Shown: in pieces, positions 1 through 64,000 of the stretch
Layout of the letters: each line of letters opens with the position of its first letter
How positions within the stretch are numbered: position 1 is the first letter of the stretch
Notes under the pieces: generated by a model
The model's input: the letters and a program-made list of their open reading frames with translations, nothing else
What the model was told of the DNA's origin: nothing
Databases searched by the model: none
From: a virus
Virus record (IMG/VR): IMGVR_UViG_3300023179_000017
Coordinates: 24,711 to 88,710 of that record
Length of the DNA: 64,000 bases
Reading direction: 5' to 3' (one strand)
Position numbers and translations under genes: made by a program

Positions 1-85
1 ATTCCAACTAAAAGCTCCTTATGAGTCTGTTAGTATGATGTACGACAGCACATTAAATATGTGGCTGTTAATGTAATAGACCATT

Positions 86-123
86 CTCCCGGGGCCGCAA
101 TACGCAGCCCCGGGGGTTTTTAT
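86..123 (+). terminator. intrinsic terminator
   Basis: GC-rich hairpin cccggggc-cgc/aatac/gca-gccccggg followed by ttttt. Confidence 0.7.
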
Positions 124-243
124 ATGGATATAGAAAAAACAATCAGAATGGCTTACCATTTAAGTGGTATTATTACTTTTTTTGTTTTTATTTTTGGTGT
201 TTTTAAGTTTTTAAAAATAATAGAAGGAAACCACTTACCATGA
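124..243 (+). CDS. small membrane protein (39 aa)
   Basis: ATG at 124, downstream of the terminator; one hydrophobic segment (IITFFVFIFGVFKFL); ATGA overlap with next gene. The track's GTG start at 61 would run through the terminator. Confidence 0.5.
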   Translation: MDIEKTIRMAYHLSGIITFFVFIFGVFKFLKIIEGNHLP

Positions 244-617
244 AGCTGGCATCAATAGTTAATCCAAAGTTCACAGTTTGTTTTGATAAACTATTAAAAG
301 AAGAATTACCAATTCTGACTGCTTACAAACTAAAAAAAATAACCTCTATTGTTGAGTCAGAACAAAAAAAGTTTGAAGAGCTACGACAAGAATTAGTAAA
401 AAAGTTTTCCAAAAAAAACAAAAAAGGAGAACCCCACAAAAATGAAGGCGGGTTTTATTCTGTAGATAAAGATAAAATGGAAGATTTTTTAAAAGAATTA
501 AAAACTTTGTTAGATGTTGAAGTGGAAGTTCCAAAAATAAAAATTTCTGATCTTGGAAACGAGCTCAAAATAAGCGCAGAGCAAGCGATTGCTTTAGATG
601 GTATTTTAGAAGAATAA
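240..617 (+). CDS. uncharacterised charged helical phage protein
   Basis: 125-aa ORF, Lys/Glu-rich, coupled to the upstream ORF. Confidence 0.75.
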   Translation: MKLASIVNPKFTVCFDKLLKEELPILTAYKLKKITSIVESEQKKFEELRQELVKKFSKKNKKGEPHKNEGGFYSVDKDKMEDFLKELKTLLDVEVEVPKIKISDLGNELKISAEQAIALDGILEE

Positions 618-781
618 AGTTTTATTGTAGTCTTGCTAAATAATTCGCACTGTCAGTAAAGATGCGTGGCTGTCCACTTTATAGTGAACATAGCGAAATG
701 GTAAAGTTGATGTGTATTATAACTGCCGGTTATAAAATTGTTTTTATTTTTTACTGGTAAAAAAAATAAAAGGAAAAATAA

Positions 782-3700
782 ATGTCTTTTATAAAAAATA
801 CCGATGATTTTTTTGAGGGGCTTAGTAATAAATTTTTTACAAATGAGCGCGTTAAAAGCGCGGTTGAATCTGATTTAAACTCGTTAAGCGGTTCTATTAC
901 TGGCGAACAAGCCGCACGTCAATCAGATGTGTCAGGGCTTGATTCGAGACTTGATATTATCGAAGGGCCGAGTGGACAAGAGGGGTCAATTGCAAAGGCA
1001 TTAGTTGATGCCAAGTCTTACACTGATCAAGAAATTTCTGCTCTTGTGGGATCTGCTCCTGAAATTTTAGATACCCTTCAAGAACTATCCGAAGCTCTCT
1101 CTGGTGATGCAAGCTTTGCTCAAACTATCGCAGGTCAGATTAGCTCCTTAAGTGGTGCAATCGGAAGCGAAAGTGGAGCACGAGAAGCCGCTATCACTGG
1201 TCTTGACGCACGATTGGATATTATCGAAGGTCCAAGTGGACAAGCCGGATCAATTGAGAAGGCTCTGGCCGATGCAAAGTCTTACGCTGATACTGGGCTT
1301 GCTGGAAAAGTAGACGTTACTGTCAACTATGATATCCGGCCTGGTATTTATAGTGGCGGTAGCAAAAGCGCAAACTTCCAGATTGATTTTGCAAACGGAC
1401 CGACTCAAAAATTTACTCTGCAATCTAACGTCACGGTCACATTTGCAAATCCAGTAGCTGGCGGTATTTATACTTTACAACTAGTTCAAGACGGAACTGG
1501 TAGCAGACAAATTACATGGCCTCAAATTACTTGGGCTAATGGTTCTGCACCACACTTGTCATCTGCTGGTAAAGTTGACTTCATTCAAATGTGGTATGAC
1601 GGCACCACCTATTATGGTGACTACCAACTAGCTGACGTTACGTTTGCTACAACAGCTGCATTGTCAGCTGAAGCAAGCGGACTTGATGCTCGTTTAGATT
1701 TGTTGGAAGCTGACCCGACTACCAAGAGTTATGTAGACGAAGCTATCTCCGGTGAACAATCTGCAAGAGCTGCTGATGTCTCAGGACTTGATGCACGAAT
1801 CGACGCGCTTGAAGCAGATCCTACTACGAAGGCGTATGTAGACGGTGTTGCTTCTGGTCTCGATGCAAGACTCGATTCTTTAGAAGCTGACCCAACTACT
1901 AAAGCATACGTAGATGGTGCAGTCTCTGGTGAGCAGTCCGCCCGTCAATCGGCAGACCAAGCTCTTTCTGGAGCCATCACTGGCGAGATTGCTGCTCGTG
2001 AAGCGGCAGTTTCTGGTCTTGATTCCAGAATCGATGCTCTTGAAGCCGATCCTACTACTAAAGCATATGTAGACGGTGTTGCTTCCGGACTTGATGCGAG
2101 ATTGGATTCTCTCGAAGCTGACCCTGTTACAAAAGCTTATGTTGATGGTCAAGCTTCTGGTTTAGATGCAAGACTCGATGTCATCGAGGGACCAAGTGGA
2201 CAAGCCGGATCGATTGCTAAAGCGTTAGTAGACGCTAAAGCTTACACCGATCAGGAAGTCTCGGCTCTTGTAAATTCTGCACCTGAAGTTCTTAACACTT
2301 TAAAAGAGTTGGCAGATGCCCTCTCTGGTGATGCAAGTTTTGCATCGACCATTGCAGGACAAATCGGCTCTTTGAGTGGCGCTATCAGCACTGAGATTGG
2401 AAACCGCCAATCGGATGTTTCAGGTCTTGATGCAAGACTAGACGCTCTCGAAGCTGACCCGACTACCAAGTCTTATGTCGACGGACAAGTATCTGGGCTC
2501 GATTCACGAATTGATTCGTTGGAATTCGACTCAGTAACTAAAGCCTACGTCGACGGAGCTATCTCCGGAGAACAAGCCGCTCGTGTAGCGGATGTTTCCG
2601 GTTTAGATGCTCGTTTGGATGCCCTAGAAGCTGATCCTACTACAAAAGCATATGTAGATGGCGCAGTCTCTGGCGAACAAACACGGGCTCAGGGAGTTGA
2701 GCAATCGCTTAGCGGCGCAATCACTGGGGAACAAGCAGCTAGAGAAGCTGCAGTCTCCGGTCTTGATGCTCGCTTAGATGCTCTTGAGTCTGATCCAACT
2801 ACGAAAGCGTATGTAGACGGTCAGGTATCAGGACTCGATTCCCGTATCGATGCTCTTGAAGCAGATCCGGTAACTAAAGCGTATGTAGACGGAGCTATCT
2901 CTGGTGAGCAGTCAGCTCGTCAAGCAGACGTCTCTGGACTGGATGCTCGCTTAGATGCTCTCGAAGCAGATCCTACTACGAAGTCTTACGTCGACGGAGC
3001 TATCTCTGGTGAGCAATCCGCTCGCCAAGCAGATGTCTCAGGTCTTGATGCAAGACTTGATTCCTTGGAAGCTGACCCAGTAACCAAGTCATACGTAGAT
3101 GGACAGGCTTCGGGTCTCGATGCAAGACTCGATGTCATCGAAGGGCCAAGCGGACAAGCCGGATCTATTGCTAAAGCATTAGTTGATGCTAAAGCATATA
3201 CCGATCAAGAAGTCTCAGCTCTGGTTGACTCTGCACCAGAAGTGCTAAACACATTGAAAGAATTGGCAGATGCCCTTTCTGGAGATGCGCATTTTGCATC
3301 GACCGTTGCAGGACAGATTGGTTCCTTAAGTGGGGCGATTAGTTCTGAAATCGGAAACCGACAATCGGATGTCTCAGGTCTCGATGCAAGACTCGATGCA
3401 CTTGAAGCTGATCCGACTACTAAGGCATATGTTGACGGTGTTGCTTCAGGACTTGATGCGAGATTGGATTCGCTTGAAGCTGATCCGACTACTAAAGCAT
3501 ACGTAGATGGACAGGTCTCCGGACTCGATTCCAGAATCGATGCTCTTGAAGGTGTCACTGGAATGGCAACGGAAGCTTATGTCGATGCCGAGGTACTTGA
3601 ACAAGCGAAGTTCTTCGTTTCTGGTCAAGTAAGCTCGTTCTCTTCGAACACAAGCATCCAGTTCGGAACTTCGATGAGCCCTGGAACGCACTTTAACATG

Positions 3701-3943
3701 ATGCTTGCTATGGTTGATTGTTCAGGCGGTACAGTTACCATGACGCTTCCTTCAGCTTCGGCTGCAGGATCGGAAGGTAGACGCTTGAAATTCAAAGACA
3801 TGGGCAACGCGTCAATGAGCGGCTATGTAAGAGTTAGCGCTCAGGCGGGACAGACCATCGACGGCGCAGCATACTTCGATATGAAGGCTCCTTTTGAGTC
3901 TATCGAAGTTTACTGTGACGGAGATGAGTGGTTCATACTCTAA
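782..3943 (+). CDS. repeat-rich coiled-coil tail fibre-like protein
   Basis: SD AAGGA; many SGLD(A/S)R(L/I)DALEADPTTK(A/S)YVDG repeats; three copies of the APE(I/V)L(D/N)TLxEL(S/A)xAL fibre motif; internal beta domain paralogous to 11260..11691. Confidence 0.75.
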   Translation: MSFIKNTDDFFEGLSNKFFTNERVKSAVESDLNSLSGSITGEQAARQSDVSGLDSRLDIIEGPSGQEGSIAKALVDAKSYTDQEISALVGSAPEILDTLQELSEALSGDASFAQTIAGQISSLSGAIGSESGAREAAITGLDARLDIIEGPSGQAGSIEKALADAKSYADTGLAGKVDVTVNYDIRPGIYSGGSKSANFQIDFANGPTQKFTLQSNVTVTFANPVAGGIYTLQLVQDGTGSRQITWPQITWANGSAPHLSSAGKVDFIQMWYDGTTYYGDYQLADVTFATTAALSAEASGLDARLDLLEADPTTKSYVDEAISGEQSARAADVSGLDARIDALEADPTTKAYVDGVASGLDARLDSLEADPTTKAYVDGAVSGEQSARQSADQALSGAITGEIAAREAAVSGLDSRIDALEADPTTKAYVDGVASGLDARLDSLEADPVTKAYVDGQASGLDARLDVIEGPSGQAGSIAKALVDAKAYTDQEVSALVNSAPEVLNTLKELADALSGDASFASTIAGQIGSLSGAISTEIGNRQSDVSGLDARLDALEADPTTKSYVDGQVSGLDSRIDSLEFDSVTKAYVDGAISGEQAARVADVSGLDARLDALEADPTTKAYVDGAVSGEQTRAQGVEQSLSGAITGEQAAREAAVSGLDARLDALESDPTTKAYVDGQVSGLDSRIDALEADPVTKAYVDGAISGEQSARQADVSGLDARLDALEADPTTKSYVDGAISGEQSARQADVSGLDARLDSLEADPVTKSYVDGQASGLDARLDVIEGPSGQAGSIAKALVDAKAYTDQEVSALVDSAPEVLNTLKELADALSGDAHFASTVAGQIGSLSGAISSEIGNRQSDVSGLDARLDALEADPTTKAYVDGVASGLDARLDSLEADPTTKAYVDGQVSGLDSRIDALEGVTGMATEAYVDAEVLEQAKFFVSGQVSSFSSNTSIQFGTSMSPGTHFNMMLAMVDCSGGTVTMTLPSASAAGSEGRRLKFKDMGNASMSGYVRVSAQAGQTIDGAAYFDMKAPFESIEVYCDGDEWFIL

Positions 3944-3951
3944 TATAAATG

Positions 3952-3986
3952 AGTGGCCCTCTACAAAAGTGGGGGGCCACTTTTTA
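3952..3986 (+). terminator. intrinsic terminator
   Basis: agtggccctctac-aaaa-gtggggggccact stem (G-U pairs) plus ttttt. Confidence 0.8.
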
Positions 3987-4017
3987 TTACTCTTAATAAA
4001 TTCAACCCAAAGTTGTA

Positions 4018-4026
4018 TGATATAAT
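4018..4026 (+). promoter_or_regulatory. extended -10 promoter TGATATAAT
   Basis: perfect TGnTATAAT 21 nt upstream of an SD-led ATG. Confidence 0.7.
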
Positions 4027-4047
4027 TACCTAATCTTGGAGAAGACC

Positions 4048-4215
4048 ATGAAAAAATTATTTTTAGCTTTGATCTTAGCTTTCGCAGTAACAGGGTGTAA
4101 CCCAATGGCCCACCACGAGTGCTGCCACCACGAACACCACCACTGCTGTGAGCACCATTGCAAGTGCGAACATCACCACTGCAAGCACCACCACTGTGAG
4201 TGCGAACACCACTAA
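4048..4215 (+). CDS. His/Cys-rich lipopeptide (55 aa), metallothionein/Hpn-like; not in ORF track
   Basis: MKKLFLALILAFAVTG-C NPMAHHECCHHEHHHCCEHHCKCEHHHCKHHHCECEHH; SD GGAG; lipobox VTGC; repeat variation is synonymous in this frame. Confidence 0.8.
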   Translation: MKKLFLALILAFAVTGCNPMAHHECCHHEHHHCCEHHCKCEHHHCKHHHCECEHH

Positions 4216-4253
4216 GTAATTAGTTTTTATACCTTTTTATTTAAGGGATCAGA

Positions 4254-7200
4254 ATGAAACGTAGACTAGTTCTTATTAAAAAGGCTGCAAGTGGTAATTT
4301 AAGTCCTGTAATTACCATCTCTGCTCAACCCACAAATCAATCAACATCAGACGGAAATGCAAGCTTCTCAGTAACGGCAAGCGTTACGGAGGGGGCAACA
4401 CTTTCGTATCAGTGGCAACGAAGTACCGACGCAGGAACAACTTTCTCGGCTTTGTCTGGAGAGACTTCGAATAGCTTATCCCTAAGTTCAATTACGGTTT
4501 TGTCTGATCAATATCAATATCGTTGCGTAGTATCTGCTACGGGCGGTGCTGCGAGTGTCAATTCGTCTTCAGCTACTCTTTCGGTTGTTCCAGCTATTAC
4601 GGTTTCTGCTCAACCACAAGCTTCGACAACATCGGAAGCATTAGGCACATCTTCCTTCTCAGTTACAGCAAGCGCATCGGTTGGTGGAACTATATCTTAT
4701 CAGTGGCAACGAAGTACAGATGGGACTAGCTTTTCAAACCTAAGTGGAGAAACCAATAGTTCTTTAAGTTTGAGCAGTCTCACATACGCTACCAACAATC
4801 AAAACCAATATCGTTGCGTGGTGTCTGGCAATTACAACGCATCTTCTGTCACTTCAAGCGCAGCAGTTTTGACTGTTTATGATTCGACAACTGCGATGGC
4901 CACATGGACATCGGCAACACTAAGCGGTTCTTATGGTGGTCTTACTTATGCTAAAGAACTGGGATTGTTTGTAGCAGTCGGGGGCAGTACCACTAGGGCC
5001 AGCGTATCAAATGATGGAACGAATTGGAGTGATACAACTGGAGCAGTAGTAAATCTACAGACAGTAGCATGGTCTCCTGAGCTTGGAATGTTCGCAGCAG
5101 TGGGAAACATTGGTGGGATTGCTACTTCTTATGATGGTTACAACTGGACACAGAGAACATCTCCAACAACAAACAATTTAAAAAGGGTTCGTTGGATTCC
5201 AGAAAAAGGATTTTTTCTAGCCTGTTCTACAGCCGTTTCCGCTTCTAATAAATTTGTTAAATCCACAGATGGTATTACTTGGACTGGATTTAGTGGGCCA
5301 TCAACCGAAGCCGTTTATGACTTTGACTATGCTCCAAGTTTAAATTCATTTTTCGCTCTTGGTTACAGTTCAAATAAGATTTTTACATCTTCAGATGGTG
5401 AAACTTGGACAACAAGTGCATCCACAATGCCTAGTTCTGGAACTTGGTATGCAATTAAATGGTCTTCTCAAAAATCCTTATTTGTCGCTGGGGCGTGGGA
5501 TGGTGGATATTTAGCAACATCTCCAGATGGTGCGAATTGGACAACTAGAACCAAAGTAGACACAACCCAGTCTGGTGTTACGGCTATTGATTATTCACCA
5601 GAGTTGGGCTACTTCGCAATGAGCATAAATGGCAATGCTGGCTATAATAGAGTTCACATATCACCAGATGGCATCAACTGGACTGGAAAAATATCTTCTA
5701 GTGCAGCTAACTGGGATGTTTGCTGGTCTTCTGATGTGGGAAAATTTGTCTGTATCGGTGGTAGCGGGTTCACTGCAACATCGACCAGTGTTTACAGTGC
5801 ATCCAATGTCATTAAGCTTACTGCTTTCACATTACCATCTACATACAGAAACGATACTGCAAGCTCATCTTATATTGCGACAGCATCAATAGCTTCTGGC
5901 AGCATCTCTTATCAATGGGAAAAGAGTACAAATTCTGGTGTAAGTTTTTCAAGCGTAGCTGGTGCAACGGCTGGAACGCTAACCCTTACCCAAACAGAAC
6001 GAAATGCTGCGGTCGATGGATCTCATTTTTACAGATTAAAAATGACATCTGCGACAGCCAAGTACAGTCCAGTCTATGCTGGATATTTTGTACCATCAGC
6101 AAATGATGCAATTTACTATGTCAGTAATTGGTCTTCGTCTTCCCTAACCAACCAAAACTGGTATTCTATCTGTTATGCCAAAGAGCTTGGTCTTTTTGTT
6201 GCTGTATCTTCTACTGGTACAAACAGAATTGCAGTTTCAAACAATGGAACAACTTGGACAGAGCTAACAGGACAAGCTGCATCGGCCTACGCACTTAACT
6301 ATGTCGCATGGTCGCCAACATTAGGAATGTTTGTAGCCGTGGGATCTTCTGGTTCAATTTTCACTTCTTATGATGGGTATAACTGGACACAGAGAACTTC
6401 ACCCACTACCTCAAATCAGCTTTATACTGTCAAATGGATTGCAGAAAAAAGCTTCTTTTTGATTACATCAAATAGTGCTGGGACGGCTAATAAGATTTTA
6501 AAATCCACAGATGGTATTACTTGGACTGGGTATTCTTCCCTAAGCACTACCGCTCTTTCGGACTTTGATTATTCACCATCTCTTGATTTGATAGTTGTGC
6601 AAGTTTATGGTGCCAGCAATTTTATCACTTCTTCGGATGGTCAAAACTGGTCATCTGTTTCGGTAGGATCGGGTACAAATAGAAACTGGGACGGGATAAA
6701 ATGGTCTGCCTCGCAAGGCAAGTTCGTGGCGACTTCATCAAATAGCAATTCCGTTGCAACATCGACAGATGGAACTAACTGGACGATAGTTTCTACTGGT
6801 GTTTCGCTAAACAAAATTGATTATTCTCCAGAGTTTAATTTATATGTTTCAAACACTGTAAATACGGGAGGCTCGACAAAAGTTTGGAGTTCTCCAGATG
6901 GTGTTACTTGGACTGCCCGTGGCCCCTCTCTTGGCACTTCAGTAACATTTAGAAACATTCTGTGGGTTCCTGATTATAAAAAGTTTTATGCCATATCACA
7001 AGACGGGGCGCAGTTAACTTCTGCCACTGTTTCAGATCCAGAAAATGTTATTAAATTGTCTTCGTTCTCTCTGCCTACAATCACATATAGAAATAATACT
7101 GCGAATACAACTTATGTAACTACTTCAACAATCGCTTCTGGTTCAATTTCTTATCAGTGGCAGTTGAGTACAAACTCAGGATCAACTTTCTCAGATGTTG

Positions 7201-10200
7201 CTGGAGCTACGAGCAGCACCCTAACGCTTTCTCAGGCTGATAGAAATGCAGCCCTAGACGCAGGTAATTATGTCTACAGATTAAAAATGACATCTGCCAC
7301 AGCTAAGTATAGTCCAGTTTATGCTGGATATTACGATGCTAGGGTTCAAGAAAATAATATTTATGCGCTAAATAATTACAACTTAGGATCTATTTCTGAC
7401 TCAAGTTGGGCTGGGCTTGTTTGGTCTTCTAAGCGTGGCGTTTTTGTAACCGCATCTTTTAGTGGTAACGACAAAATCGCAGTATCAGCAAACGGCCTGA
7501 ATTGGCAGTATGTTAATACCGACACCTCTGGGGCTACTATAACCCCAGGAAACGCAGAATTGGTATATTCAGAAGAAAAAGATCTGTTTGTGCAATCTGG
7601 GCCATCTAGTTATGTTTATACTTCAACAGACGGTTTGAATTGGACTCAAAGAGCATCTTCAACAACCCAAACATTAGCGAGCGGTGCCTACTCCCCTTCC
7701 TTGGGGCTTTTTGTTTATGTATCGAGAACTGCTACGTCTAACGTAGTGGTAACATCGTCTAATGGAACTACTTGGTCAAACTCCTCTACTGGGGTTTCAC
7801 AAGCCATGTGGGGTGTCGCATGGTCTCCCACATTAGGATTATTCGCAGCAGTAGGGGACAATGGGACAATCATCACTTCAACTAATGGAACTTCTTGGAC
7901 AACAAGAACCTCTCCCAACACGAACGCATACAAGTCTATCGCATGGTCTCCCACATTAGGAATGTTCGCAGCAGTATCAAATGGTGGAACCAATAGGGTC
8001 ATGACATCTACGGATGGCATCACTTGGACTGCAAGGACTTCAGCAGCAGAAACCTACGCATGGAGAAGAATAATTTGGGTTTCCGATCTGGGGATGTTTG
8101 TCGCAGGGTCAGAGTCAACTGGAGTGAGTTGTGTTATGTACTCTGCCAATGGCACATCTTGGACTTTAAGCGCAATCAACAACAGATCGACCACTTCTTC
8201 AGTGACTGGGTTGGCTTGGTCTTCAGAGCTAAAACGCTTGGGTCAAGTTGGTTTTTATGGAACAGGAGTTAGAAACTACGCAACTGCTGATATTTACACC
8301 AACAAAACAACCGTTGCAGGATTTACTGCGCTACCAAAATTAACAACCACAAACTACCTGTCTTCGACAGCAGATGTCACCCTGTCTTCAACTGCACTTG
8401 TTTCGGACGGAAGCTCCCCAAGCTATCAGTGGCAACGAAGTTCTGACAACGGATCTACTTGGGCTGATTTGTCTGAAAAAACATCTGCAAACCTTGTTTT
8501 AACTGATGCCGAATCAGAAACCGCTTCAACAAGTAATTACAAGTATCGAGTTAAAGTTTTAAACGGCACAAACAACTTAATAAGTACCACATTTTCTGTT
8601 GTCGTACAGTCTGATGGCGTTTATGCCGTCAACAACTGGACGGTTTCATCACCAGGAGATCGCTACTGGTGTGGTGTCGCATGGTCTCCTAAGTTAGGCT
8701 TATTCGCAGCAGTGTCTTATGCAGATGCCTCTTCGGCCACGACTTTACAAAGAGTTAGGATTGGAATTTCAAAAGACGGGGTTAATTGGACTTACCCAAC
8801 CTACTGGTCTACTAGCGGATTTTTTCCAAACGACATTTTGTGGGTTGGTGGTTCTGTAAATATGTTTGTAGTTGTTGGCCAAGTTTGTATTTTAACCTCT
8901 CCAGACGGTATCAACTGGACTTCAAGAAAAAACACAAATATGTTGATTTGGGAAACAGCCGCATATTCTTCTACCCAAGGAATTGTTGCCGTTTTTAATG
9001 GCACCTATGCCGCAAACGCTGTTTTAAAAAGCACCAACGGTATTACTTGGACGACAAGTGCTGGGCTTGGTTTTACGCAAGCTATGTGGGGTATCGCATG
9101 GTCTCCTTCTCTTAGCTTGTTTGTAATGGTTGGAGCGGGTGGAAGAATTATGTCGTCACCAGATGGTACGACATGGACTCAAAGAACTAGCAATACGACC
9201 AACACTCTAACTTCGATTGCTTGGTCTCCAGAACTAAGTCTTTTTGTAGCTGTTGCAAACACTGGAACGAGCCGAGTGGTCACATCACCAGACGGTATCA
9301 ACTGGACGACAAGGACTTCGGCAGCAGAAACCTACTCATGGAGAAAAGTAATTTGGGTTTCTGATCTGGGATTGTTTATAGCTGGAGCACAAACCACAGT
9401 AGCAAATAACTTAATGTATTCTTCAGATGGAATTAACTGGAGTATTGCATCAATGTCACCATCGGCTACGGCTGCTTGGAGAGTGCCGATGGCATGGTCT
9501 CCAGAGTTAAAACGACTTTTAGTTCTTTCTCAAAGCACCACACAGAACGCAGTTGGAACTGCGGCGTTAAGTGCTGACATATTTGCTGGCAAGACAAGCT
9601 ATATGTCAATCACGGCTGCTCCTTCAAACTACGAAACATGGCTTGATAACACTGCAAGCACCACGCTTACTGCGGCAGCATCGGTTTCGACGGGGGCTAC
9701 ACCAAGCTATCAGTGGCAACGAAGTTCTGACAATGGAACGAATTGGAGTGACTTAGCAGGACAAACTTCAACAAGCCTTGTTTTAACTGATGCAGAAACA
9801 GAAACGGCTTCCACAAATAGTTATAAGTATCGTTTCAGTGCATCATCGGCTGGAATTTCGAACTCACCAGTAGTAAGTGATAAGGTTTCTCTAACAGTAA
9901 GAAGCACTACAAAAGATTACTGTGTTGAAAATTGGACGATGTATTCGGCTGCCAATAGCAATCAATTAAGATCTGTTGTTTGGGCTCCGAGCTTGTCACT
10001 CTTTTGTGCAATTGGGGATAGTGGAACTAATAACAGAGCGCAAACATCTCCAGATGGTATCACTTGGACTGTGAGAACTACTCCGTCTGCTGCAAACAAT
10101 AACTGGCAAGGTTTGGCCTGGTCTCCAGAGCTAAGTCTTTTTGTAGCTGTTGCTGGATCTGGAACCAATAACAGAGTCATGACATCTCCAGACGGTATTA

Positions 10201-11108
10201 CTTGGACTGCAAGGACTTCGGCAGCAGACAATAACTGGCAAAGCGTATGCTGGTCTAAAGAAAAAACTTTATTTGTAGCTGTTGCTGGATCTGGAACCAA
10301 TAACAGAGTCATGACATCTCCAGACGGTATTGCTTGGACTGCAAGGACTTCGGCACAAGACAATAATTGGACATCGGTGTGTTGGTCGCCAACCGCCAAT
10401 GGTACTGGTCTTTTTGTGGCAGTATCAAATGGTGGAACCAATAGGGTTATGACATCCCCTGATGGTATCAACTGGACAGTAAGAACATCGTCTATCACCA
10501 CATATTGCGTGTGCTGGTCGGCAGAAGTGGGATTGTTTGTGGCTGCTGGATTTAATAGCATGGCCACATCTCCAGACGGTATTAACTGGACTTTAAGAAA
10601 TCCAGCAGCGATCGCTGCGGGGGCTTTCGTATCTGTCTGCTGGTCAAAAGAACTTGGGCTCTTTTGTGCCTTCCCATCTGCAACGTCAAATGGAAAAGTG
10701 GTCACATCACCAGACGGTATCAACTGGACTGCAAGAATGTCACAACAAGATGTATTTTTCCAATCACAGTTTTTTGGAAATGGTATCGCATGGTCTCCAG
10801 GCGTAGGTCGTTTCGTCCAAGTTGGTTTGTATGCTAACATGAGCGCAATAGTTTCAAACGTCTATATGGCAACACCCGCTTTCAGTTTAGCTGCTGGCAC
10901 CTATACAGGAACTCAGTCAGTTACACTTAGCGTGGCAAATTCTGGGGCAACAATTTACTACACAACCGACGGTAGTACGCCAACAACGTCGTCTACGGTA
11001 TATTCGGGGGCTATTTCTGTACCAAGCAGCAGAACCATAAAAGCGATTGCAGTTAAATCGGGATACCCAGATTCAACTATCGCCTCGGCTGCTTATACAA
11101 TTAACTAG
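4254..11108 (+). CDS. giant adhesin/fibre-like protein: Ig-like domains, Asp-box beta-propellers, C-terminal CHB_HEX_C/Fn3-associated domain
   Basis: TISAQP...YQWQRSTD...YQYRCVVS Ig repeats; dozens of S(P/S/T)DGxxWT Asp-box repeats; C-terminal ATPAFS...TIYYTTDGSTPT...IKAIAVK. Confidence 0.8.
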   Translation: MKRRLVLIKKAASGNLSPVITISAQPTNQSTSDGNASFSVTASVTEGATLSYQWQRSTDAGTTFSALSGETSNSLSLSSITVLSDQYQYRCVVSATGGAASVNSSSATLSVVPAITVSAQPQASTTSEALGTSSFSVTASASVGGTISYQWQRSTDGTSFSNLSGETNSSLSLSSLTYATNNQNQYRCVVSGNYNASSVTSSAAVLTVYDSTTAMATWTSATLSGSYGGLTYAKELGLFVAVGGSTTRASVSNDGTNWSDTTGAVVNLQTVAWSPELGMFAAVGNIGGIATSYDGYNWTQRTSPTTNNLKRVRWIPEKGFFLACSTAVSASNKFVKSTDGITWTGFSGPSTEAVYDFDYAPSLNSFFALGYSSNKIFTSSDGETWTTSASTMPSSGTWYAIKWSSQKSLFVAGAWDGGYLATSPDGANWTTRTKVDTTQSGVTAIDYSPELGYFAMSINGNAGYNRVHISPDGINWTGKISSSAANWDVCWSSDVGKFVCIGGSGFTATSTSVYSASNVIKLTAFTLPSTYRNDTASSSYIATASIASGSISYQWEKSTNSGVSFSSVAGATAGTLTLTQTERNAAVDGSHFYRLKMTSATAKYSPVYAGYFVPSANDAIYYVSNWSSSSLTNQNWYSICYAKELGLFVAVSSTGTNRIAVSNNGTTWTELTGQAASAYALNYVAWSPTLGMFVAVGSSGSIFTSYDGYNWTQRTSPTTSNQLYTVKWIAEKSFFLITSNSAGTANKILKSTDGITWTGYSSLSTTALSDFDYSPSLDLIVVQVYGASNFITSSDGQNWSSVSVGSGTNRNWDGIKWSASQGKFVATSSNSNSVATSTDGTNWTIVSTGVSLNKIDYSPEFNLYVSNTVNTGGSTKVWSSPDGVTWTARGPSLGTSVTFRNILWVPDYKKFYAISQDGAQLTSATVSDPENVIKLSSFSLPTITYRNNTANTTYVTTSTIASGSISYQWQLSTNSGSTFSDVAGATSSTLTLSQADRNAALDAGNYVYRLKMTSATAKYSPVYAGYYDARVQENNIYALNNYNLGSISDSSWAGLVWSSKRGVFVTASFSGNDKIAVSANGLNWQYVNTDTSGATITPGNAELVYSEEKDLFVQSGPSSYVYTSTDGLNWTQRASSTTQTLASGAYSPSLGLFVYVSRTATSNVVVTSSNGTTWSNSSTGVSQAMWGVAWSPTLGLFAAVGDNGTIITSTNGTSWTTRTSPNTNAYKSIAWSPTLGMFAAVSNGGTNRVMTSTDGITWTARTSAAETYAWRRIIWVSDLGMFVAGSESTGVSCVMYSANGTSWTLSAINNRSTTSSVTGLAWSSELKRLGQVGFYGTGVRNYATADIYTNKTTVAGFTALPKLTTTNYLSSTADVTLSSTALVSDGSSPSYQWQRSSDNGSTWADLSEKTSANLVLTDAESETASTSNYKYRVKVLNGTNNLISTTFSVVVQSDGVYAVNNWTVSSPGDRYWCGVAWSPKLGLFAAVSYADASSATTLQRVRIGISKDGVNWTYPTYWSTSGFFPNDILWVGGSVNMFVVVGQVCILTSPDGINWTSRKNTNMLIWETAAYSSTQGIVAVFNGTYAANAVLKSTNGITWTTSAGLGFTQAMWGIAWSPSLSLFVMVGAGGRIMSSPDGTTWTQRTSNTTNTLTSIAWSPELSLFVAVANTGTSRVVTSPDGINWTTRTSAAETYSWRKVIWVSDLGLFIAGAQTTVANNLMYSSDGINWSIASMSPSATAAWRVPMAWSPELKRLLVLSQSTTQNAVGTAALSADIFAGKTSYMSITAAPSNYETWLDNTASTTLTAAASVSTGATPSYQWQRSSDNGTNWSDLAGQTSTSLVLTDAETETASTNSYKYRFSASSAGISNSPVVSDKVSLTVRSTTKDYCVENWTMYSAANSNQLRSVVWAPSLSLFCAIGDSGTNNRAQTSPDGITWTVRTTPSAANNNWQGLAWSPELSLFVAVAGSGTNNRVMTSPDGITWTARTSAADNNWQSVCWSKEKTLFVAVAGSGTNNRVMTSPDGIAWTARTSAQDNNWTSVCWSPTANGTGLFVAVSNGGTNRVMTSPDGINWTVRTSSITTYCVCWSAEVGLFVAAGFNSMATSPDGINWTLRNPAAIAAGAFVSVCWSKELGLFCAFPSATSNGKVVTSPDGINWTARMSQQDVFFQSQFFGNGIAWSPGVGRFVQVGLYANMSAIVSNVYMATPAFSLAAGTYTGTQSVTLSVANSGATIYYTTDGSTPTTSSTVYSGAISVPSSRTIKAIAVKSGYPDSTIASAAYTIN
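10140..10355 (+). repeat. near-identical 84-nt duplication with 132-nt period (one propeller blade)
   Basis: 10140-10223 vs 10272-10355 differ only at a10200/g10332. Confidence 0.85.
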
Positions 11109-11169
11109 CACTTCGACTAAGCCTGTTTATTAGGTAAAATAAATTAACAGCTATCTCTTGAGATACAAT

Positions 11170-11204
11170 CCTCTCGTCAAGACCTGATCGATCTTGGCGA
11201 GGGG
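11170..11204 (+). terminator. 13-bp stem-loop without a U-tract (terminator or mRNA 3' stem)
   Basis: cctctcgtcaaga / tcttggcgagggg, 62 nt after the stop of the giant gene. Confidence 0.4.
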
Positions 11205-11259
11205 GCTGGGAAATTAAACAAACAGTATCAAAACCGATAGATGGGCATAAGGAATCATT

Positions 11260-11691
11260 ATGGCCTATAAACCGCCTAGCCAGAACATCATTGATAACGA
11301 GACTGGAGCAATACCGAGCTCTGAGGCGGTATTTGAGGCCTTACGACAAAAGGTAGATGTCACAAGTGGTTACGATATCAACCCCCAATTCTATAACGCT
11401 GGAAGCGTTACCGGGAGCTTTGCCGTAGATTTTGCCTTAGGCCCGGTTCAGCAGGTCACTTTATCCGCAAGTGGCGAGCACCAAGCCTCCTTTAGTAACC
11501 CAGTTCTAGGCGGCGTATATATGCTTAAAATCGTCCACGATGGGTTAAGCGGAACGATTAGCTGGCCTGAGACCGTCAGGTGGCCCGCAGAAGGGGAACC
11601 CACCCTAAGCGCCTCCTCAGGCACTATAGACCTCGTTAGCTTTGTCTACGATGGCAGCGATTACTTTGGTTCCTATTCCTTAGGTTATTGA
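11260..11691 (+). CDS. small fibre-associated beta-domain protein
   Basis: SD AAGGA; VDFALGPVQQVTL...FSNPVLGGVYMLKIVHDG...W...IDLVSFVYDG matches the internal domain of 782..3943. Confidence 0.75.
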   Translation: MAYKPPSQNIIDNETGAIPSSEAVFEALRQKVDVTSGYDINPQFYNAGSVTGSFAVDFALGPVQQVTLSASGEHQASFSNPVLGGVYMLKIVHDGLSGTISWPETVRWPAEGEPTLSASSGTIDLVSFVYDGSDYFGSYSLGY

Positions 11692-11800
11692 TCGCTCAAC
11701 TACTCTGGTAAATACTCCGATAAGAAGTACACGCCCACTTCTACTCTCTCGAGTCCGCCGATTAGCTGGCTGACTAACACATTAAACAAAAGGTAAAACT

Positions 11801-12502
11801 ATGAAATACTTAATGGCCCTACTTATAGGGACTTTTGCGCTTTCTCCTGAATATCAAAAAGGCTACGAAGAAATCCACGGCACTGGCAAATATACAAGGG
11901 CGCAGCTTGAAGAGGCGGAGCCTAAAATCAGAATGGCAGAACAAAATCTTCAAACGCTAGAAGACGTCGCTATTCAGTCGAACCTTGCTCTACGAACCAT
12001 CTTCTCGGTTGCAGTTAAAAACCTACACCGAAAAGGATATACACGAACAGCAAGAGAAATCGAATCTGGCTGGGAAGAACGAGACGGCGAGATAGTCAGA
12101 CTTGCCTATAGAGGTGAAAGAAACATCGGGGATTTTGAACCGCTATCGAAATGGCTTGCTGACGCATACGATAAAATCGAATCGAAGTTAGGATATCAAC
12201 TATGCCTAGCGTTACGCCTGTCAGATATCAAAACCATCAACTTCGGTCTTGTCGTTGTATTTAGGCCATGTAAGTATGGCGAGGAAGAATTTAAGAAGCA
12301 TTTTATTCATGATGAAAAATACCGAGGGCTTGCTCCGGTAGTCGCCTACTGGACGACTATTGTGGCTTGTTCGTTTGGTACTTACGGGATTGGATATTTC
12401 TTTATCTGCTCTCCGATAGGAATGATAGTGGAGCTTGGAGTAGATAAAAAAATAGCGCCGTATCTGGCCCCTAAAATTTATAATCTTGCTTGTGAGGAAT
12501 AA
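11801..12502 (+). CDS. putative exported protein
   Basis: N-terminal hydrophobic signal-like segment; C-terminal hydrophobic Cys-containing region. Confidence 0.7.
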   Translation: MKYLMALLIGTFALSPEYQKGYEEIHGTGKYTRAQLEEAEPKIRMAEQNLQTLEDVAIQSNLALRTIFSVAVKNLHRKGYTRTAREIESGWEERDGEIVRLAYRGERNIGDFEPLSKWLADAYDKIESKLGYQLCLALRLSDIKTINFGLVVVFRPCKYGEEEFKKHFIHDEKYRGLAPVVAYWTTIVACSFGTYGIGYFFICSPIGMIVELGVDKKIAPYLAPKIYNLACEE

Positions 12503-12706
12503 ATGACAAGAGAACAATGTCTCGACAGACTCGATGCCATACAACGTGCATTAGAGTTTTTCAAAAACAAAGAAAACTACGAAATTGGCGAAGTCATAAG
12601 CTCGGTCGAAATGCGAGGAATAGAAACGGCCAAAGAAGCCTTAGACGAAGTTTTAAAACTAAGGCTTTATTTGGTATCGATTGCTTTTCCAGAAGGTAAA
12701 CTGTGA
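12503..12706 (+). CDS. hypothetical protein
   Basis: 67 aa, abuts the upstream stop. Confidence 0.6.
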   Translation: MTREQCLDRLDAIQRALEFFKNKENYEIGEVISSVEMRGIETAKEALDEVLKLRLYLVSIAFPEGKL

Positions 12707-12801
12707 TGGACCCTATCGTAGTAGAGCTGTTCGCGCTTGGAGTTTTTATGGTTTTGGTAACGCTTATCATGGTTGCCATTTATGGGGAATTTAAAAAATG
12801 A
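12706..12801 (+). CDS. 31-aa hydrophobic peptide; not in ORF track
   Basis: MDPIVVELFALGVFMVLVTLIMVAIYGEFKK; TGATG overlap upstream and ATGA overlap downstream. Confidence 0.55.
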   Translation: MDPIVVELFALGVFMVLVTLIMVAIYGEFKK

Positions 12802-13202
12802 AATACAAAATATTGAAAGACGGCCTTGTGCAAGGCGGGTCAGCTCAATACCTGTATGACGAAGACGGACAAATATTCTGGGAGGCGAGCATTAAAGTGG
12901 GGATGGGTTTTTTAGCTAAAACCTATTCTAAAAAGGGTACCCTTCTTTTAGAGGACCCCGACTTAATGCTTTCTGAAAACCTAAAAGAAGGCATGGAGCA
13001 TATCTTTGGCCCCGTCCTTATTAAAACCATTAAGCGTGGGGAAGACGGGCTTATGGAATGTCTCATCAGCGTCGAAGGCGGGGCTATAGAAGGTCCCGTC
13101 TTTGTCGACTACTCAGACCACTATATCAATCCTCGGCACGCTGAAATCGTAGCGAAGGTATCCGGCCTTACCCTAAATATTAAACTGGTGCCTGAAGAAT
13201 GA
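12798..13202 (+). CDS. hypothetical protein
   Basis: 134-aa ORF in a translationally coupled chain. Confidence 0.7.
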   Translation: MKYKILKDGLVQGGSAQYLYDEDGQIFWEASIKVGMGFLAKTYSKKGTLLLEDPDLMLSENLKEGMEHIFGPVLIKTIKRGEDGLMECLISVEGGAIEGPVFVDYSDHYINPRHAEIVAKVSGLTLNIKLVPEE

Positions 13203-13208
13203 TATAAT
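13200..13208 (+). promoter_or_regulatory. extended -10 promoter TGATATAAT
   Basis: same 9-mer as at 4018; upstream of SD GGGGAG and rmlB. Confidence 0.7.
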
Positions 13209-13240
13209 TCAAAAAACCTTAAATTTGGGGGAGCGTACAA

Positions 13241-14218
13241 ATGAAGTACATGGTCACCGGCGGTCACGGCTTTATTGGATCAAACCTTTGTAGGCTCCTT
13301 CTAGAACAAAATAAAGATATCGTTGTTGTCGATTCCCTCACCTACGCCTCAAACCAAGCCTACTTAAAGAATTGGGCCAAAGAGAATAATAAAAAGTTTG
13401 AAGAAGAAATCCTAGATATCAGAGACCACGTTTCTGTCGCAAGGATGATGCAAAAACATAAGCCCGATGTCATTTTTCATTTAGCCGCTGAAAGCCATGT
13501 TTGCCGAAGCATCTCTGGGCCCAAAGACTTTGTCACAACAAACGTTCTAGGCACCTTTCATTTGATTGAAGAGTTTCGGCAGCTTTGGGGAGATAACGCT
13601 TCTAAAAAGTTTGTTCACGTTTCAACTGATGAGGTCTACGGGGAGCTTGAGCTAAACGAGCCGCCTTTTTGTGAATATACTCCAATCAAACCTAGAAGCC
13701 CCTATTCCGCCACAAAAGCCGGAAGCGATCACATCGTCCAGTCTTACTTTCACACCTACGGTGTTTCGACCATCATTACGAATTGCTCGAACAACTTTGG
13801 TCCCAACCAGCATAAAGAAAAACTAATTCCTGCAACCATTCAACGCCTTCATAGAAATAAACCTGTAAGGCTTTATGGCAACGGCCAGAATATCCGCGAC
13901 TGGCTCTGGGTGGAAGACCATGCAAGAGGCCTTATGCTTCTTGCTGAAAAAGGAACGCCTGGTCAAAAGTATTGCATTGGGGGTGAGTGTGAAAAAACTA
14001 ACCTCCAAATTATCAACGCTGTCTTTGACGCTATGGCTACAAGATTTGGAAAATTAGAACTTACTATTGAATTTACAAACGACAGGCCGACAGATGATAA
14101 AAGATATGCTATTAATTGCGACAGACTAAAAGCACTGGGCTGGGCCCCGTCCAGCAATTTAAAAGAAAATCTCTTGAAGACAGTCGATTATTATTTGGTA
14201 GAATTTAAACGGGGTTGA
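13241..14218 (+). CDS. rmlB: dTDP-glucose 4,6-dehydratase
   Basis: VTGGHGFIGSN, DSLTYAS, HLAAESHV, HVSTDEVYG, PYSATKAGSD, TNCSNNFGP, GQNIRDWLWVEDH, DKRYAI. Confidence 0.93.
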   Translation: MKYMVTGGHGFIGSNLCRLLLEQNKDIVVVDSLTYASNQAYLKNWAKENNKKFEEEILDIRDHVSVARMMQKHKPDVIFHLAAESHVCRSISGPKDFVTTNVLGTFHLIEEFRQLWGDNASKKFVHVSTDEVYGELELNEPPFCEYTPIKPRSPYSATKAGSDHIVQSYFHTYGVSTIITNCSNNFGPNQHKEKLIPATIQRLHRNKPVRLYGNGQNIRDWLWVEDHARGLMLLAEKGTPGQKYCIGGECEKTNLQIINAVFDAMATRFGKLELTIEFTNDRPTDDKRYAINCDRLKALGWAPSSNLKENLLKTVDYYLVEFKRG

Positions 14219-14266
14219 GTCAGCGCTTCATTTAACATTAACCGTGTTAAGAGAGAGCAAAGAACT

Positions 14267-14797
14267 ATGGAGTGCCGTGATACAACCCCAATCATCAACT
14301 GCTACACACTCAAGAGAGAAGTCTACAACGACCCAAGAGGGCACTTCTCAGAGCTCTTTCGAGCTTGTGACTTCGATGAGAAGTTCGTCCAAAGAAACGT
14401 CTCCCTATCTAAAAAGAATGTTCTAAGAGGGATGCACACCATGACTAGGCAACCCCAAGGAAAGCTTGTGACCTGTGTCTATGGCAGTGTGTGGGATGTG
14501 GTTTTTGACGCAAGGCCCATGAGCCCCACCTTTATGAAAGGATATGCAATCGAGCTAGATCACAAGAAGCTAAACGCTATCTACGTGCCGCCAGGCTGCC
14601 TACACGGATTTTTCACGCTTTCAGATATCGCAGTCGTGGAGTATGATTGCACTACTTATTACCAACAAAAATTTGACGGGGGTGTTAAATGGACTTCTTC
14701 GGAAATCAAAAAACTTTTTCCACCGAGTATCAATCCGGTTTTGAGTTCTAAAGATGATGGGCTTCCATCTCTTCAGGAATTTTTAAGATCAAAATGA
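14267..14797 (+). CDS. rmlC: dTDP-4-dehydrorhamnose 3,5-epimerase
   Basis: DPRGHFSE, NVSLSKKNVLRGMH, QGKLVTCVYGSVWDVVFDAR, YVPPGCLHGF, LSSKD. Confidence 0.92.
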   Translation: MECRDTTPIINCYTLKREVYNDPRGHFSELFRACDFDEKFVQRNVSLSKKNVLRGMHTMTRQPQGKLVTCVYGSVWDVVFDARPMSPTFMKGYAIELDHKKLNAIYVPPGCLHGFFTLSDIAVVEYDCTTYYQQKFDGGVKWTSSEIKKLFPPSINPVLSSKDDGLPSLQEFLRSK

Positions 14798-15831
14798 TAC
14801 CACTTCTAAGACCAGATTTTCCAAGTCTTGATTTAGTAAACCAGTATTTTTCGTCTTGCTACGACAAGAAGATATTTACTAACTTTGGCTCCGTCTTTGA
14901 TGAGTCCGTAAAACAACTTTCAAAACTAATGAACGGGGAAGCGCTTCCCTGCACTTCAGGAACGACAGCTATTCAAGCCGCTCTTTCTGTTATGTCAGCT
15001 AAAGGAAAAAGAGTCGCTATCCCAGACTACACCCACTCAGGAACGATGCTTGCTGTAATTGGCGCACAAGCTACTCCAGTTCTTTTTGCCGTCAATCCTA
15101 AAACTTGGGTCATTTCAATTGATGACTTAAAAGCAAACTTTGACCAATACGACATGGTCGTTGTGGTTTCTCCCTTTGGTTATGAAATTGATTTCCAAGC
15201 TTTTGAAACATTATCGTATGAATTAAAAAAACCCATCGTTTACGACATGGCAGGATGCTTTGGGAGCTTCCCAGATACCATTAACCCCAGAGCTTATTCT
15301 TTTCATGCCACAAAAAACTTTGCGGTCGGTGAAGGGGGATGCCTTGTTCTTCCTGACACCAAAATGTGGGAGCACGCTAGAAAAATTATCAACTTTGGAA
15401 CGAACCTAGACAGATCCCTTTTTAGTGATGTGGGCTTTAATGGAAAGGTAGATGAGCTTCGATGCGCTATTATTTTAGCTATGCTCCACGAAGAGAACTT
15501 GTCGAAAGTGTGGGCCAGGATCAAGAACAAAAAAGCAACGCTTCAGTTCTACCAAGAGCAACTAAAGGGGGTTGTACCTGAAGGAGAGAAATACACTTCT
15601 CTTTGTGTGGTGGGCGGCGTTCCTGCTAAAGAGCTGGAAGAGCACTGCCTTAAAAACGACATCATTAGTAAATCCTACTACCCACTTCTTTCTAAGATGC
15701 CAGGTCTTGCGCACATCGAACGGGTAACTACGAGCGGCCCTGAAATGGAAAAGTGCCTTGCACTTCCGTCTGATGTTTCAATCGCGGAAGCTTACGAAGT
15801 CGTTGAGTGTATATCCGAGTATCGTCCTTAA
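14794..15831 (+). CDS. vioA: DegT/DnrJ-family sugar aminotransferase (VioA-like)
   Basis: SGTTAIQAAL, IVYDMAGCFG, PLP-Lys motif SFHATKNFAVGEGG; N-terminus with TNFG typical of the VioA subgroup; adjacent to vioB-like gene. Confidence 0.75.
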   Translation: MIPLLRPDFPSLDLVNQYFSSCYDKKIFTNFGSVFDESVKQLSKLMNGEALPCTSGTTAIQAALSVMSAKGKRVAIPDYTHSGTMLAVIGAQATPVLFAVNPKTWVISIDDLKANFDQYDMVVVVSPFGYEIDFQAFETLSYELKKPIVYDMAGCFGSFPDTINPRAYSFHATKNFAVGEGGCLVLPDTKMWEHARKIINFGTNLDRSLFSDVGFNGKVDELRCAIILAMLHEENLSKVWARIKNKKATLQFYQEQLKGVVPEGEKYTSLCVVGGVPAKELEEHCLKNDIISKSYYPLLSKMPGLAHIERVTTSGPEMEKCLALPSDVSIAEAYEVVECISEYRP

Positions 15832-16376
15832 ACTAGTTCAAGAACGCCTTTTTTTCTTTCTTTCTTTTCTTCGGCAGGATTTCCCCAAGCAAACATCCAA
15901 GGAGATATCTTTTGATTAGCTCTGGTCTGGCTCATGGCCCCAAGAACCGAGCCCTCCCCAAAGTGGGTTCCCGGCATCACGCAACAGTGGGCTGTGATGT
16001 GGGAATGGTCTTCCATGACGATTGGGGCGTAATAGACATTGGTAAATTCTTTAGGGTTTTGAGGACCAATTAAGTAGTCCCCTGAGAAATTATCAGAAGA
16101 GGAAATAAGGGTAGAACCAAAACTAATCGTGCAGTTATCGCCTATCCGAATCCCCCCGCCACAGGATAGGGTCACACGGGAGGCGATGTGGATATTGCTA
16201 CCTATTTTTAAATATCCTTTTAAACAAAGTAGGATACAGCCAGCATCGATTCTAACATTACTACCTAGCTCAATCTGTTCAGCCCCCATGACGATAACGC
16301 TTCTATCTACAAGGACTTTCTCCCCTATTCGTTTAAAACCACACAGAAAGAGTTCTTCTTTAGTTAAAAAGGCCAT
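15828..16376 (-). CDS. vioB: hexapeptide-repeat sugar N-acyltransferase (VioB-like)
   Basis: MAFLTKEEL..GFKRIGEKV...IELGSNVRID...IHIA...SSDNFSGDYL.GP..PKEFTNV follows the VioB pattern; start set at the ATG at 16376. Confidence 0.75.
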   Translation of the reverse strand: MAFLTKEELFLCGFKRIGEKVLVDRSVIVMGAEQIELGSNVRIDAGCILLCLKGYLKIGSNIHIASRVTLSCGGGIRIGDNCTISFGSTLISSSDNFSGDYLIGPQNPKEFTNVYYAPIVMEDHSHITAHCCVMPGTHFGEGSVLGAMSQTRANQKISPWMFAWGNPAEEKKERKKGVLELV

Positions 16377-16426
16377 AGGTAATCTATTTTGGTTACGCAC
16401 CCTTAATGGTATCTTATTTAGTATAT

Positions 16427-17164
16427 ATGAGCAAAATATGCGTAGTCACATTGGGGTTTATGAATTGGCGTGTAATGGCTAGTTCCTTTAAACAGCTTTA
16501 TCAAACCAAGATTTTAAATTGGGAGCACCACGTTTTAGACCAGCACTACCCACTTAATGAAAAAGAAAACCGAGATAGCCTAAAGGCCATGTGTAAGGAC
16601 TACGGAGCTATCTTACATGACGCTGGAAAAAACTTAGGCCTCCACGAAGGGGTCAACTACTTAATTAGACAATCAAAACCAGATATCGTCATTGGATATG
16701 ACCCAGACTCTTTCCCCAATAGAATTTGCTGGGATGAAGCCCTGACCAAAGTCATTGATGAGAATGTGGTCTGGTCCACACTAGCAAACCCACGAACAAT
16801 GGGAGATATTAAAGCAAGAGGATATACAGAGTTTACCTCTAATGGAGTAAAGCTCTGGAAGACCAAAACGGCCATTACAAACTCAGTTTGCGCTTGGTCC
16901 GTTCCTTGGTTAGAATCAGTAGGATTTGTTTCTGAATCTAGGCCGTTTTACGGGCATCTAGAAACTACCATGTTTGGTAGGCTAAAAAACAAAAGTTGGG
17001 TTGTACTTCCTGAATACAGCGAATCTGATCACTTACGGCACGACCACGACAAAGACTACGCGCTCTACAAGTGGGCTCATGCCATCTTAAGAATCTGGGA
17101 CGGTGACTTTAAAAGCTGGCTCGAAGCTGGAAAACCGCACGAAGAAAAAATAAAAATAAGTTAA
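16427..17164 (+). CDS. GT-A (GT2-like) glycosyltransferase
   Basis: KICVVTLG, KNLGLHEGVNY, DxD (YDPD); start may be 16406 or 16427. Confidence 0.6.
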   Translation: MSKICVVTLGFMNWRVMASSFKQLYQTKILNWEHHVLDQHYPLNEKENRDSLKAMCKDYGAILHDAGKNLGLHEGVNYLIRQSKPDIVIGYDPDSFPNRICWDEALTKVIDENVVWSTLANPRTMGDIKARGYTEFTSNGVKLWKTKTAITNSVCAWSVPWLESVGFVSESRPFYGHLETTMFGRLKNKSWVVLPEYSESDHLRHDHDKDYALYKWAHAILRIWDGDFKSWLEAGKPHEEKIKIS

Positions 17165-17173
17165 GGAGAAAGC

Positions 17174-17515
17174 ATGAATCCTACACCCGAACAATGGGGA
17201 ACAGTTGTCGTTAATTTAACCAAGGGCGAACTGGGGATTTTAGCTGCTGTTGGAATTGCCGTTCAATTTTTGATGCTATTATTAAAAGGCCCCTTAGGAG
17301 AAAAAGCAGGTAAGTGGAGGCTTATGGCGGTCTCTGGGCTTACAATGGTGGGCTGTGTACTCGCTCTAAGAACGCAGGGAATGGACTGGGCGTCTATTTT
17401 AGCCCACTCTTCTACCCTTGCTGCATCACAAGTTTTTATTCATCAAATTTTTAAACAAAGCTCTGAACAGCCTGTTAATGAGGTGGCAGAGCCAAAAAGA
17501 AGAAAAAGAAAATGA
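17174..17515 (+). CDS. holin-like membrane protein
   Basis: SD AAGGAG; 2-3 hydrophobic helices; basic C-terminus PKRRKRK. Confidence 0.55.
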   Translation: MNPTPEQWGTVVVNLTKGELGILAAVGIAVQFLMLLLKGPLGEKAGKWRLMAVSGLTMVGCVLALRTQGMDWASILAHSSTLAASQVFIHQIFKQSSEQPVNEVAEPKRRKRK

Positions 17516-17850
17516 ACGACTTATTTAAGGAGCTGGTTTTTGATGTGGTCATAAAAGAAGCGATTAGGCGTCTTTTTTTAGCAGTTCCGTTTCTAGAAAT
17601 GGGGCCAATTGGATACATTGTAAGCCTTCTTTTGACCCGATTTGCTGATAGCCTTTATGAGTATCAAAAGACGGTTGTTCGGTTTTACAAGTTTGAGTTT
17701 GTTAATTCCAAGAATCAAAAACAATTTGATCAAGAAATGAAAAACTTGCAAACATTACAAAAAAACCCAAATGCCACACCAGAGGAAATAAATGAAGCCA
17801 TTCAAAAAGCTAAAGAACGCTTGGCCGATCTTGTTCGTTATTCTAGCTAG
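17512..17850 (+). CDS. hypothetical protein, possibly i-spanin-like
   Basis: N-terminal hydrophobic stretch plus coiled coil; overlaps the downstream lipoprotein gene. Confidence 0.45.
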   Translation: MNDLFKELVFDVVIKEAIRRLFLAVPFLEMGPIGYIVSLLLTRFADSLYEYQKTVVRFYKFEFVNSKNQKQFDQEMKNLQTLQKNPNATPEEINEAIQKAKERLADLVRYSS

Positions 17851-18133
17851 TTGTTCAACAACTGTAACAATTCCTGATGTGGAGTGGTGCACTTCTACTG
17901 GAAACCACGGGGCTATATGCCAGAACTCTTCTTCAGATACCAACCGTACCCTAACTGATAAAGAGTGGATTGATTTTTTAGAAAATGGGCCCGCACTTTG
18001 TACTTCTTCGAAAGACTTTTCAAGAATTAAGACTGCTATCCAGCAGCTCTGCAATGAAAACTCCAAATGCAAATTTGAGACGTTGAAGGCAACTTTTAAA
18101 AGGCTTGATAAACTTAGTTCTCGAAACCGTTAA
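17792..18133 (+). CDS. lipoprotein, o-spanin (Rz1)-like
   Basis: lipobox ILASC, additional Cys residues, overlaps the 3' end of the previous gene. Confidence 0.55.
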   Translation: MKPFKKLKNAWPILFVILASCSTTVTIPDVEWCTSTGNHGAICQNSSSDTNRTLTDKEWIDFLENGPALCTSSKDFSRIKTAIQQLCNENSKCKFETLKATFKRLDKLSSRNR

Positions 18134-18845
18134 AGCCTTCTGCCAAATGCTCGACAGAGTAGAACTTAAGGCCATTTCTAAACATCTCCATAGATAAGGA
18201 CAGTGATCCACCAGGGCCAGTCTTTCCACCTCTTGGAAACACAGGACCACCCGAAACTTCGTGGTGTCCAAAAATGTTTTCTATTTTAAACCTATCGTGC
18301 GGGTCGTTTGCTTGAAGCCAAACTAAAAGCGACCAGAGCGCTCTTTCTTGTTCGATACTAAACGTATGATAGTAGCCAGGCTCACATCCGTAAGAGCCTT
18401 CTACTTTTCTAACTTCATACTGGGGAACGATAATTCCGTTTTTATTTTTATAAAGGCCATTTCGGTGCGGCTCTACTTTTCCTGCCCCACAAAGAGATAT
18501 CCCGATGAGTTTTGAAGAGAGGCTCTTTCCTAACGACGGCCAGTAGCTTTGGCCGGCATGATATCCCCATTCATTTAAAGAGTGGGCTTGGACGAGTTTA
18601 CCGTCCCTACTAATACACAAGAACGTATACTCATCAGATATACCAGCTTGCACAGCGTCGAGAGCGTCTTGAAGACCTTTCTGGCTTGAGCCTCCGGTTG
18701 CGTGAATAATAGCCCCTGCCGGATATCCGTCGGCGTAAAGTCCGCGGGTCGGCATTGTTTCACGTGGAACAATGGCTTTAGGGTGCCACAAAAACAAGTG
18801 CCCAGGCTCATCATCCGTAGGTCGATGCTTTTCTTTTTTCGACAT
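18114..18845 (-). CDS. N-acetylmuramoyl-L-alanine amidase (Amidase_2) fold, third Zn ligand apparently lost
   Basis: AIIHATGG, YTFLCISRDG, GYHAG, IGISL, IFGHHEV; KTGPG in place of KxDPG/KxCPG. Confidence 0.75.
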   Translation of the reverse strand: MSKKEKHRPTDDEPGHLFLWHPKAIVPRETMPTRGLYADGYPAGAIIHATGGSSQKGLQDALDAVQAGISDEYTFLCISRDGKLVQAHSLNEWGYHAGQSYWPSLGKSLSSKLIGISLCGAGKVEPHRNGLYKNKNGIIVPQYEVRKVEGSYGCEPGYYHTFSIEQERALWSLLVWLQANDPHDRFKIENIFGHHEVSGGPVFPRGGKTGPGGSLSLSMEMFRNGLKFYSVEHLAEGFNGFEN

Positions 18846-18871
18846 AGTTTAAAAAATTAAACTAGCGCGAA

Positions 18872-19909
18872 CTAACCCCACATTTTTTGTAAGATATCTT
18901 TTCGAAGAACGTTTACTTTTTCTAAGGTCAGGGTGTCTTGAACAAATTCCCAGCCCTCTTGGGCAAGTTTTAAGGTGTCTACTTCACCTCGCATAACTAA
19001 ATCGAGTTTATCCGCAAAGTCTTTTTGGTCCTTGTAGTTGATAATACCAGGCCTTCGCCACTCTTCCCAATCTGGACCCAAACACGCAGCGCCCGCATGA
19101 ATGCCCTCAATCCAAGCAATGTTGGACTTAGAGTGGTTGAATGGACAATTCCAAAGGGGAACAAACACCAGGCTCGGATTAAAATTATTAAGGGCTTTCC
19201 AATAATCAACGGGATCTAGTGGATTGGTAAGCTTTAACTGTTCTATACTAAATCCCTCAATCGACAACATTTGTTCGACAGTGTACCAAAAGTGATGGCC
19301 CACAAAATTAATCGACCAATCTTTGAAGTGTCTGGCATAGGCGTGCTTTAAAGCTGCCGTATATACCCACAAATCTTTGTCATGCGTGTTGCTGCCTCGC
19401 CACAAAATCATCTTATTTTGTTTAGTTGTTGGGGTTCTGCCCACCGCAAAGGCTTGATTATAGGCATTTGGAATTACTTGTATTTTGTCCGGGTTTGAAC
19501 TGCTTTTAATCTGGTTTAACACCCAGCGCATTCTATTTGCAAGCGCTGCAGTAGAAACCGAGACATGGTCTGCCGTATCAATCATCCGTCCCACAAGTTG
19601 TCTTACCGAAGATTGCGAATAAAGCTTAAAAGCCCTATTTTCAAAGGGAACTGCAAACAGGTCGTCATCGTAATCAATCCAAACCTTTTTCCCATTAGCT
19701 TTTGCCATATTCATGATGTTTAGGTGCGCCCCCGAATAGGGGCGCTGCATAAAGATTGCGTCCACATAAGAAAGCTTCACCCAATCAATCGAATCTCCCT
19801 TTTCCATATAAAAGTCACATTCTTTCATTAAAGGAGAAAGAGGGCCGAAAGCTCTATAAAACGAGGTTGAATCAGTCGGGTGCGGGGCAAAAACTAGAAG
19901 GGTTTTCAT
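18872..19909 (-). CDS. GT-B (GT4-like) glycosyltransferase
   Basis: FYRAFGPL, IFMQRP, WIDYDDDLF, VSVSTAAL, VIPNA, ILWRGS, FNHSKSNIAWIE; start set at MKTLL. Confidence 0.75.
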   Translation of the reverse strand: MKTLLVFAPHPTDSTSFYRAFGPLSPLMKECDFYMEKGDSIDWVKLSYVDAIFMQRPYSGAHLNIMNMAKANGKKVWIDYDDDLFAVPFENRAFKLYSQSSVRQLVGRMIDTADHVSVSTAALANRMRWVLNQIKSSSNPDKIQVIPNAYNQAFAVGRTPTTKQNKMILWRGSNTHDKDLWVYTAALKHAYARHFKDWSINFVGHHFWYTVEQMLSIEGFSIEQLKLTNPLDPVDYWKALNNFNPSLVFVPLWNCPFNHSKSNIAWIEGIHAGAACLGPDWEEWRRPGIINYKDQKDFADKLDLVMRGEVDTLKLAQEGWEFVQDTLTLEKVNVLRKDILQKMWG

Positions 19910-19946
19910 GGTTTTTATTATATCATTTCTTAGATACAATACCTCT
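19910..19946. promoter_or_regulatory. back-to-back promoters for two apparently leaderless genes
   Basis: minus strand TGATATAAT (19925-19917) 7 nt before ATG 19909; plus strand TACAAT (19935-19940) 6 nt before ATG 19947; no SD on either side. Confidence 0.6.
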
Positions 19947-22310
19947 ATGCCAAAAACGCAAATTCAAAGCACGCAAGAAGTAAATGATGCGGAACTCCCT
20001 AGACTGGGTCTTGCGGCTAGATCCACTGACGCAGATATCGAAGGCCTAACCGATCAGGAGCTTGATTTCCCTTTAAGACTCTCGGCAGCCTTTCCAACTG
20101 CAAATTCAAGACTTTATATTAGAAGCTCTCTAATTGCCTCTGCTGACGGCTCTAAAAAAAGTGCGCCCCCCATCGCTTCTCAGATTTTTGATATCGCTGA
20201 CTCCTATATTGACTTTCAAACCAAAACCACAAGCGGGCCCATTTTAATTACCTGGCCGACGGTTACAAGCGGCCAATACATTAAAGCAGGCCTTACCCTC
20301 CTACCTAGCGGATTCATTCAAGTTATTTTTAGCCCCAGCGGTGCTACGAACTCCAGCACCTTACCAGCCAACCCAGGGACGTTATTTATTAACGGCGGTC
20401 AGCCTATTGGTTGGGTCAACCTGCAATCTACAGGAAGCGGATTTAAAACCGCCGATTCCGTTACCAATATTATTGAAGCAAGCGGCATCAACCGATTTGG
20501 AGTAGGCGGCGCACCTTCCGCCTCTGGCAACGCCAACGAAGTTCTTGAGAGATTAAAAGACTGGCACTTAAGTAGCGTTTATTCGTGGATGGATACCAAT
20601 GTCTTTTCTATCGATACCATCACTAAAGTAGATTCGGGAACTGCTACTTATGATGTCGCTTCTCAGAGCTACAAATTTCAAGCAGGACAAACCTTAATTT
20701 CTAAAAACTGCCTTGATGAAGATTTTAAATCAGAAGGCGTTGAAGTTCTTCAAGCAGAAGTCAGCGTTGTAAGAGACACAGCGCTTTCATCAGATAAAGT
20801 TGAGCTTTCAAGAGACGGTGTCAACTACGTGACGGTCACAACGTCCAAAGTTGGAAATGATACCCTTGTTGGCAACGCCACTTTTTCTGATCCAACTTAT
20901 CCTGAACAGCTTGTTGCAAATACCTCAAACAATATCAACCAAGCTTACACTTCTTTTAAAGTTACGTTTTCAAATCAAACGGTAAGTTCGATTGGTCTTT
21001 TCATGTACAGACTTGGAACACCGGCGGGTACACTCACTTTGCAAATCCGACCCGATAACGCTGGCGTTCCCTCAAATACTATTACTGCCACTTCTGCTGG
21101 CGTTTCAGCAGCCACACTTACCACTGGCTTAACTAGGTTTTCTTTTTCTGATGTTGCTCTAAACGGTGTCTATCATTTAATTTTGGTTGCAGATAATCAG
21201 TACTTAAATTCTGTAGTGCTTGGAACCACCAACGTAGGTTTGATGTCGAGCTCCTTAAGTTCTGGCATCTCTGGCACAAGCTCCAACGGAACGACTTGGG
21301 TTTCTGGCACCTTAGCTTATTCCTTCTCGGTAATGCCAAAACCAGAACTCTCTCAGTACCTAAATGAGAGCACAGTCTACAAACTTTTAGGCTCTGGTTC
21401 AGGCACAATTCGAGCACAGCAATTTACTATCACAGAAGCCATGGCGGTCGAGTATGTGACCTTAAGAACTACTCGGGCGGGAAGTGCAAACGGAAGCCTC
21501 TATGCTACGCTTGTTAAATCTGTTTCTAATAATCCTTCAAGCTCAAGCTTAGATATCTTATCTACTACTAGCTCTCGTCCTATCGCAAACAATGTAATGA
21601 ACTTATCGTTCCCCTCTCCGGTTCTTCTAACCCCGGGAAGTTACTTTTTAGTTTTCTATACAGATGCCACTTATAAAACAAATTTTAATACCAACACCAA
21701 CTACCTAGGGCTTTTAGGAAACTCGGTTGCTATAGCTGGGGTGGGGCTTGGAAAAGAAAGCACTACCGGAGATAGCTGGACGACGGTGCCGCCTCTTAGT
21801 TATTCCCTAGTTGGATACAAAAGAGATTTAAGAGTGAGAATCACCGCTAACGAAGGTGCGGTATTAGGATACGGGGTTCTTTACGGAGCAAAGACAGGTC
21901 TTGTGACCGGCGTCTTAAATAAAGAAACTCAGTGGGCCTCGATTAACCAAACGACATTTACTGTCAGTAAGTTCCTGCCCAGTTCCGATTTATTAAAAGT
22001 CTACGACACAAGCGGTCGATGTTTTGTATCTCCATTTTTTACTATTCAAGGACAACAGGTTATATTTCCAGCAGGTACTTTTACAGTAGCTGGTCCTATT
22101 GTATTTGACCAAACACAAGGAAGTAGTTTCGATAATTCCGATAGAAACGCTTCCTTACTAGCTGCTAATTTCTTAGGCTCGTTAGATGGAAACATCGACA
22201 AGTCAGCTCCTGGACGGGGTATTCTATTAAGAGACCCCACAGGTCAGCTTTATGAAATCACAGTAAGAACTGGCGGAACAGGTTTTGATATCTACATGGT
22301 GACAGCGTGA
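19947..22310 (+). CDS. virion structural (tail/fibre-associated) protein
   Basis: Ser/Thr/Gly-rich beta protein with two similar modules (GTPAGTLTLQIRPDNAGVPS / GSANGSLYATLVKSVSNNPS); coupled to the collar genes. Confidence 0.65.
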   Translation: MPKTQIQSTQEVNDAELPRLGLAARSTDADIEGLTDQELDFPLRLSAAFPTANSRLYIRSSLIASADGSKKSAPPIASQIFDIADSYIDFQTKTTSGPILITWPTVTSGQYIKAGLTLLPSGFIQVIFSPSGATNSSTLPANPGTLFINGGQPIGWVNLQSTGSGFKTADSVTNIIEASGINRFGVGGAPSASGNANEVLERLKDWHLSSVYSWMDTNVFSIDTITKVDSGTATYDVASQSYKFQAGQTLISKNCLDEDFKSEGVEVLQAEVSVVRDTALSSDKVELSRDGVNYVTVTTSKVGNDTLVGNATFSDPTYPEQLVANTSNNINQAYTSFKVTFSNQTVSSIGLFMYRLGTPAGTLTLQIRPDNAGVPSNTITATSAGVSAATLTTGLTRFSFSDVALNGVYHLILVADNQYLNSVVLGTTNVGLMSSSLSSGISGTSSNGTTWVSGTLAYSFSVMPKPELSQYLNESTVYKLLGSGSGTIRAQQFTITEAMAVEYVTLRTTRAGSANGSLYATLVKSVSNNPSSSSLDILSTTSSRPIANNVMNLSFPSPVLLTPGSYFLVFYTDATYKTNFNTNTNYLGLLGNSVAIAGVGLGKESTTGDSWTTVPPLSYSLVGYKRDLRVRITANEGAVLGYGVLYGAKTGLVTGVLNKETQWASINQTTFTVSKFLPSSDLLKVYDTSGRCFVSPFFTIQGQQVIFPAGTFTVAGPIVFDQTQGSSFDNSDRNASLLAANFLGSLDGNIDKSAPGRGILLRDPTGQLYEITVRTGGTGFDIYMVTA

Positions 22311-25123
22311 TCATTTCTAAAGGCAAACAAAGTTATAAAAAGAAAGACACCGATACCCAGCTTCCTATTGCAGTCGGTGCTACAAGAATTTCTTTTATGC
22401 ATCTAGCAATGGGTGGTGAGACAAGTCTCGACCTCTATGCTTTGTCCGCTCCCACAAGTGCTGTCAATTTAGGCTTTGTACAACCGGGGGTGCAAACCCT
22501 TCTTGCAGCCAACATCTATCAAAATAGAAACAATTTAAACTTAACTAGAAACTCAACGCCGCTTGTTCCTTTTGTAGATTACGTTGTTTTATCTAACTCT
22601 AAGATTTCTTTTCTTTCTTTTACAGCAGCCCCAGGCGATGTTTTTTATGGCTCGATTACTCCGATTGTCGCTTCAGGTCTTAATGTTGTAAGCGGCCAAG
22701 TTATCAACACAACAGGAACCCTTGCAGTCGGCGCTACCGAGTTTACGGTGTCAGTTCCTTTTGAAACTAATAAATACCCAGGCTCTCAAATTGGGGCGGT
22801 CCTTGTATATCGAGACGGCGTTCTTCAAATGAGAAACACTGGGAACGTGACAGCAGATCCATCCGCAGATGGTAACTATCAAGAAGTGCCTGGCGCAAAT
22901 GGGATGAGTACGGTTATTAAATTTAATAGCCCGTCTGTCATTAGCTCCTCTGCTATCATCGTGATTAGTAATGGGCTTTTAGTAAATAATCCAACCGACT
23001 CTTTGCAATCTCAAATTGAATCTATCAGTAACGTTGCTAATAACGCCTACAACGAGGCGATGAGCGTTGATACGAATCAAATAGTAGATTCAGCCGTCAC
23101 AGAACCAAAGATTGCCGCAGACTCTGTCACTACCACAAAGATTAAAGACTTAAACGTTACGGGAGCTAAGCTTAAAGATGCGAGCGTTTCTTATGCAAAG
23201 CTTGCAAGTGACGTAACAAACAAATTTGTCGCAAGCTACATCGCAAACGGAAGTGCCGAAGTAGATACAGCCGGATGGCTTACTTACAATGATGGCGGAG
23301 CCACTCCTACCGATGGTATTGGCGGGTCTCCACAAACAAATCTGTGGATTAGAAACACCTCCTCTCCTTTAAGAGGAGCAGCAAGTTTTAATCTTTCAAA
23401 AACAGGAAGTGCCTCTCGTATTGGGCAAGGAGTTGCTTACGACTTTACGATTGAAAAAGCCGACCAAGCAAAAGTTTTATCTATTAGCTTTGATTATGAA
23501 GTATTAACCGGAACCTACGCGAATAACGACATTGCTGTTTGGGTTTATGACAAAACAAACTTGGCGATGATTCAACCTGCCGGCTATCAACTAAAAAACG
23601 TTGCAATAGGAACAAGAAATAAATTCATTGCGACTTTTCAGACGGCTTTTAATTCCACAAGCTACCGCCTTTGCCTCCATATCGCTTCTAACAGCGCTTT
23701 AGACTACAGTTTAGGAATAGACAACGTTATTGTTAGTCAACAAAATGTAATAGTAGGTGAAATTAAAAATCCAGTAGGAACTATTATATCGTTTGGTAGT
23801 TTAACACCGCCTCGTGGTTATTTGTATTGCGATGGCTCGGCAATATCTAGGTCGCAATTTTCGGATCTTTTTTCCGCCATAGGAACTACTTATGGTAGTG
23901 GAGATGGTTCAACTACTTTTAATATACCTGATTTAAGAGGGATATTTGCTAGAGGTGCCGGCACACAAACCATTAACGGAATTACCTACTCACGATCACT
24001 CGATGGTACAAAACAAGGAGACCAATATCAAGGCCACACTCACGGCGTTGGGTCAACCATCTCTGGCTCAGGGGGGATAGTTTATTTACAACCTCCCGGA
24101 TTAAGTAACGATCAGCCAGGTGGTTACGTTACTAAAGGAAATTTTAATGATGGCACAAATGGCACTCCTAGAACAGGCTCAGAAACCAGACCTGCTAACC
24201 AAGCTGTTGCTTATCATATTTGTTTTTCCTCTGGTAATGTTCAGCTAAGTGATTCGACGGATACGAGAGTCGTGGCTGCTCATGTGCACACTACTTCTGC
24301 ACAAACCGTATCGAATAGCGTATATACTAAATTCGTACCCACCAACATCGAGTATGATACGCACGGGGCATTCTCTATCGCCAATAGCCGATATATCTGC
24401 CCTGTTCCTGGATTTTACAGAATTACTGGCGCAGTAAGCTTTAATGCAAGTCCTATTGGGATTCGCTCTTTAGCTTTATATCAAAACGGGTCTATTAAAA
24501 AAACAATGGGAGAGATATGCCCCAGCAGTAACAATACAACCGCTGTGTCTGGAGCTACTGTCGTTTATTGTAATGCCGGAGATTATTTAGAAGCCTTTAT
24601 ATGGCAGGGTAGCGGATCAAACTTAAACACCTATGCTGGTCAATCCTCGTCTTGGCTGTCTTTTGAACGCTTGTCTGGCCCATCAACGATTGCTGCGAGT
24701 GAGACGGTGGCGATGAGCTGCATGAAAACCGCCACTCAGTCAATAGGCCCTGGCGGAACTGTCATTATTTTAAATTGGGATTCTCCGATGGTTGATACCC
24801 ACGGTGCTTTCGTTAACTCGACAGGTGTGTATACAGTGCCGGTTAGTGGAATCTACGACATGTACGCGTTCATAATGTACAGCCCCTTCGCTGCCACCGC
24901 CAGTGCCGAAATGTATATTATGGTAGACGGGTCGGCAGTCGCTTACGATTCGGATTCCAAAAACACAAACGGAAGCTCTACTTTTTGGTGTACCAAAGCA
25001 CAAGCTACACTGAGGTTAGTAGCCGGCCAGAAAATAAACGTGGTTGTACAGCAAAATAGCGGCGCCTCTCGCAGCACTTACAACGCCTATAACACCCTCC
25101 AGATAAAACGAATTGGTAACTAA
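22307..25123 (+). CDS. tail fibre protein with tail-collar domain and two C1q-like domains
   Basis: GTIISFGSLTPPRGYLYCDGSAISRSQFSDLFSAIGTTYGSGDGSTTFNIPDLRG collar motif; DTHGAF...GFYRI C1q-like repeats. Confidence 0.8.
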   Translation: MIISKGKQSYKKKDTDTQLPIAVGATRISFMHLAMGGETSLDLYALSAPTSAVNLGFVQPGVQTLLAANIYQNRNNLNLTRNSTPLVPFVDYVVLSNSKISFLSFTAAPGDVFYGSITPIVASGLNVVSGQVINTTGTLAVGATEFTVSVPFETNKYPGSQIGAVLVYRDGVLQMRNTGNVTADPSADGNYQEVPGANGMSTVIKFNSPSVISSSAIIVISNGLLVNNPTDSLQSQIESISNVANNAYNEAMSVDTNQIVDSAVTEPKIAADSVTTTKIKDLNVTGAKLKDASVSYAKLASDVTNKFVASYIANGSAEVDTAGWLTYNDGGATPTDGIGGSPQTNLWIRNTSSPLRGAASFNLSKTGSASRIGQGVAYDFTIEKADQAKVLSISFDYEVLTGTYANNDIAVWVYDKTNLAMIQPAGYQLKNVAIGTRNKFIATFQTAFNSTSYRLCLHIASNSALDYSLGIDNVIVSQQNVIVGEIKNPVGTIISFGSLTPPRGYLYCDGSAISRSQFSDLFSAIGTTYGSGDGSTTFNIPDLRGIFARGAGTQTINGITYSRSLDGTKQGDQYQGHTHGVGSTISGSGGIVYLQPPGLSNDQPGGYVTKGNFNDGTNGTPRTGSETRPANQAVAYHICFSSGNVQLSDSTDTRVVAAHVHTTSAQTVSNSVYTKFVPTNIEYDTHGAFSIANSRYICPVPGFYRITGAVSFNASPIGIRSLALYQNGSIKKTMGEICPSSNNTTAVSGATVVYCNAGDYLEAFIWQGSGSNLNTYAGQSSSWLSFERLSGPSTIAASETVAMSCMKTATQSIGPGGTVIILNWDSPMVDTHGAFVNSTGVYTVPVSGIYDMYAFIMYSPFAATASAEMYIMVDGSAVAYDSDSKNTNGSSTFWCTKAQATLRLVAGQKINVVVQQNSGASRSTYNAYNTLQIKRIGN

Positions 25124-25125
25124 CT

Positions 25126-27285
25126 ATGCCAAAAACACCAGACATAAATACGATTATCAATCCGGTCGTAGATAACACCACGCTTGAGCTCAGCGCCCAA
25201 ACGATTAAAGTTAAAGACCAGGGGATTAGCGGCGATAAGATTCAAGACAACATTATTAGTACCAATAAGCTTAGTAGCGACGTTAGGGATCTCATTCTTC
25301 CTGGCTACGTCAGTAACGGAAGTGCGGACGCGGATACTTCTTTGTGGAATGTCTACCGAGGTGCTGCGACGGATGCAGCTCCTTCAAGCGGGTCTGGGAA
25401 TAGCCCTACTCCTACGGTAACCTGGACAAGAACAACGACAAATCCTCTTCGAGGACAAGGAAGCTTTTTATTTACAAAAACGGCTATCGATTCTCGTGGA
25501 CAAGGAGTCGCTTACGATTTCACGGTTGAGAAAGCAGACCTTGGAAAAGTTTTAAGTATTACCTTTGATTATGAAGTCAGGTCTGCTGTTGGAACCTCTG
25601 GTTACGAAACTGGAGATTTAATCGTATATATCATTCAAAACCCAACTGGCACATCAGTTCAAATTCAGCCGACTGGATACCAAATTGTAAGTGGCTCGAT
25701 AAGAATGCAGCACATCGCCACTTTTCAAACCGACTCTTCTATCCAGACGTATCGGCTTTGTATCCATGTTGCCACCCAAAAAACGGCTATCTACTCTTTA
25801 GCTTTTGACAAAGTAAGAATCGAACCACAAAAAGCGGTTGTTGCTCCGGGTGGGTTTGTAGGGGAGATTATTGCTTTCGGAAGTAAAACTTCTCCCCCAG
25901 GTTTTTTGTACTGTGATGGAAGCCCAGTTCTTATTTCTCAGTATCAAGATCTTTACAATGTCGTCGGACAAAGTTTTGGAGACGGTACTAAAAAAGCTGA
26001 CGGCACTTCTTCTGGATATACTTCAAGCCAAGCTTTTAATCTTCCCAACTTGTGCGGCGTGTTTTTGCGCGGCTCTGATAGCCGAAACATCACAGTCGGA
26101 AGCACAACGCTTACTTATGCTGGCGGGAATGTGGGTCGAGAACAGCAGGATCAAACCCAAGGACATAAACACAACTATACCGATCCAACTATTCCGATGG
26201 TCGCTGGATCTTTAATTGGTGTGGTTTATGATGGAACTGGAAACACAGCAGAATATGTTGCTGGTAATGCGGGTACTACCACAAACCCAATAACCGATGG
26301 CACCAACGGCACACCACGCACCGGCACTCAAACCCACCCAGCTAACGTCACCGTCGCCTATCACATTCGATTCAGGTCTACCTTTGTTATGTCTAGTGAG
26401 GCGGATACGAGGGTTGTGGCTTTTCAGTCTAGCCTTCTTAACACCGTATCTTGTACCGGGAACAGCTTGGGAACACCTGTAAAAGTCAACGGAATAACAT
26501 CCACACTAGATACGCATGGACAATGGTCAAACGCAAACAATAGATACACCATAAGCGTTCCTGGTATTTATCAAATCAACGCTTCTGTATCAACAGATGT
26601 GCAAGTGGCCACGAAACAGTTATATATTACTAAAAATGGCACAACGGTAAATTTGGGGGAGATGACCCAAGCCTACGCACAATTATCTCCCACAGCAATC
26701 GTCAGTTGTGTGGCTGGTGATCAGATAGAGTTTTATTTAGCGTGTTCCGGAGTAGCGGCCAACTGGACTTGGCGTGGAGCCTCCATTCAAAGAATTTCTG
26801 GTCCAACAGCGATTGCTGCGAGTGAGAAGATAGCGGCTAGATACAAGGCGGTTTCAACAAGCACTACTTGCGCCACCGGGTCTTTTACAAATATTAACTT
26901 TAACACCAAAGACATCGACACCCACAACGCTGTTACAACGGGTTCCGGGGTTTGGAAATTTACTGCGCCCGCAGTCGGCATTTACCGAGTTTCTGCTTTA
27001 GTAACTATGACAACCGCGGATTATAATGGGAGCTCCGGGTTTTATTGCACCCTATACAAAACAAGCAGCGGGGTTGCTACACAATACTGTGATGGAAAAA
27101 GAGACTTCGACCAAAGCACAGGCATTCCCTGGACCCCATCTTCTTCACTGGATACGTTGGTGAATCTGTTAGCTGGAGAATCTATTGATATTAGAATGTT
27201 TCAGGGGTCGGGTAGCAACGCCACTACTCTTAACGACACTAATGGGTGGTCTACCTATGTAGCGATTGAAAGAATCGGGAACTAA
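25126..27285 (+). CDS. tail fibre paralog (collar plus two C1q-like domains)
   Basis: GEIIAFGSKTSPPGFLYCDG...FNLPNLCGVFLRG; shares modules with 22307..25123. Confidence 0.8.
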   Translation: MPKTPDINTIINPVVDNTTLELSAQTIKVKDQGISGDKIQDNIISTNKLSSDVRDLILPGYVSNGSADADTSLWNVYRGAATDAAPSSGSGNSPTPTVTWTRTTTNPLRGQGSFLFTKTAIDSRGQGVAYDFTVEKADLGKVLSITFDYEVRSAVGTSGYETGDLIVYIIQNPTGTSVQIQPTGYQIVSGSIRMQHIATFQTDSSIQTYRLCIHVATQKTAIYSLAFDKVRIEPQKAVVAPGGFVGEIIAFGSKTSPPGFLYCDGSPVLISQYQDLYNVVGQSFGDGTKKADGTSSGYTSSQAFNLPNLCGVFLRGSDSRNITVGSTTLTYAGGNVGREQQDQTQGHKHNYTDPTIPMVAGSLIGVVYDGTGNTAEYVAGNAGTTTNPITDGTNGTPRTGTQTHPANVTVAYHIRFRSTFVMSSEADTRVVAFQSSLLNTVSCTGNSLGTPVKVNGITSTLDTHGQWSNANNRYTISVPGIYQINASVSTDVQVATKQLYITKNGTTVNLGEMTQAYAQLSPTAIVSCVAGDQIEFYLACSGVAANWTWRGASIQRISGPTAIAASEKIAARYKAVSTSTTCATGSFTNINFNTKDIDTHNAVTTGSGVWKFTAPAVGIYRVSALVTMTTADYNGSSGFYCTLYKTSSGVATQYCDGKRDFDQSTGIPWTPSSSLDTLVNLLAGESIDIRMFQGSGSNATTLNDTNGWSTYVAIERIGN

Positions 27286-27287
27286 CT

Positions 27288-29528
27288 ATGGCACGCACAC
27301 TAGTCACAAGTATTTCAGCAGTCGGTGGAAGAAACCTCATCAAAGATGTTTTTTCTGGTAACGGCGTACAAAAAGTTTTCACTTTAAGTATCGACCCAGC
27401 CGCTCAGTCAAACACCATGGTCTATGTTTCTGGGGTCTACCAAAACCAAGACACCTACACTCTTGTTGGAACGACCTTGACCTTTAGTGAAGCGCCCCCT
27501 CTTGGTACCAACAACATCGAGGTCATGAGCGGGGAACAACTAGATATTAACGTTCCTGGAAACGACACGGTCAGTACGATTAAGATAAAAGACTTAAACG
27601 TTACTGGAGCGAAACTTGCTGATGGCAACGTTTCGTATGCAAAGCTAGCAAGCGATGTCACTAACAAATTTTCTGCCGGATATATTGCGAACGGCAGCGC
27701 TGAAGTGGACACCGCAGGATGGGCTAGCTATAACGATGGCGCAGTGGCGATGCCCGTGGACGGTACGGGCGGTGCTGCGACACTCACATGGACACGATCT
27801 ACTTCTTCTCCAATAAGAGGCGTTGCAAGTTTTAGATTAACAAAAACGGCTGCGAATTCTCAAGGACAGGGCGTTTCTTATCCATTCACCATTGAAAAAG
27901 CAGATCAGGCCAAGGTTTTAACTATTAGTTTTGATTATGAAGTGGTGAGTGGCACCTATGCTGATGGGGATGTGACGGTTTATATTTACGATGTAACCAA
28001 TTCTCAAATTATTCAACCTGCTGGTTATACAATTCAGAATGTTGCTAGCGGAATTGAAAACAAACACATTGCCACATTTCAAACTTCAGCAACGGGCACA
28101 AGCTACCGTCTTGTATTCCATGTCGCTTCAACAAGCGCATCTGCTTATGTTTTAGGAATAGATAATGTAGTGGTGGGCCCACAAACAGTTCAGTACGGTG
28201 CTCCTATAACAGATTGGGTAACTGAAACCAGAGTCGCCTGGGCCGGATCTTTAACTTCTTTGGGGAATGGCACTGCTGTTTATAAATCAAGAAGGGTTGG
28301 AGATTCTTTAGAAATTGAAGCATCGTTAAATGTTGGATCTACGACTGCTACTACAAGCACGGCAGCATTACGACTTGATTTAACTGGGATCACAATAGAT
28401 GGGAACAAGGGAACCGAATATTACGGGAATTCTGCGTTGGGCGGATCTGGTTACTTTTTAGATTCTTCTACAAATATTAGATACGTTTTGTCTCCATACA
28501 GAGCAAGTACATCACAAATAACATTTCACTCCTCTGCCAACTCAAATGATGTTTTTAAATCCGGAATACCAGTGGCATTTGCCAGTGGAGATGTGGTCAC
28601 AGTTAGAGCTTTAATACCGATTACTGGCTGGTCTAGTTCACTTCAGCTAAGTGACTCTACTGATACGAGAGTTGTGGCTACGCGGGCTTTTAGAAGTGGA
28701 ACAGATCAATCTATCGCATCTACACTTAACGCTTACACAAAAATTCAATTTAATGGCGCAAGTTTTGATGAAACCGGAAGTTTTAATACTACCGATAGTA
28801 GGTTTTCAGTTCCGGTCCCGGGCGTCTTTAAAATTAGCGGAACCGTAATGTTAAGGGCAACCACAGCAACGGGAGAATTGGGGATAGTTCTTTACAAAAA
28901 CGGAGTTCAAGTAAGCAATGTCTACGGTTCTAAACAGAGCGCCTCAAGTTTATCTACTAGTTACCTCTTTGTTTTTTACGAAAAAGCAAACGCGGGGGAT
29001 TACTTTGAGATTTTTATTTTAAATGCTACCTCGTCTGCTCTAAGCATTGCCGGATCAAACGCAATAGCCGGAGGAAGTTATGTAAATTTTCAACGAATCT
29101 CCGGCCCATCAACGATTGCTGCGACAGAAACAGTTGTGGCTCAGTTTGGAGCAAGTACAGCAAACTTATCTGTTTCTGGTGCTGCTGGTGCGGTAATTGT
29201 GTGGCCGAGCGTGGCCTACGACACTCACGGATGCTACAACCCATCAACAGGAGTTTATACTGTCCCTGTTAGCGGCTATTATAATGTCAGAATTACAGAA
29301 GCCTATACAGTAACGGCTGGTTCGCATTATCTAAATTTATTTAAAAATGGATCGTACCTTCAAAATGTCATCATGTATTGCCCAACTGCTGCAACGGTAG
29401 AAAGCGGATTTACTCAGGCATACTTTAATGCTGGTGATTTGATAACGATCAGATCGTCTTCAAATCACACAATTCAATACATAAATCAAGGCTATCAGGC
29501 CAAGGTATTTATAGAACGAGTTAAATAA
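27288..29528 (+). CDS. tail fibre paralog (no collar; two C1q-like domains)
   Basis: KIKDLNVTGAKL...YAKLASDVTNKF...YIANGSAEVDTAGW nearly identical to 22307..25123. Confidence 0.8.
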   Translation: MARTLVTSISAVGGRNLIKDVFSGNGVQKVFTLSIDPAAQSNTMVYVSGVYQNQDTYTLVGTTLTFSEAPPLGTNNIEVMSGEQLDINVPGNDTVSTIKIKDLNVTGAKLADGNVSYAKLASDVTNKFSAGYIANGSAEVDTAGWASYNDGAVAMPVDGTGGAATLTWTRSTSSPIRGVASFRLTKTAANSQGQGVSYPFTIEKADQAKVLTISFDYEVVSGTYADGDVTVYIYDVTNSQIIQPAGYTIQNVASGIENKHIATFQTSATGTSYRLVFHVASTSASAYVLGIDNVVVGPQTVQYGAPITDWVTETRVAWAGSLTSLGNGTAVYKSRRVGDSLEIEASLNVGSTTATTSTAALRLDLTGITIDGNKGTEYYGNSALGGSGYFLDSSTNIRYVLSPYRASTSQITFHSSANSNDVFKSGIPVAFASGDVVTVRALIPITGWSSSLQLSDSTDTRVVATRAFRSGTDQSIASTLNAYTKIQFNGASFDETGSFNTTDSRFSVPVPGVFKISGTVMLRATTATGELGIVLYKNGVQVSNVYGSKQSASSLSTSYLFVFYEKANAGDYFEIFILNATSSALSIAGSNAIAGGSYVNFQRISGPSTIAATETVVAQFGASTANLSVSGAAGAVIVWPSVAYDTHGCYNPSTGVYTVPVSGYYNVRITEAYTVTAGSHYLNLFKNGSYLQNVIMYCPTAATVESGFTQAYFNAGDLITIRSSSNHTIQYINQGYQAKVFIERVK

Positions 29529-29539
29529 GGGGTTAGCCT

Positions 29540-30076
29540 ATGGCACTAACAAAAGTACAAAAAGAACTGGTAAAACCTGCTGATTCTTTAAATCCCGCTG
29601 GGGCTATTTTAATGTTTGCTGGTAGCGTTGCTCCAACTGGGTGGCTTCTTTGTGACGGGACCGAGTATTCAAAAACTCTATATCCAGACTTAGACGCTAT
29701 ATTATCAGTAGGCGGAACGTACCCACACGGCCAAACAAACGGCTCAGGTGGTGCTGGTACATCTCATTTTAAAGTGCCAGATTGTCGTGGAGTTTTTGTT
29801 AGAGGTGTCGGATCTCAAACCATAAGTGGAACTTCTTATACTGGTGCTCTTGGTACAAAACAGGGCGATCAGATGCAGGGGCATATTCACAAAACATCTA
29901 GCGTGGCTCAGGCGGGACTTGCTGGAGCAAACAACTATGGCACTGGGCCGTACCCCGTAAATAACACCGAACTAAGCTCTGCCGCCCCCGCATCGGACGG
30001 CACCAACGGCACGCCACGCACAGGTGCAGAGACTAGACCTGCAAACATAGCTTTAAACTACATCATCAAATACTAA
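29540..30076 (+). CDS. stand-alone tail-collar domain protein
   Basis: PAGAILMFAGSVAPTGWLLCDG...FKVPDCRGVFVRG...ETRPANIALNYIIKY. Confidence 0.85.
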   Translation: MALTKVQKELVKPADSLNPAGAILMFAGSVAPTGWLLCDGTEYSKTLYPDLDAILSVGGTYPHGQTNGSGGAGTSHFKVPDCRGVFVRGVGSQTISGTSYTGALGTKQGDQMQGHIHKTSSVAQAGLAGANNYGTGPYPVNNTELSSAAPASDGTNGTPRTGAETRPANIALNYIIKY

Positions 30077-30261
30077 TGAATCCTCAATGCACAGGCGGCA
30101 TTCACGTATTCATCAACTCCAAGCAGATTTGTGTCTGCGGTGAGGAGAGAAAAGATTTAAAGTCTTTAAAAGATTGGGGATGGGTTTGCCCCATGTGTGG
30201 CAAATCTAACTCCCCTACCATCGCTCAATGCCATTGCGAGAATATTGTAAAAACAGATTAA
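30076..30261 (+). CDS. small Cys-rich (Zn-binding) protein
   Basis: CVC and GWVCPMCGKSNSP...CHC. Confidence 0.6.
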   Translation: MNPQCTGGIHVFINSKQICVCGEERKDLKSLKDWGWVCPMCGKSNSPTIAQCHCENIVKTD

Positions 30262-30297
30262 GGGCTTACAGATATACGTAGCGTCAATTTACGGCTA

Positions 30298-30306
30298 TGC
30301 TATACT
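30298..30306 (+). promoter_or_regulatory. extended -10 promoter TGCTATACT
   Basis: TGn plus TATACT in an intergenic gap. Confidence 0.6.
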
Positions 30307-30376
30307 AGTTCTTGTTCTTCTTTAGTCCTTGTGCATAATACCTAACATTTCGGAGGAGCTCGTGAGGGAGCCATCA

Positions 30377-30607
30377 ATGAAGGAACGTATTGCACGTATT
30401 GAGGAAATTACGAAACACCTAAAAGACGGCCAAGAAAAAATGCAGTCTAAACTAGACGAGCATTTTCACTTCATCAATGAAAAGGCTATCGTATGGCTTC
30501 AAACCCACGACAAGGAAATCACTAACCTTAAACGTGACCGCTGGTGGGTAATTAGTATCTGCAGCACTTTTTTTGCAATTGCTTTGGCAATGATTAAACG
30601 CGGGTAA
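30377..30607 (+). CDS. coiled coil plus C-terminal TM protein (XhlA/holin-like)
   Basis: SD GAGGGAG before ATG 30377; ERIARIEE coiled coil; WWVISICSTFFAIALAM. Confidence 0.6.
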   Translation: MKERIARIEEITKHLKDGQEKMQSKLDEHFHFINEKAIVWLQTHDKEITNLKRDRWWVISICSTFFAIALAMIKRG

Positions 30608-30630
30608 CCGCTTTTTAAGAGGAAAACATT

Positions 30631-30996
30631 ATGTCTATGATGGAATTTATTTTTCAAATCATTAAATCTTTTGGTCAATTTCAAGGCATGCAAGCAAGCA
30701 TCATCGCTTCTACCATGCTGACCCTTCTTATCTCTTCTATTAAAGTTTCCCCACTCTCTGGCCTTTGGGACAGGCTTGGTCAATTTAAAGTACTTGCCGC
30801 CCCCATCATGAGTATGGCAATCGCAGCTTTGGCTATTAAGCCCTTTAGCATGGAAGCCATGATGACCGCCTTTATTACGGGCGCCGGCTCCGTAGCTGTT
30901 CACGAATTCCTAAGCGCTGCCAAATCTATTCCAGGCATGTCAAAAATTGCAGATATGTTGGAATCGCTTCTTGATATGCTAACCCCAAAAAAATAA
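30631..30996 (+). CDS. membrane protein (holin-like)
   Basis: SD GAGGA; three hydrophobic segments. Confidence 0.55.
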   Translation: MSMMEFIFQIIKSFGQFQGMQASIIASTMLTLLISSIKVSPLSGLWDRLGQFKVLAAPIMSMAIAALAIKPFSMEAMMTAFITGAGSVAVHEFLSAAKSIPGMSKIADMLESLLDMLTPKK

Positions 30997-31132
30997 AAAG
31001 CCCGAAAACCCGCACGGCGCACCGCCTTTACGCGACGGTCAATATAAGTTGTTTTTGATTTTTTTAAAACCGTCGTACAATTAGTACGTTCTTTACGCTT
31101 CACTTTAAAAACGTACAACATGGCGGTGTATA

Positions 31133-31885
31133 TTGGCTTCGCTAAAACGAGTCTTACACGTTTCTGATTGCCATCATCCATTTGTAAATAAAGCCTCCTG
31201 GCAACTTCTTCTTGATGTGGGAAAACAACTCAAACCCCATCTCATAGTGGTGCACGGAGATTTTTTTGATTTTTACTCTGTAAGCCGGCACGCAAAAGAT
31301 CCGATGGTTGATTTCAAAACTTGGAAAGATGAAATGCAAGAGGCAAGGGGCGCACTTGATGAGCTCATCTCTAAAGTGCCTCACCGAGAATTGGTTTTCC
31401 TAGAGGGAAATCACGAAAAAAGGCTTGTAAGATATATTAACGATCATGCTCCAAAACTTGCTGGTATTTTTAAACCAGAAGAAATCATGGGGCTTCCTAA
31501 AGACATCAAATACATCAACTACGGGCAAAACGGAAAATTCGTCATTGGAGATTTGGTCTGTGTGCACGGATCACGTGCTGGAGAAAACCCAGCAGCTTCA
31601 ATGGTTAAAAAATTTAGAAGCTCCGTTATTTTTGGACACACTCACAAAATCCAAGAATACCATATACAAAACGCTCATGGACAAGACTTCGTCGCTCTGA
31701 ATATTGGCTGGCTAGGAAATCAATCAAAAGCCGCCGAATATATCATGGATATCTCCGACTGGACGCAAGGTTTCGGTATCACGTGGCATAGACCCAACGG
31801 TGGATTTTTCCACCAGCTCATTCAAATCTATGCGCATAGGGGAGTTCACGAATGTCAGTTTCAAGACGTCGTCTTCCGAAAGTAA
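31133..31885 (+). CDS. calcineurin-like metallophosphoesterase
   Basis: SDCH, GDFFD, GNHE, VHG, GHTH motifs; TTG start. Confidence 0.85.
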   Translation: MASLKRVLHVSDCHHPFVNKASWQLLLDVGKQLKPHLIVVHGDFFDFYSVSRHAKDPMVDFKTWKDEMQEARGALDELISKVPHRELVFLEGNHEKRLVRYINDHAPKLAGIFKPEEIMGLPKDIKYINYGQNGKFVIGDLVCVHGSRAGENPAASMVKKFRSSVIFGHTHKIQEYHIQNAHGQDFVALNIGWLGNQSKAAEYIMDISDWTQGFGITWHRPNGGFFHQLIQIYAHRGVHECQFQDVVFRK

Positions 31886-32115
31886 AACGGGGCGACTTAT
31901 TAGAGATTGTTTTCTTAGACCACGCCTGCACAGTGGGGGGCCTGTCTTCCCCCATTCTTTGTAGGGCCATCGGAGAGCTTGTCAATGAAGATAAGCAAGC
32001 CTACTACCTAGCAAGCTGGATGACCGAAGAGAATGACGTTACTAACCTAGATTCCCACACCGTATTAAAATCCACTATTAAAACCATAGTAAAAATCAGA
32101 AGCAAAAAGAGGTAA
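31852..32115 (+). CDS. hypothetical phage protein
   Basis: 87 aa, overlaps the phosphoesterase 3' end. Confidence 0.65.
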   Translation: MSVSRRRLPKVKRGDLLEIVFLDHACTVGGLSSPILCRAIGELVNEDKQAYYLASWMTEENDVTNLDSHTVLKSTIKTIVKIRSKKR

Positions 32116-32158
32116 TTTCTTTTATAAAACAAGAAGAAGAGCACAATCTAAAAAAACC

Positions 32159-32167
32159 TGATATTCT
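32159..32167 (+). promoter_or_regulatory. extended -10 promoter TGATATTCT
   Basis: TGn plus TAnnnT in an intergenic gap before SD AAAGGA. Confidence 0.45.
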
Positions 32168-32207
32168 ATGCGTTGAAACTACAATGAAAAGAAAGGATAC
32201 TTAAGCC

Positions 32208-32579
32208 ATGTATCAATATGTATCTGTAGAACCCACAGCTGTTGTTCACCAAATGAACGCTGGAGCTGCCCTAGATGGGGCACTTCCTGGCACAAATCCT
32301 TCAGTCTCTTCTGGGGAAATGAAGTGGGCTTCTCTTACACACGGCGGGCTTTTTTCCTTTCAAGGGCAACCAGTTATTGTCGAGAGCTTGTCAGCTCAAA
32401 ACTCAACCGTCACTTGGTCTATTATTGACAGCGACGGCAACTCTTTAAGAGCTGTCCCACAAACACCTTTTTTACTCTCAGCTAACGAATCTTTAAAAGC
32501 TACAGGCAACGCCTCGAGCCCTTCTAGTAAAGCCACCGCAAGAGTCATTGCCAGACTTGCAGGTCAAAAGGTGCTCTAA
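32208..32579 (+). CDS. hypothetical, probably structural
   Basis: 123 aa, SD-led. Confidence 0.7.
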   Translation: MYQYVSVEPTAVVHQMNAGAALDGALPGTNPSVSSGEMKWASLTHGGLFSFQGQPVIVESLSAQNSTVTWSIIDSDGNSLRAVPQTPFLLSANESLKATGNASSPSSKATARVIARLAGQKVL

Positions 32580-33151
32580 TGTTTCAAGGACAAGGCTACG
32601 AAACGGTTATTCAATTAAGCGCAGAAGGCGTTTCAAATAGCTCTGTCGAAATGAAATATTGGAAACAAGGCGACACAGCCCTTACGACTAGGCCTGTCAA
32701 TTCTAGCGAATGGACCGAACTAGAAGCAGGTCTATATATCTTAAAACTTCCCAATGACCTTTTTACAACACTTGGTTCCTTTGCGCTCTACCTCACGGGG
32801 CCCTTCGAACCCATCTTAATAAAAGAATACGTCGAGCCGGCCCCTGTGGGGTTGCTCACCACCCCAGACCATTGCATAGTGTCTGGGAACCTTGCCGACT
32901 TAGGCGGTAATCCCGCCCAAAGCCATAGAATCGTTTTTAGAATTGCGGGCTTTCCAAGAAGGTCCGGAAGCAGCCTTTTAGTGTCAGATAGACTGGTTAC
33001 CTATGCTGACGCCCAGGGCAATTTTAGTGCGAGATTAGTTAGGGGTTCTACTGTTATAATCGAGATAGATCAGGCAGGAATCAAGAACCAGATAGAAGTA
33101 CCAAATCAACCAACAGCTCTACTTCTTGATTTGCTACCCTCTATCCCCTAA
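32579..33151 (+). CDS. probable structural beta-sandwich protein
   Basis: C-terminal C.V.G...G.F...L...IEI module shared with 35504..36313. Confidence 0.65.
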   Translation: MFQGQGYETVIQLSAEGVSNSSVEMKYWKQGDTALTTRPVNSSEWTELEAGLYILKLPNDLFTTLGSFALYLTGPFEPILIKEYVEPAPVGLLTTPDHCIVSGNLADLGGNPAQSHRIVFRIAGFPRRSGSSLLVSDRLVTYADAQGNFSARLVRGSTVIIEIDQAGIKNQIEVPNQPTALLLDLLPSIP

Positions 33152-33173
33152 GCTTATGTATTAGGAGAACATC

Positions 33174-34253
33174 ATGTTCAAGATAGCTAACCAGGTCTTA
33201 GACGCGTATGACGACGTAGACCACAAAATTTTAAGAAAGGTCGCTAAACTCGATCCGAAGATCTACCTTATGTCCAACGACGAGCGACAAAAGCTATCTG
33301 ACAACGACTTTGCTCTTTCCGTCATTACTAAGAAGGCCTCTAAGCTTAATAAGTTTCCTGTAGATACTTACGACAACGCCTGGCTTTCAAATCAATACTT
33401 TAATGAAACTCACTTAAGGCTTCCTAAAGAGGCCGCAGAAATCGCAGCCTACCACATTAAAAAGGCTTGCGAACAACACGAGATTGAAACCACCCCAGCC
33501 GTTGAGGGAATGGCTAAAGAGGCTTACTCCAACGTGTACTACGAAGGGGATTTAACCAGTAACGACAAAACCCAAAAAGTCGTTGATGTCGATTTAAGTA
33601 AGTTTGCAGAAGTCGAAAAAATTTCTGATAGCTACACCTTTGCTCAATACGCTTTTCCCACACAAGCCCATGTGAAGCTTGCCAATATGTACTTTGATAA
33701 GTACGCAGAAGCTATGCCGCTTGAAGTAAGACATGGATACGCTTCTAACCTGCAAAAGCGAGCAGGCGAGCTTGGAATTAACCTCAAAGGCAAAATCAGC
33801 AAGTACGCTGCTAATGCTTACGGCGCTCATGTAAATGCTCACCTATCGAGCCGAAAGTCCCTACTCGAAGTAGCAGACCCAAAATACGCTGCCGCTTTAG
33901 AAAAACTAGGGCACATGAAAGATTCTTTGTCCCCAAGCGAGTTCGCAAAGCTCCTTCACGGATTTGATAAAAGAGCTGGCCTTGATAAGTACTACGGCGG
34001 CTACCTCTTAAATCCTTACGAAGCAACCTTTGCCAATCAGCACAACCCAAGCTATGAGTACAAGAGTGCTTCATACAACAGTTTAAGTGCTGACATGATT
34101 GGTAAGATTTCTTCTGAAAAGTACGCAAAGATTAAAGAATATTTCGGAAGCAGTGTTGCTGACGCTCTTAAAAAAGAAGGCGCCCCTGTTTTTGAATCCC
34201 TGCCTAACGATGCCAAAGAGATTATAGCGGGTATTGCAGATGGCTCGCTATGA
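33174..34253 (+). CDS. putative head-associated protein with repeated K-x-A motifs
   Basis: SD AGGAG; FKIAN, SKFAE, SKYAA, YKSAS. Confidence 0.65.
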   Translation: MFKIANQVLDAYDDVDHKILRKVAKLDPKIYLMSNDERQKLSDNDFALSVITKKASKLNKFPVDTYDNAWLSNQYFNETHLRLPKEAAEIAAYHIKKACEQHEIETTPAVEGMAKEAYSNVYYEGDLTSNDKTQKVVDVDLSKFAEVEKISDSYTFAQYAFPTQAHVKLANMYFDKYAEAMPLEVRHGYASNLQKRAGELGINLKGKISKYAANAYGAHVNAHLSSRKSLLEVADPKYAAALEKLGHMKDSLSPSEFAKLLHGFDKRAGLDKYYGGYLLNPYEATFANQHNPSYEYKSASYNSLSADMIGKISSEKYAKIKEYFGSSVADALKKEGAPVFESLPNDAKEIIAGIADGSL

Positions 34254-34983
34254 TGAAGACACGCAGAAATTCATAGACGAAGTTTCTGACGATAGAAGCA
34301 CCAAAGAAAAACTCATCCGAGGCGCAGTCAACGTTGCTAAAGACGTAGCAAGAAAACAGCCTCTTGTTCCCACAATCGCAAGGCGAGCCGTACAAGCTGG
34401 AACCCACAAGGTACTTGAAAAAGAAAGTAACGTCCCAGTCCTTAAACTCTTTGAGGAACTAAACGACGAATTTAAAGATGGCTGGTGGGATTGGGAACCA
34501 GAAACCCTTTGGCAAACCTTTGAGGGCATTAGGCCCTCTGACGAATTAAAGAACATGATTCAAGCACTCCAAGTGGTCGTTAAAACAAACGCCGCTTTTG
34601 AGAACTGGCATGTCTTTGAAAAAGTCTCTCACGCCTTTAACGAAAACCCCGTCCTCTTTAGCGCCATCCAACCACTAGAGCTTGATGAGATTGCCTACAC
34701 CCACAAGATTTTAAAAACCATTAGGCCAAAAGAAGAATACGAAGACGAAGTTTTGGGCTACATCGCCTCCTGTGCTAAACGGTCTGGCGTTGTATATCTT
34801 CCAGAGGGGGTCTTTCCTAAAGGGTGCCAGAAGTTTCTAGATGACTTAGGAAATGACCTAAGCCTTAAAAATGAAGTAGCCAAAATCTGGCCAAAGTGCG
34901 AAGACGGAGAAGAAGCTGCAGGAGTTCAGTGCTCAAGGCTTTCTGAAATCGTCCAGTACGTCGCACGAAGAATCAGAGACTAA
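34234..34983 (+). CDS. hypothetical protein
   Basis: 249-aa ORF in the head-region operon. Confidence 0.75.
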   Translation: MQMARYDEDTQKFIDEVSDDRSTKEKLIRGAVNVAKDVARKQPLVPTIARRAVQAGTHKVLEKESNVPVLKLFEELNDEFKDGWWDWEPETLWQTFEGIRPSDELKNMIQALQVVVKTNAAFENWHVFEKVSHAFNENPVLFSAIQPLELDEIAYTHKILKTIRPKEEYEDEVLGYIASCAKRSGVVYLPEGVFPKGCQKFLDDLGNDLSLKNEVAKIWPKCEDGEEAAGVQCSRLSEIVQYVARRIRD

Positions 34984-35006
34984 CGCGCTGCTTACTGACA
35001 GCTGTG

Positions 35007-35015
35007 TGCTAAAAT
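35007..35015 (+). promoter_or_regulatory. extended -10 promoter TGCTAAAAT
   Basis: 9 nt before ATG 35025; no SD. Confidence 0.6.
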
Positions 35016-35024
35016 AACCTCGAT

Positions 35025-35291
35025 ATGGATCTAACTAACAACGACATTTTAGTAACCTCTTGGGAAATCGATGAGCTTGATAATACGCTCACTTTGACCT
35101 TCAAAGATGTGACAGAAGCCACAACCCTTGGCACAATGGTAGTTGATACAACAAAGTTTAGAAGCCTGGTCGACGCACTCAATCAAGTGGGGCAAGCTCT
35201 GTTCCCAACAGAACAAAACCTCACCACCAGAGAAAAACACCGAACCAGCTTCAATACAAAAACACAGAAATCAACGACAGAGTTTTTATGA
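35025..35291 (+). CDS. hypothetical protein
   Basis: 88 aa, has its own promoter motif. Confidence 0.65.
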   Translation: MDLTNNDILVTSWEIDELDNTLTLTFKDVTEATTLGTMVVDTTKFRSLVDALNQVGQALFPTEQNLTTREKHRTSFNTKTQKSTTEFL

Positions 35292-35357
35292 CACCACAAG
35301 CGGTACTTCAAGTAACGGGCACGCTGAACCCACCGAAGGTGGTAGGATTTTATGGTT

Positions 35358-35507
35358 ATGAAGAATAACTTTTGGAACGGCTTTGAGAAGAAGGCTTCTT
35401 TTAAAAGAATGCTCCTTCACAGCATCATGACGGGGAAACCACTTCGCATGAAAGGGCATAGCCGAAAAAGTATTTTTAGAACAAGTGTTGGAAAGTCGAC
35501 CCGATGA
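35358..35507 (+). CDS. 49-aa basic peptide with FxxGFxKxA motif; not in ORF track
   Basis: MKNNFWNGFEKKASFKRMLLHSIMTGKPLRMKGHSRKSIFRTSVGKSTR; ATGA overlap with next gene. Confidence 0.65.
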   Translation: MKNNFWNGFEKKASFKRMLLHSIMTGKPLRMKGHSRKSIFRTSVGKSTR

Positions 35508-36313
35508 TTACTTTAAAGTGGCAAAAATATCCAGGTAGCACCGTTGGTAGTTTTAAAATATACCGAAGCATTATGGGTTTTATGGCACCTTTAAGTGGCG
35601 TAACCTACGGCGCAACTTTAATTTTAAAAATAAACGGCAAGCCACAACAGACTGTCACCTTTGAAGATGATCCGGTAGCAGATATCAATGCTGCCATCAC
35701 AGGCGGTAAAGCCTTTCTTTCAAATTCCGGCACACACTTTATTTTTAGATCAGATATCCGACAAGCTCCGGGGTCTGTGGAGATTGTGGGGGGAACTGCA
35801 ATGGGTCCTTTGGGACTTACTGCACGGCTTATCACCCAGACCTCGGAAGATACCCTAGTCGCCACACTCTCTGACACGACAACTGAATATACAGACCTAG
35901 ACGGAGTGCTCTGCGATTACTACGCTATCTCAACCGTCACAGACGGGGTTGAGAGCGACAAGTCAGGCTACCAACGACCTATTGAGGCAACAGGTCCCAT
36001 CTGCGTCATTGAAGGGACTATCACAAACTTACAAGGCACAGCAGCCTCCGATGTCGAGGTCAAAGCTACCATTCAAGTGCCTACAGAAATCGTGAGTGGT
36101 ACAGCCATTACTTTAAAGCCCATTACGACACGCACCGACAAATTTGGAAAATTCAGTCTTCCTCTTTTACAAAAGGCCCTAATTAAACTAGAAATACCAG
36201 ATATAGGGTTTATGCAATTATTTAAAGTTCCAGAACAGACTTGTGTATTCTTATCTGATTTAGTGTCGGACGAGGATGCCTATTATCCAATCGGATATAG
36301 AGGGGCAACCTGA
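35504..36313 (+). CDS. probable structural protein, paralog of 32579..33151
   Basis: ICVIEGTITNLQG...TRTDKFGKFSLPLLQKALIKLEIPD. Confidence 0.65.
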   Translation: MITLKWQKYPGSTVGSFKIYRSIMGFMAPLSGVTYGATLILKINGKPQQTVTFEDDPVADINAAITGGKAFLSNSGTHFIFRSDIRQAPGSVEIVGGTAMGPLGLTARLITQTSEDTLVATLSDTTTEYTDLDGVLCDYYAISTVTDGVESDKSGYQRPIEATGPICVIEGTITNLQGTAASDVEVKATIQVPTEIVSGTAITLKPITTRTDKFGKFSLPLLQKALIKLEIPDIGFMQLFKVPEQTCVFLSDLVSDEDAYYPIGYRGAT

Positions 36314-38238
36314 TGGCAGATTTACTGACAGGGAGCGAAGGCGCGCTTGATCCGAGTTTATCTATCGGCAGCAGCATGGTCGGTCAAAGATATCCGAACC
36401 AGTTCTTTGACTTGGCTCAACAGTACATGCCCCCAACGATTAAAGAGCTTTTTCGTTGGTGTACCTTTTACTATTACAACTCTCCGCTTATCGGAAGCAC
36501 GATTAGTAAAATCAGCAGATATCCAATTACAGACCTCATTTTTGAATCCCACTTAGAGAGTACTAGACACCTTTGGGATAAAATCTTTAATCATGAACTA
36601 AAGATTAAAAACCAGCTCATGGAAATAAACCTTGATTACCACGCTTATGGAAATGCTTTTGTTTCAGTTCACCTTCCCTTCACAAGATTTCTTATTTGTA
36701 AAAGCTGTAAATCCAGAGAGACCATCCAAAACGCCGACTGGTCTTTTAATACTTCAGCCTATGACTTTAATCTGAATTGCTCCAAATGCGGTACCAACGC
36801 AGCAGCCGAAGTAAAAGACGTTCCCTACAAAGACCGAAAAGGGATTCGTATCATTCGTTGGAACCCAGAAAATATTCAAGTTAAATACAACGAGTACACC
36901 GGAAAAAGAATCTACATGTACTCGATTCCTTACCGACTTAAAAACGCTATCCAAAGAGGCGACAAAGACATCGTAGAAGATGTGCCTCTTATTGTTCTTC
37001 AAGCGCTAAAAAGCCGAAGGCTCATTAGGTTTAACAGCGACAACTTCATGCACCTAAGAAGACCCTCTCTGGCAGAACAAGACCAGGGTTGGGGTAAGCC
37101 GCTTATTATCCATGTCCTAAAAGACATGTACTACCTCTACACTTTAAGAAGAGCGCAAGAAGCTATCGCCATGGAACACATTGTTCCGTTCGATATCATC
37201 TACCCTCTTCCTAACGCCCAACAAGACCCCTACCTGCACTTAGACCTTGCAAACTGGAGGGTTCAGATTGAGGGGATCATCCGAAAGCACAGGCGTGATC
37301 CAAACTTCAAAGGCGTTATTCCGATTCCTGTTGGCTTTGGACGGCTTGGCGGCGATGGCAAGGCTATGCTCCTTACCCCAGAGCTTAACTACTTAACACA
37401 GACCATTGTGGGCGGTATGGGGATTCCTCAGGAGTTCCTATTTGGGGGACTTAACTGGACTGGCAGTAGCATCAGCTTACGCACCCTTGAAAACGACTTT
37501 ATTCAAAACAGATCCCAACTTTTAGATTTCGTAAACTGGATTAAAAATAAAATTCGAGTCTGGCAAAACTTACCTGATTTAGAAGAAATAAGATTTGCTG
37601 ACTTTAGAATGGCTGATGACGTTCAAAGAAACCAGCAACTCATTGGACTAAATGCTTCTTTCAAAGTCTCAGACCAAACACTTCTGACTGAACTTGGGTT
37701 TGATTACGACCAAGAGATTAAAAAGATGGTCGAAGAGGTTTACTTACAAAACTACTTAAATGACATGAGAGCGAAAGCTTCAGCACGAAGCCAAGGCGAG
37801 TCTCAGCTCATTCAGTACAACTATCAAAACAAGATTCAGGAGCTAGCTCAAAAGGCTCAAGAAAAAGTTCAGCAGACGATGCCACAGATGGATCAAATGG
37901 AACAGCAAGCACCACAAGGATGGCAGCAAGCCATGCCAGAAGCGCTCCCTCAACAGGGAGACCCTTCTACTCAAGGAGTCGAGCAAGATATCAAAGTAAG
38001 AGTGCGAAGATGGGCTAACAAGTTAATGAACTTTGCTCCCACAGAAGCTAGAACCGCCATCAATGAATTAAAATCTAAGATGCCAGATATCGGAAGCGCT
38101 GTAGAACAAGAATACAACGCCCTAACAGCTGCTGAAACCCAAGGCGGTGGAAAAAGCATGGACAACGCTAAAAGCGTAATGCCAAACATGGCACCCTTAC
38201 CAGAAAAGGGAGCGCCAACAAGAGCTGGAATGGTCTAG
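36313..38238 (+). CDS. probable portal protein with a CxxC-CxxC insertion
   Basis: YHAYGNAFVS, IRWNPENIQV, FMH...GWGKPLI pattern; size and location typical of portals. Confidence 0.65.
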   Translation: MADLLTGSEGALDPSLSIGSSMVGQRYPNQFFDLAQQYMPPTIKELFRWCTFYYYNSPLIGSTISKISRYPITDLIFESHLESTRHLWDKIFNHELKIKNQLMEINLDYHAYGNAFVSVHLPFTRFLICKSCKSRETIQNADWSFNTSAYDFNLNCSKCGTNAAAEVKDVPYKDRKGIRIIRWNPENIQVKYNEYTGKRIYMYSIPYRLKNAIQRGDKDIVEDVPLIVLQALKSRRLIRFNSDNFMHLRRPSLAEQDQGWGKPLIIHVLKDMYYLYTLRRAQEAIAMEHIVPFDIIYPLPNAQQDPYLHLDLANWRVQIEGIIRKHRRDPNFKGVIPIPVGFGRLGGDGKAMLLTPELNYLTQTIVGGMGIPQEFLFGGLNWTGSSISLRTLENDFIQNRSQLLDFVNWIKNKIRVWQNLPDLEEIRFADFRMADDVQRNQQLIGLNASFKVSDQTLLTELGFDYDQEIKKMVEEVYLQNYLNDMRAKASARSQGESQLIQYNYQNKIQELAQKAQEKVQQTMPQMDQMEQQAPQGWQQAMPEALPQQGDPSTQGVEQDIKVRVRRWANKLMNFAPTEARTAINELKSKMPDIGSAVEQEYNALTAAETQGGGKSMDNAKSVMPNMAPLPEKGAPTRAGMV

Positions 38239-38239
38239 T

Positions 38240-38452
38240 ATGTATGACATACAGCGACATACCCGCAGGTTTAATACGGAAAATACTTTGGACATGCAGT
38301 CGTATGACACTATCCTAAATAACCCTCTGTGCAGTATCATTAGAGAGGCGAGCGAAAAAATAACCGAAAAAGACTTTCAAGACGGCCAAATGGTGAACGT
38401 ACACGAGATGGTCATACTGGTGGTGACATGGGACGAAAAGATTCTTTTATAG
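38240..38452 (+). CDS. hypothetical protein
   Basis: 70 aa directly after the portal gene. Confidence 0.65.
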   Translation: MYDIQRHTRRFNTENTLDMQSYDTILNNPLCSIIREASEKITEKDFQDGQMVNVHEMVILVVTWDEKILL

Positions 38453-38655
38453 CGGGCTTTGAAAAACGCGCTGCTTTTAAGTGGTATGAAAACCTAAAAG
38501 CACAACAAGCAAAGCCCATCTCTAAATTAAAACGTACGCTTGGGTGGGGTGCCATAGGAGGCGCCGCAGGGTTTTACGGTGTTCATAAGCTGACGCAAGA
38601 TCCAGAGGAGAAAATGCTTAGTGACCAACAAAGACAAAATCAGGCAAGACATTAA
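38428..38655 (+). CDS. small FxxGFxKxA protein with a GxxxG helix
   Basis: DSFIAGFEKRAA...LGWGAIGGAAGFYG. Confidence 0.7.
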   Translation: MGRKDSFIAGFEKRAAFKWYENLKAQQAKPISKLKRTLGWGAIGGAAGFYGVHKLTQDPEEKMLSDQQRQNQARH

Positions 38656-39871
38656 GACGTACGAGAAGTATAAGCGTCTTAAAAACTTGGGTAATGTCGG
38701 CCTTGTGGGCAGCTTGGGCGGACTTCCAATCGCGGGTTATAAACAAAACAAACCTGCAGCAGCAGCTCTTTTGGGAACGAGTTTTCTATCCGGATTTGTA
38801 GCTAAAAGATCCGAAAGAGAAGAGCGGGCTGCGCTAAACAGAATTAAAAGATTCTACGATTTAAGAGACACTAACCCCATGTTTAACTTACCGGAGATTT
38901 TGCCTCTTCAAGAAAAGCGAGCCGCCACTGGAATTGTTGGGGCAGCTGCTATGGGGCTGGGGCACGCGTTGGGAATTAATGTTACGCCAGCAGAAGCAGT
39001 GGCAGCGGATTTTTTAGCTACTCCGGCCATGTTAGGTTTGGGTCTCTGGGCCACAAAACAAGGTATTAGAGTGTCCGCTAAAAGACATCTTGGTCAAAAG
39101 TTATCACCACACGGAAAAGCATATGCTCTAAGCATTGCTCCGCTTGGGGGTTTGAAGACTTTGTGGAATAAAAAGGTTGTTGATAGATTTATAAGATATA
39201 AACCTAAGTCCGAAAGGGTTTTAAACGAGATTATTGAAAAACAAAACTTGGGCCAAGAGTTAACCCCACCACAAAAAATACTTTATGGCCTATACAAAAA
39301 ACACCTGGCAGGGGAAAAACTTCCAAAAGAGCAACTAAAAAGGATCGTCCCGTCTTTACCTCAAAAGGCTCTTCAAAAAGTAACAGGCGGCCTTGCGTAC
39401 CTTGCAGACTACCCGTTTCAGTTTTTCGGCCCATTTGCGGAAAGCCAACATATAGCAAAAAACTATGTGGTGCCGGCGCACAAGTTTCTTTCTAAGTATT
39501 CTCCAAAACACGCAGACTTGATGTTGGATGTGATTGGTGGGGGACAAAAAGGAAAAGACGCCATTACAAAACTTAAAATGGATAAGATAGATGTTGATAA
39601 CTTCATCAAAGACTTGGGAAAAATCAGAAGCGTAGGCAAGGCTGCCGAGAATGCGGACAGGGCGGCAGAAGATATTGTTAAAAAATACTTCCTTCCAGAA
39701 AAACTAAAAGATACAAGCCAGAAGATGTTTGATATCAGAAACAGGTCTATCAGTGCTGCAAAGATGACAGGTCTTGGGGTGGGGGCTGGGCTTACTGGCA
39801 GTTTGCTTGGTAGCAGAAAAAAGAAAAACAAACGCGAAGAAGTAGCTTCTCATCTTGCCCTTATGAAATAG
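38621..39871 (+). CDS. basic protein with several Gly-rich hydrophobic helices (putative ejected/internal protein)
   Basis: EKRAA; GLVGSLGG, GIVGAAAMGLG, GLGVGAGLTGSLLG. Confidence 0.65.
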   Translation: MTNKDKIRQDIKTYEKYKRLKNLGNVGLVGSLGGLPIAGYKQNKPAAAALLGTSFLSGFVAKRSEREERAALNRIKRFYDLRDTNPMFNLPEILPLQEKRAATGIVGAAAMGLGHALGINVTPAEAVAADFLATPAMLGLGLWATKQGIRVSAKRHLGQKLSPHGKAYALSIAPLGGLKTLWNKKVVDRFIRYKPKSERVLNEIIEKQNLGQELTPPQKILYGLYKKHLAGEKLPKEQLKRIVPSLPQKALQKVTGGLAYLADYPFQFFGPFAESQHIAKNYVVPAHKFLSKYSPKHADLMLDVIGGGQKGKDAITKLKMDKIDVDNFIKDLGKIRSVGKAAENADRAAEDIVKKYFLPEKLKDTSQKMFDIRNRSISAAKMTGLGVGAGLTGSLLGSRKKKNKREEVASHLALMK

Positions 39872-39912
39872 CTAAAAAAAAGAGAGCCGGTACAGCACTC
39901 TCTTTTTGTCCT

Positions 39913-40263
39913 TTATCTGAACCCTGGAAACCTCGAATCTCCAGAGGAATAGGTTGGATTGTTGGTGAAAGAAGAGCTTGGGGAAAACCCACCACCAAAC
40001 GCTTTACTAGCCGTTTGGTTTGGCTCTGCTTCCATGCCTGATAGGATATCTTTATTCTGACGCTTGCGGCCATGAAATAATAATGTCCCTCCGGCTGCCA
40101 TCATAATGGCGGCAAACATCTGGTTTACGAAATCTTTCACAACTTGCTTCCAGAATTCGCAAGTTACGAGTTGACCGAATATTTCTCTTAATACCCTCCC
40201 TGTATTAGCAAGAAATTTGTTTTCCTTCTTTACTGTCACTGCGTCATTAGTGCCGTGTTCCAT
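39913..40263 (-). CDS. hypothetical protein
   Basis: strong SD GGAGGGGAG; divergent from the RNAP gene. Confidence 0.7.
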   Translation of the reverse strand: MEHGTNDAVTVKKENKFLANTGRVLREIFGQLVTCEFWKQVVKDFVNQMFAAIMMAAGGTLLFHGRKRQNKDILSGMEAEPNQTASKAFGGGFSPSSSFTNNPTYSSGDSRFPGFR

Positions 40264-40391
40264 TCTCCCCTCCCATGGTTAGTTGTGGTAGACTTTTAGA
40301 GATGATTTTAAGTAGTATTTGTATTGCTATTTCTGGTAGCTCTAGCATAGCGTTCCTTTGTTAGAGTTTCTAAAAACCTTATACCAACTAA

Positions 40392-43300
40392 ATGAGATTA
40401 TTTGATTCAAAGCAGGAGTTCGAAGCGATAAAAAAATCTGCTACAGAAGCAGTGCAAAGTGTATTCCCCATCGAAGGAAAAAATAGAATCATAAAACTCG
40501 ACGGCGTTTCCATCGACGACAACTTAAGAATAGACGATTACAAAAGCCAAGCAGAAATGAAATCAAAACAAGGGACTTGGGGCGTTCCGGTATATGCAAG
40601 CCTGTCCTTGATTGATAAAGCGAGCGGCAGAGTCATCAACAAAAATAATAAGGTTCGGCTCTTTATCCTGCCTAAAGCCACCGACCGATTCTCCTATATC
40701 GTTGGCGGAAACGAATACCAAGTTAATAACCAGCTGCGTTTAAAGTCTGGGGTCTACACCGTTAAAAAACAAAACGGCGAATTAAAGACCATGGTGAATC
40801 TAGCCCAAGGTAAAAACTTTGACTTGGTGTTCGATGAGAAAAAGGGAACCTTTGCTATTTCTAAAATCGGTGGCGGACAGGCCAACATCCCTCTTTACCC
40901 AATCCTTTCTGATTTAGGCGTCAGTGACCAGGCGATGAGCCAGTCTTGGAGCCCAGAGCTTTTAGCTGCCAATAAAACCTCAGACCCAAGGGTCATGCAA
41001 AGAGCTACCACGGCGTTTGGTTTAAGAGAGGGCTCTCTCAAAGAATACTTTGGAAAGACAAAACTGAACCCCGAAATGACCAAGCTCACCCTTGGCGGCG
41101 AATATGACAAAGTCTCAGGACCCATGCTTTTGTCAGCAGCCAAAAAGCTTTTAGAGGTGCACTTAGGAAAAGAAGAGCCCCAAGACTTAAACTCGCTTGA
41201 GTATAAAGAGCTCCACTCACTAGAAGATTTCATCAAAGAACGACTTGAAAAAAATAAAACAACGCTATCGTTTAAAATTCAACGCAGCATTGATAACCCT
41301 AAAAGAACAACCATCTCTCAAATCGTAAATCCAGAAGCCTTTAATTCCACGATTGAAACTTTCTTCACTCAAGATGATAAGTCCTCAACCCCAGAGCAAA
41401 CCAATCCGCTTGATATGCTCTCAGGCCAATACAAGGCCACCATCATGGGTTCAGGAGGGGTCACAAGCGAGCACGCTGTCACAGACTCCATGCGAGAGAT
41501 TCATCCGACACATTACGGTTTATTAGACCCGATTCACACGCCGGAAAGTAAAAGAATCGGTGCTAACCTTCATTTGCCCCTCGGCGCTGTGAAGGGGGGC
41601 AAAGAGCTTAAAGCCATCTTCACCGACAAAAAAGGCAAGCCAGCCGTTCTATCGCCAACTGAAATTTATAATTCCAAAATAGCATTCCCAGGAGAAAAGG
41701 GAGAAAGGGTAAAGGTCCTCTACAAAGGAAGCCCGATGGTAGTCGATAGAAAAGAAGTCGACTACTTCAGCCCCGCTCCCCAAGCGCTCTTTTCTTGGAG
41801 CACAAACCTAGTTCCTTACCTTCCCTCCAACCAAGGAAACAGGGCCATGATGGCCGCTAAGATGTTAGAGCAAGCAACTTCATTAAAACACCGAGAAGCC
41901 CCCCTTGTTCAAGTCCGGTATGGAAATGAAACCTTGGAAAACCGAATTGGAAAAAGCTCGGCTGTTGTGTCACCGCTCGACGGAGTTGTAACTAAAATCA
42001 CGGACGACGAGATAACTCTCAATACCAAAGAAGGCGCTAAGGTAATCGGTCTTTACAACAACTTTGTTTTAAATAGAAAGAGCTACCTAAAAAACGAAGT
42101 AAAAGTAAAAGTAGGAGAGAAAGTAAAAGCGGGCCAGCTTCTTGCTGACAACAACTTTACGAAAGACGGTACCCTTGCGCTTGGGGTCAACTTAAGAGCT
42201 GCTTACCTTCCCTACAAAGGTCTTAATTTTGAAGACGGGATAGTCATTACAGAAAGTGCTGCTGAGAAGCTCACTAGCACGCACTTACATCGAAAAGAAA
42301 TTTCTACCGATGAAAACACCATTTTAAAGCTAAACGCCTACCGCACCCAGTACCCGAATGTGCTTACTCCTGAGAACTTGCGAAAGCTCGATGAAGACGG
42401 AGTTATTAAAAAAGGCCAAAGAGTAAAAATGGGCGAGGCAGTTATTGCAGCACTTAGAAAAAGAGACCCCTCTAAGATGCTCCAGGTCATAAACAAAAAG
42501 CTCTCTGACAGACCAAAAGATGAAAGCATTTATTGGACGTTTGAAGATGAAGGAGAAGTCATCGACGTACAAAAAGGGTCTAAGGGCGTCACTGTGTTTA
42601 TCAGAACAGAAGAAAAAGCAAAGATTGGGGATAAGCTTGCTGGACGGATGGGGAACAAAGGGATTATCACAAAGATCATCCCAGATAGCGAAGCTCCTCG
42701 TAACAGCAAAGACGAACCAGTAGACATTCTTTTAAACCCACATGGGGTTATCTCTCGTATCAATATCGGACAGATATATGAGTCGGCTGCTGCTAAGGCC
42801 GCCAAAAAACAAAACAGGGTTCATGAGGTCGATAACTTTAGTGGGGAAGACTATTTAGAAACCACCAAAGATTTTGTTAGAAAAGCTAAGGTTGATGACA
42901 AAGAAGAGCTTTTTGATCCAGTGAGTGGAAAGAAACTGGGCAGAGTTCACGTTGGTAACCCCTACATTCTAAAACTCTTTAAACTGTCTCAAGGAAACTT
43001 CTCAGCAAGACAGGGGGGCCCTGGCAACCCTTACGATTTAAACTTGCAGCCTCTTAAAGTAGGCGGAGAAGAGAGCTCTAAGGCGCTCGACCTTCTGACC
43101 ATGTACTCCATGCTTTCTCATGGTGCACGTGCCAACTTAAGAGAGATGACCAATTTAAAAGCAAGCCAAAACGACGAGTTCTGGACGGCCTTGAAATCGG
43201 GTCAGCCGCTTCCTCCACCTAAATCACCTTTCGTATATGACAAATTCTTAGCGTACTTAAAAGGTGCTGGAATCGATGTTAAAAAAGACGGCACTAAACT

Positions 43301-46300
43301 TACGCTTGCCCCATTAACTGACTCTGAAGTGACGTCGGCTAGCTCTGGGGAAGTCGAGAACCCTAACTTCTTCTATGCTAAAAACATGGCCCCTATTAAG
43401 GGTGGGTTTTTAGACCCTGTTAAGTTCGGCGGATTTAAAGGAACTAAATGGGGACACATCGAATTAAAAGAAGCCATCGTCAACCCTGTATTTGAAAACG
43501 CCGTGAAAAAGATAACGGGACTTGGAAGCCAGTTTGAAGAGATCATGGCAGGAAAGCTCTACGTAGATAAGAGCGGAAACCTAAATGCCGAAGGAAAGGG
43601 TGTAACAGGCGGCGCTGCTATTGAAATCCTTTTAAAGAAAATAGATGTGGATGAACAAATCAAAGTGCTCACCCTAAAAGCAAAAACATCTAAAGGTACG
43701 GCGCTTGATGATTTAAATAAAAGAATCCGGTACCTCACAGCCCTTAAAAAGTACGATCTTAAACCAGAAGAAGCCTACTTAAGAAAAAAGGTTCCGGTAG
43801 TGCCCCCTGTCTTTAGACCGATCTACACACTTCCTGACGGTAACACAGCCGCTTCTGATGTGAACTATATTTATCAGAACTTAGCGGTTCTAAATAAAAT
43901 GCAAAACCTTCCTGTGATGGACATGCTGCCTGAAGAAGAAAAGTCCGTTATTAGAAAAGATATCTACCAACACGCAAAGGGCTTAAGCGGAATTACAGAC
44001 CTTAATATCAAAGGCCGAGAGCGTGCCGGCTTTATCTCAGATATCAAAGGCGGCGGAGCCGAAGGTCAGCCCAAAGAAGGTTTCTTTATTAGTAAGCTAC
44101 TTAGTAAACAGCAAGACTTTGCAGGTCGTGGAACCATCATTCCTGAACCAGAACTGGGCGTCGATGAGGTGGCTCTTCCCGAGCAAATGGCATGGAGGCT
44201 ATTTGAACCGTTTGTAATTAAAGAGCTGGGCCGACTCGGTAAAACCCCAAACGCAGCTATGCAGGAAATTGAAAAAAGAACCGAGCTTGCTAAAAAAGCA
44301 CTAGAGATTGTCATGCAACAAAGAAAGGTGCTACTCAACAGAGCGCCTTCTCTGCACAAGTTTTCTATCATGGCGTTTAAACCTAAAACTACTTCTGGTA
44401 CAGCCATTAAAATCCCACCCCTTGTGGTTAAAGGCTTTAACGCAGATTTCGATGGCGACCAGCAATACGACTTTGTTCCTGTAACGCTTTCCAAAGAGTG
44501 TCAGCTTTGTTTTAATGCCGAGTATCTAGAGGAGAGACGGGTGGCAAGCCGATTTAAAGAAACGATACCCTGTCAAACAGATGGAGATGTCTTTTTGTTT
44601 CATCTAGAAGATTTCCCACATGGGGGGCTCGTTGCTTCCAAAAAAGGGGAAAAAGGCCGAATTGATTTTCACGCAGCACTTCCGGGAACAAAAGTCCTAT
44701 CGTATGACGAAAAAACCCAACGAGTAGAATGGAAAGAAATCTCCCACTGGTCAAAGCACTATGACCGAGAAGTTGTTACAGTCAACCTGCAATCAGGCCT
44801 ACAGATATTTACAGACGACGACCCAAGAGCGGTTTACGGGATTGAAAAGGGAACGCTCTCTTTTTCGAGGGCCACTCCAAAAGAAGCCATTGAAAAGGGA
44901 ATGCTTGTTCCACGAGCTTCTATACTTGATCTTGAAGGAGACAAAAAAGAAATCGAAGTCCCACAAAGAGACCGCGGAAACCGTGCGCACCTACTTAATA
45001 AAAGGATCGCACTAGATGGTCTGCTGGGTTACTTCGTAGGAACTGTGGCAGGCGACGGATGGTGCTCAGATGAAAGACAGGTCTACATAGCCGGAATTAC
45101 CGAAGAGATACTTAAAAAAACAGACCAAGCAGTGGCAGCCATTCACAAGACCTCGCCCGCTCGATATACAACAGAAAATCAAAGTTCTTACGGGAAAAGT
45201 AAAAAACACGCCTACTCTAGCGCAGCCTTGTGTGAGCTTATTGAGCCGTGGGTAGGGTCTCAAACCAAGAACAAACACCTTCCCCCCTTCTTTTTGTCCG
45301 CATGTAAAGAGTTTAGAGAGGGTCTTTTTGCTGGGCTTATGGACACAGACGGGAGTATCTCGGTATTCAACGCCAAAGATAAGCCGCAACTTATTTCTAG
45401 TTTTTCAAGCACCAGCTTAAGGCTTGCTCAAGAAGTACAGCTTTTAGCCGCAAGTCTTGGAATTAAAGGAAGGATCAGCGCCAGCAAAACCCCAGCAGAA
45501 AAAGACAGCTGGGTCCTTTCTTTTTCTTCTGCCGACATTAAAAAATGGAACGGCAAAGAAATGGTGCACCCAGAAAAATTAAATAAACTTGCTATAGCCG
45601 AAGTATCCGAAAACAGCGCCGTATCAGCAAAGTATGACGTTATTCCTATTTCTACCTCTCTGGCTGAAACAATAAGAAAAAATTTAGGTGCCCCAAGTGA
45701 CGCCTCTCCAGAACAAAAATCGCTATATGCTGTATTACATAAGGCAGCAGAGACGGGAACTATCAGCCGACAAACAGCAAAGAAACTACCTGGATTTGTT
45801 TTCGTAGATATCTTAAATCACCCAGACGGAAAGACCTGGCTTGCAATTGTAGAAGATACACGCGTTCAGTGGGAATCTGTTGAGTCTATTGATGTCACGG
45901 GAATAAAAGAAACAGGATATGATTTGACGGTCCCGGGATACGAAACATTCATGAATGTGTCCGGGGTTATCCTATCTAACACCATGACGGTACACGTTCC
46001 AATTACAGAGGATGCAAACCAAGAGGCCGAGAAGCTTCTTCCTTCAAGAAATCTTTATCAGCCAGGCACCGGCAAGCTCATGATTACCCCAAGCCAAGAA
46101 GCGCAGATTGGGCTCTACTATCTTTCTAAAACGCCTCAAGGAAGAGCGAGAATTAATCAGATTGTAGGAAAACAAGCCGTGGGCGGGGTTCTTAATAAGA
46201 AGGCTACACAAGAGCTTCTTTTAAAACTAAGCAAAGAATTAAAGTCAAACGAGTTTGGAAGAGTCCTCACCGACCTAAAATCCGAAGGAGAAAAGATAGC

Positions 46301-47927
46301 CTTTGAGCGCGGCTTTACTTTAGGGCTAGACGATTTATCGGTGATGAAAAAAGAAAGAGACAAGGTCGTTACGACCATCAGAGCCCTTTTGCCTAAGACA
46401 ACTCAGGAGCAGCTCCCAAAACTAAACGCCAAAGCTACCGAGTTAGTAGACAAGATTCTTTCTAAAAGATTTAAAGATAAGAACAACCCTCTCTACGACA
46501 TGGTCGAGTCTGGTGCTAGAGGAGAGCCATCCCAGCTAAGACAAATACTAGCAACGCCACTTTTTGTAGCTGACGCAAAAGGAAAGATTGTTCCTTCGGT
46601 GATTCAGAAATCCTACGCAGAGGGGCTCGATGTCGGCGACTACTGGACGAGCATGTACGGAGCTCGTCGAGGGATGATGGATAGAGCGATTCAAACAAGT
46701 CTTCCAGGTGCTTTCTCAAAAGACATCATGGCAAACACCATCGATACAGTTATTTCTGATACCGACTGCGGCACCACAAGGGGCGTTTCCCAAAACATCG
46801 ATAGCCCCGATGTATTAGACAGATATGCAGCCGGCGATTCATACGTAAGTAGAAATGTTTTAATTGATTCCGATGAAGTGAGTAGACTTAGAAAAAAGGG
46901 CGTAAAAACCATCTTGGTAAGAAGCCCCCTTACTTGCCTCAAACCAAAAGGCGTTTGCTCCAAGTGCTATGGGTTAGACGAACACGGACAAGCTCCAGAG
47001 GTTGGCGAGAACGTCGGAGCTAAAGCAGGGCAAACTATTTCTGAACCTCTTGTCCAGCTAGTCATGAATACGTTCCACACCGGAGGTGCTGCAGGAACAG
47101 GTGCTGACGTTCAAGGCTACAAACGAATCGACCAGCTTTTAAAACTACCTAAAGCCGTACCAGGAGCAGCGTCCCTAGCTCCAATTCCAGGAAAGATTAC
47201 TAAAATCCAACGGGGGATTGCGGGCGGTTTTGATGTGTTTGTAGGGGACAAAAAAGTCCATACCCCACAGGGTAAAGCGCTTAAGGTAAAAATAGGGGAC
47301 GAAGTTTCTGCCGGAGATGCTCTTTCAGAAGGGGTGATTAAACCACAAGACTTGGTCCAATTAAAAGGAATGCAGCCGGCCCAAGAATATATCGTAAATG
47401 AACTTCACGGGGCTTACGCAAATCAAGGTGTCAAAATCCACCGAAAGGTTTTTGAAACTATTATCAGGTCGTTTGGAAATACTACGAAAGTCATCAACAA
47501 CCCCAAACAGTCCTACTTTGTGCCGGGTGATGTGGTGCCTTACACAGTAGCCCAACACTACAATGAAAACTTAAACGAAGAAGTGCCCACAGAAAATGCG
47601 GTTGGTTATGTGCTTTCTAAAAACTATGGATTACTTAGAGCGGGTCACGAAGTCACCCAAAAGGATACGATTCTTTTAAAAGCCTTAGGCCATAAAAAAG
47701 TTTTAATAAAAAAAGAAGCTCTACAGCACGCACCTCTTTTAAAGAGCGTCACAACTCTTCCACTTCTAAAACGAAACTGGATGAGCGCTCTTGGATATCG
47801 AAACTTAGCCAAAGCCCTCACCGAAGGAGCGGGTCAAGGCTGGAGCACCGACCTCGAAGACTACCACCCAATCCCAGCGTTTGCTCACAGCACGACGTTT
47901 GGAAAAGGCAAAGACGGTAAATACTAG
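40392..47927 (+). CDS. rpoBC: single-chain fused beta-beta' DNA-directed RNA polymerase, intein-containing (2004 aa if spliced)
   Basis: beta motifs HPTHYG...TPE, NFEDGI, GDKLAGRMGNKG, NPHGVISRINIG; beta' motifs GHIEL, VPPVFRP, LNRAPSLH, NADFDGD, bridge helix GARRG, trigger loop SEPLVQLVMNTFHTGG, Zn site DCG...C...CSKC. Confidence 0.93.
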   Translation: MRLFDSKQEFEAIKKSATEAVQSVFPIEGKNRIIKLDGVSIDDNLRIDDYKSQAEMKSKQGTWGVPVYASLSLIDKASGRVINKNNKVRLFILPKATDRFSYIVGGNEYQVNNQLRLKSGVYTVKKQNGELKTMVNLAQGKNFDLVFDEKKGTFAISKIGGGQANIPLYPILSDLGVSDQAMSQSWSPELLAANKTSDPRVMQRATTAFGLREGSLKEYFGKTKLNPEMTKLTLGGEYDKVSGPMLLSAAKKLLEVHLGKEEPQDLNSLEYKELHSLEDFIKERLEKNKTTLSFKIQRSIDNPKRTTISQIVNPEAFNSTIETFFTQDDKSSTPEQTNPLDMLSGQYKATIMGSGGVTSEHAVTDSMREIHPTHYGLLDPIHTPESKRIGANLHLPLGAVKGGKELKAIFTDKKGKPAVLSPTEIYNSKIAFPGEKGERVKVLYKGSPMVVDRKEVDYFSPAPQALFSWSTNLVPYLPSNQGNRAMMAAKMLEQATSLKHREAPLVQVRYGNETLENRIGKSSAVVSPLDGVVTKITDDEITLNTKEGAKVIGLYNNFVLNRKSYLKNEVKVKVGEKVKAGQLLADNNFTKDGTLALGVNLRAAYLPYKGLNFEDGIVITESAAEKLTSTHLHRKEISTDENTILKLNAYRTQYPNVLTPENLRKLDEDGVIKKGQRVKMGEAVIAALRKRDPSKMLQVINKKLSDRPKDESIYWTFEDEGEVIDVQKGSKGVTVFIRTEEKAKIGDKLAGRMGNKGIITKIIPDSEAPRNSKDEPVDILLNPHGVISRINIGQIYESAAAKAAKKQNRVHEVDNFSGEDYLETTKDFVRKAKVDDKEELFDPVSGKKLGRVHVGNPYILKLFKLSQGNFSARQGGPGNPYDLNLQPLKVGGEESSKALDLLTMYSMLSHGARANLREMTNLKASQNDEFWTALKSGQPLPPPKSPFVYDKFLAYLKGAGIDVKKDGTKLTLAPLTDSEVTSASSGEVENPNFFYAKNMAPIKGGFLDPVKFGGFKGTKWGHIELKEAIVNPVFENAVKKITGLGSQFEEIMAGKLYVDKSGNLNAEGKGVTGGAAIEILLKKIDVDEQIKVLTLKAKTSKGTALDDLNKRIRYLTALKKYDLKPEEAYLRKKVPVVPPVFRPIYTLPDGNTAASDVNYIYQNLAVLNKMQNLPVMDMLPEEEKSVIRKDIYQHAKGLSGITDLNIKGRERAGFISDIKGGGAEGQPKEGFFISKLLSKQQDFAGRGTIIPEPELGVDEVALPEQMAWRLFEPFVIKELGRLGKTPNAAMQEIEKRTELAKKALEIVMQQRKVLLNRAPSLHKFSIMAFKPKTTSGTAIKIPPLVVKGFNADFDGDQQYDFVPVTLSKECQLCFNAEYLEERRVASRFKETIPCQTDGDVFLFHLEDFPHGGLVASKKGEKGRIDFHAALPGTKVLSYDEKTQRVEWKEISHWSKHYDREVVTVNLQSGLQIFTDDDPRAVYGIEKGTLSFSRATPKEAIEKGMLVPRASILDLEGDKKEIEVPQRDRGNRAHLLNKRIALDGLLGYFVGTVAGDGWCSDERQVYIAGITEEILKKTDQAVAAIHKTSPARYTTENQSSYGKSKKHAYSSAALCELIEPWVGSQTKNKHLPPFFLSACKEFREGLFAGLMDTDGSISVFNAKDKPQLISSFSSTSLRLAQEVQLLAASLGIKGRISASKTPAEKDSWVLSFSSADIKKWNGKEMVHPEKLNKLAIAEVSENSAVSAKYDVIPISTSLAETIRKNLGAPSDASPEQKSLYAVLHKAAETGTISRQTAKKLPGFVFVDILNHPDGKTWLAIVEDTRVQWESVESIDVTGIKETGYDLTVPGYETFMNVSGVILSNTMTVHVPITEDANQEAEKLLPSRNLYQPGTGKLMITPSQEAQIGLYYLSKTPQGRARINQIVGKQAVGGVLNKKATQELLLKLSKELKSNEFGRVLTDLKSEGEKIAFERGFTLGLDDLSVMKKERDKVVTTIRALLPKTTQEQLPKLNAKATELVDKILSKRFKDKNNPLYDMVESGARGEPSQLRQILATPLFVADAKGKIVPSVIQKSYAEGLDVGDYWTSMYGARRGMMDRAIQTSLPGAFSKDIMANTIDTVISDTDCGTTRGVSQNIDSPDVLDRYAAGDSYVSRNVLIDSDEVSRLRKKGVKTILVRSPLTCLKPKGVCSKCYGLDEHGQAPEVGENVGAKAGQTISEPLVQLVMNTFHTGGAAGTGADVQGYKRIDQLLKLPKAVPGAASLAPIPGKITKIQRGIAGGFDVFVGDKKVHTPQGKALKVKIGDEVSAGDALSEGVIKPQDLVQLKGMQPAQEYIVNELHGAYANQGVKIHRKVFETIIRSFGNTTKVINNPKQSYFVPGDVVPYTVAQHYNENLNEEVPTENAVGYVLSKNYGLLRAGHEVTQKDTILLKALGHKKVLIKKEALQHAPLLKSVTTLPLLKRNWMSALGYRNLAKALTEGAGQGWSTDLEDYHPIPAFAHSTTFGKGKDGKY
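44460..45980 (+). mobile_element. intein (507 aa) with LAGLIDADG homing endonuclease; starts with Gln
   Basis: separates NADFDGD from TMTVHVP; ends YDLTVPGYETF...ILSN/T; endonuclease blocks VGTVAGDG, LFAGLMDTDG, STSLRLAQEVQLLAASLGI. Confidence 0.85.
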
Positions 47928-47930
47928 CCG

Positions 47931-49610
47931 ATGGAACACTTTCTAAAAAAGTTTGCGGCCCTTAAAAAAGATGTGGAACTAAAACCACATCAAAAAAGGG
48001 TAGTTAAAAGAACCGAAGACTCGGGCTCCATGCTAGTTGCTCACGCCACAGGAAGCGGAAAGACCCTCACCGGAATCGCGGCTTTTGAAAACCTTAAACA
48101 AAAAGGCAAGGCCAAACGAGCTATCGTCGTCGTCCCTGCTGCTTTAAGAAGTAATTTCATCGAACAAGGAATTAAACAGTTCACTGACTCTTCTTTTAGT
48201 ATGTATGGGCCTAAAGGAGAGAAGGGCAGTAAAAAAATTGGGGATAAAAGTAGTTCTGATTACGTTATTGTCAGCTACGACCTATTTAGAACCCACGCCG
48301 ACCAGATTCTAAAAGACACAGGTGCCGACACCCTCATCATGGATGAGATCCATAGAGCTAGAGCCACGGAAGGCGCTACTTACAAAAAGCTTGTTCAAAT
48401 GAGACCCCAATTTAAAAACGCAATTACTCTAACAGGGTCTGTCGTCAACAATGAGCCAGGAGACGTAGTACCTTTATTAGACGTAACCTACGGAAAAGGA
48501 AATCACCTTTTAGGAGAAAAACAGGAGTTCTCTAGAAGATTTGTCACAAGTAAAGCGCAGAGCAGGGGGCTATTTGGGCCACAGGAGCAGGTTAAGTCTT
48601 TAAAGCACCAAGAGGAACTGGGTAATTACCTAAGAAACAAAGTCGACTATCTTTCACACGACGAGATTCAAGGCTCTCTGCCCAATAAAAAAGTAGAAAC
48701 TATTGAAATACCTATGACGGAGGAGCAGAAACGAATCTACGACTTTACCATGAAGTCGGTAGACCCGATTACTCGGTGGAAAATTAAATACAACATCCCA
48801 GTAGGACAAAGAGAAGCAAGGGATGCTTTTGGAAAGCTTATGCAAGCAAGACAGGTTTCTACCGACCCAGGCATTTTGTCTAGGACGCTACAGAAGAAAA
48901 ACCCTACAGAGTATTCCCCTAAAGTGAAATCCATTGTAGAGGACGCGGAAACCCATTTAAAAAAGACGCCTAAAAACAAAACCGTTATTTTCGGAAACCT
49001 CCTCACAGGCCAACTCCACGCTATCGAGCGCGGCCTACAAGCTAAAAAAATAGACTACTCAAAATTCTATGGCACAGGAAACGAAGGGTCTTCCGCAGCA
49101 GAGCGAGAAGAGGCTTTAAAACAATTTAAGAACAGTGACAAACGGGTGCTCCTCATTTCTGGGGCTGGTAGCGAGGGGCTTGATTTAAAAGATGTGAACC
49201 TCATGCAGCTTGCTGAAGGTCACTACAACCCAGAACGAATTGAGCAAGCAGAAGCTCGAGTCCGAAGAATGGGCTCACCACTAAAAAATGTGGCAATCAG
49301 AAGATATGTTTCGGTACCAGATGCCCCGGGGCTTATTACCAGCGCCAAGAAGTTTCTGGGCCGCGAAGACCAAGGAATTGATAAGTGGATATACAACATT
49401 GCTGAAAACAAAAACACCCTAAACTCTCAGTTTCGAGATGTACTAAAAGGAAAGCCGGGCAAGTTTAATGAGGCTTTCTTCAAGAAGTGGGATAAAAACA
49501 AACCTCTCGAACAACAACCAGAACAAAAAAAGAGCAGGCTATTCAAGAGGCTAGCGGTAGGTGCCCTTGTTGGCCTTCCACTTATGGCTTTAGCTTACAA
49601 AAAAATATAG
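47931..49610 (+). CDS. SNF2-family (SF2) ATPase/helicase with a hydrophobic C-terminal tail
   Basis: HATGSGKT, DEIH, LTGS, GSEGLDL, YNPERIEQAEARVRRMG; C-terminus RLAVGALVGLPLMALAYKKI. Confidence 0.88.
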   Translation: MEHFLKKFAALKKDVELKPHQKRVVKRTEDSGSMLVAHATGSGKTLTGIAAFENLKQKGKAKRAIVVVPAALRSNFIEQGIKQFTDSSFSMYGPKGEKGSKKIGDKSSSDYVIVSYDLFRTHADQILKDTGADTLIMDEIHRARATEGATYKKLVQMRPQFKNAITLTGSVVNNEPGDVVPLLDVTYGKGNHLLGEKQEFSRRFVTSKAQSRGLFGPQEQVKSLKHQEELGNYLRNKVDYLSHDEIQGSLPNKKVETIEIPMTEEQKRIYDFTMKSVDPITRWKIKYNIPVGQREARDAFGKLMQARQVSTDPGILSRTLQKKNPTEYSPKVKSIVEDAETHLKKTPKNKTVIFGNLLTGQLHAIERGLQAKKIDYSKFYGTGNEGSSAAEREEALKQFKNSDKRVLLISGAGSEGLDLKDVNLMQLAEGHYNPERIEQAEARVRRMGSPLKNVAIRRYVSVPDAPGLITSAKKFLGREDQGIDKWIYNIAENKNTLNSQFRDVLKGKPGKFNEAFFKKWDKNKPLEQQPEQKKSRLFKRLAVGALVGLPLMALAYKKI

Positions 49611-49619
49611 AATATATAC

Positions 49620-49952
49620 ATGATAGTGAAGCTCTATGATGAAGTAGAGCTTTTGCGTGATCTACAAAAAGATACGCTGATACTCATCCGACACTGCACT
49701 AACATAGAGCCCGTTAAGCGATTTACTGAGTGCTACGATATACTTGGTCTAACGATCCACATCTCCAAACACTTCCCAATCGTAGCCAATAAACCGCCTG
49801 ACTGTGATGAGGCTGCTTTACTACATCTGAGGCGGATCACCCAGGAGCTGGGTATTTTTTATCAACAGGACTTCCCACGCCCGCTATTTTTGGGGTATCT
49901 ACACAAGGTCATTAGGCTTTTAACCCTCTACCAAGTTCCCCGTAATAGGTAA
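49620..49952 (+). CDS. hypothetical protein
   Basis: 110 aa; TAGAAT 6 nt before the ATG. Confidence 0.65.
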   Translation: MIVKLYDEVELLRDLQKDTLILIRHCTNIEPVKRFTECYDILGLTIHISKHFPIVANKPPDCDEAALLHLRRITQELGIFYQQDFPRPLFLGYLHKVIRLLTLYQVPRNR

Positions 49953-49958
49953 AAATTA

Positions 49959-50013
49959 ACGGCCCCTTTTTGAGGGAGGCCATTCAGGCCAAAAAGGCTG
50001 ACTACAGCTTTTT
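49959..50013. terminator. two terminator-like hairpins (one bidirectional)
   Basis: ggcccct-tttt-gagggaggcc and aaaaaggctg-acta-cagcttttt. Confidence 0.55.
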
Positions 50014-50131
50014 AGGTTGTAGAATCTCGTTAATACACCAACTTGCGTTGAAGTATTAACGAAACACTACCACAATATACTTATACCAATTTTTGGGGCC
50101 CACCGTATATACAGTAGGCCCCAATGGTTTT

Positions 50132-50512
50132 TTAGAATGGCATCTCACCACTCTCCGCGTCAGGCGTTGTCGCCTGCTCGGACTTGTTAGCACCGTCCCC
50201 GAGGAATTGGACGTTTTGCGCAACTATCTCTGTAGTATATCTTTTAACACCCTCTTTATCGGTCCATTCACGAGTTTGAAGTTCGCCCTCTACTAAGGCT
50301 TGTCTGCCTTTTTTAAGGTACTTTGCACAATTCTCAGCAGTTTTCTTCCAAACTACGATTCTGTGCCACTCTGTCTTTTGTTGTTTTTGACCGCTCTTGT
50401 CAGTCCAGCTCTTATTAGTAGCTAGGCTGAAGTTGGCGACCGATTCGCCAGCCGGTGTTTGCTTTAATTCTGGGTCATTTCCTAAACGGCCCAGTAACGT
50501 TACTCTGTTCAT
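50132..50512 (-). CDS. ssb: single-stranded DNA-binding protein
   Basis: [15 protein letters not shown]...FSLATN...TEWHRIVVW...[16 protein letters not shown]...TEIVA; acidic tail ending EMPF; SD AGGAG. Confidence 0.95.
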
Positions 50513-50598
50513 TTGTTTTCTCCTGATTAGGCGCCGATGCAATAGATTAAATCGACGCAGTTATTGAGCTTATACCACGACTTTGTTATTCTTCATCC

Positions 50599-51720
50599 AT
50601 GTCTTCTCCACTAGAGCGCTCTAATCCAACCCGTGAACAACTGCACAGTAACCTGTGCTTTGGAAGAGTTACCCAAGTATTCCCAGAACGACGCACCTGC
50701 GAAGTAAAAACTTTTATGGGAAGAGGCGCAATGGATGACAACCACATCCCAGAATGCCGCTGGCTCAGCACCGACGCTAGCCCCCAAGGCGATGAATCGG
50801 GAACCATCCCAAGAATCAACTCCTACTGTGTCGTTGGATATATCGAATCCGAACCGTTCATTATTGGTTTTTGGAACCCAACTGACAAAACTGGATCTGC
50901 CAATGTCGGCGAAGTAAAAGAGGAGCTCAACGAAGGCGATAAAATTATTAAAACGATTGGGAAGAATAAAATTATTCTAAGAGCCCACGGAGAAATCCAA
51001 ATCCAATCGACCGATACGAACAGAACCGTTTATTTTCCTGACCAACATCTAATCAATACTTTATGTAGAAATTATGAATTTCGTACGGACGGCGGAACAA
51101 TTGATTGGCATAATATAAACGAAGATGATGAAACGTATTTCAAAGAAGAATTCAGAGACAATATCTCCAGATCTAATCTGGTTATCGAGGAGCGTGGAAA
51201 AGTTGATGGTACGATTGTATCCCGCACTACTGTTGGTGCTGGCGATAATTCTAGCCCTAGCATCAATCAACCCGTCTACACCGAAACTACCAAAAGCACC
51301 GGAGAAACCGAACTATTCATCAGAGCTCCCGGAGCTTCCAGTGGACACAAATACACCATCCTCCCTTCCGGCACTACCAAACTAAACATCGCAGATAAAA
51401 CAACGGTCACGATAGATCAAAGTGGAGAGACCACCATAGATATCGGACCGGGAAAAGCGACTTTAAATATCAAACCAAACGGAGATACCACCTATACCAC
51501 AAGTGGCAAAATTACGACCACCGCCACCGGCAATGTGGCCCTCACCACTTCAGGAAATTTAAACGTTACATCCAGCGGACCTACCAAAATTAAAGCTGCC
51601 ACTATCAGCTTAAACGGTAGCTCTTCAGGAATTACCACCAAAAACTCCCACATGGGGGTCATCGATTTAATTACTGGGGTGCCAGTAAACCCAAGCCCCA
51701 CCGTTACTTCGGATGTCTGA
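50599..51720 (+). CDS. baseplate central spike (gp5/gpV-like: OB fold plus beta-helix)
   Basis: FGRVTQV..ERRTCEV...IP....CVVGY.E.EPFIIG N-terminus; Thr/Ser-rich beta repeats; C-terminal His. Confidence 0.7.
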   Translation: MSSPLERSNPTREQLHSNLCFGRVTQVFPERRTCEVKTFMGRGAMDDNHIPECRWLSTDASPQGDESGTIPRINSYCVVGYIESEPFIIGFWNPTDKTGSANVGEVKEELNEGDKIIKTIGKNKIILRAHGEIQIQSTDTNRTVYFPDQHLINTLCRNYEFRTDGGTIDWHNINEDDETYFKEEFRDNISRSNLVIEERGKVDGTIVSRTTVGAGDNSSPSINQPVYTETTKSTGETELFIRAPGASSGHKYTILPSGTTKLNIADKTTVTIDQSGETTIDIGPGKATLNIKPNGDTTYTTSGKITTTATGNVALTTSGNLNVTSSGPTKIKAATISLNGSSSGITTKNSHMGVIDLITGVPVNPSPTVTSDV

Positions 51721-52289
51721 TGGCGCTTAGTCCTGACATATATTCGGCTACCCTTCTTTCAAAGCTCAAAGCTCAAAGTTATAACGGCCACGCTTTTAAT
51801 GGCGCGATGATGCCAGACTTCTGTAAAGCAGTAGGGGTCGGAGTCGTCACTACGACGCTTACTGTCAAGGGGGTTATTGGTGGACCAGCCGGCGCAGGTA
51901 ACGCCAGCGGTGTAGGAATTACTGGATTCAGTGCGTCAGCGATTGCGGCTCTTATTCAATCTACCGCCAAGGCTCTTTTTGGTTCCGAAGGACCTTGCCT
52001 ATATCAATTTTGCAAGGCTGTTGGAGATGCCACCGTTGAACACTTCGCGTTAGCTACACTCACTTCAGATGCCAACGGCACTGCTAAGTTCCCATCCTTT
52101 GCCGGAAAGATATCCCCCATGGCTTCAGCTATCCAAGCTGCCGCTCCGCATTTTAAAGGTGCGCTCTGGCCAGCTTTTACAACCGCGATTGCTACAGGTA
52201 TCTGCACCATCGTCGGGGGTTCTGGAAAAGGATCTCTTTCTGGTGCAAGCGGGCCGTCCCCAGGCGGGGGTTCGGTTGTAGTTTCATAA
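51720..52289 (+). CDS. Gly/Ala-rich protein coupled to the spike gene
   Basis: three F(C/T)xA(V/I) helical repeats. Confidence 0.65.
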   Translation: MALSPDIYSATLLSKLKAQSYNGHAFNGAMMPDFCKAVGVGVVTTTLTVKGVIGGPAGAGNASGVGITGFSASAIAALIQSTAKALFGSEGPCLYQFCKAVGDATVEHFALATLTSDANGTAKFPSFAGKISPMASAIQAAAPHFKGALWPAFTTAIATGICTIVGGSGKGSLSGASGPSPGGGSVVVS

Positions 52290-52328
52290 CCTTGCTAGTA
52301 CAATAAAATGAAATAATAGGAGAAATAT

Positions 52329-54308
52329 ATGTCATTCCCAACCGGACTTTTTGTTGACGCCCCAGAGATGCCAGACGTCTCCATGCACCAATTGGAGCAG
52401 AACTCTGAAGTATGGCCTGAACAAGTAGTCCAAAAGCTAAAAGAGCGAGTTCCTCAATCAAACAACCTTAGCACCATCGTAAAGTTTATGAAAAAAGATG
52501 ACGAGAACGGAGCTGCCACAGGGTCCATCGTCATTTCTAATGCAGAAAAACAAGCTATCGTACCTGTCATTATTAAAGACTTCATGCTTTATCCAATGGA
52601 TGTCTTTATCTGCAATAAAAAACTTTTGCCACTAACCCCAGAATATTTCGACACTTGTTTTAATAACAACCAAGTATTCCAACAAATCGAAGAGTACCCA
52701 ACCTTCGGTGGCCTTGGACGATTTGAAGATTCTAACCTTTGGAACGCAACTTACCCACCAAGCCTTGGGCGGTACGCCTATGCTTCCGCAGGCTACGATA
52801 TCCTAGATTCGATCTCAGATACGATTGATGCCACAGAGTTTAAAAATTACTTAAAAGAAAACCCAGGCGTTGCAGCTAACTTCTACAAACACGGCCACAC
52901 AGAAGTGATTAAGAAGCTTGCAAACCTAAGACCCGTCAACATGAACGAGTTCAGACAAAGTGCTGATAACCTCGTACGCCGAGATATCGTCATGCTGAGA
53001 AAAGAAGGGCCTAACAAGTACACTATTCTTTCTAATGCAGACCGCGTTTTCTCTCCAGCCATGATTAAAGGCATGTGCCGAGAAGAAGCCTGCAAGTTTG
53101 TTTCTAAAATTTCCGATAGCGCACAAGACGATGTAAACGATGTCGACCAGAATGGGGAAAAGCTCTTAAGGGTTCCTAAAGTGGAAAGCGACCAAGAAGT
53201 TTATATCGAAGAAGGCCAAAAGAGCATGGCAGAACCTGCCAACGAATTTGACCATTACGTTGTTAGAAAAAAGAACGGCGTAGAAGTAGAAGGCGTTGTA
53301 ATTCCCAAAGTCATTAACTTTGACATGGGTGTTGTAAACTTAAAGATGTTCCTTGGAAAAACCCTTTCTACCGTACAGCCAGAGATTGCTGGCGTCAGAG
53401 TTCAAAATAGCCACTTTAATATTCCTTTCTCCATGCCAAAAGTCGGGCAAACAGGAACCTTCGTTCACATGCCTGATAAATCACACGCTCTTGCAACAGT
53501 GCCAGTCACAATCAAAATGATTGTAGAAGAAATGGGGACTTGCACCATGAGAGCTTTGGACATGCAGGGCGTTGAAATTAAAATAACAATGACATCTATA
53601 GATCTCAACCGCATAGCTGGTAACCGAGAAGTAGGATATCTGCTTCCTAAAAACAAGTTCCGATGGGTGGCGATGGAAGGATTTGATGAAGTCACAAATT
53701 CCCCAGTCGATTACGCTGTAAAGACCGCAGGATTTAAAAAGACCGCAAACCCTGTAAAACTCATCTATACAGGTCACGGCCAATACTCAATGAAGGGCGT
53801 AGATAAATACGCAGAAGCCATGAACTGGGATAAAACTAACTTGGAAGAATACCAAGCAAAGTTCCTCCTTGCTTCATTAGGTCTTTCCCAAGAAAAAATT
53901 GCGGCTTGTATGTGCAAAGCTAAAAGCTGTACTCAATGCACCATGCACAACTTAAAAACACCGCCATTAAAAGACGAGAAGATTGCAGCTGCGTTGCCAC
54001 TCGCTCGTCAAATGGCTAAGATCGCAAAAGACTTAAGAGTTAACTTAATTAAAGAAGCAAGCTTTGTAGAAAACACACAAACCGTAGATGCGCTTCTTTC
54101 TTTAAATTTCGTTAACCCAGAGAATGTTTCTAAAATGGTTGAGAAGCTGCCATCGCTCAAATCGGCTATCTCAAACCTCGCAAGCCTTCTTGTGGCAAGT
54201 AGACTCGGTATTCAAGAAATACCAGAACAATCAGTCAGCGCTGCCATGATGAAGCTTGTAGATGTAGTAAACGGGCTTGAAGCACTAAGAGCGACACAAG
54301 GACAGTAA
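52329..54308 (+). CDS. large uncharacterised protein with many K-x-A motifs (putative head protein)
   Basis: SD AGGAG; VKTAG, KKTAN, DKYAE, EKIAA twice, AKIAK, IKEAS. Confidence 0.65.
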   Translation: MSFPTGLFVDAPEMPDVSMHQLEQNSEVWPEQVVQKLKERVPQSNNLSTIVKFMKKDDENGAATGSIVISNAEKQAIVPVIIKDFMLYPMDVFICNKKLLPLTPEYFDTCFNNNQVFQQIEEYPTFGGLGRFEDSNLWNATYPPSLGRYAYASAGYDILDSISDTIDATEFKNYLKENPGVAANFYKHGHTEVIKKLANLRPVNMNEFRQSADNLVRRDIVMLRKEGPNKYTILSNADRVFSPAMIKGMCREEACKFVSKISDSAQDDVNDVDQNGEKLLRVPKVESDQEVYIEEGQKSMAEPANEFDHYVVRKKNGVEVEGVVIPKVINFDMGVVNLKMFLGKTLSTVQPEIAGVRVQNSHFNIPFSMPKVGQTGTFVHMPDKSHALATVPVTIKMIVEEMGTCTMRALDMQGVEIKITMTSIDLNRIAGNREVGYLLPKNKFRWVAMEGFDEVTNSPVDYAVKTAGFKKTANPVKLIYTGHGQYSMKGVDKYAEAMNWDKTNLEEYQAKFLLASLGLSQEKIAACMCKAKSCTQCTMHNLKTPPLKDEKIAAALPLARQMAKIAKDLRVNLIKEASFVENTQTVDALLSLNFVNPENVSKMVEKLPSLKSAISNLASLLVASRLGIQEIPEQSVSAAMMKLVDVVNGLEALRATQGQ

Positions 54309-54309
54309 G

Positions 54310-54561
54310 ATGGGTTTTTGGGACGGATTCATAAAACAAGCGGGGGTTTTAAGCTTTTTAAAAAACCTTGTGCCTAAAAACAAAGTTGGCCACCAAGGGA
54401 TTAGTAGAAGACAACTTCGGATGGAACAACTCATGCCTTACAAAAAATTATCAAGGCAGAATCCAGAAAAGAAAGTCGTGACTAAACCTTTATTAGATCC
54501 AGATAAGGGTTGCTTTGTTACTTACACACTATGGAGGGGTAAAGTAGTCGGTGCCAAATAA
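54310..54561 (+). CDS. small basic FxxGFxKxA protein
   Basis: MGFWDGFIKQAG. Confidence 0.7.
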   Translation: MGFWDGFIKQAGVLSFLKNLVPKNKVGHQGISRRQLRMEQLMPYKKLSRQNPEKKVVTKPLLDPDKGCFVTYTLWRGKVVGAK

Positions 54562-54570
54562 GACTTACTT

Positions 54571-55410
54571 ATGGTTACTCCATATGAACTTTACGTCCGA
54601 TTCCTAATCACAAAAGGATGCTCTGAGTCAGAAATCAACTCTGACCTAAAGAAGCTGAGTCTCCAACCATTACCTACAGAAGAGTTTAGCAGGCACTACG
54701 ACCTAGTTCACAGCCTTACTCCAACCGCCATTTCAAACCAAATCATCTCCAAGAAGCATGAAAAAGACTTCATGCGGTGGATGCACACCCTAGAAGTTGG
54801 AACGCTTTGGGAAGAAAAAGACACAAAGCTCGTCTTCGACATTCATAGCGATTTAAAGCTCAGAATGACCATCAACGCCCTTATCATGAAAAACACAGGG
54901 CCTACCGACATCTGCCAACTGGTAAACGCTAAGTTTAGTTACATGTTGAAAGCCGAGCATATCGTTCTTTACAATAAATACTTCTGGGACCCACGACGGA
55001 TGACTAGGGCTGCCTGGAAAGCCTATCTAGTGGGCTGTGGCGACTTTGAACGAAACATCCTATTCACTGCCCTCACAGAACCTGCCGACATCGTTAAAAC
55101 CCTTCTAGACCTCCCTAGTAAGGTAAATGTCTCAGACTCCCTTCAGTACATGTTCATGAACTCGTACCAGAAGGCTAAACACTACTTAAGGCTTAATACG
55201 AAAGAGTCTAATGCCGAGGCCCGGGCCTGGATTGCAATGTCCCTTACCCTAGCCGACAAATACGAGAAACATAGAAAAGGCGACTTAGAAGATTTCTCAA
55301 AAGCCCTTCAAATGGAGTTCGAGTTTATCGACTCGGCGTTCCCAACCCCAGACGAGGGAATCAAGGCCGAACTCCTCAAGCAACTAGAAAAAACCAAAGA
55401 AGCTATTTAA
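54571..55410 (+). CDS. hypothetical helical protein, candidate terminase small subunit
   Basis: the CDS is clear; the function rests only on its position upstream of terL. Confidence 0.4.
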   Translation: MVTPYELYVRFLITKGCSESEINSDLKKLSLQPLPTEEFSRHYDLVHSLTPTAISNQIISKKHEKDFMRWMHTLEVGTLWEEKDTKLVFDIHSDLKLRMTINALIMKNTGPTDICQLVNAKFSYMLKAEHIVLYNKYFWDPRRMTRAAWKAYLVGCGDFERNILFTALTEPADIVKTLLDLPSKVNVSDSLQYMFMNSYQKAKHYLRLNTKESNAEARAWIAMSLTLADKYEKHRKGDLEDFSKALQMEFEFIDSAFPTPDEGIKAELLKQLEKTKEAI

Positions 55411-55465
55411 TACGCAGCGTGTCAGCATCGCTTGGGTGGGATGACGCAGCGCTATTGCCTTTTTT

Positions 55466-55740
55466 AAGCCACTTACAACCGCTTGCAGCCACTTTTTTTT
55501 GAGAAGTGGTTGCATAGATAAGTTATTGATTTCTCATTTTAAAAAGGGTGTTTTTTAGTAAGTAAAGCCACTTATACATAATTAATTATAAACAGTAATA
55601 TATATATTTATTTGTTATATACACGGTGTGTAATTGCGTTATTTTATTTCCCACTGTGTGTGAAGGTCTCAAAAAAGTGGCTTTGTGGTTGTTGCGATAA
55701 GTCATTAAAGCAAATTCAATTACTTAACTCCAACCACTGC
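55466..55740. repeat. dispersed (A/C)A(G/A)CCACTT motifs and long inverted repeats around an AT-rich core
   Basis: copies at 55466, 55486, 55504(-), 55565, 55675(-), 55731; AT core about 55575-55620. Confidence 0.7.
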
Positions 55741-55841
55741 CCGTTTTTCTTGGATGGGTGCTGGCTGACCCATGTATGTTGCTTTGAGTCTAAATCTTAT
55801 TAGCGTTGTCTATTTAAGAGCTTACGTGTTTTAATTCTTAT

Positions 55842-58412
55842 ATGGACGAACTTCAGGATGAGTTAAACGATTACTGTGATAACCCACCTGAGGTGGACCC
55901 GAAACTTGCTGCCAAAGTTTCAAGCCTTATCAACAAAGACGGAACCCTTAGAAAAATTATCAAGGCTCGAAAAAGCACCTTTGTTTCCTCCATCATCCAT
56001 CTAAACGGACAAAAGTTTGATTTCACAGGTCGTGGGTACTTAATGCCCATTTACGATAGACCCGACAGAAGCATTCTTCTTAAGACAGGTCGTCAGGTTG
56101 AGAAGTGCCAAACTAAAGATTCGTTAGTCCATCTTGCTTCTGGTAAAGAAAAACGGATTTGTGATTTGGTTCCTGGGGAACAGGTTCTAGGAATAGGAGC
56201 TTCTGGGTATCAAGTTCTAGACACCGTGGTTGCATCCGAGAGTAACGGATCTCAACCCTGTTTAAAAATAAAGACGCGGCTTGGTTCTGTTTTAGAGGTA
56301 ACTCACAACCACCCACTTCGAAAGCTTTTACAGTGGGAAGAAGCCAGGAATTTAAAAGTGGGCGATAAGATCGCATCGCTAAGAACGATTGGTGAGTTTG
56401 GTTCTTTAAGTCACACCCCTGTGGATTACTCAGGCACCTTACCAGACGAAGTTTTTTCTTATGATAGAGAATCTACAAGAGATTTGATTTGCAGACTTTG
56501 GGCCGATGGCGGGTACTGTAAAAACATTTCGGGCTATAAATTAGACATTGGCTATTGTTCTAAGAACCTTGAACTGACTCGACAGGTACAAATCCTTTTG
56601 AGAAAGTTCGGGGTTGTTACTGTTTTAGAAGAACAAAAAGATAAAAAATCACACCTAATCAAATTAATTACTGCCAGGTCAATTAGCTCGTTTTATTACA
56701 ATGTTGCCCCTATCCCAGGAATTCAGTTTAATCTTCCCTACCAACTACCAACTAGTGATTTTGATGTCTTTCCAGAAATGGAACATTTAAACGACCCCAC
56801 CCTACAAAAAATCCTATGGCGTTACCTGGACTCCGACACCGTGTGGGATGAAATCGTTGAGATTGAAGATGTGGGTGTAAAAGAAACCTGGGCTCTACAA
56901 ACGGCTTCTCAAACTTATCTCTCTGATTTTGTGGTGAATCACAATACGACTTTCTTGGGCAACAACCTTGTTATCTCAGCAGCTGTTCAACCCTATAATA
57001 AAGCTCTCTATGTTTCGCCTTCTCATTCCCAGACTAGGCAATTTTCAAATGAAAAGCTAAAACCAGCGATTGAGCAAAGCCCCCTTATTAGGCGCTACCT
57101 TATCGACAACAACGTAAGCTCCCAAGTATTTGAAAAGGGGTTTACGAACGGCTCTTACATCTTTTTAAGGTCGGCTTTTAGAACAGCGGATAGAGCGCGT
57201 GGTATCTCAGCAAGAGAGCTGTGCTTAGATGAGGTGCAGGACTTTTTAGGATCTGAAATACCCGTTATTTTAGAATGTACATCGCACTTTCCAGACTCAA
57301 CGGTTTTAATGGCAGGTACGCCTAAATCAAATGACAACCCAATTGAAGTCTACTGGGAGAACACCACCCAAAATGAATGGATGGTTAAGTGCGAAGGCTG
57401 CAATCACTGGAACTTTTTAGATGAAAAGAACATTGCACCTACTGAGCTTTACATAGATAAAAAAATATCCCCAGGCCCAGTATGTAAAAAATGTCAGAAG
57501 TCTATTAACCCCGCAACGGGTCAGTGGATGTCCTTTTCTCCTAAGAAGAATGTGCAGGGCTACCGGATTCCTCAGCTCATGGTGCCTTGGATTGTGTCTA
57601 CTTATGATCAGTGGAATAAACTTCTTTGGAAAAGAGACACTTATCCTTTTGGTCAGTTTTATAACGAGGTATTGGGACTTTCGTATGACCACGCTTCAAA
57701 ACCTATTTCTAAAGATGAGCTGATATCTATTTGTGATCCAAATCATAAGATGCTTCCTGACTTACCAACTGCGGAAGATATGCAGTACGCAAGAAGGTTT
57801 ATATTGTGTGGTGGAGTCGATTGGGGTGAAGGCAATGACGGCTCTGATAGAACCCCAACTGGTAAAGTTAGAGCGGCGTCATATTCCGTCTTTACGATTG
57901 GAACTTATATCGATCAAAAACGATTTAAAGTTCTATTTGCTAAAAGATATACAGGACAACAAGTAGACCCAGACTTCGTGGTGAAGGATATTGCAAGGCT
58001 CTGCCAGGCTTATGACGTTAGAATTGTGGGGGCTGATTGGGGGCATGGTTGGGGAGTGAATAACCACCTAATTAGAATCTTAGGACCGCAGAGACTAGTA
58101 CAGTATCAGTATCTTCCAAAACAAAAAGAGCGCATCAAGTGGGACCCCATTGGGTTTAAGTATCAAGTTCAAAGAAACCTGACTATTTCAGAATACTTTT
58201 ATGCCATGAAGCACGGAAACATTATCTACCCCAACTGGAAAGAGTTTGAGACATTTGGAAAAGATATTTTGTCTGTCTTTACTGAATACTCTGAGTATCG
58301 AAGAGAAATGAAGTATGATCATAGGCCTACGGACCCAGATGATGCTCTTCATAGTTTTATTTATTGCAAACTTGCTTGCGACTTATTCTTGGGAAGGAAA
58401 CCAGCTGCATAA
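55842..58412 (+). CDS. terL: terminase large subunit (GpA-like), intein-containing (576 aa if spliced)
   Basis: Walker A GRQVEK|T, Walker B LCLDEVQD, coupling motif MAGTP, CxxC pairs, nuclease motifs GVDWG and DDALH. Confidence 0.88.
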   Translation: MDELQDELNDYCDNPPEVDPKLAAKVSSLINKDGTLRKIIKARKSTFVSSIIHLNGQKFDFTGRGYLMPIYDRPDRSILLKTGRQVEKCQTKDSLVHLASGKEKRICDLVPGEQVLGIGASGYQVLDTVVASESNGSQPCLKIKTRLGSVLEVTHNHPLRKLLQWEEARNLKVGDKIASLRTIGEFGSLSHTPVDYSGTLPDEVFSYDRESTRDLICRLWADGGYCKNISGYKLDIGYCSKNLELTRQVQILLRKFGVVTVLEEQKDKKSHLIKLITARSISSFYYNVAPIPGIQFNLPYQLPTSDFDVFPEMEHLNDPTLQKILWRYLDSDTVWDEIVEIEDVGVKETWALQTASQTYLSDFVVNHNTTFLGNNLVISAAVQPYNKALYVSPSHSQTRQFSNEKLKPAIEQSPLIRRYLIDNNVSSQVFEKGFTNGSYIFLRSAFRTADRARGISARELCLDEVQDFLGSEIPVILECTSHFPDSTVLMAGTPKSNDNPIEVYWENTTQNEWMVKCEGCNHWNFLDEKNIAPTELYIDKKISPGPVCKKCQKSINPATGQWMSFSPKKNVQGYRIPQLMVPWIVSTYDQWNKLLWKRDTYPFGQFYNEVLGLSYDHASKPISKDELISICDPNHKMLPDLPTAEDMQYARRFILCGGVDWGEGNDGSDRTPTGKVRAASYSVFTIGTYIDQKRFKVLFAKRYTGQQVDPDFVVKDIARLCQAYDVRIVGADWGHGWGVNNHLIRILGPQRLVQYQYLPKQKERIKWDPIGFKYQVQRNLTISEYFYAMKHGNIIYPNWKEFETFGKDILSVFTEYSEYRREMKYDHRPTDPDDALHSFIYCKLACDLFLGRKPAA
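56106..56945 (+). mobile_element. class 1 intein (280 aa) with a degenerate LAGLIDADG remnant
   Basis: C1 QTKDSLV; block B THNH; ends VVNHN/T; only LICRLWADGG and SKNLELTRQVQILLRKFG remain. Confidence 0.9.
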
Positions 58413-58468
58413 ATAAGTGCTTATCAATTTTCAAGCAATAAAGGTTGGTTTTAGGTTATAATTTAATC

Positions 58469-58556
58469 AGTGCGGGCTCTTACGGTTTTTATCGTTTCCC
58501 GTTTTAATCAGTACCCGAAGCCGAACGATGTCAAGTTACTGAAGCCCGCATTTTTT
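58469..58556 (+). ncRNA. candidate structured small RNA or riboswitch-like leader
   Basis: TATAAT at 58457-62; P1 58471-78/58543-50; P3 58508-13/58537-42; complementary loops; U6 tail. Confidence 0.4.
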
Positions 58557-58566
58557 GAGGAAAATC

Positions 58567-58803
58567 ATGATTATACTTAAAAATAAAAACAAATCTGGCC
58601 CAATGTTAATAATGCAAATAAACGACGATGCTAGCTGGCCCGAAATAGCAGTAGATTTTGTAAATTTTTTGCAAGGGTGTGGTTACATTGTAAAAGGTAT
58701 TGAAGTAGCACAACATTTGATGGAGGAGTACCAATTTCAAAAAGAGTTAGATTTTAACAAAAAAGATTTTATTGAAGAGAAACCGAAAAATAAAACGCGA
58801 TAG
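58567..58803 (+). CDS. hypothetical protein
   Basis: SD GAGG before ATG 58567. Confidence 0.65.
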   Translation: MIILKNKNKSGPMLIMQINDDASWPEIAVDFVNFLQGCGYIVKGIEVAQHLMEEYQFQKELDFNKKDFIEEKPKNKTR

Positions 58804-58837
58804 TACGCAGCAGTAAAATCATTCATGGGCGGTAACT

Positions 58838-58975
58838 ATGGCAAGACCTATGTGCCCTCACTGCGAGCAGCTAGATTCGGTAGTTAAAAGAGTCATCAAA
58901 GTAGATGGCTACCCTAAGCTTTATTGGCTTTGTCTTTATTGCAATTTGGTCGTTTCTGAAATCTTTATACACTAA
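58838..58975 (+). CDS. 45-aa Zn-ribbon microprotein; not in ORF track
   Basis: MARPMCPHCEQ...YWLCLYCNLVVSEIFIH. Confidence 0.6.
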   Translation: MARPMCPHCEQLDSVVKRVIKVDGYPKLYWLCLYCNLVVSEIFIH

Positions 58976-58976
58976 A

Positions 58977-59010
58977 AAAATAAGGGCTACTATAAATAGC
59001 CCTTATTTTT
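58977..59010. terminator. bidirectional intrinsic terminator at the convergence point
   Basis: perfect inverted repeat aaaataagggcta / tagcccttatttt. Confidence 0.85.
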
Positions 59011-59194
59011 AATCCTTTAAAGTTGCCCAATATAAAAAAGATTTTTTATCTTTTACAAAAATACCGGATAATCGCTCCGAACTTTCTTTATCCAATCCCG
59101 CATCTAAAAGAATAGCCAAGATTTTATTTTTGGTAGAATTTATATTTTTTCTAGTGCGGCTCAACCGGTCCCTCAATAAATTCACTTTTATCAT
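59009..59194 (-). CDS. hypothetical protein
   Basis: 61 aa ending at the terminator. Confidence 0.5.
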   Translation of the reverse strand: MIKVNLLRDRLSRTRKNINSTKNKILAILLDAGLDKESSERLSGIFVKDKKSFLYWATLKD

Positions 59195-59546
59195 ATTGTT
59201 TCTCCATTAACAGTTTATTTTTACCAAGCCTCATCGCCAAGTTTCTAAGCCAAGCTCTGTCTGAGTTGCACAACAGATGAAACTCATCCACAAGCTCTTC
59301 AAAGAACCCAGCGTTACCAGAGTTAGGGCAAATATATACAAATTCAAGCTCCCCGAAATAAAGAGACACAAGTTGTTCTTTTGAGTTCTTTAGAAGGACT
59401 CTTCCCGAATCAATATCTAGTGCTGGCCTAACATCTACTGGTTCAAACTCTTTGGGAAGGCCTCGGTTAATCCAAGCCCAAAGAGTATGAGACAGATCCT
59501 CTTTTTGCCACCTATCAAATTTATATAAGTCTTCAGTTAGTTTCAT
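59151..59546 (-). CDS. hypothetical protein
   Basis: start set at MKLTED. Confidence 0.6.
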   Translation of the reverse strand: MKLTEDLYKFDRWQKEDLSHTLWAWINRGLPKEFEPVDVRPALDIDSGRVLLKNSKEQLVSLYFGELEFVYICPNSGNAGFFEELVDEFHLLCNSDRAWLRNLAMRLGKNKLLMEKQYDKSEFIEGPVEPH

Positions 59547-59691
59547 TTGGTTTCTCTGGGATGGTAAAGGGTATATCAACTGTGCACAGGTGTTGTTGAA
59601 GCTCGTCTAGTTGTTTTTGAGTCTCGTCTATTTGGCGCATTACGGACATATCGTCCATAAATCTCTTTATAATATCTTTAACGTGTTCCAT
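59533..59691 (-). CDS. 52-aa coiled-coil peptide; not in ORF track
   Basis: MEHVKDIIKRFMDDMSVMRQIDETQKQLDELQQHLC...; G-rich SD. Confidence 0.5.
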   Translation of the reverse strand: MEHVKDIIKRFMDDMSVMRQIDETQKQLDELQQHLCTVDIPFTIPEKPNETN

Positions 59692-59700
59692 GTGCCCCCC

Positions 59701-60129
59701 TTAAATAAGTTTTGTTTCAGCATCTTTGTATTGTCGGCTTTCTAAAGGAACCCACCTTCCTTCGCAAACCCACTCAACGCCTTTGGTGGCTATCATTCGA
59801 GTAATAGCTTTGTAGCGTTTTTTACAGTAAAGACAGTTTGTTTTTCCACTTTTTAACACCATAGGTTTTACAAACTTTTCTGAGGGCTTTGAATGACACA
59901 AAAACCTCGGTGGCGTTTTAGCATCGCGGTAAGCAAGATGGATTATTTTCCCTTTTGGTTGTGACATTAAAAATAACTCGCTTGGTTTTGGTCGTATTTT
60001 CAAAGTATCCCCCTTTATTAGAAATGTTTGTGCGTTACGGTGAATAAAAACATGCTCTACTATGTTCTTATACCAATTTAAGAGTTCTCCCAAACTTCTA
60101 ACCAATCTGGTGTTTGTGTGAAAGAACAC
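59701..60129 (-). CDS. hypothetical protein with C-terminal Cys/His residues; true start may be 59967
   Basis: FLCH...NCLYC. Confidence 0.5.
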   Translation of the reverse strand: MFFHTNTRLVRSLGELLNWYKNIVEHVFIHRNAQTFLIKGDTLKIRPKPSELFLMSQPKGKIIHLAYRDAKTPPRFLCHSKPSEKFVKPMVLKSGKTNCLYCKKRYKAITRMIATKGVEWVCEGRWVPLESRQYKDAETKLI

Positions 60130-60869
60130 CCAAGTTTAGAAGTAATTGGCCTCTCCATATCATAGAATTCGTCTTCACAGAACTGGTGGTTAGGAAGAAT
60201 GATCCTTCCCCAATCTCTGACGGTGGTATTTCCAGAAGGGGCGCAGTGGTGGATAGTTGTTCCATTATTATTAAAAAGGTCTTGAGCGTTTTTAGCTAGC
60301 GTCTTAGCAAGCCAGCCTGTCGAGGTGGGAGTCACAGAATTGAGTGGAAGCCTAACAACCCCGTTTAGTTTTTGTATCTTTCCTGGAAAGGTACGTTCTG
60401 GTTTGTGTTTTCCGTAAAGAGAGCCAACTCGGATAATGACCCTATTGGGCAAATCTAAATTCAATATGATGTTTTCCATTTGAATTTTTTGCTTAGCATA
60501 TTCGCTTCGTGGGGTTGGGGTTTGAGATAAAGGGTTGTTGGGTTTCTTTTCATTAGCTGCGTAGTCGGTAGAAAAGAAAACGACCTTAGTTGATTTTGGA
60601 AGGCAGCAGTTTAAAAAAGCGGGGAAGTCTTGGTTGATGTATTTAGCGTCTTTATACGTGGGGGAAGTAGGCTTACATTCCTGTACGCTACCTCCCCCGA
60701 TGGCTACCCATACACAGTTAGGATAGAAAGCTTCTATTTTATTTATAATAGATAAATCTTTAACGTTGTCACCGTTTGATTGGGATAACAGAAGAGTCTC
60801 GTGTTCTTTAGTGAGCTCGCAAAGCAAGTCTTTACCTAAGTTCCCAGCACCGATAATTAAGTGTTTCAT
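60078..60869 (-). CDS. rmlD: dTDP-4-dehydrorhamnose reductase-like SDR
   Basis: IIGAGNLG, VFFSTDY, SEYAKQK (YxxxK), IIRVGSLYG, VTPT. Confidence 0.75.
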   Translation of the reverse strand: MKHLIIGAGNLGKDLLCELTKEHETLLLSQSNGDNVKDLSIINKIEAFYPNCVWVAIGGGSVQECKPTSPTYKDAKYINQDFPAFLNCCLPKSTKVVFFSTDYAANEKKPNNPLSQTPTPRSEYAKQKIQMENIILNLDLPNRVIIRVGSLYGKHKPERTFPGKIQKLNGVVRLPLNSVTPTSTGWLAKTLAKNAQDLFNNNGTTIHHCAPSGNTTVRDWGRIILPNHQFCEDEFYDMERPITSKLGCSFTQTPDWLEVWENS

Positions 60870-60870
60870 G

Positions 60871-61290
60871 TTAGTGAACCACTCCGTCCGCTCGGACTTC
60901 GTCGTGGCAATGGCCGTGATCTAGGTGTTCGTGAAAGATATCAAAGGTGTTTTCTGCAAGCGCACGATACTCGTCTGGTAGGGTTTTAGATTTACCAAGC
61001 CGCTTTGCAAGAGTAATCCAAGTCTTCCAGATATCTTCGTCCGTCATAGGCTTTCCTGTTTCGCCATCGATGGAAAATTCTGTCTGGTAAGTGTTGTGAT
61101 GTGCTCTTCTAATAGATACCACTAAGAGGGCATCCGCAGGCGAATCCCCGTTTAGGTCCTTCATTGTAAACTTCCCACAGAAGTAGTGGAGTCTGTGCTT
61201 TAAAGTAAATCCATCCATAAAGATAATTTTTACAGGCTTTGTAGGGATTTGGCAAAAAAAGAGGCAGCCCGTGGAACCACAGGCTGCCAA
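60871..61290 (-). CDS. hypothetical protein with a His-rich C-terminus; start uncertain
   Basis: FHEHLDHGHCHDE. Confidence 0.55.
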   Translation of the reverse strand: MAACGSTGCLFFCQIPTKPVKIIFMDGFTLKHRLHYFCGKFTMKDLNGDSPADALLVVSIRRAHHNTYQTEFSIDGETGKPMTDEDIWKTWITLAKRLGKSKTLPDEYRALAENTFDIFHEHLDHGHCHDEVRADGVVH

Positions 61291-61324
61291 ATTTCTGATG
61301 GAAGAAATTCCACCATAAAAGGAG

Positions 61325-61344
61325 TGCTATAATTGAATTATACT
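61325..61344 (+). promoter_or_regulatory. extended -10 TGCTATAAT plus a second -10 TATACT
   Basis: 61325-33 and 61339-44; ATG at 61352; no SD. Confidence 0.65.
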
Positions 61345-61351
61345 CCTTACT

Positions 61352-61831
61352 ATGCCAGACCCAAAAAAAATTCTAATTGACACAGCGACCAAATTTATCG
61401 GCATCAAAGAGGATACCGATATCCTTGTAATCAATGAGTTTAGAAAAGCTGTGACAGGACGCAGCTATGACCAGCCGTGGTGTATGAGCTTTGCTCAGTA
61501 TTGTATTGCCCAAACCGAAAAAACCCTTGGGATTAAATCCAAGATTTTTAGATCCGACGGGGTTCTGATTGTGTGGGAAAAAAGCCCTATTTCCATAAGG
61601 TTAGAAAAGCCGGAGCCTGGGTGTTTGATGTTGTGGAATTTTGCTGGGACCAGAATGGGGCATGTGGGAATTGTGGTCGATATCACGCCCAACTTTATCG
61701 TGACCGTTGAAGGAAATACAACGGGAGGCCCAGGGATTAAACGTATGGGGGATGGGGTCTATAAAAAGAATCGGCTGCCAAACGGTTCTGACAAAATGAA
61801 GGTGCTTGGGTTTTTAAAGCCCTTTTCTTAA
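61352..61831 (+). CDS. CHAP-domain peptidoglycan hydrolase (endolysin candidate)
   Basis: PWCMSFAQY, GHVGIV, TVEGNT. Confidence 0.82.
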   Translation: MPDPKKILIDTATKFIGIKEDTDILVINEFRKAVTGRSYDQPWCMSFAQYCIAQTEKTLGIKSKIFRSDGVLIVWEKSPISIRLEKPEPGCLMLWNFAGTRMGHVGIVVDITPNFIVTVEGNTTGGPGIKRMGDGVYKKNRLPNGSDKMKVLGFLKPFS

Positions 61832-62109
61832 ATGTCGCAGTAAGCGGTTGCAGTACCAGTACACTCCCAGCATTCTGGGTAGTATTCATCACACACGGTT
61901 TTTCCAAACTCGTATCTAAACTTACCTTGGCCGACTTCACAAAGATCTTCCCAGGTTTTTAGATCTTTTCTTAAGTAGTAACGAACCTTTCCGGCGGCCT
62001 CTTGGTCTGTATAACCAGAAGACGTATTTGAAAGTTCTTGTTTCCAAGGCATTTCAACCGGTCCAGCAATAGCGATGGGGACAAATAAAAGAAAAGAGAG
62101 GAGCTTCAT
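61828..62109 (-). CDS. small exported Cys-containing protein
   Basis: signal peptide MKLLSFLLFVPIAIA. Confidence 0.6.
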   Translation of the reverse strand: MKLLSFLLFVPIAIAGPVEMPWKQELSNTSSGYTDQEAAGKVRYYLRKDLKTWEDLCEVGQGKFRYEFGKTVCDEYYPECWECTGTATAYCDI

Positions 62110-62420
62110 TTTCTAAACCTCATTGCTTCTTCTAGGTTTTTTACCTTCGCAAGTTTTCCATCAGGAAGGCTTACCGTAAAGCTTGTGTCCTCACCGCTAT
62201 CTTGAGCGATGATTTCTCTTAAGGTCTGATACATATAAAAAAGGCGGGTCGTGTTGGTTTCGGCTTCGACCTGTTTTAGTACGGAGCTGAAAGAACCGTC
62301 TCCAGTGGACTTTTCAAGCTGTTTGAGACACTGAATAATTCCCTCTTTGTAGCTTGCCCCAGTTCTTTTATCAGCCGGTCCTCGGTTATCTGCTTCCATT
62401 TGAGTCTCCTTTCTGACCAT
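62106..62420 (-). CDS. hypothetical protein (overlaps the rnhB 3' end)
   Basis: coupled to the downstream gene; start uncertain. Confidence 0.45.
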   Translation of the reverse strand: MVRKETQMEADNRGPADKRTGASYKEGIIQCLKQLEKSTGDGSFSSVLKQVEAETNTTRLFYMYQTLREIIAQDSGEDTSFTVSLPDGKLAKVKNLEEAMRFRK

Positions 62421-63076
62421 TCCTTAGTTTCCCAAGCTGTCTTCTTGCTTCGGACAAACGGCCAGTATCTTGCTCGGTGGATACCTATTTGCATTCCGAC
62501 TTTATCTAATCCCTGAAACTGTTTTTCGCAAGGATATCCTTTGTTGTTAAGCCAGTCGTAGTGCGGGTATTTCTCATGAAGTTTTATCATGATCTCATCT
62601 CGGTAGACTTTGGAGACGATGCTAGCTGCTGCAACAGCCAGGCTTTTTTCGTCAGCTCTTCTAATGAGTTTGTGTGGAATAGTGGTTGGAAGAGTAATCT
62701 CTCCGTCTACTAATAAGAAGTCTGGAGTAATGGGTTTTTTATTAGGCTTTGTGCAAGCAGCAACTGCTCGTAGCATTGCAAGCTTTACGGCATTTAACTT
62801 TCCTAAGTAGTCTATTTCGGATGGATATACTTCCCCGATTCCAATTCCAAGAGCCACTTGCCAAACTATTTCAGCGTGCTGTTTTCTGTAGCGTTCTGGA
62901 ATTTTTTTAGAATCATCTACCTCAAAAATTCTTAGGTCGTCTCTGTGAAGGTCTATCTTAGGTAAAATTACACAGGCAGCGCATAAGGGGCCAGCAATGT
63001 CGCTGACCCCAGATTCGTCAATTCCGCCTATGAACTCTCCCTCTTCATAAAACATTGAATCAAATGTGTTATCCAT
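62276..63076 (-). CDS. rnhB: ribonuclease HII with an altered GRG motif
   Basis: GIDESG..DIAGP, DDSKK, LVDG, ADEKSLAVAAASIVSKVYRD, NKGY. Confidence 0.85.
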   Translation of the reverse strand: MDNTFDSMFYEEGEFIGGIDESGVSDIAGPLCAACVILPKIDLHRDDLRIFEVDDSKKIPERYRKQHAEIVWQVALGIGIGEVYPSEIDYLGKLNAVKLAMLRAVAACTKPNKKPITPDFLLVDGEITLPTTIPHKLIRRADEKSLAVAAASIVSKVYRDEIMIKLHEKYPHYDWLNNKGYPCEKQFQGLDKVGMQIGIHRARYWPFVRSKKTAWETKEWSERRLKWKQITEDRLIKELGQATKRELFSVSNSLKSPLETVLSAPY

Positions 63077-63079
63077 AAA

Positions 63080-63643
63080 TTAACCAATTGGAGCTATCAT
63101 TACGCAGCTACCCCAATTGACTCCCATAATCAAAGGACTTCTGTAACCAGAAAAGTCTTTTAAAACTGTGACGACAGGATACTGCGAAAGCTCTACTAGG
63201 GCAATGCCTAGATACTTTGCATTTAATTTAACTGGATGAGGAAAGTTAAACGGATATCTATACACGCCTTCTTCGTGCTGCAGGCCGTTGGCATCCATGT
63301 AAACAATATCGTCTGGTGATTCATCGCAGACTTGTTTCATATGGCCCATGGTCTCAGCATTTATTTGACAATGCGCTTTCAGAGTTTCAAAAGGCGGTTT
63401 AAAGGCCTCAATGTCTGGATACGCATCTTCAAACGAGGTGATGTGCGGAGACACGGGTATTACAGAATCGTGAAGCCCCGCCTGATAGAAACCATCAGGC
63501 AGGTTCACAAAACGTCTAATAAGCACGTGTCCGTTTGTGATATTACAGGTTTTATTTACAACCCTAATAAAACGATACTGGTCTTTATCGCACAAGGCTA
63601 AAAGACGAGAAGCGTTTGTGATTCGTGGCTGTGTTGCGAGCAT
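63080..63643 (-). CDS. beta-sliding-clamp-like partial-fold protein
   Basis: ITNGHVL, YPDI and LNAKYL resemble clamp motifs ATDGHRL, FPDY and FNxxY. Confidence 0.4.
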   Translation of the reverse strand: MLATQPRITNASRLLALCDKDQYRFIRVVNKTCNITNGHVLIRRFVNLPDGFYQAGLHDSVIPVSPHITSFEDAYPDIEAFKPPFETLKAHCQINAETMGHMKQVCDESPDDIVYMDANGLQHEEGVYRYPFNFPHPVKLNAKYLGIALVELSQYPVVTVLKDFSGYRSPLIMGVNWGSCVMIAPIG

Positions 63644-63645
63644 AA

Positions 63646-63999
63646 CTACCTCACAAGGCTTTTAAACCAGTCAGCTATCCGGTCTAGGTTTCTTACGGCC
63701 CCTATGCCAGAAGCTTTTGATTTGTGTGTTACGTAATACGTCATTTGGTTATAGAGGTCCCACGCGCTGTGTCCTTCTGATAGAACGTTCTCAACTGCTT
63801 TGGGAATAACGTTGTTGTTGATAGCTCGTTGGAGCTGCTCTCTATAAACTTCCGGAGTCCAAGTAATGTCGGTCAAGTTTTTCCAACTCTCAACACTCTT
63901 TTGGAATCCGTAAATGACAGAGTCTGGATCAGGAAATTCTATTCCTTTAGTTCCGGTGTGCCTAAAAGTCATGGAGAACATGTCTTTAGATGACATCAT
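63646..63999 (-). CDS. DUF932-like protein; probably truncated at the window edge
   Basis: SAWDLYNQMTYYVTH. Confidence 0.45.
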   Translation of the reverse strand: MMSSKDMFSMTFRHTGTKGIEFPDPDSVIYGFQKSVESWKNLTDITWTPEVYREQLQRAINNNVIPKAVENVLSEGHSAWDLYNQMTYYVTHKSKASGIGAVRNLDRIADWFKSLVR

Positions 64000-64000
64000 G

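Follow-up and report, generated by a model that had tools for sequence, protein, structure and literature searches.

Between a tail-fibre gene and a giant adhesin-like gene of a freshwater phage lies a gap of 310 nt, and the question raised by this locus is whether the short unannotated reading frame that occupies it is a gene and, if so, what a peptide so rich in His and Cys would do for a virus. The source is a 152,336-bp viral record (IMGVR_UViG_3300023179_000017), rated complete by CheckV and 43% G+C; the window, the whole stretch of DNA analysed here, comprises 64,000 nt of it (record positions 24,711 to 88,710) and all coordinates refer to the window. The reading frame, P0001, has 55 codons and runs on the plus strand from ATG 4048 to the TAA at 4213-4215. 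It begins 105 nt past the stop codon of the fibre gene, and both flanking genes share its orientation. The first-pass annotation had placed this unit at 4018-4215; the end coincides with the stop codon, whereas 4018 is the first base of a promoter box and the ORF itself begins at 4048. The features of the locus are as follows.

782-3943, plus strand: upstream tail-fibre gene, 1053 aa, coiled-coil repeats and a C-terminal tip domain (phrog_1197, 2631, 7032 and other tail-fibre PHROGs)
3951-3990, plus strand: predicted intrinsic terminator of the upstream fibre gene, 14-bp stem, 4-nt loop and T run (consensus scan and folding)
4018-4026, plus strand: extended -10 promoter box TGATATAAT, read directly; a perfect match, with no recognisable -35
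4038-4041, plus strand: Shine-Dalgarno GGAG, read directly; 6 nt before ATG 4048
4048-4215, plus strand: ORF P0001, predicted lipoprotein precursor, filling the 310-nt gap (translation)
4048-4098, plus strand: predicted type II signal peptide (residues 1-16) and lipobox Cys17, A-V-T-G-C (Pfam LPAM_1; lipobox rule)
4105-4212, plus strand: 36-residue His/Cys/Glu tail, M20-H55 (composition count)
4131-4212, plus strand: 36-nt (12-codon) tandem repeat, 2.3 copies (Tandem Repeats Finder; 78% matches, no indels)
4254-11108, plus strand: downstream virion adhesin or fibre-like gene, 2284 aa (CHB_HEX_C, Fn3_assoc and Ig domains)

The extended -10 box, the GGAG, the ATG and a signal peptide are aligned in one frame, in an otherwise empty 310-nt gap directly 3' of a strong terminator, and for these reasons P0001 is read here as a real gene. 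That it is a phage gene for a very small lipoprotein, and that this product chelates several Zn, Ni, Cu or Co ions in the envelope, are together given slightly better than even weight on the sequence evidence set out below. Strong ribosome sites of the GGAG/GAGG type are found at about 30% of crude gene calls in the phage genome. In the window, the 9-mer TGATATAAT is present in three copies where 0.29 would be expected. Of six TGnTATAAT sites genome-wide, four stand shortly before start codons and another falls between divergent genes; one of these sites is 32 nt before an RmlB-like gene at 13241 and one is 7 nt before a minus-strand ATG near 19909. This recurrence suggests a class of host-sigma-70-type promoters in the phage. 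The promoter and ribosome site reported by the first-pass annotation are thus present at the positions listed above, together with the 55-aa ORF that it described.

The opposite view of these signals is that P0001 is non-functional: a CAC/TGC-rich repeat in a fibre-gene spacer would simply lie open behind an ATG, with the promoter and ribosome site serving the giant gene downstream. The promoter may indeed serve the 2284-aa gene, as no terminator lies between the two. Against this, the spacing of GGAG is ideal for ATG 4048, and the downstream gene has a ribosome site of its own (AAGGGA, 4242-4247). The tail DNA can also be read without stops in the +1 frame (Thr/Ala/Ser-rich) and on the reverse strand (Val/Ala-rich), as is to be expected of CAC/TGC repeats, and this would fit a repeat that happens to be open. 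Of the three readings, only the His/Cys one continues from a signal peptide that has a start codon and ribosome site before it. Taken with the evidence on the signal peptide, the repeat and the occurrence of the sequence given below, the non-functional reading is considered quite unlikely.

Two other ways of reading the gap were tried and rejected. A TTG start at 4036 stands directly before the GGAG at 4038-4041, so that GGAG would fall within the frame. A 45-aa hydrophobic ORF on the reverse strand (4075-4212) has a GTG start, no ribosome site and an orientation opposite to all of its neighbours; its openness is explained as the mirror image of the CAC and TGC codons.

The lipoprotein biogenesis route runs through Sec, Lgt, LspA, Lnt and Lol. 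The N-terminus of P0001 has the features expected of a substrate. Pfam LPAM_1 matches residues 1-17 with 22.8 bits, above its gathering score of 20. The n-region is positively charged (K2 and K3, within the first seven residues, where K or R is called for), and the h-region, L4 to V14, is uncharged and followed by A-V-T-G-C with the Cys at position 17, in agreement with the PROSITE PS51257-type rule and with the earlier description of a type II signal peptide ending VTG-C. The six frames of the 152-kb genome contain 1255 ORFs with an ATG start and 40 aa or more, and only five of them (0.4%) satisfy a lipobox rule ([LVI][ASTVI][GAS]-C after an uncharged hydrophobic h-region, Cys at position 15-35). 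With LPAM_1 above threshold, a full type II signal peptide in frame is unlikely to have arisen by chance, which argues against a non-functional ORF. Besides P0001, two of the five rule-passing ORFs also resemble real lipoproteins. We infer that P0001 would be exported by Sec, lipidated at Cys17 and cleaved before it. Asn stands at +2, with no Asp, and if E. coli rules hold the lipopeptide would be directed to the outer membrane.

Met20 (ATG 4105) might serve as an internal start, instead of or besides ATG 4048, and yield a cytoplasmic peptide of 36 residues resembling Hpn of Helicobacter pylori. The tail opens Met-Ala followed by His-His-Glu, and Hpn, like other known binders rich in His and Cys, resides in the cytoplasm (PMC5312948). 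The only candidate ribosome site before ATG 4105 is a GGG about 10 nt upstream, which is not a good one, whereas the upstream ATG has both GGAG and a canonical signal peptide, and an internal start is accordingly held to be very improbable.

Past the lipobox, Cys17-Asn-Pro lead into a tail of 36 residues (20-55) that contains 17 His, nine Cys, six Glu, two Lys, one Met and one Ala, that is 47% His and 25% Cys; the first-pass annotation had given the same count, which is exact on recount. By comparison, the long ORFs of the phage contain 1.6% His and 0.85% Cys. The tail displays two CC, two CxC and seven HH or HHH clusters, including E-C-C at residues 24-26 and H-C-C-E at residues 32-35, and provides 26 metal-ligand side-chains in all. 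Within a 20-residue stretch His and Cys reach 80%, against 45% for the runner-up among all ORFs in six frames of the 152-kb genome, and P0001 is the only ORF there to exceed 45%. The composition of the tail is not due to chance.

Much of the tail is built from the tandem repeat, whose units read E-H-H-H-C-C-E-H-H-C-K-C, then E-H-H-H-C-K-H-H-H-C-E-C, then E-H-H. The young look of this 36-nt repeat is a point in favour of a non-functional ORF, and P0001 could also have arisen recently, or neutrally, as the repeat expanded. Between the two full copies nine of 36 bases differ, three in first, one in second and five in third codon positions, amounting to three synonymous and three non-synonymous codon changes. 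All three replacements stay within H, C, E and K and no stop has arisen, so that the copies have diverged with the composition intact, which weighs against the non-functional reading. The earlier statement that repeat variation falls on third codon positions, and so reflects selection on the protein, holds for the five third-position differences and the three synonymous codons; it does not hold for the four differences at first and second positions or for the three non-synonymous changes. The pattern is suggestive of selection on composition, with which it is compatible, in numbers far too small for a selection test. A single-sequence AlphaFold2 model of P0001 has a mean pLDDT of 52.6 and contains a signal-peptide helix only; this want of a confident fold is consistent with a structure that depends on metal and is no proof of one.

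The stretch containing P0001 is found in lake-water and freshwater metagenomes from two studies. Logan contigs from four DNA runs in these two studies are identical over 4001-4326, although contigs lose rare variants, which bears on the zero variation seen. Because identical contigs recur in four runs, an assembly error confined to one sample does not account for the sequence, and its identity in two studies is a further point against a non-functional ORF. There was no RNA run among the runs listed as holding the stretch.

Searches for relatives were extensive and, for P0001 itself, empty. The check proposed with the first-pass annotation, a tBLASTn search for homologs, returned no homologue among 50,697 phage records. 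No homologue was found by a word-indexed search of 5.8 billion proteins, and no relative by phmmer among 1.84 billion representatives. Scans with the back-translated peptide through IMG/VR and 185,579 species genomes gave none, and the sequences of the PDB contained no relative, the only match being a chance one at E 0.53. The mature tail matched nothing in Pfam, NCBIfam, PHROGs or PADLOC, the best score in the ESM Atlas was 0.75, below the useful range, and no match was present in the three nearest phage records, Salmonella phage Arash, Vibrio phage D69 and contig L006. The composition correction of HMMER may hide true relatives of a sequence as biased as this one. Degenerate DNA patterns for HHHCxHHHC and HHCxCEHH recovered 57 loci from IMG/VR, mostly off-frame readings of other repeats, and none of the 57 had a start codon with a signal peptide. 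Queries with the 2284-aa adhesin and the portal led to distant loci only. P0001 is striking in composition, but a singleton; that it is an ORFan in every collection searched speaks for the non-functional reading. ORFs of fewer than 60 codons with extreme composition escape both gene callers and bias-corrected homology searches, and since they are invisible to both, such genes may be commoner than empty searches suggest.

When the signal peptide was used as the key, a metagenome search found one analogue, ORF P0004 on the Bacteroidota-like contig L066. Its 101 aa comprise a lipoprotein signal peptide and, after it, three repeats rich in Cys, Glu, Lys and His. It aligns with P0001 at 41% over 54 residues, a figure that rests mainly on the signal peptide and on composition. 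A family search from this ORF returned only a fragment of itself, and no family was built. In both proteins a signal peptide leads straight into a repeat-built tail of Cys, His and acidic residues; in contrast to P0001, the L066 protein is bacterial, longer, and mostly Cys, Glu and Lys with few His. By sequence it is an analogue of P0001, the similarity past the signal peptide being compositional, and it shows that the architecture of a lipoprotein with Cys/Glu/Lys/His repeats occurs in cells.

The first-pass annotation had also described the ORF as lying between two fibre genes, after a terminator, in a moron-like unit. The placement is borne out. The last 120 or so residues of the upstream fibre protein (residues ~930-1053) share 29-39% identity with the outermost C-terminal parts of fibres from smaller freshwater viral contigs, as would be expected of a distal tip. 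The hairpin at 3951-3982 with its T run has a folding energy of -26.8 kcal/mol (z = -6.7), and none of 200 shuffled sequences folds as well. Downstream, the 2284-aa protein has Hoc-like or virion structural Ig domains at its N-terminus, then β-propeller repeats, and C-terminal Fn3_assoc and CHB_HEX_C carbohydrate-binding domains; judged by these domains, the product of 4254-11108 is a virion protein of the adhesin type. The moron label fits poorly. Consensus scanning and folding revealed no terminator between 4215 and 4254, and none was found after the 2284-aa gene. With no terminator 3' of it, P0001 would be the first cistron of a longer fibre-operon transcript and not a closed moron cassette, and for the same reason the promoter at 4018-4026 probably serves the 2284-aa gene as well. 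A tyrosine integrase was looked for and not found, which makes a role in lysogenic conversion unlikely, and the phage looks lytic, as T5 is.

This arrangement raises the possibility of a regulatory leader peptide, in which stalling at His and Cys codons, when His-tRNA or Cys-tRNA runs low, would tune transcription or translation of the giant gene as in the his operon attenuator. The ORF places 17 His and 10 Cys codons, for two amino acids that are rare, immediately upstream of a 6.9-kb gene with which it would be co-transcribed, and the phage encodes no tRNAs. Unlike hisL-type leaders, P0001 has no terminator or antiterminator hairpins at or after its end, the predicted mRNA fold of 4034-4290 is unremarkable (z = -1.3), and a complete lipoprotein signal peptide would be useless in a leader. 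A regulatory leader is therefore regarded as highly unlikely.

The host is inferred to be Gram-negative (diderm), with a periplasm, on the grounds of a candidate spanin pair in the lysis cassette and of nearest cultured relatives that infect Salmonella and Vibrio. By terminase and portal (about 30% identity), these relatives are Salmonella phage Arash and Vibrio phages D69, D181 and D148. The candidate lysis cassette (17174-18845) lies some 13-14 kb downstream of P0001 and comprises a holin-like gene with two TMDs, a gene with a single TMD with which a lipoprotein gene of 113 aa overlaps (the candidate spanin pair) and a convergent Amidase_2 gene on the minus strand (18114-18845). P0001 might itself serve lysis, as an o-spanin-like or outer-membrane-disrupting lipopeptide acting late in infection. 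Like o-spanins, it would be a small lipoprotein with several Cys, and o-spanins form intermolecular disulfides (lambda Rz1). Unlike o-spanins of the Rz1 type, P0001 is flanked by fibre and adhesin genes, outside the lysis cassette; it is 14 kb from the Amidase_2 gene, where a candidate spanin pair is already present, no i-spanin partner flanks it, and the part after the lipobox has a single Pro and is not Pro-rich. There is little probability in a lysis role.

If P0001 is translated, metal binding is the most economical reading of 36 residues with 26 potential ligands, two CC and two CxC, and we judge it somewhat probable that the product is an envelope lipopeptide chelating several Zn, Ni, Cu or Co ions, by sequence and by analogy with known binders. 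The membrane-anchored Ni/Zn/Cu sponge proposed in the first-pass annotation is accordingly plausible. Host RNA polymerase would start at the extended -10 box, and P0001 would be translated as the first cistron of a transcript continuing into the adhesin gene. The precursor would be exported by Sec, Lgt would add diacylglycerol to Cys17, signal peptidase II would cut before this residue and the new N-terminus would be acylated; with Asn at +2 and no Asp, the lipopeptide would then be moved to the outer membrane under E. coli rules. The mature lipopeptide of 39 residues would have no hydrophobic core and would offer 17 His, nine free Cys and six Glu, arranged as CC, CxC and HH or HHH clusters. 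These clusters would wrap several borderline or soft ions (Zn2+, Ni2+, Co2+, Cu+/2+), much as a cross between Hpn and a metallothionein tethered by lipid might do, and the free metal held or captured by the envelope of the infected cell would be altered. Candidate benefits to the phage are protection, capture of scarce trace metals, or some other. A role as a metal buffer or in capture is argued from composition, and two considerations temper it. In an oxidising periplasm the nine thiols may form disulfides instead of binding metal, and the benefit of a periplasmic metal buffer to a lytic phage is not obvious.

Several known systems resemble the proposed lipopeptide in part. In Hpn, a cytoplasmic protein, His makes up 46.7% of the residues; two EEGCC motifs are present, the Cys-Cys motif has been described as a metal-anchoring site, and between two and six Ni2+ are bound (PMC5312948). 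As in Hpn and in the His/Cys-rich C-terminus of HspA, both from H. pylori, P0001 is very small, with His in clusters of two or three and acidic residues beside Cys-Cys. Its tail, at ~47%, matches Hpn in being about half His, as well as in its acidic Cys-Cys motifs. In contrast to Hpn, P0001 carries a lipoprotein signal and is phage-encoded, the Cys share of its tail (25%) is more than twice that of Hpn, and no homology is detectable (phmmer, PDB).

The tail also resembles metallothioneins (SmtA/BmtA, MymT) in low mass, absence of a hydrophobic core and construction by internal repeats. Nine Cys among 36 residues, about 25%, lie within the ~15-30% that, with CC or CxC motifs and low mass, characterises these proteins, and P0001 has both motifs. 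It departs from them in a His to Cys ratio of about two to one, and in being predicted to be exported and lipid-anchored rather than cytosolic. The curated metallothionein family models of Pfam and NCBIfam matched neither the whole of P0001 nor the tail.

Export of His-rich metal binders has precedent: SmbP of Nitrosomonas europaea (PMC10893511) and SilE (PMC5008109) each bind several ions, and SilE is disordered without metal. P0001 is likewise predicted to be exported, and like SmbP and SilE/PcoE it is small, built of repeats and rich in His and acidic residues; the single-sequence model without a confident fold parallels the disorder of metal-free SilE. Unlike P0001, these proteins are soluble, contain no Cys, and are encoded by chromosomal or plasmid genes in metal-resistance contexts.

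Since P0001 does not match the sequence definition of any family that has one, it is placed outside every named family, and it is best filed as a variant of two known kinds, the His/Cys-rich metal binders and the small phage lipoproteins. Metal binders of this composition, metal sponges that are exported, and small phage lipoproteins encoded next to receptor-binding genes are each well known separately. A non-exhaustive full-text literature search gave nothing relevant on phage-encoded metallothionein-like proteins, and no description was found of a phage gene joining all three. If the peptide is made, it would represent a new phage accessory function, in which trace metals are manipulated or the receptor is masked with the help of metal, in freshwater systems whose growth is limited by trace metals. 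It would also offer a simple, synthesisable 38-residue model of metal binding at a membrane surface.

The position of the gene invites a different account. Small phage lipoprotein genes directly 3' of receptor-binding genes are classically superinfection-exclusion factors, as exemplified by T5, in which llp adjoins the receptor-binding gene pb5 on its downstream side and Llp, a small periplasmic lipoprotein, jams FhuA (PMC9586334). Like the genes for Llp (T5) and Cor (T1, phi80, N15), P0001 is a small phage lipoprotein gene; it directly follows a fibre gene, whose product has a distal tip domain. On this account the P0001 product would be expressed from the genome as it enters, sit on the periplasmic side of the outer membrane and bind the receptor used by the phage itself, such as a TonB-dependent transporter. 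Further adsorption or injection would be blocked and progeny would not be lost on cell debris, while metal would only fold a mini-domain or aid docking on a metal transporter. A sigma-70-type promoter permits early expression by host polymerase, and the apparently lytic lifestyle, with no tyrosine integrase, recalls T5. The only family match besides the lipobox is a weak one to Cor (phrog_1119, E 5e-4).

This match covers residues 1-28 of P0001, and of the 78-position profile, and is mostly signal peptide; the tail alone matches no PHROG even at E 10. Neither Llp nor Cor is rich in His and Cys, and the fold of Llp has an ordinary core and a single disulfide (PMC9586334), whereas the mature part of P0001 is wholly different in composition and ~20 residues shorter, and no similarity to the mature domains was found. 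Furthermore, fibres with homologous tips in other viral contigs (L002-L004) are followed by a 145-aa gene and by no lipoprotein gene. That P0001 acts like Llp or Cor, in superinfection exclusion or receptor masking, is consequently considered unlikely, if plainly conceivable. The position beside the fibre gene suits receptor blocking at least as well as it suits a metal buffer, and metal handling and receptor masking are not mutually exclusive.

It is tempting to go beyond the metal-binding lipopeptide favoured here and to speculate that P0001 encodes a 'metallo-lipopeptide', the first from a virus, which combines Hpn and metallothionein in lipid-anchored form and rewires trace-metal traffic in the envelope. 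One version would make it an auxiliary metabolic gene that captures scarce Zn, Ni or Co in lake water, comparable to cyanophage PstS, which captures phosphate. The other would make it a metal-loaded plug that jams a TonB-dependent metal transporter used as receptor by the neighbouring fibre, in which case metal chemistry would be part of superinfection exclusion. This extended proposal is doubtful, though not far-fetched. Receptor blocking had already been named in the first-pass annotation, as one of three purposes of a metal sponge and without the Llp precedent.

The tail fibre profile phrog_9017 matches the window at two places, 11260-11691 and residues 205-282 of the product of the fibre gene 782-3943 (+), which lies upstream of the ORF encoding the His/Cys-tailed lipoprotein precursor (4048-4215, +). 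A similar module, with the motif A-N-F-x-L-D-F-A-N-G-P, is carried by a 145-aa gene located 3' of the fibre in viral contigs with fibre-tip homologs (L002-L004). Judged by sequence, segments of the phrog_9017 type appear to represent a small fibre module held in common. The repeat region of the upstream fibre (3000-3550) is strongly polymorphic or mis-assembled in all four DNA runs compared. Contigs from one of these, X5, break between 3951 and 4001, corresponding to the terminator and promoter spacer; the fibre repeats differ in this run, and the ORF is identical.

The opposite strand of the ORF contains a 45-codon reading frame (4075-4212, -) composed almost entirely of Val, Ala, Leu, and Phe, the mirror of the CAC/TGC repeat. 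It begins with GTG, has no ribosome site, and was judged non-coding.

Downstream, gene 4254-11108 (+) encodes a product of 2284 aa, an uncommonly large size for a virion adhesin. Hoc-like Ig domains at its N-terminus and a CHB_HEX_C/Fn3_assoc domain at its C-terminus are accompanied by several β-propeller units, built from numerous copies of the Asp-box-like motif S/T-x-D-G-x-x-W-T.

The interval 17174-18845 resembles a lysis cassette, with the following members:

Within 17174-18845: holin-like protein, 113 aa, two TMDs, KRRKRK tail
17512-17850: single-TMD protein, 112 aa, candidate spanin-like partner
17792-18133: lipoprotein, 113 aa, lipobox L-A-S-C
18114-18845 (-): Amidase_2 gene, convergent

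The single-TMD and lipoprotein genes overlap and form a spanin-like pair. Within the cassette, database support is confined to the amidase; the holin-like, single-TMD, and lipoprotein genes have none.

Two further lipoproteins were identified outside the window:

G000:C1:141697-142356 (-) (whole phage genome): second clear phage lipoprotein, 219 aa, lipobox I-S-A-C
L066:1453-1755 (metagenome contig): lipoprotein, 101 aa, three Cys/Glu/Lys/His-rich repeats of ~25 residues each

The mature part of the former is charged and has the look of a coiled coil. The latter, for which a family search found none, belongs to a bacterial, Bacteroidota-like contig, where it is flanked by genes for a sialidase-like lipoprotein on one side and pyruvate:ferredoxin oxidoreductase on the other.

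The extended -10 box of the ORF, TGATATAAT (4018-4026), recurs at three positions:

13200-13208 (+): upstream of an RmlB-like gene
19917-19925 (-): 7 nt 5' of a minus-strand ATG
G000:C1:142321-142329 (+): divergent intergenic region

The short spacing to the ATG at the second position could yield a leaderless mRNA for a glycosyltransferase-like gene. From their sequence, the recurring boxes look like a promoter class for the host polymerase.

Follow-up and report, generated by a model that had tools for sequence, protein, structure and literature searches.

Sugar-nucleotide and glycosyltransferase genes in the tail-fibre region of a freshwater phage: a probable two-sugar kit with virion proteins as possible acceptors

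Genes for making and transferring sugars that lie between the tail-fibre genes of a phage raise the question of which sugars are made and where they end up. We examined this in an uncultured freshwater phage with a 152-kb genome (152,336 bp; IMG/VR record IMGVR_UViG_3300023179_000017), the window being a stretch of 64,000 nucleotides at positions 24,711 to 88,710 of the record. The original prediction had read the locus as a two-branch pathway to L-rhamnose and N-acetylviosamine that serves virion glycosylation. All the genes it named were found in their places, with scores far beyond chance, and its overall reading was partly supported. We describe the system as a phage-resident glycosylation kit made of bacterial-type dTDP-sugar enzymes.

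Gene content of the locus

The kit comprises seven genes, six at 13241-19909 among tail-fibre and lysis genes and an RmlD-like gene at 60078-60869, and hydropathy analysis revealed no membrane segment in any of its enzymes. PHROG and domain matches confirmed that fibre genes, which are candidate acceptors, are present on both flanks, all on the plus strand. Those upstream (782-3943, 4254-11108 and 11260-11691) matched tail-fibre PHROGs and include a 2284-aa protein with 28.6% Ser+Thr and a 1053-aa protein with 42 SG dipeptides, while those downstream (19908-22310, 22307-25123, 25126-27285, 27288-29528 and 29540-30076) showed Collar and C1q domains as well as tail-fibre PHROGs. No collagen-like (GXY) repeats or recognisable acceptor motif were found in the fibres, which counts against them as acceptors.

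Within the sugar block lies a lysis cassette (17174-18845), of which the holin-like and spanin-like genes (17174-18133) had gone unmentioned in the original prediction. The holin-like small membrane protein (17174..17515, plus strand) has a hydrophobic segment at residues 17-35 above the hydropathy threshold, a second one discernible by eye and a C-terminal KRRKRK tail. It is followed by an i-spanin-like protein (17512..17850, plus strand), with an N-terminal membrane anchor and then a helical region, and by an overlapping gene for an o-spanin-like lipoprotein (17792..18133, plus strand) that carries a signal peptide with an ILASC lipobox. Since an o-spanin implies an outer membrane, these genes point to a Gram-negative host. 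The endolysin, an N-acetylmuramoyl-L-alanine amidase (Amidase_2; 18114..18845, minus strand), matched PF01510 with 33.7 bits (cut-off 26). Together with the acyltransferase and GT-B genes it is transcribed opposite to the fibre genes, an orientation that counts against a virion target.

A rhamnose branch with a distant reductase

RmlB, dTDP-glucose 4,6-dehydratase (13241..14218, plus strand), scored above the cut-off of TIGR01181 (377.8 versus 365.1 bits; PF16363 E 1e-78), and its predicted product, dTDP-4-keto-6-deoxy-D-glucose, would be common to both branches. It is 78% identical to its counterpart in a related phage, G001, and 69% to that of the Mu-like phage G003, and a search of 50,697 phage records gave homologues in only 200. 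The next gene (14267..14797, plus strand) encodes an RmlC-family dTDP-4-keto-6-deoxyglucose 3,5-epimerase, as had been proposed: PF00908 gave 157 bits, TIGR01221 was slightly below its cut-off (145.4 versus 155.75 bits), the top PDB matches were all genuine RmlC enzymes (6c46 E 3e-32), and the catalytic residues are kept (the His of RGMH, the Lys of GKLV, Tyr and the Asp of SKD).

The missing rmlD had been placed some 40 kb away, and the gene there (60078..60869, minus strand) indeed encodes a short, divergent RmlD-family 4-ketoreductase. PF04321 gave 55.2 bits against a cut-off of 27 and TIGR01214 only 44 bits against 224; alignment to the RmlD 1vl0 showed GxxGxxG, STDY, YxxxK and TPTST all to be present. 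Homologues are found in G001 (56% identity), G003 (50%), G004 (41%), G007 (37%) and locus L104 (35%). The reductase would, with RmlC, complete dTDP-L-rhamnose or its 4-epimer, 6-deoxy-L-talose. No match to PF00483 at E<=1 was found across the full 152,336-bp genome, in agreement with the reported lack of rmlA. Because the phage lacks this gene, dTDP-glucose would be provided by the host and converted by RmlB.

An amino-sugar branch with an AntD-like acyltransferase

The DegT/DnrJ/EryC1-family PLP sugar aminotransferase (14794..15831, plus strand; PF01041 E 1.8e-33) retains D151 and SxHxTK with the PLP lysine K174, which are invariant across 42 homologues. It had been called VioA-like. It does belong to the DegT family, but none of the solved sugar aminotransferases is markedly closer to it than the others (best 3ju7 E 4e-15; mimivirus L136 E 1.6e-7), so that similarity assigns neither C4 nor the gluco configuration. 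We infer amination at C4, and no FdtA-type 3,4-ketoisomerase was found in the genome. Its closest relatives (at least 31% identity) are metagenomic proteins with only automatic JGI labels, many of them on ~50-kb contigs shared with GT-B homologues.

On the opposite strand (15828..16400, probable ATG 16376), as also in G001, G003 and G004, is an AntD-like left-handed-beta-helix (hexapeptide) N-acyltransferase. It matched the PDB 3vbi/3vbn group at E 1.3e-26, with ~38% identity over 180 aa as estimated from the alignment, and the next matches reached only 1e-5. The 3vbn structure is that of AntD, an N-acyltransferase from B. cereus (PMC6031040). A VioB/NeuD-like enzyme, as originally predicted, was rejected (TIGR03570 31.8 bits against a cut-off of 160.8), and with an AntD-type rather than a VioB-type enzyme the acyl group is not fixed as acetyl. 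AntD reportedly uses 3-hydroxy-3-methylbutyryl-CoA as acyl donor and a D-gluco 4-amino sugar as substrate. In L104 the slot of the acyltransferase is filled by a PglD_N+Hexapep protein of the PglD/VioB type; both types N-acylate 4-amino sugars. In the proposed second branch, the aminotransferase would thus form a viosamine-type dTDP-4-amino-4,6-dideoxyhexose and the acyltransferase would N-acylate it with an acetyl or hydroxyacyl group.

The genes could also form one linear pathway, in which the RmlC product serves as substrate of the aminotransferase, leading to an N-acylated 4-amino-4,6-dideoxy-L-hexose, and the RmlD-like protein is unrelated. The contiguity of rmlB, rmlC and the aminotransferase gene, whose start at 14794 overlaps the rmlC end at 14797, fits this, as do the distance of the reductase gene and an aminotransferase specificity that similarity leaves unreadable. 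However, among 39 viral records with a GT-B homologue, RmlC occurred without DegT in G011, G015 and G016 and DegT without RmlC in G006, G008 and G013, all six at least 91% complete; the rhamnose and amino-sugar branches assort independently and occur singly in other phages. Moreover, a 1702-aa fibre gene separates rmlC from the aminotransferase gene in G001, the RmlD-like gene is kept in five of five kit-carrying phages and adjoins the kit in L104, and the substrate ascribed to AntD belongs to the D-gluco series. We consider a linear pathway improbable. Two-branch dTDP-sugar chemistry is well supported and probably correct: the rhamnose and 4-amino-4,6-dideoxyhexose branches of the original prediction held, and N-acetylviosamine would be one candidate for the second product, which may have the gluco or the galacto configuration.

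Two glycosyltransferases of phage lineages

Both predicted transferases were borne out by structural models. The GT-A-fold (GT2-like) glycosylation enzyme (16406..17164, plus strand; homologues start at ATG 16427) was modelled by AF2 with a pLDDT of 91.6 and matched GT2/GT27/TarP enzymes in Foldseek at E 6e-10 to 1e-7. PF00535 gave 22.5 bits, slightly below the cut-off of 23.3, the DxD motif (YDPDS) is invariant, and the gene is downstream of the aminotransferase gene in seven of seven loci. The GT-B-fold (GT4-like) glycosyltransferase (18872..19909, minus strand; phrog_7162 E 4e-19; AF2 pLDDT 95.9) resembled PglA, PimA, SenB and BshA at E about 1e-10. It has 415 homologues, but just four weak matches in 185,579 species genomes, and like the aminotransferase it belongs to a large clade nearly confined to viral or phage-sized metagenomic contigs. 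Its nearest homologues co-occur with RmlB/RmlC, suggesting that it is a candidate rhamnosyltransferase. We propose that GT-A, linked to the aminotransferase, and GT-B transfer the sugars inside the infected cell.

Such enzymes could instead glycosylate hydroxylated pyrimidines in DNA, as in T-even, RB69/DLP3 and TET-associated systems. Phage GT-A/GT-B DNA glycosyltransferases with phage sugar-nucleotide enzymes do exist (bioRxiv 10.1101/2023.12.21.572611; PMC13326640), and a universal acceptor would account for a phage-specific GT clade. G003, whose GT-B gene is near RusA, also has a Tet_JBP operon. The neighbours of GT-B in the ~50-kb phages are RusA and an exonuclease-like gene, outside any structural operon, a position that speaks against a virion target. 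However, the genome under study carries neither a thymidylate-synthase-family nor a TET/JBP gene. Among the 39 GT-B-bearing records ThyS was found in none and Tet_JBP in five, and 20 of 25 near-complete genomes had neither of the known ways of making an acceptor hydroxyl. The 50 best structural matches of GT-B do not include the T4 beta-GT, most of the GT-B family is acidic to neutral (pI 5.6-8.5 across 11 members sampled), and the DNA-glycosylation papers searched (including bioRxiv 10.1101/2023.12.21.572611) do not mention rhamnose or dTDP-sugars. DNA modification, the other target originally considered, is therefore disfavoured and very unlikely.

Co-inheritance of the kit and its likely target

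The seven-gene set recurs in Mu-like ~50-kb phages, with six of the seven in G007. What the phage shares with the Mu-like G003, G004 and G007 is almost only RmlB, RmlC, the RmlD-like protein, the aminotransferase, GT-A and GT-B, to which G003 and G004 add the acyltransferase. Outside the kit, the overlap is limited to lysis genes, fibre genes and five further short ORF matches. The co-inherited fibre segments are 30-71% identical: G003 has segments homologous to the upstream fibres, and its counterparts of the downstream ones are 61-71% identical. The i-spanin-like protein is 50-55% identical in G001 and G003, a holin-like gene lies beside the sugar genes in G001, G003 and G004, and an endolysin homologue adjoins the RmlD-like gene in G003 and G004.

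The kit is also placed repeatedly among structural genes. In G001 the sugar genes lie among fibre genes, as here. The G003 set comes after Baseplate_J, Mu gp48 and a gene for a 470-aa protein, with rmlB-rmlC between terminase and portal, and that of L104 is flanked by the Mu portal gene on one side and by Mu-F, decoration and capsid genes on the other. Among 80 GT-B loci the commonest neighbours were the large terminase (29 loci) and an SPP1-type portal (19 loci), although the latter may come from a single phage group or a few related ones and hence be non-independent. Placement in structural modules of unrelated phages, the near phage-specific clades and co-inheritance with fibre genes favour virion proteins as acceptors, above all the Ser/Thr-rich tail fibres around the genes.

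The same co-inheritance could equally reflect a host-directed function, because lysis and receptor-binding fibre segments are host-specific modules, and the region that follows tail-fibre genes is well known for harbouring conversion and accessory genes. Rhamnose and the acyl-amino sugar might be put during infection on a host surface polymer or protein, such as LPS O-unit or core, capsule, S-layer, flagellin or pilin, so that the receptor is masked, superinfecting phages are excluded or progeny are kept off debris. The dependence on host dTDP-glucose fits such remodelling; rhamnose and viosamine derivatives are typical of bacterial surface and flagellin glycans (references listed in PMC9614988, among them PMC3927599); and in cultured E. 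coli Justusliebigvirus phages the genes rmlB-rmlA-rmlC-rmlD lie in the early nucleotide-metabolism region by nrdAB, away from virion genes. However, GT-B and the aminotransferase belong to old clades with almost no cellular members, unlike recently captured host O-antigen genes, and neither Wzx or Wzy nor a Gtr-type membrane component or membrane anchor turned up. In addition, placement with terminase, portal, head and baseplate genes in several lineages suggests late expression, which would leave little time to export a modified envelope polymer. Envelope remodelling is a real rival, though a rather doubtful one. Virion (fibre) glycosylation is the best reading of the target that gene context offers, and we would give the virion acceptor a chance at or just below even; the explanation as a whole, a two-branch kit with a virion acceptor, could as well be right as wrong.

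Comparison with known systems

DNA-glycosylation clusters (T4 alpha/beta-GT, TET-associated GTs, RB69/DLP3 arabinosylation) likewise combine phage GT-A and GT-B enzymes with phage sugar-nucleotide enzymes, but they require a thymidylate-synthase homologue or TET dioxygenase for the acceptor hydroxyl, both missing here and in most GT-B relatives. E. coli phages of the Justusliebigvirus/Phapecoctavirus group (phiWec187, LC739536.1) also encode dTDP-L-rhamnose enzymes, with an RmlB ~45% identical; unlike in the present phage, rmlA is included, the operon is beside nrdAB, and no homologues of this aminotransferase, acyltransferase or GT-B were found in them. In mycobacteriophages (Che8, Corndog and Myrna), glycosylation of capsid and tail-tube proteins is described in the summary of Freeman 2023 that PMC12619734 gives. 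As far as that summary goes, soluble phage glycosyltransferases there act on the phage's own capsid and tail proteins, which is demonstrated for them and proposed here from genes alone; the phage lineages, with actinobacterial hosts, and the transferase families differ from ours. To our knowledge those mycobacteriophages encode no dTDP-sugar or amino-sugar pathway.

Mimivirus (APMV) makes Rha and Vio4NAc for its fibril glycans with the R141 dehydratase, L780 epimerase/reductase, L136 aminotransferase and N-L142 acetyltransferase, in a cluster with five glycosyltransferases (PMC9614988). In both viruses one 4,6-dehydratase product would feed an L-rhamnose branch and an N-acylated 4-amino-4,6-dideoxyglucose (viosamine) branch, the transferases are the virus's own, the sugar genes lie beside a fibre or fibril protein gene, and the rhamnose-completing enzyme (L780 there, RmlD-like here) is encoded apart from the cluster. 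The mimivirus enzymes prefer UDP-sugars and include a bifunctional plant-type epimerase/reductase and a PglB-like acetyltransferase, whereas the phage has separate bacterial-type RmlB, RmlC and RmlD, an AntD-type acyltransferase and a bacterial host; L136 and the phage aminotransferase are only distantly related. The particle glycan is demonstrated for mimivirus, and the phage system is known from its genes.

The anthrose pathway of Bacillus anthracis/cereus comprises the AntC aminotransferase, AntD N-acyltransferase, AntB transferase and rml genes, and decorates the exosporium protein BclA. The phage fibres lack the GXY repeats, the host is Gram-negative as judged from the spanins, and neither an enoyl-CoA hydratase (AntA) nor an O-methyltransferase turned up near the sugar genes. 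The likeness lies in AntD, the closest solved relative of the phage acyltransferase, and in the combination of rhamnose with an N-acyl viosamine derivative on a fibre-like surface glycoprotein (PMC9614988). Some of the fibres here also end in C1q-type domains, and a fibre of G001 gave a weak BclA_C match.

Genes of the proposed rhamnose branch

We found every gene named in the original prediction in an ORF map and family scans of the phage. The gene for RmlB, dTDP-glucose 4,6-dehydratase, lies at 13241-14218 on the plus strand and its product scored 377.8 bits against the TIGR01181 equivalog model (cut-off 365.1), and an RmlC-family epimerase encoded at 14267-14797 on the same strand reached 157.4 bits with PF00908 (gathering cut-off 27). 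With the TIGR01221 equivalog model the RmlC-family protein was a near miss (145.4 vs 155.75 bits). Its catalytic His (RGMH), Lys (GKLV), Tyr (YxC..Y) and Asp (SKD) aligned to those of RmlC 6c46 and 23eg, and when the PDB was searched with this protein the best solved relatives were all true 3,5-epimerases, with the mono-epimerases ChmJ, NovW and EvaD ranking under the true RmlC enzymes. An RmlD-like reductase of 263 aa is encoded on the minus strand at 60078-60869, where rmlD had been placed. Its assignment came from the Pfam RmlD_sub_bind score (55.2 bits vs 27) and from the motifs GxxGxxG, STDY, YxxxK (S/T-Y-K triad) and TPTST, all kept in an alignment to RmlD 1vl0. The protein fell far under the TIGR01214 equivalog cut-off (44 vs 224.05 bits) and is therefore a short, divergent member of the RmlD family; its product may be either the rhamnose or the 6-deoxytalose sugar. 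No rmlA nucleotidyltransferase was found anywhere in the 152,336-bp genome or in five related phage genomes, in agreement with the original prediction, in which it had not been seen.

Genes of the proposed amino-sugar branch

A DegT-family PLP aminotransferase is encoded at 14794-15831 on the plus strand (PF01041, 116.7 bits vs 19.8, E 1.8e-33), and its PLP-binding lysine K174 and D151 were invariant across 42 homologues. The protein scored well below all equivalog cut-offs (DesI, 64 vs 650 bits; WecE-type, 56 vs 375), and by similarity alone C3 and C4 enzymes were about equally distant from it. The best reading is that it would aminate at C4, with gluco and galacto configurations both possible, because two N-acyltransferase types for 4-amino-4,6-dideoxy sugars share one slot and the genome holds no FdtA-type 3,4-ketoisomerase; a 3-amino sugar pathway was also considered and is less likely for want of this isomerase. 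In the close relative G001 and the Mu-like phages G003 and G004 the slot, between the aminotransferase and a GT-A glycosyltransferase, is occupied by an AntD-like gene that invariably reads in the other direction, and in the phage locus L104 its place is taken by a PglD/VioB-type protein with PglD_N and hexapeptide domains. AntD-like genes also occurred without the rest of the kit in other viral contigs and one megaphage.

In the window this slot holds a hexapeptide-repeat acyltransferase at 15828-16400 (probable start 16376), for which the PDB 3vbi/3vbn group was the sole strong solved relative. The match to 3vbi had an E value of 1.3e-26 and ~38% identity over 180 residues, residues 10-189 aligning to 20-195, and the next matches reached only 1e-5. 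The 3vbn structure is that of AntD, which serves as N-acyltransferase in the D-anthrose pathway of Bacillus cereus (PMC6031040, citing Kubiak & Holden 2012). The enzyme had been predicted to be VioB-like; it scored 31.8 bits vs 160.8 with the NeuD/PglB/VioB model TIGR03570 and lacks a PglD_N domain, and we assign it to the AntD type instead. AntD acts on dTDP-4-amino-4,6-dideoxyglucose with 3-hydroxy-3-methylbutyryl-CoA as acyl donor, and the acyl group of the phage product may therefore be other than the proposed acetyl. The acyltransferase, the Amidase_2 endolysin and the GT-B gene all lie on the minus strand.

Two glycosyltransferases and their clades

Both predicted glycosyltransferase folds were confirmed by structure prediction and Foldseek. 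The GT-A enzyme (GT2-like; plus strand, 16406/16427-17164) scored 22.5 bits with PF00535, just under the cut-off of 23.3; its predicted fold had a pLDDT of 91.6 and Foldseek E values of 6e-10 to 1e-7, and D92-x-D94 was invariant. The GT-B enzyme (GT4-like; minus strand, 18872-19909) had no Pfam family at threshold. Its model (pLDDT 95.9, pTM 0.91) showed the two-Rossmann-domain fold and matched PglA, PimA, SenB, BshA and MshA (E 4e-11 to 1e-9, TM 0.6-0.73), in agreement with its ESM Atlas neighbours. A PDB sequence search gave no match for GT-A and chance-level matches only for GT-B. The GT-A gene follows the aminotransferase gene by 0.6-4 kb in all seven loci with room for it. From gene linkage only, the amino sugar is likely to be transferred by GT-A and rhamnose by GT-B.

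Two large, nearly phage-specific enzyme clades were defined by these searches. We found 415 GT-B homologues in a large protein collection, nearly all unnamed metagenomic proteins and many on contigs of ~50 kb, and recovered 80 IMG/VR loci. Among 185,579 prokaryote species (one genome each) there were four weak matches only, the best of them on a 4.5-kb contig that had been placed in the bin of a Burkholderiales MAG. For the DegT aminotransferase the nearest relatives, 113 proteins down to ~29% identity, were likewise unnamed and metagenomic, many of them on contigs that also carry GT-B homologues.

The phage and its lysis and fibre genes

The virus record (152,336 bp), of which the window covers positions 24711-88710, is rated complete by CheckV. 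Three studies dated 2011 to 2019 yielded freshwater and lake metagenomes with near-identical DNA, and no RNA dataset was among the sequencing runs listed as containing it. Megablast of the sugar-gene block against 50,697 phage records gave zero matches, no cultured phage being alike at the DNA level, and the large terminase was at most 31% identical to known terminases. This protein (55842-58412, 856 aa) was matched by known terminases over residues 372-851 only, its first ~370 residues having no match in the phage collection; intein domains were seen in terminases adjoining GT-B genes at other loci (L080, L058).

Inside the sugar interval, at 17174-18845, lies a complete lysis set. Its cassette at 17174-18133 has genes for a holin-like protein, for an i-spanin-like protein and, overlapping the latter, for an o-spanin-like lipoprotein whose lipobox is ILASC; the Amidase_2 endolysin is at 18114-18845. 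Taken together, the holin-like and spanin-like genes of this cassette point to a host bacterium with an outer membrane. Scans of 11000-20500 for sigma-70 promoters and terminators gave sites no more numerous than in shuffled sequence.

Tail-fibre genes flank the block on both sides, in keeping with the fibre-region setting first described. In a fibre-like protein of 2284 aa (4254-11108; Ser+Thr 28.6%) a unit of ~390 residues is repeated about five times, every copy matching the same segment of a G003 fibre; the protein also matched a beta-propeller weakly and carries a CHB_HEX_C_1 / Fn3_assoc domain at its C-terminus. In another fibre, at 22307-25123, a Phage Tail Collar domain is found together with a C1q-type domain at the C-terminus, as in the 1702-aa fibre of G001 (L095:4770-9878), whose weak BclA_C match was sub-threshold (28 vs 38 bits).

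Two probable branches inherited together

We asked how often the genes occur together among phages. Single-sequence scans of IMG/VR with the GT-B protein and with an 800-aa fibre returned nothing, and alignment-based scans were needed to recover relatives. RmlC was present in 10 and DegT in 12 of 39 viral records with a GT-B homologue, and each was found in five of the six closest of these records; for comparison, RmlB-like genes occurred in 200 of 50,697 phage records. A portal scan gave a single distant relative, a genome without RmlB and only 70% complete. Among genomes at least 91% complete, three carried RmlC without DegT (G011, G015, G016) and three DegT without RmlC (G006, G008, G013). 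The single occurrence of each branch supports two branches from the RmlB product over one linear path, and bears out the pathway logic originally proposed; the genes probably encode a two-branch dTDP-sugar system.

The whole kit was present at 56-81% identity in G001, a genome of 103,921 bp with terminal repeats. Its order is rmlB, rmlC, the 1702-aa fibre, a 351-aa unknown, aminotransferase, AntD-like gene (opposite strand) and GT-A, then lysis genes, amidase, DnaJ and GT-B, with the RmlD-like gene distant. The 351-aa gene (L095:3711-4766) had no Pfam match and no counterpart noted in the window, and the DnaJ-type chaperone (DnaJ + DnaJ_C; L014:11035-11844), between endolysin and GT-B, is not so placed there. 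Directly upstream of rmlB in the window (11801-13202) are two genes of 233 aa, with a C-terminal hydrophobic segment, and 134 aa; neither has a family match, and their counterparts in G001 (58% and 49%) lie across the GT-B gene.

All ORFs of the genome were then compared with three Mu-like phages, G003, G004 and G007, whose genomes of 40-51 kb are complete or close to it. Common to the comparison were RmlB, RmlC, the RmlD-like protein, aminotransferase, GT-A and GT-B, with the acyltransferase in G003 and G004; the further common genes were holin, spanins and amidase, with five other short ORF matches. G003 also shared long fibre-protein segments at 30-71% identity. The Mu-like phages thus match nearly only sugar, lysis and fibre genes, and the seven sugar genes are therefore one co-inherited system. 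Judged from these gene contents, the kit passes, along with lysis and fibre genes, between phages whose architectures are otherwise unrelated. The lysis cassette accompanies it into the Mu-like phages at 38-53% identity.

Candidate acceptors of the sugars

The best-supported candidate for the glycosylation target is the phage's own virion, to which we give close to an even chance. One reason is the position of the sugar genes, which in several lineages is within blocks of virion genes. In the window phage and G001 they have fibre genes around them; in G003 they come after Baseplate_J, Mu gp48 and a protein of 470 aa, rmlB-rmlC being flanked by terminase and portal; and in L104 they have a Mu-type portal on one side and Mu-F, decoration and capsid genes on the other. 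Over 80 loci the commonest GT-B neighbours were the large terminase (29 loci) and an SPP1-type portal directly upstream (19 loci). A second is the age of the GT-B and aminotransferase clades and their near-confinement to viral or phage-sized metagenomic contigs. This fits an acceptor travelling with the phage better than it would fit hypervariable host polysaccharides. A third is that none of the kit enzymes has a membrane segment and neither a flippase nor a polymerase was seen. The rival reading, that the sugars remodel the host envelope, draws some support from the lysis genes and receptor-binding fibre segments that accompany the kit, which are host-specific modules, and from the GT-B gene adjoining RusA in the 50-kb phages; we regard it as rather unlikely.

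In known phage DNA glycosylation the acceptor hydroxyl has to be made by a homologue of thymidylate synthase or by a TET dioxygenase (bioRxiv 10.1101/2023.12.21.572611; PMC13326640). The genome gave no match to ThyS (PF00303) and only 5.9 bits for TET (PF12851); of the 39 GT-B-bearing records none had ThyS and five had Tet_JBP, and 20 of 25 near-complete GT-B-bearing genomes had neither ThyS nor TET. Furthermore, T4 beta-GT was missing from the best structural matches of the GT-B enzyme, and the GT-B family is mostly acidic to neutral. DNA as the acceptor is thus the weakest alternative and highly improbable. G003 (IMGVR_UViG_3300042560_002642) carries an operon of Tet_JBP, GNAT, GATase and ADDT genes (L100:15665-19110), probably a separate DNA-hypermodification system.

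Returning to the virion as acceptor, we tentatively propose, at somewhat less than even chance, that an ancient, horizontally shared, phage-specific kit puts rhamnose and an anthrose- or viosamine-like acyl amino sugar on the phage's own fibres or heads. The carriers would be tailed phages of freshwater Gram-negative bacteria, and glycan coats would be widespread in aquatic phages of such hosts, with effects on adsorption, on resistance to proteases and grazing, and on recognition by lectins of the host or of animals.

Comparison with known systems

No account of a viosamine or anthrose pathway encoded by a phage, or of rhamnose on virions, turned up in the literature searches, and phage-encoded glycosylation with this sugar chemistry and these enzyme clades is not described for phages. 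To our knowledge, virion glycosylation has been shown only for a few phages, those of mycobacteria, and never with a phage-encoded deoxy-amino-sugar pathway. Virion glycosylation in these mycobacteriophages (Freeman 2023, as cited in PMC12619734) is the sole demonstrated phage precedent. If the proposal is true, this would be the first bacteriophage described as having a self-sufficient protein glycosylation with deoxy-amino sugars.

Cultured E. coli Justusliebigvirus phages carry rmlB-rmlA-rmlC-rmlD adjoining nrdAB but, unlike the phage studied here, lack homologues of the aminotransferase, the acyltransferase and GT-B. In phiWec187 (L111, LC739536.1 28735-31996) the complete operon directly follows nrdA/nrdB; in the literature searched we found no paper addressing the function of the Justusliebigvirus operon. 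The anthrose and rhamnose decoration of BclA in Bacillus shows enzyme kinship with the phage. The phage fibres have no collagen-like GXY repeats, and the analogy therefore does not extend to the acceptor.

In mimivirus, R141 feeds L780 (rhamnose) and L136/N-L142 (Vio4NAc), and the cluster adjoins the fibril protein gene with L780 elsewhere in the genome (PMC9614988). The predicted pathway logic of the phage is the same; the phage differs in that its dTDP enzymes are separate and of bacterial type and its acyltransferase is of the AntD type. If the virion is indeed the acceptor, fibril glycosylation in mimivirus would have its counterpart in a virus of bacteria, and the autonomous virion glycosylation of giant viruses a direct parallel.

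What the first reader, a model, noticed from the sequence alone, without database searches (positions are those of the whole stretch)
44439..45995. Atypical Gln1 intein directly after the catalytic NADFDGD
Seen: removing aa 1357-1863 restores NADFDGD-TMTVHVP (E. coli NADFDGD-QMAVHVP). The insert starts QQYDF (no Cys, Ser or Ala at position 1), has no His in block B (IFTDDDP), has Asp at block F position 4, ends Ser-Asn with Thr+1, and keeps two LAGLIDADG motifs. Known: class 1 inteins need Cys/Ser1; class 2 (KlbA) have Ala1 with Cys+1; class 3 need the Trp-Cys-Thr signature with a block-F Cys. This insert fits none. Inference: since the polymerase should need splicing, this may be an undescribed mechanism (direct Thr+1 attack, perhaps helped by the extein Asp or bound Mg2+) or a conditional switch on phage transcription.
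Basis: partly seen in the sequence, partly recalled or inferred. Interest (0 to 1): 0.8.

Follow-up and report, generated by a model that had tools for sequence, protein, structure and literature searches.

The report
Nucleophile-less intein in phage RNA polymerase
A mobile self-removing protein insert (intein) sits directly after the magnesium-binding NADFDGD motif of this phage's only RNA polymerase, and it belongs to a large, apparently undescribed family that lacks the first-residue nucleophile and the catalytic histidines used by known inteins, so it probably comes out by chemistry not yet characterised.

Summary
A 507-aa insert (aa 1357-1863, nt 44460-45980) lies between D1356 of NADFDGD and T1864 of a 2511-aa fused beta-beta' RNA polymerase. 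The genome is a 152-kb phage. Intein-free relatives read NADFDGD|TMTVHVP, and two natural allele pairs are 99.5-99.8% identical apart from this insertion. The AlphaFold2 model (pLDDT 91) is an intein fold with a nested LAGLIDADG endonuclease. It places Q1357 at canonical position 1 and N1863 at the last position.

The insert belongs to a family of hundreds of metagenomic members, all at this site.
- Position 1 is variable (Gln 45%; Cys/Ser/Thr 7%), so "Gln1" is not the defining trait.
- Block B reads TDDD rather than TxxH.
- The block-F and penultimate histidines are Glu and Ser.
- There is no class-3 Trp-Cys-Thr signature.
- Terminal Asn, block-F Asp, Thr+1 and an "NX-motif" His are invariant or nearly so.

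It is therefore most likely an active, mobile intein outside classes 1-3. The mechanism is inferred, not shown: direct Thr+1 attack is my first choice, and an Asp(-1) anhydride route is the main rival. Relatives include naturally split forms. I found no paper describing the family. This scan has flagged the same family before on other DNA (e1-5347419).

The parts
40392..47927 (+). Host gene: single-chain fused beta-beta' RNA polymerase precursor, 2511 aa (about 2004 aa after excision)
   Evidence: ORF list and translation. Pfam Rpb2_6, Rpb1_1/2/3/4/5 hits. It is the only copy in the 152,336-bp virus record.
44439..44459 (+). N-extein end: catalytic Mg-binding motif NADFDGD (aa 1350-1356). D1356 is residue -1.
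   Evidence: D-x-D-G-D is invariant in 112 aligned homologues.
44460..45980 (+). Intein, 507 aa (Q1357 to N1863)
   Evidence: Exact gap against intein-free alleles. AF2 model plus Foldseek/VIA matches to solved inteins, with model residue 15 (Q1357) at chain residue 1 and residue 521 (N1863) at the last residue.
44460..44486 (+). Block A equivalent: first beta-strand QQYDFVPVT. Position 1 carries no nucleophile.
   Evidence: Strand at model residues 19-23. Family pattern is x-Q-[LI]-x-x-V. Position 1 is variable.
44487..44540 (+). Family-specific variable linker (aa 1366-1383). It ends in an SD-like GAGGAG at 44529-44534.
   Evidence: Absent from the sister inteins P0259 and P0267. It is the site of the natural split in L009. 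DNA read.
44541..44561 (+). Conserved M/V-(T/A)-A-R-F motif (here GTG Val1384-ASRFKE). It is a candidate internal start codon and corresponds to the first codon of the C-terminal gene in split relatives.
44748..44759 (+). W-S-K-H: NX-motif histidine H1456 (invariant), with S1454 two residues before it (Ser/Thr in all 112)
   Evidence: Aligned to the R-H of PI-PkoII. The NX motif is defined in PMC10189870.
44796..44840 (+). Block B (N3): GLQIFTDDDPRAVYG. T1474 is kept, the canonical His is replaced by D1477, and R1479 sits at the class-3 Trp position.
   Evidence: D at this position in 109/112; R in 109/112. The sister lineage has TDDH.
45003..45614 (+). Nested LAGLIDADG homing endonuclease domain (aa 1538-1741). 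Its two motifs are at 45021-45062 and 45312-45356, and both catalytic Asp are present.
   Evidence: Pfam LAGLIDADG_3. Model residues 196-399 match I-DmoI and I-Tsp061I at Z 15-18.
45909..45953 (+). Block F: ETGYDLTVPGYETFM. D1844 is invariant. E1851 stands where Ssp DnaB has the His of PGPHNF.
45963..45980 (+). Block G: GVILSN. The penultimate residue is Ser instead of His, and the terminal residue is N1863 (invariant).
   Evidence: The C-junction is SN|T in 200 of 203 family members.
45981..46001 (+). C-extein start TMTVHVP. T1864 is residue +1.
   Evidence: Residue +1 is T in 111/112 intein-bearing proteins and in 77/88 intein-free ones.

Best explanation
What it is (about 0.85-0.9). This is a genuine, recently mobile intein with a nested LAGLIDADG homing endonuclease. 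It is inserted exactly between the third catalytic Asp of NADFDGD and the following Thr of the phage's only multisubunit RNA polymerase. It belongs to a large clade restricted to this one site. That clade descends from cysteine-less Ser1/Thr+1 'oxyester' inteins: it keeps their NX-motif His, block-B Thr, block-F Asp, terminal Asn and Thr+1. It has lost the residue-1 nucleophile and all three canonical histidines (block B to Asp, block F to Glu, penultimate to Ser).

How it works (inferred, about 0.4 for this route). Residue 1 cannot start the reaction. The hydroxyl of Thr+1 therefore attacks the D1356-Q1357 peptide bond directly, as Cys+1 does in class 2 KlbA inteins. His1456 and the acid cluster (D1475-D1477, D1844, E1851), possibly with a bound divalent cation, would activate the bond and the nucleophile. 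The resulting branched ester is resolved by cyclisation of N1863 and an O-to-N shift, restoring NADFDGD-TMTVHVP.

The endonuclease spreads the element into empty alleles, which explains its patchy distribution.
For: Shown here:
- Fold and register. AF2 pLDDT 91, pTM 0.89. Foldseek E 1e-19 and VIA Z 20-21 to the TliVMA, PI-PkoII, PI-PfuI and PI-SceI inteins. Q1357 maps to residue 1 and N1863 to the last residue of PI-PkoII, Pho RadA, Mxe GyrA and Npu DnaE.
- Exact junction. 86 intein-free relatives read DGD|TMTVHVP. P0002/P0260 are 99.8% identical and P0019/P0303 are 99.5% identical outside the insert.
- Mobility. On an N-extein tree, well-supported branches force at least 18 gains or losses of this intein family, out of 22 inferred on the whole tree. 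The endonuclease motifs are intact.
- The gene is essential and single-copy in a virus record that CheckV rates 100% complete.
- Selection on the splicing core. N1863, D1844 and H1456 are invariant. T+1 is in 111/112. T1474, D1475, D1477, R1479, E1851 and S1862 are each at least 90% conserved across members that are 35-56% identical.
- Position 1 is Cys/Ser/Thr in only 12 of 179.
- H1456 aligns with the R-H of PI-PkoII. That is the NX His which approaches the N-scissile bond in Ser1 inteins and is essential in PolB16, Psp Pol-1 and Mvu-M7 Pol-3 (PMC10189870).

From the literature: direct +1 attack on an amide is established for KlbA inteins (PMC2807308).
Against: No biochemical evidence of splicing exists for any member.

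A Thr hydroxyl is a much poorer nucleophile than the KlbA thiol. KlbA inteins also keep the block-B His that is missing here.

Thr+1 is also the commonest residue in intein-free alleles (77/88). Its conservation is therefore only weakly informative about a special role.

I could not obtain model coordinates, so no distances between T1864, H1456, the Asp cluster and the scissile bond were measured.

The sister inteins at the same site that have Asp(-1) still use Ser1 or Cys1. Whatever replaces residue 1 here is therefore specific to this clade and not identified.
Confidence: 0.45

Rival explanations
1. Extein-assisted route. The side chain of Asp(-1), the third catalytic Asp of the polymerase, attacks its own backbone carbonyl. 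This forms a cyclic anhydride and releases the intein N-terminus. Thr+1 then opens the anhydride, by its hydroxyl first or by its amine after Asn cyclisation, to give the ligated polymerase. The extein Asp would take over the activating role of Cys1/Ser1.
For: Residue -1 is Asp in every member that lacks a residue-1 nucleophile (about 109 scored). The related lineage with Asn at -1 (P0314 type, DFDGN) has Cys1 and a C-terminal Asp instead of Asn. The intein core has become strongly acidic (TDDD, Glu in block F), which could hold Asp(-1) protonated or bind metal. From my own knowledge: Asp-X cleavage through an anhydride followed by capture by a nucleophile is established chemistry, for example the Ca-dependent Asp-Pro self-processing module of FrpC.
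Against: Asp(-1) is invariant anyway because the polymerase needs it, so the correlation is confounded. It also rests on few independent lineages. The sister inteins P0259 and P0267 have Asp(-1) yet keep Ser1 or Cys1. Opening the anhydride at the wrong carbonyl would give isoaspartate in the active site. There is no structural measurement.
Confidence: 0.17
2. Class-3-like route with an internal hydroxyl nucleophile. A conserved intein Ser or Thr attacks the N-terminal junction, forms an ester, and passes the N-extein to Thr+1. The first candidate is S1454, two residues before His1456 on the same strand face. T1846 and T1852 are alternatives.
For: S1454 is Ser or Thr in all 112 aligned members, and H1456 is invariant. 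Both lie in one long strand (model residues 110-124), so their side chains face the same way. The NX His lies next to the N-scissile bond in solved Ser1 inteins (PMC10189870). Class 3 inteins set the precedent for an internal nucleophile (PMC2807308).
Against: Sister lineages that still have Ser1 or Cys1 also carry Thr at this position (ITLH, LTLH, LTVE). It is therefore not an innovation linked to loss of residue 1. The class 3 nucleophile position (block F:4) is Asp here. No distances could be measured.
Confidence: 0.12
3. Excision or cleavage without ligation. Asn cyclisation cuts the C-terminal junction, and the N-terminal junction may be hydrolysed. The polymerase then works as two non-covalently assembled chains broken at D1356|T1864.
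For: Relatives tolerate natural breaks in beta': Arash gp206 ends 88 aa after the motif and P0124's gene ends 93 aa after its intein. Loss of the residue-1 nucleophile with retention of the Asn machinery is what a cleavage-only element would look like.
Against: A free carboxylate and a chain break at the metal-binding Asp is a drastic change to the most conserved loop of the enzyme. Hydrolysis at the N-junction still needs unexplained chemistry. If only the C-junction were cut, a 57-kDa domain would stay attached in the active-site cleft. Near-identical intein-free alleles are continuous chains.
Confidence: 0.08
4. Dead or domesticated insert. The element no longer splices, and the allele is either non-functional or tolerates the domain in place.
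For: All canonical N-terminal catalytic residues are missing. The one published nucleophile-less intein outside classes 2 and 3 (Arsp-FB24, WDT triplet) is titled a pseudogene (PMC3196547). The Pfam Intein_splicing score is below the curated cut-off.
Against: There are hundreds of intact members with invariant Asn, block-F Asp and NX His. Exteins are 99.5-99.8% identical to intein-free alleles. The gene is single-copy in a complete genome. The gain/loss pattern is scattered, as for an actively homing element. From my own knowledge of RNA polymerase structure, the insertion point is buried at the catalytic centre.
Confidence: 0.05

Closest known systems
Cysteine-less class 1 'oxyester' inteins with the NX-motif histidine (PI-PkoII/PI-TkoII, Psp Pol-1, PolB16 OarG; PMC10189870)
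   Same: It has the same Hint fold with a nested LAGLIDADG domain. PI-PkoII gives the best sequence-profile match in the PDB (E 1e-18). The NX His is preceded here by Lys. Block-B Thr, block-F Asp, terminal Asn and Thr+1 are all present. Like PolB16 OarG, relatives can be split very near the N-terminus (24-aa N-piece in L009).
   Different: There is no Ser1, and position 1 is unconstrained. The block-B His, reported as absolutely conserved in the Ser1 inteins that paper examined, is Asp. The block-F and penultimate His positions are Glu and Ser. The family has an extra linker after the first strand.
Class 2 inteins (archaeal KlbA, Ala1/Cys+1; Southworth 2000 as summarised in PMC2807308)
   Same: Both lack a residue-1 nucleophile. 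The likeliest mechanism here, direct attack of the +1 residue on the N-terminal amide, is the KlbA mechanism.
   Different: Residue +1 is Thr rather than Cys. Position 1 is mostly Gln/Glu/Asp rather than Ala. The block-B His is absent. The host protein and lineage differ, and KlbA structures were not among the listed fold or sequence matches.
Class 3 inteins (Trp-Cys-Thr signature; MP-Be DnaB, PMC2807308)
   Same: Both lack a residue-1 nucleophile, have Thr+1, and are phage-borne and inserted in a catalytic loop of a nucleic-acid enzyme.
   Different: None of the three signature residues is present: Arg at B:12, Asp at F:4 and Leu at G:5. There is no block-B His either.
Sister inteins at the same NADFDGD|T site in related phage polymerases (P0259, P0267)
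   Same: They share the insertion point, the NX His, the T-D-D start of block B, the ETF block F and Asn|Thr at the C-junction.
   Different: They keep Ser1 or Cys1 and the block-B His (TDDH). They lack the linker and the LEDFPHG...IDF insertion.

Membership tests
Intein (Hint splicing domain with nested LAGLIDADG endonuclease) | Hint fold with N- and C-termini at canonical positions | tested here: met
   AF2 pLDDT 91. Foldseek E 1e-19 and VIA Z 20-21 to solved inteins. Model residue 15 (Q1357) maps to residue 1 and residue 521 (N1863) to the last residue.
Intein (Hint splicing domain with nested LAGLIDADG endonuclease) | In-frame insertion in a conserved site of a host protein, with intein-free alleles that define the junction | tested here: met
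   86 intein-free relatives read DGD|TMTVHVP or a near variant. Allele pairs are 99.5-99.8% identical outside the insert.
Intein (Hint splicing domain with nested LAGLIDADG endonuclease) | C-terminal Asn (or Asp/Gln) followed by Cys/Ser/Thr +1 | tested here: met
   N1863|T1864. The C-junction is SN|T in 200 of 203 members.
Intein (Hint splicing domain with nested LAGLIDADG endonuclease) | Demonstrated protein splicing (excision plus ligation) | not testable with these tools
   This needs expression and mass spectrometry. It is supported only indirectly, by conservation and allele pairs.
Class 1 inteins | Cys, Ser or Thr at intein position 1 | tested here: not met
   Q1357 in the window. Family counts are Q81, E23, D17, A15, with C/S/T in 12 of 179.
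Class 1 inteins | Block B (N3) TxxH histidine | tested here: not met
   The block reads T-D-D-D. Asp occupies the His position in 109/112 members.
Class 1 inteins | Block F position 4 Asp | tested here: met
   D1844 is invariant and aligns to the Asp of Ssp DnaB VFDLTV.
Class 2 (KlbA-type) inteins | Ala1 together with Cys+1 | tested here: not met
   The window has Gln1 and Thr+1. Ala1 occurs in only 15 of 179 members. Residue +1 is never Cys.
Class 2 (KlbA-type) inteins | Direct attack of the +1 nucleophile on the N-terminal amide | not testable with these tools
   This is a mechanistic property. I propose it by analogy only.
Class 3 inteins | Trp at block B:12, Cys at block F:4 and Thr at block G:5 (WCT triplet) | tested here: not met
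   The three positions are R1479, D1844 and L1861. The signature is defined in PMC2807308.
Ser1/Thr+1 oxyester inteins with NX motif | NX-motif His preceded by Lys/Arg, upstream of block B | tested here: met
   K1455-H1456. The His is invariant, and Lys or Arg precedes it in 52/112 members. It aligns to the R-H of PI-PkoII.
Ser1/Thr+1 oxyester inteins with NX motif | Ser1 nucleophile and conserved N3 His | tested here: not met
   Neither is present.
Atypically split inteins (PolB16 OarG type) | Intein encoded in two genes with a very short N-piece | tested here: not met
   The window's intein is one continuous frame. The relative L009 is split after 24 residues.

The most novel reading that the evidence does not exclude
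This family is a fourth mechanistic class of protein splicing. The host protein's own catalytic loop supplies the missing chemistry. Either Asp(-1) of NADFDGD forms a cyclic anhydride that replaces the residue-1 (thio)ester, or a divalent metal activates the scissile amide. That metal would be held jointly by the extein D-x-D-x-D and the intein T-D-D-D/Glu cluster. Maturation of the virion-type RNA polymerase would then be coupled to the same metal site that it later uses for catalysis.
Probability: 0.2. Interest if true: 0.92.

Novelty: new variant of a known kind. Interest (0 to 1): 0.78.

Why it matters
Published nucleophile-less inteins all fall into the KlbA (class 2) or Trp-Cys-Thr (class 3) groups. 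The one reported exception is titled a pseudogene (PMC3196547).

This case is different. It is a family of hundreds, under clear purifying selection and apparently still homing. It has none of the known solutions and has also replaced all three catalytic histidines with acidic or hydroxyl residues.

If it splices, it defines new splicing chemistry, and it does so without cysteine. Cysteine-less inteins are the type sought for protein engineering under oxidising conditions. The natural split forms with N-pieces of about 24 residues are directly relevant to semi-synthesis.

It also marks the polymerase's Mg-binding loop as a hotspot. At least four intein lineages share the site, which makes this a natural comparative system for how the extein context shapes intein mechanism.

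Tried and rejected
1. Different start of the intein. I considered a start at a downstream Cys (CQLC at 1370-1373, or C1394), or at the conserved M-T/A-A-R-F motif, which a first sequence-only alignment to PI-PkoII seemed to place near canonical residue 1. I rejected this. Intein-free alleles fix the junction at D1356|Q1357. The structural alignments put Q1357 at residue 1. Those cysteines are not conserved.

2. The HMMER alignment of QQYDFVPVTLSKE to the extein QMAVHVPLSLEAQ suggested a duplicated extein stub. The family consensus (x-Q-L-x-S-V-L) does not keep it, so I treat it as chance or block-A-like pattern.

3. Group I intron or another RNA-level element. I rejected this because the whole insert is in frame and folds as a Hint plus LAGLIDADG protein.

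4. Canonical subgroup inside the family. Members with Cys, Ser or Thr at position 1 (12 of 179) did not stand out among the exceptions listed: none has a block-B His, and only one (P0119) differs at the C-junction (Ser+1). The three members with a penultimate His (HN|T; P0125, P0130, P0206) still lack a nucleophile (position 1 is E and Q in the two listed).

5. Literature. Ten full-text searches found nothing describing an intein at this site or a nucleophile-less family outside classes 2 and 3. The terms included intein+NADFDGD, 'class 4 intein', Gln1, multisubunit RNAP+phage, rpoC+phage, anhydride, and Arash. Papers on phage Arash, Jug phages and actinophage inteins do not mention it.

6. 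Promoter scan inside the intein: no plus-strand sigma-70-like site above shuffled expectation.

7. P0124 as a split form. I rejected this because its gene starts at the contig edge.

8. Model coordinates are not exposed to scripts, so no inter-atomic distances could be measured.
Full report
**1. Observation**

The window carries one long ORF, 40392-47927 on the plus strand (2511 aa). Pfam finds the Rpb2 and Rpb1 domain series in a single chain, so this is a fused beta-beta' multisubunit RNA polymerase.

- NADFDGD is aa 1350-1356 (nt 44439-44459).
- A 507-aa insert follows at aa 1357-1863 (nt 44460-45980).
- The chain resumes with TMTVHVP at aa 1864.

The genome is an IMG/VR virus record of 152,336 bp that CheckV rates 100% complete. 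It has one polymerase gene and one intein of this family. A portal-like gene lies upstream and an Snf2-type helicase lies downstream. The cultured distant relative Salmonella phage Arash has the same layout (33% identity). In Arash the polymerase subunits are among the most abundant virion proteins (PMC10585845).

**2. The junctions are exact**

A search scored on the N-extein alone returned many close relatives of about 2000 aa without the insert, at up to 74% identity. After D-x-DGD they read TMTVHVP or a near variant. The first residue is Thr in 77 of 88, Ala in 7 and Ser in 2.

Two natural allele pairs settle the matter.
- P0002 (2519 aa) and P0260 (2007 aa) are 99.8% identical over 2007 residues.
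- P0019 and P0303 are 99.5% identical.
- In each pair the only large difference is an insertion between the third Asp and the Thr.

Arash, which is more distant, has the same spacing (DYDGD-ALSMYLP).

**3. It is a real intein**

- The Pfam Intein_splicing hit is sub-threshold (32 bits against a cut-off of 35.8).
- A profile of 100 homologues matches PI-PkoII at E 1e-18 and PI-PfuI at 4e-11.
- The AlphaFold2 model built from that alignment is confident (pLDDT 91.1, pTM 0.89).
- Foldseek finds the TliVMA intein (E 1e-19), PI-PkoII, PI-PfuI and PI-SceI.
- VIA-align gives Z 20-21 to these and Z 16-18 to mini-inteins at 2.2-2.8 A rmsd.

In those alignments model residue 14 or 15 pairs with chain residue 0 or 1, and model residue 521 pairs with the last intein residue. 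This holds for PI-PkoII, Pho RadA, Mxe GyrA and Npu DnaE. Q1357 therefore occupies canonical position 1 and N1863 the terminal Asn position. Model residues 196-399 form the LAGLIDADG domain (Z 15-18 to I-DmoI and I-Tsp061I).

**4. The family**

- The word-indexed search found 1163 proteins at E<=1e-5 among 8000 candidates, scored on a query region that also includes polymerase flanks; all 120 listed hits carry intein-type Pfam domains or the insert-sized length.
- The exhaustive search of 50%-identity representatives found 818 clusters at E<=1e-3, of which 237 are at E<=1e-30.
- Every member whose N-junction I could read sits after D-x-[DN]-G-D of a phage polymerase.

In 112 aligned members that are 35-56% identical to the window:

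| Position | Conservation |
|---|---|
| H1456, D1844, N1863 | invariant |
| T+1 | 111/112 |
| S1454 | Ser or Thr in all |
| T1474 | Thr or Ser in 107 |
| D1475 | 108 |
| D1477 | 109 |
| R1479 | 109 |
| E1851 | 109 |
| S1862 | 109 |

The C-junction is SN|T in 200 of 203 members. Position 1, by contrast, is unconstrained: Q81, E23, D17, A15, C7, L7, N5, F5, S4, K4 and others, of 179. 'Gln1 intein' is therefore a misnomer. The trait is the absence of any requirement at position 1.

**5. Comparison with the known classes**

*Class 1* needs Cys/Ser/Thr1 and normally the block-B His. Neither is present.

*Class 2* is defined by Ala1 and Cys+1. Here the residues are Gln and Thr.

*Class 3* is defined by Trp at B:12, Cys at F:4 and Thr at G:5 (PMC2807308). 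Here these are R1479, D1844 and L1861.

That paper states that all 40 full-length nucleophile-less inteins then known were either WCT or KlbA. The one exception was Arsp-FB24 (WDT), the subject of a later paper titled a pseudogene (PMC3196547).

All three canonical histidines are replaced.
- The block-B His is Asp.
- The block-F His (the His of PGPHNF in Ssp DnaB, by the alignment) is Glu.
- The penultimate His is Ser.

The one invariant His, H1456 in W-S-K-H, aligns with the R-H of PI-PkoII. That is the 'NX motif' His, described in 2023 as specific to Ser1/Ser+1(Thr+1) inteins. It approaches the N-scissile bond from the side opposite the block-B His. It is essential in the three inteins tested (PMC10189870).

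Two relatives, P0259 and P0267, carry a sister intein at the same site. These have Ser1 or Cys1, an NX His, T-D-D-H in block B, an ETF block F and KN|T.

The simplest history is that a cysteine-less class 1 intein at this site lost Ser1 and changed its block-B His to Asp.

**6. Evidence that it is active**

- The splicing-core residues are under strong purifying selection, while position 1 and the linker drift.
- The exteins of intein-bearing alleles are indistinguishable from intein-free ones.
- On a maximum-likelihood tree of the 400 residues before the motif (129 proteins), well-supported branches force at least 18 changes of the intein label, and 22 are inferred overall. The label is clustered, but far from a single origin. 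The sample is the top of two searches and is therefore biased. The near-identical plus/minus pairs do not depend on that.
- The endonuclease motifs keep both catalytic Asp.
- The polymerase gene is single-copy.
- From established structural knowledge, the insertion point is at the floor of the active centre, where a 57-kDa domain could not stay.

I put the probability that the element is removed from the mature enzyme at about 0.85-0.9.

**7. Mechanism (inference)**

With no residue-1 nucleophile and no block-F Cys, something else must break the D1356-Q1357 amide.

My first choice (about 0.4) is the class 2 logic with oxygen chemistry.
- Thr+1 attacks the amide directly.
- H1456 and the acid cluster (D1475-D1477, D1844, E1851) polarise the bond, deprotonate the hydroxyl and protonate the leaving amine.
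- A divalent ion may help, given that the D-x-D-x-D metal site is adjacent.
- N1863 cyclisation and an O-to-N shift then complete the reaction.

Rivals:
- *(a) Asp(-1) anhydride (about 0.17).* Every nucleophile-less member has Asp at -1 and Asn at the end. The related DFDGN lineage has Cys1 and a terminal Asp. However, Asp(-1) is fixed by the polymerase anyway.
- *(b) Internal Ser/Thr nucleophile such as S1454 (about 0.12).* This is weakened because sister inteins with Ser1 or Cys1 also have Thr at that position.
- *(c) Excision without ligation, giving a two-chain enzyme (about 0.08).*
- *(d) A dead or tolerated insert (about 0.05).*

**8. Extra anatomy: linker, internal start, split relatives**

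After the first strand (aa 1357-1365) comes a variable linker (aa 1366-1383), which the sister inteins lack. It is followed by a conserved M/V-(T/A)-A-R-F motif (Met in 82 of 112).

In locus L009 (an IMG/VR contig) the polymerase gene stops 24 residues after DFDGD. An AAGGAG sequence lies 8 nt upstream of an ATG that opens a second gene. That gene begins at this motif and encodes the rest of the intein plus the C-extein, with WSRH, TDDDPRAVYG and GVVLSN|T. L009 is therefore a naturally split member with a very short N-piece, like PolB16 OarG.

In the window and in 5 of 6 other contiguous members with DNA and a start codon at the motif, a GGAG-type Shine-Dalgarno core lies 6-8 nt before the conserved start-capable codon. 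In the window this is GAGGAG at 44529-44534 and GTG at 44541. The background is 6.6-10.7% of start-like codons. The nominal binomial P is 4e-8, but the loci are homologous, so this overstates the case.

The linker may be a fused former intergenic region, or the site of internal initiation. The polymerase gene's own start has no such motif, so use of Shine-Dalgarno sequences in this phage is uncertain.

**9. Novelty and verdict**

Ten full-text searches and six papers read gave no description of an intein at this site, or of a nucleophile-less family outside classes 2 and 3.

This scan has flagged the same family before on other DNA (e1-5347419). It has also flagged neighbouring variants (e1-5355373, split; e1-1940409 and e1-1940431, Asn-for-Asp lineages). 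Those notes gave me the NX-motif lead, which I checked against the paper and the alignments.

The thing is an intein, so the kind is known. Its catalytic set is new, and it may define a fourth mechanistic class. I rate it a new variant of a known kind, with interest 0.78.

Noticed in passing
window 44529-44543: Inside the intein frame, GAGGAG, a 6-nt spacer and GTG (Val1384) sit at the conserved M/V-(T/A)-A-R-F motif. The same Shine-Dalgarno-like core lies before the homologous start-capable codon in 5 of 6 other contiguous relatives and in the split relative. Background is 6.6-10.7%. It may be an internal translation start or a relic of a split ancestor.
   Followed up: partly
L009:1300-3549 (IMGVR_UViG_3300045988_176085): A naturally split member of the same intein family. 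The polymerase gene ends 24 residues after DFDGD (position 1 is Phe). An intergenic stretch of about 50 nt with AAGGAG and ATG then starts a gene for the rest of the intein plus the C-extein.
   Followed up: partly
proteins P0099, P0100, P0105, P0289, P0294, P0307, P0323 (relatives, not in the window): A different, canonical Ser1...His-Asn|Thr intein occupies the same site. It always comes with the middle catalytic Asp encoded as Asn (NADFNGD|S). A near-identical intein-free allele, P0293, has NADFDGD. A sub-branch of the nucleophile-less family (P0172, P0220, P0227, P0229, P0174) also reads DFNGD. Asn-Gly is a deamidation-prone pair, which may or may not be relevant.
   Followed up: partly
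proteins P0314, P0319 (relatives): A sister lineage shares the linker architecture but reads DFDGN|Cys1 ... Tyr/Phe-Asp|Thr. Compared with the window's family, Asp and Asn are swapped between position -1 and the intein's last residue. Block B has no His and the NX position is Glu or Asp. Canonical splicing would leave DFDGN in the polymerase.
   Followed up: no
window 36313-49610: The gene order is a portal-like protein, a 416-aa ORF, the fused beta-beta' polymerase and an Snf2-type helicase. Salmonella phage Arash has the same order, and there the polymerase is the most abundant protein in the virion proteome. This polymerase is therefore probably packaged in the virion.
   Followed up: partly
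proteins P0004, P0008, P0061, P0075, P0095, P0106 and others (relatives of 2850-3990 aa): Many homologous polymerases are 350-1500 aa longer than the window's and carry additional Hom_end, LAGLIDADG or Hint Pfam hits. They probably hold further inteins at other sites in the same gene.
   Followed up: no
window 44499-44519 and 44571-44573 (aa 1370, 1373, 1394): The window's linker contains CQLC and a further Cys (C1394). None is conserved in the family, so a zinc site or alternative nucleophile there is unlikely.
   Followed up: yes
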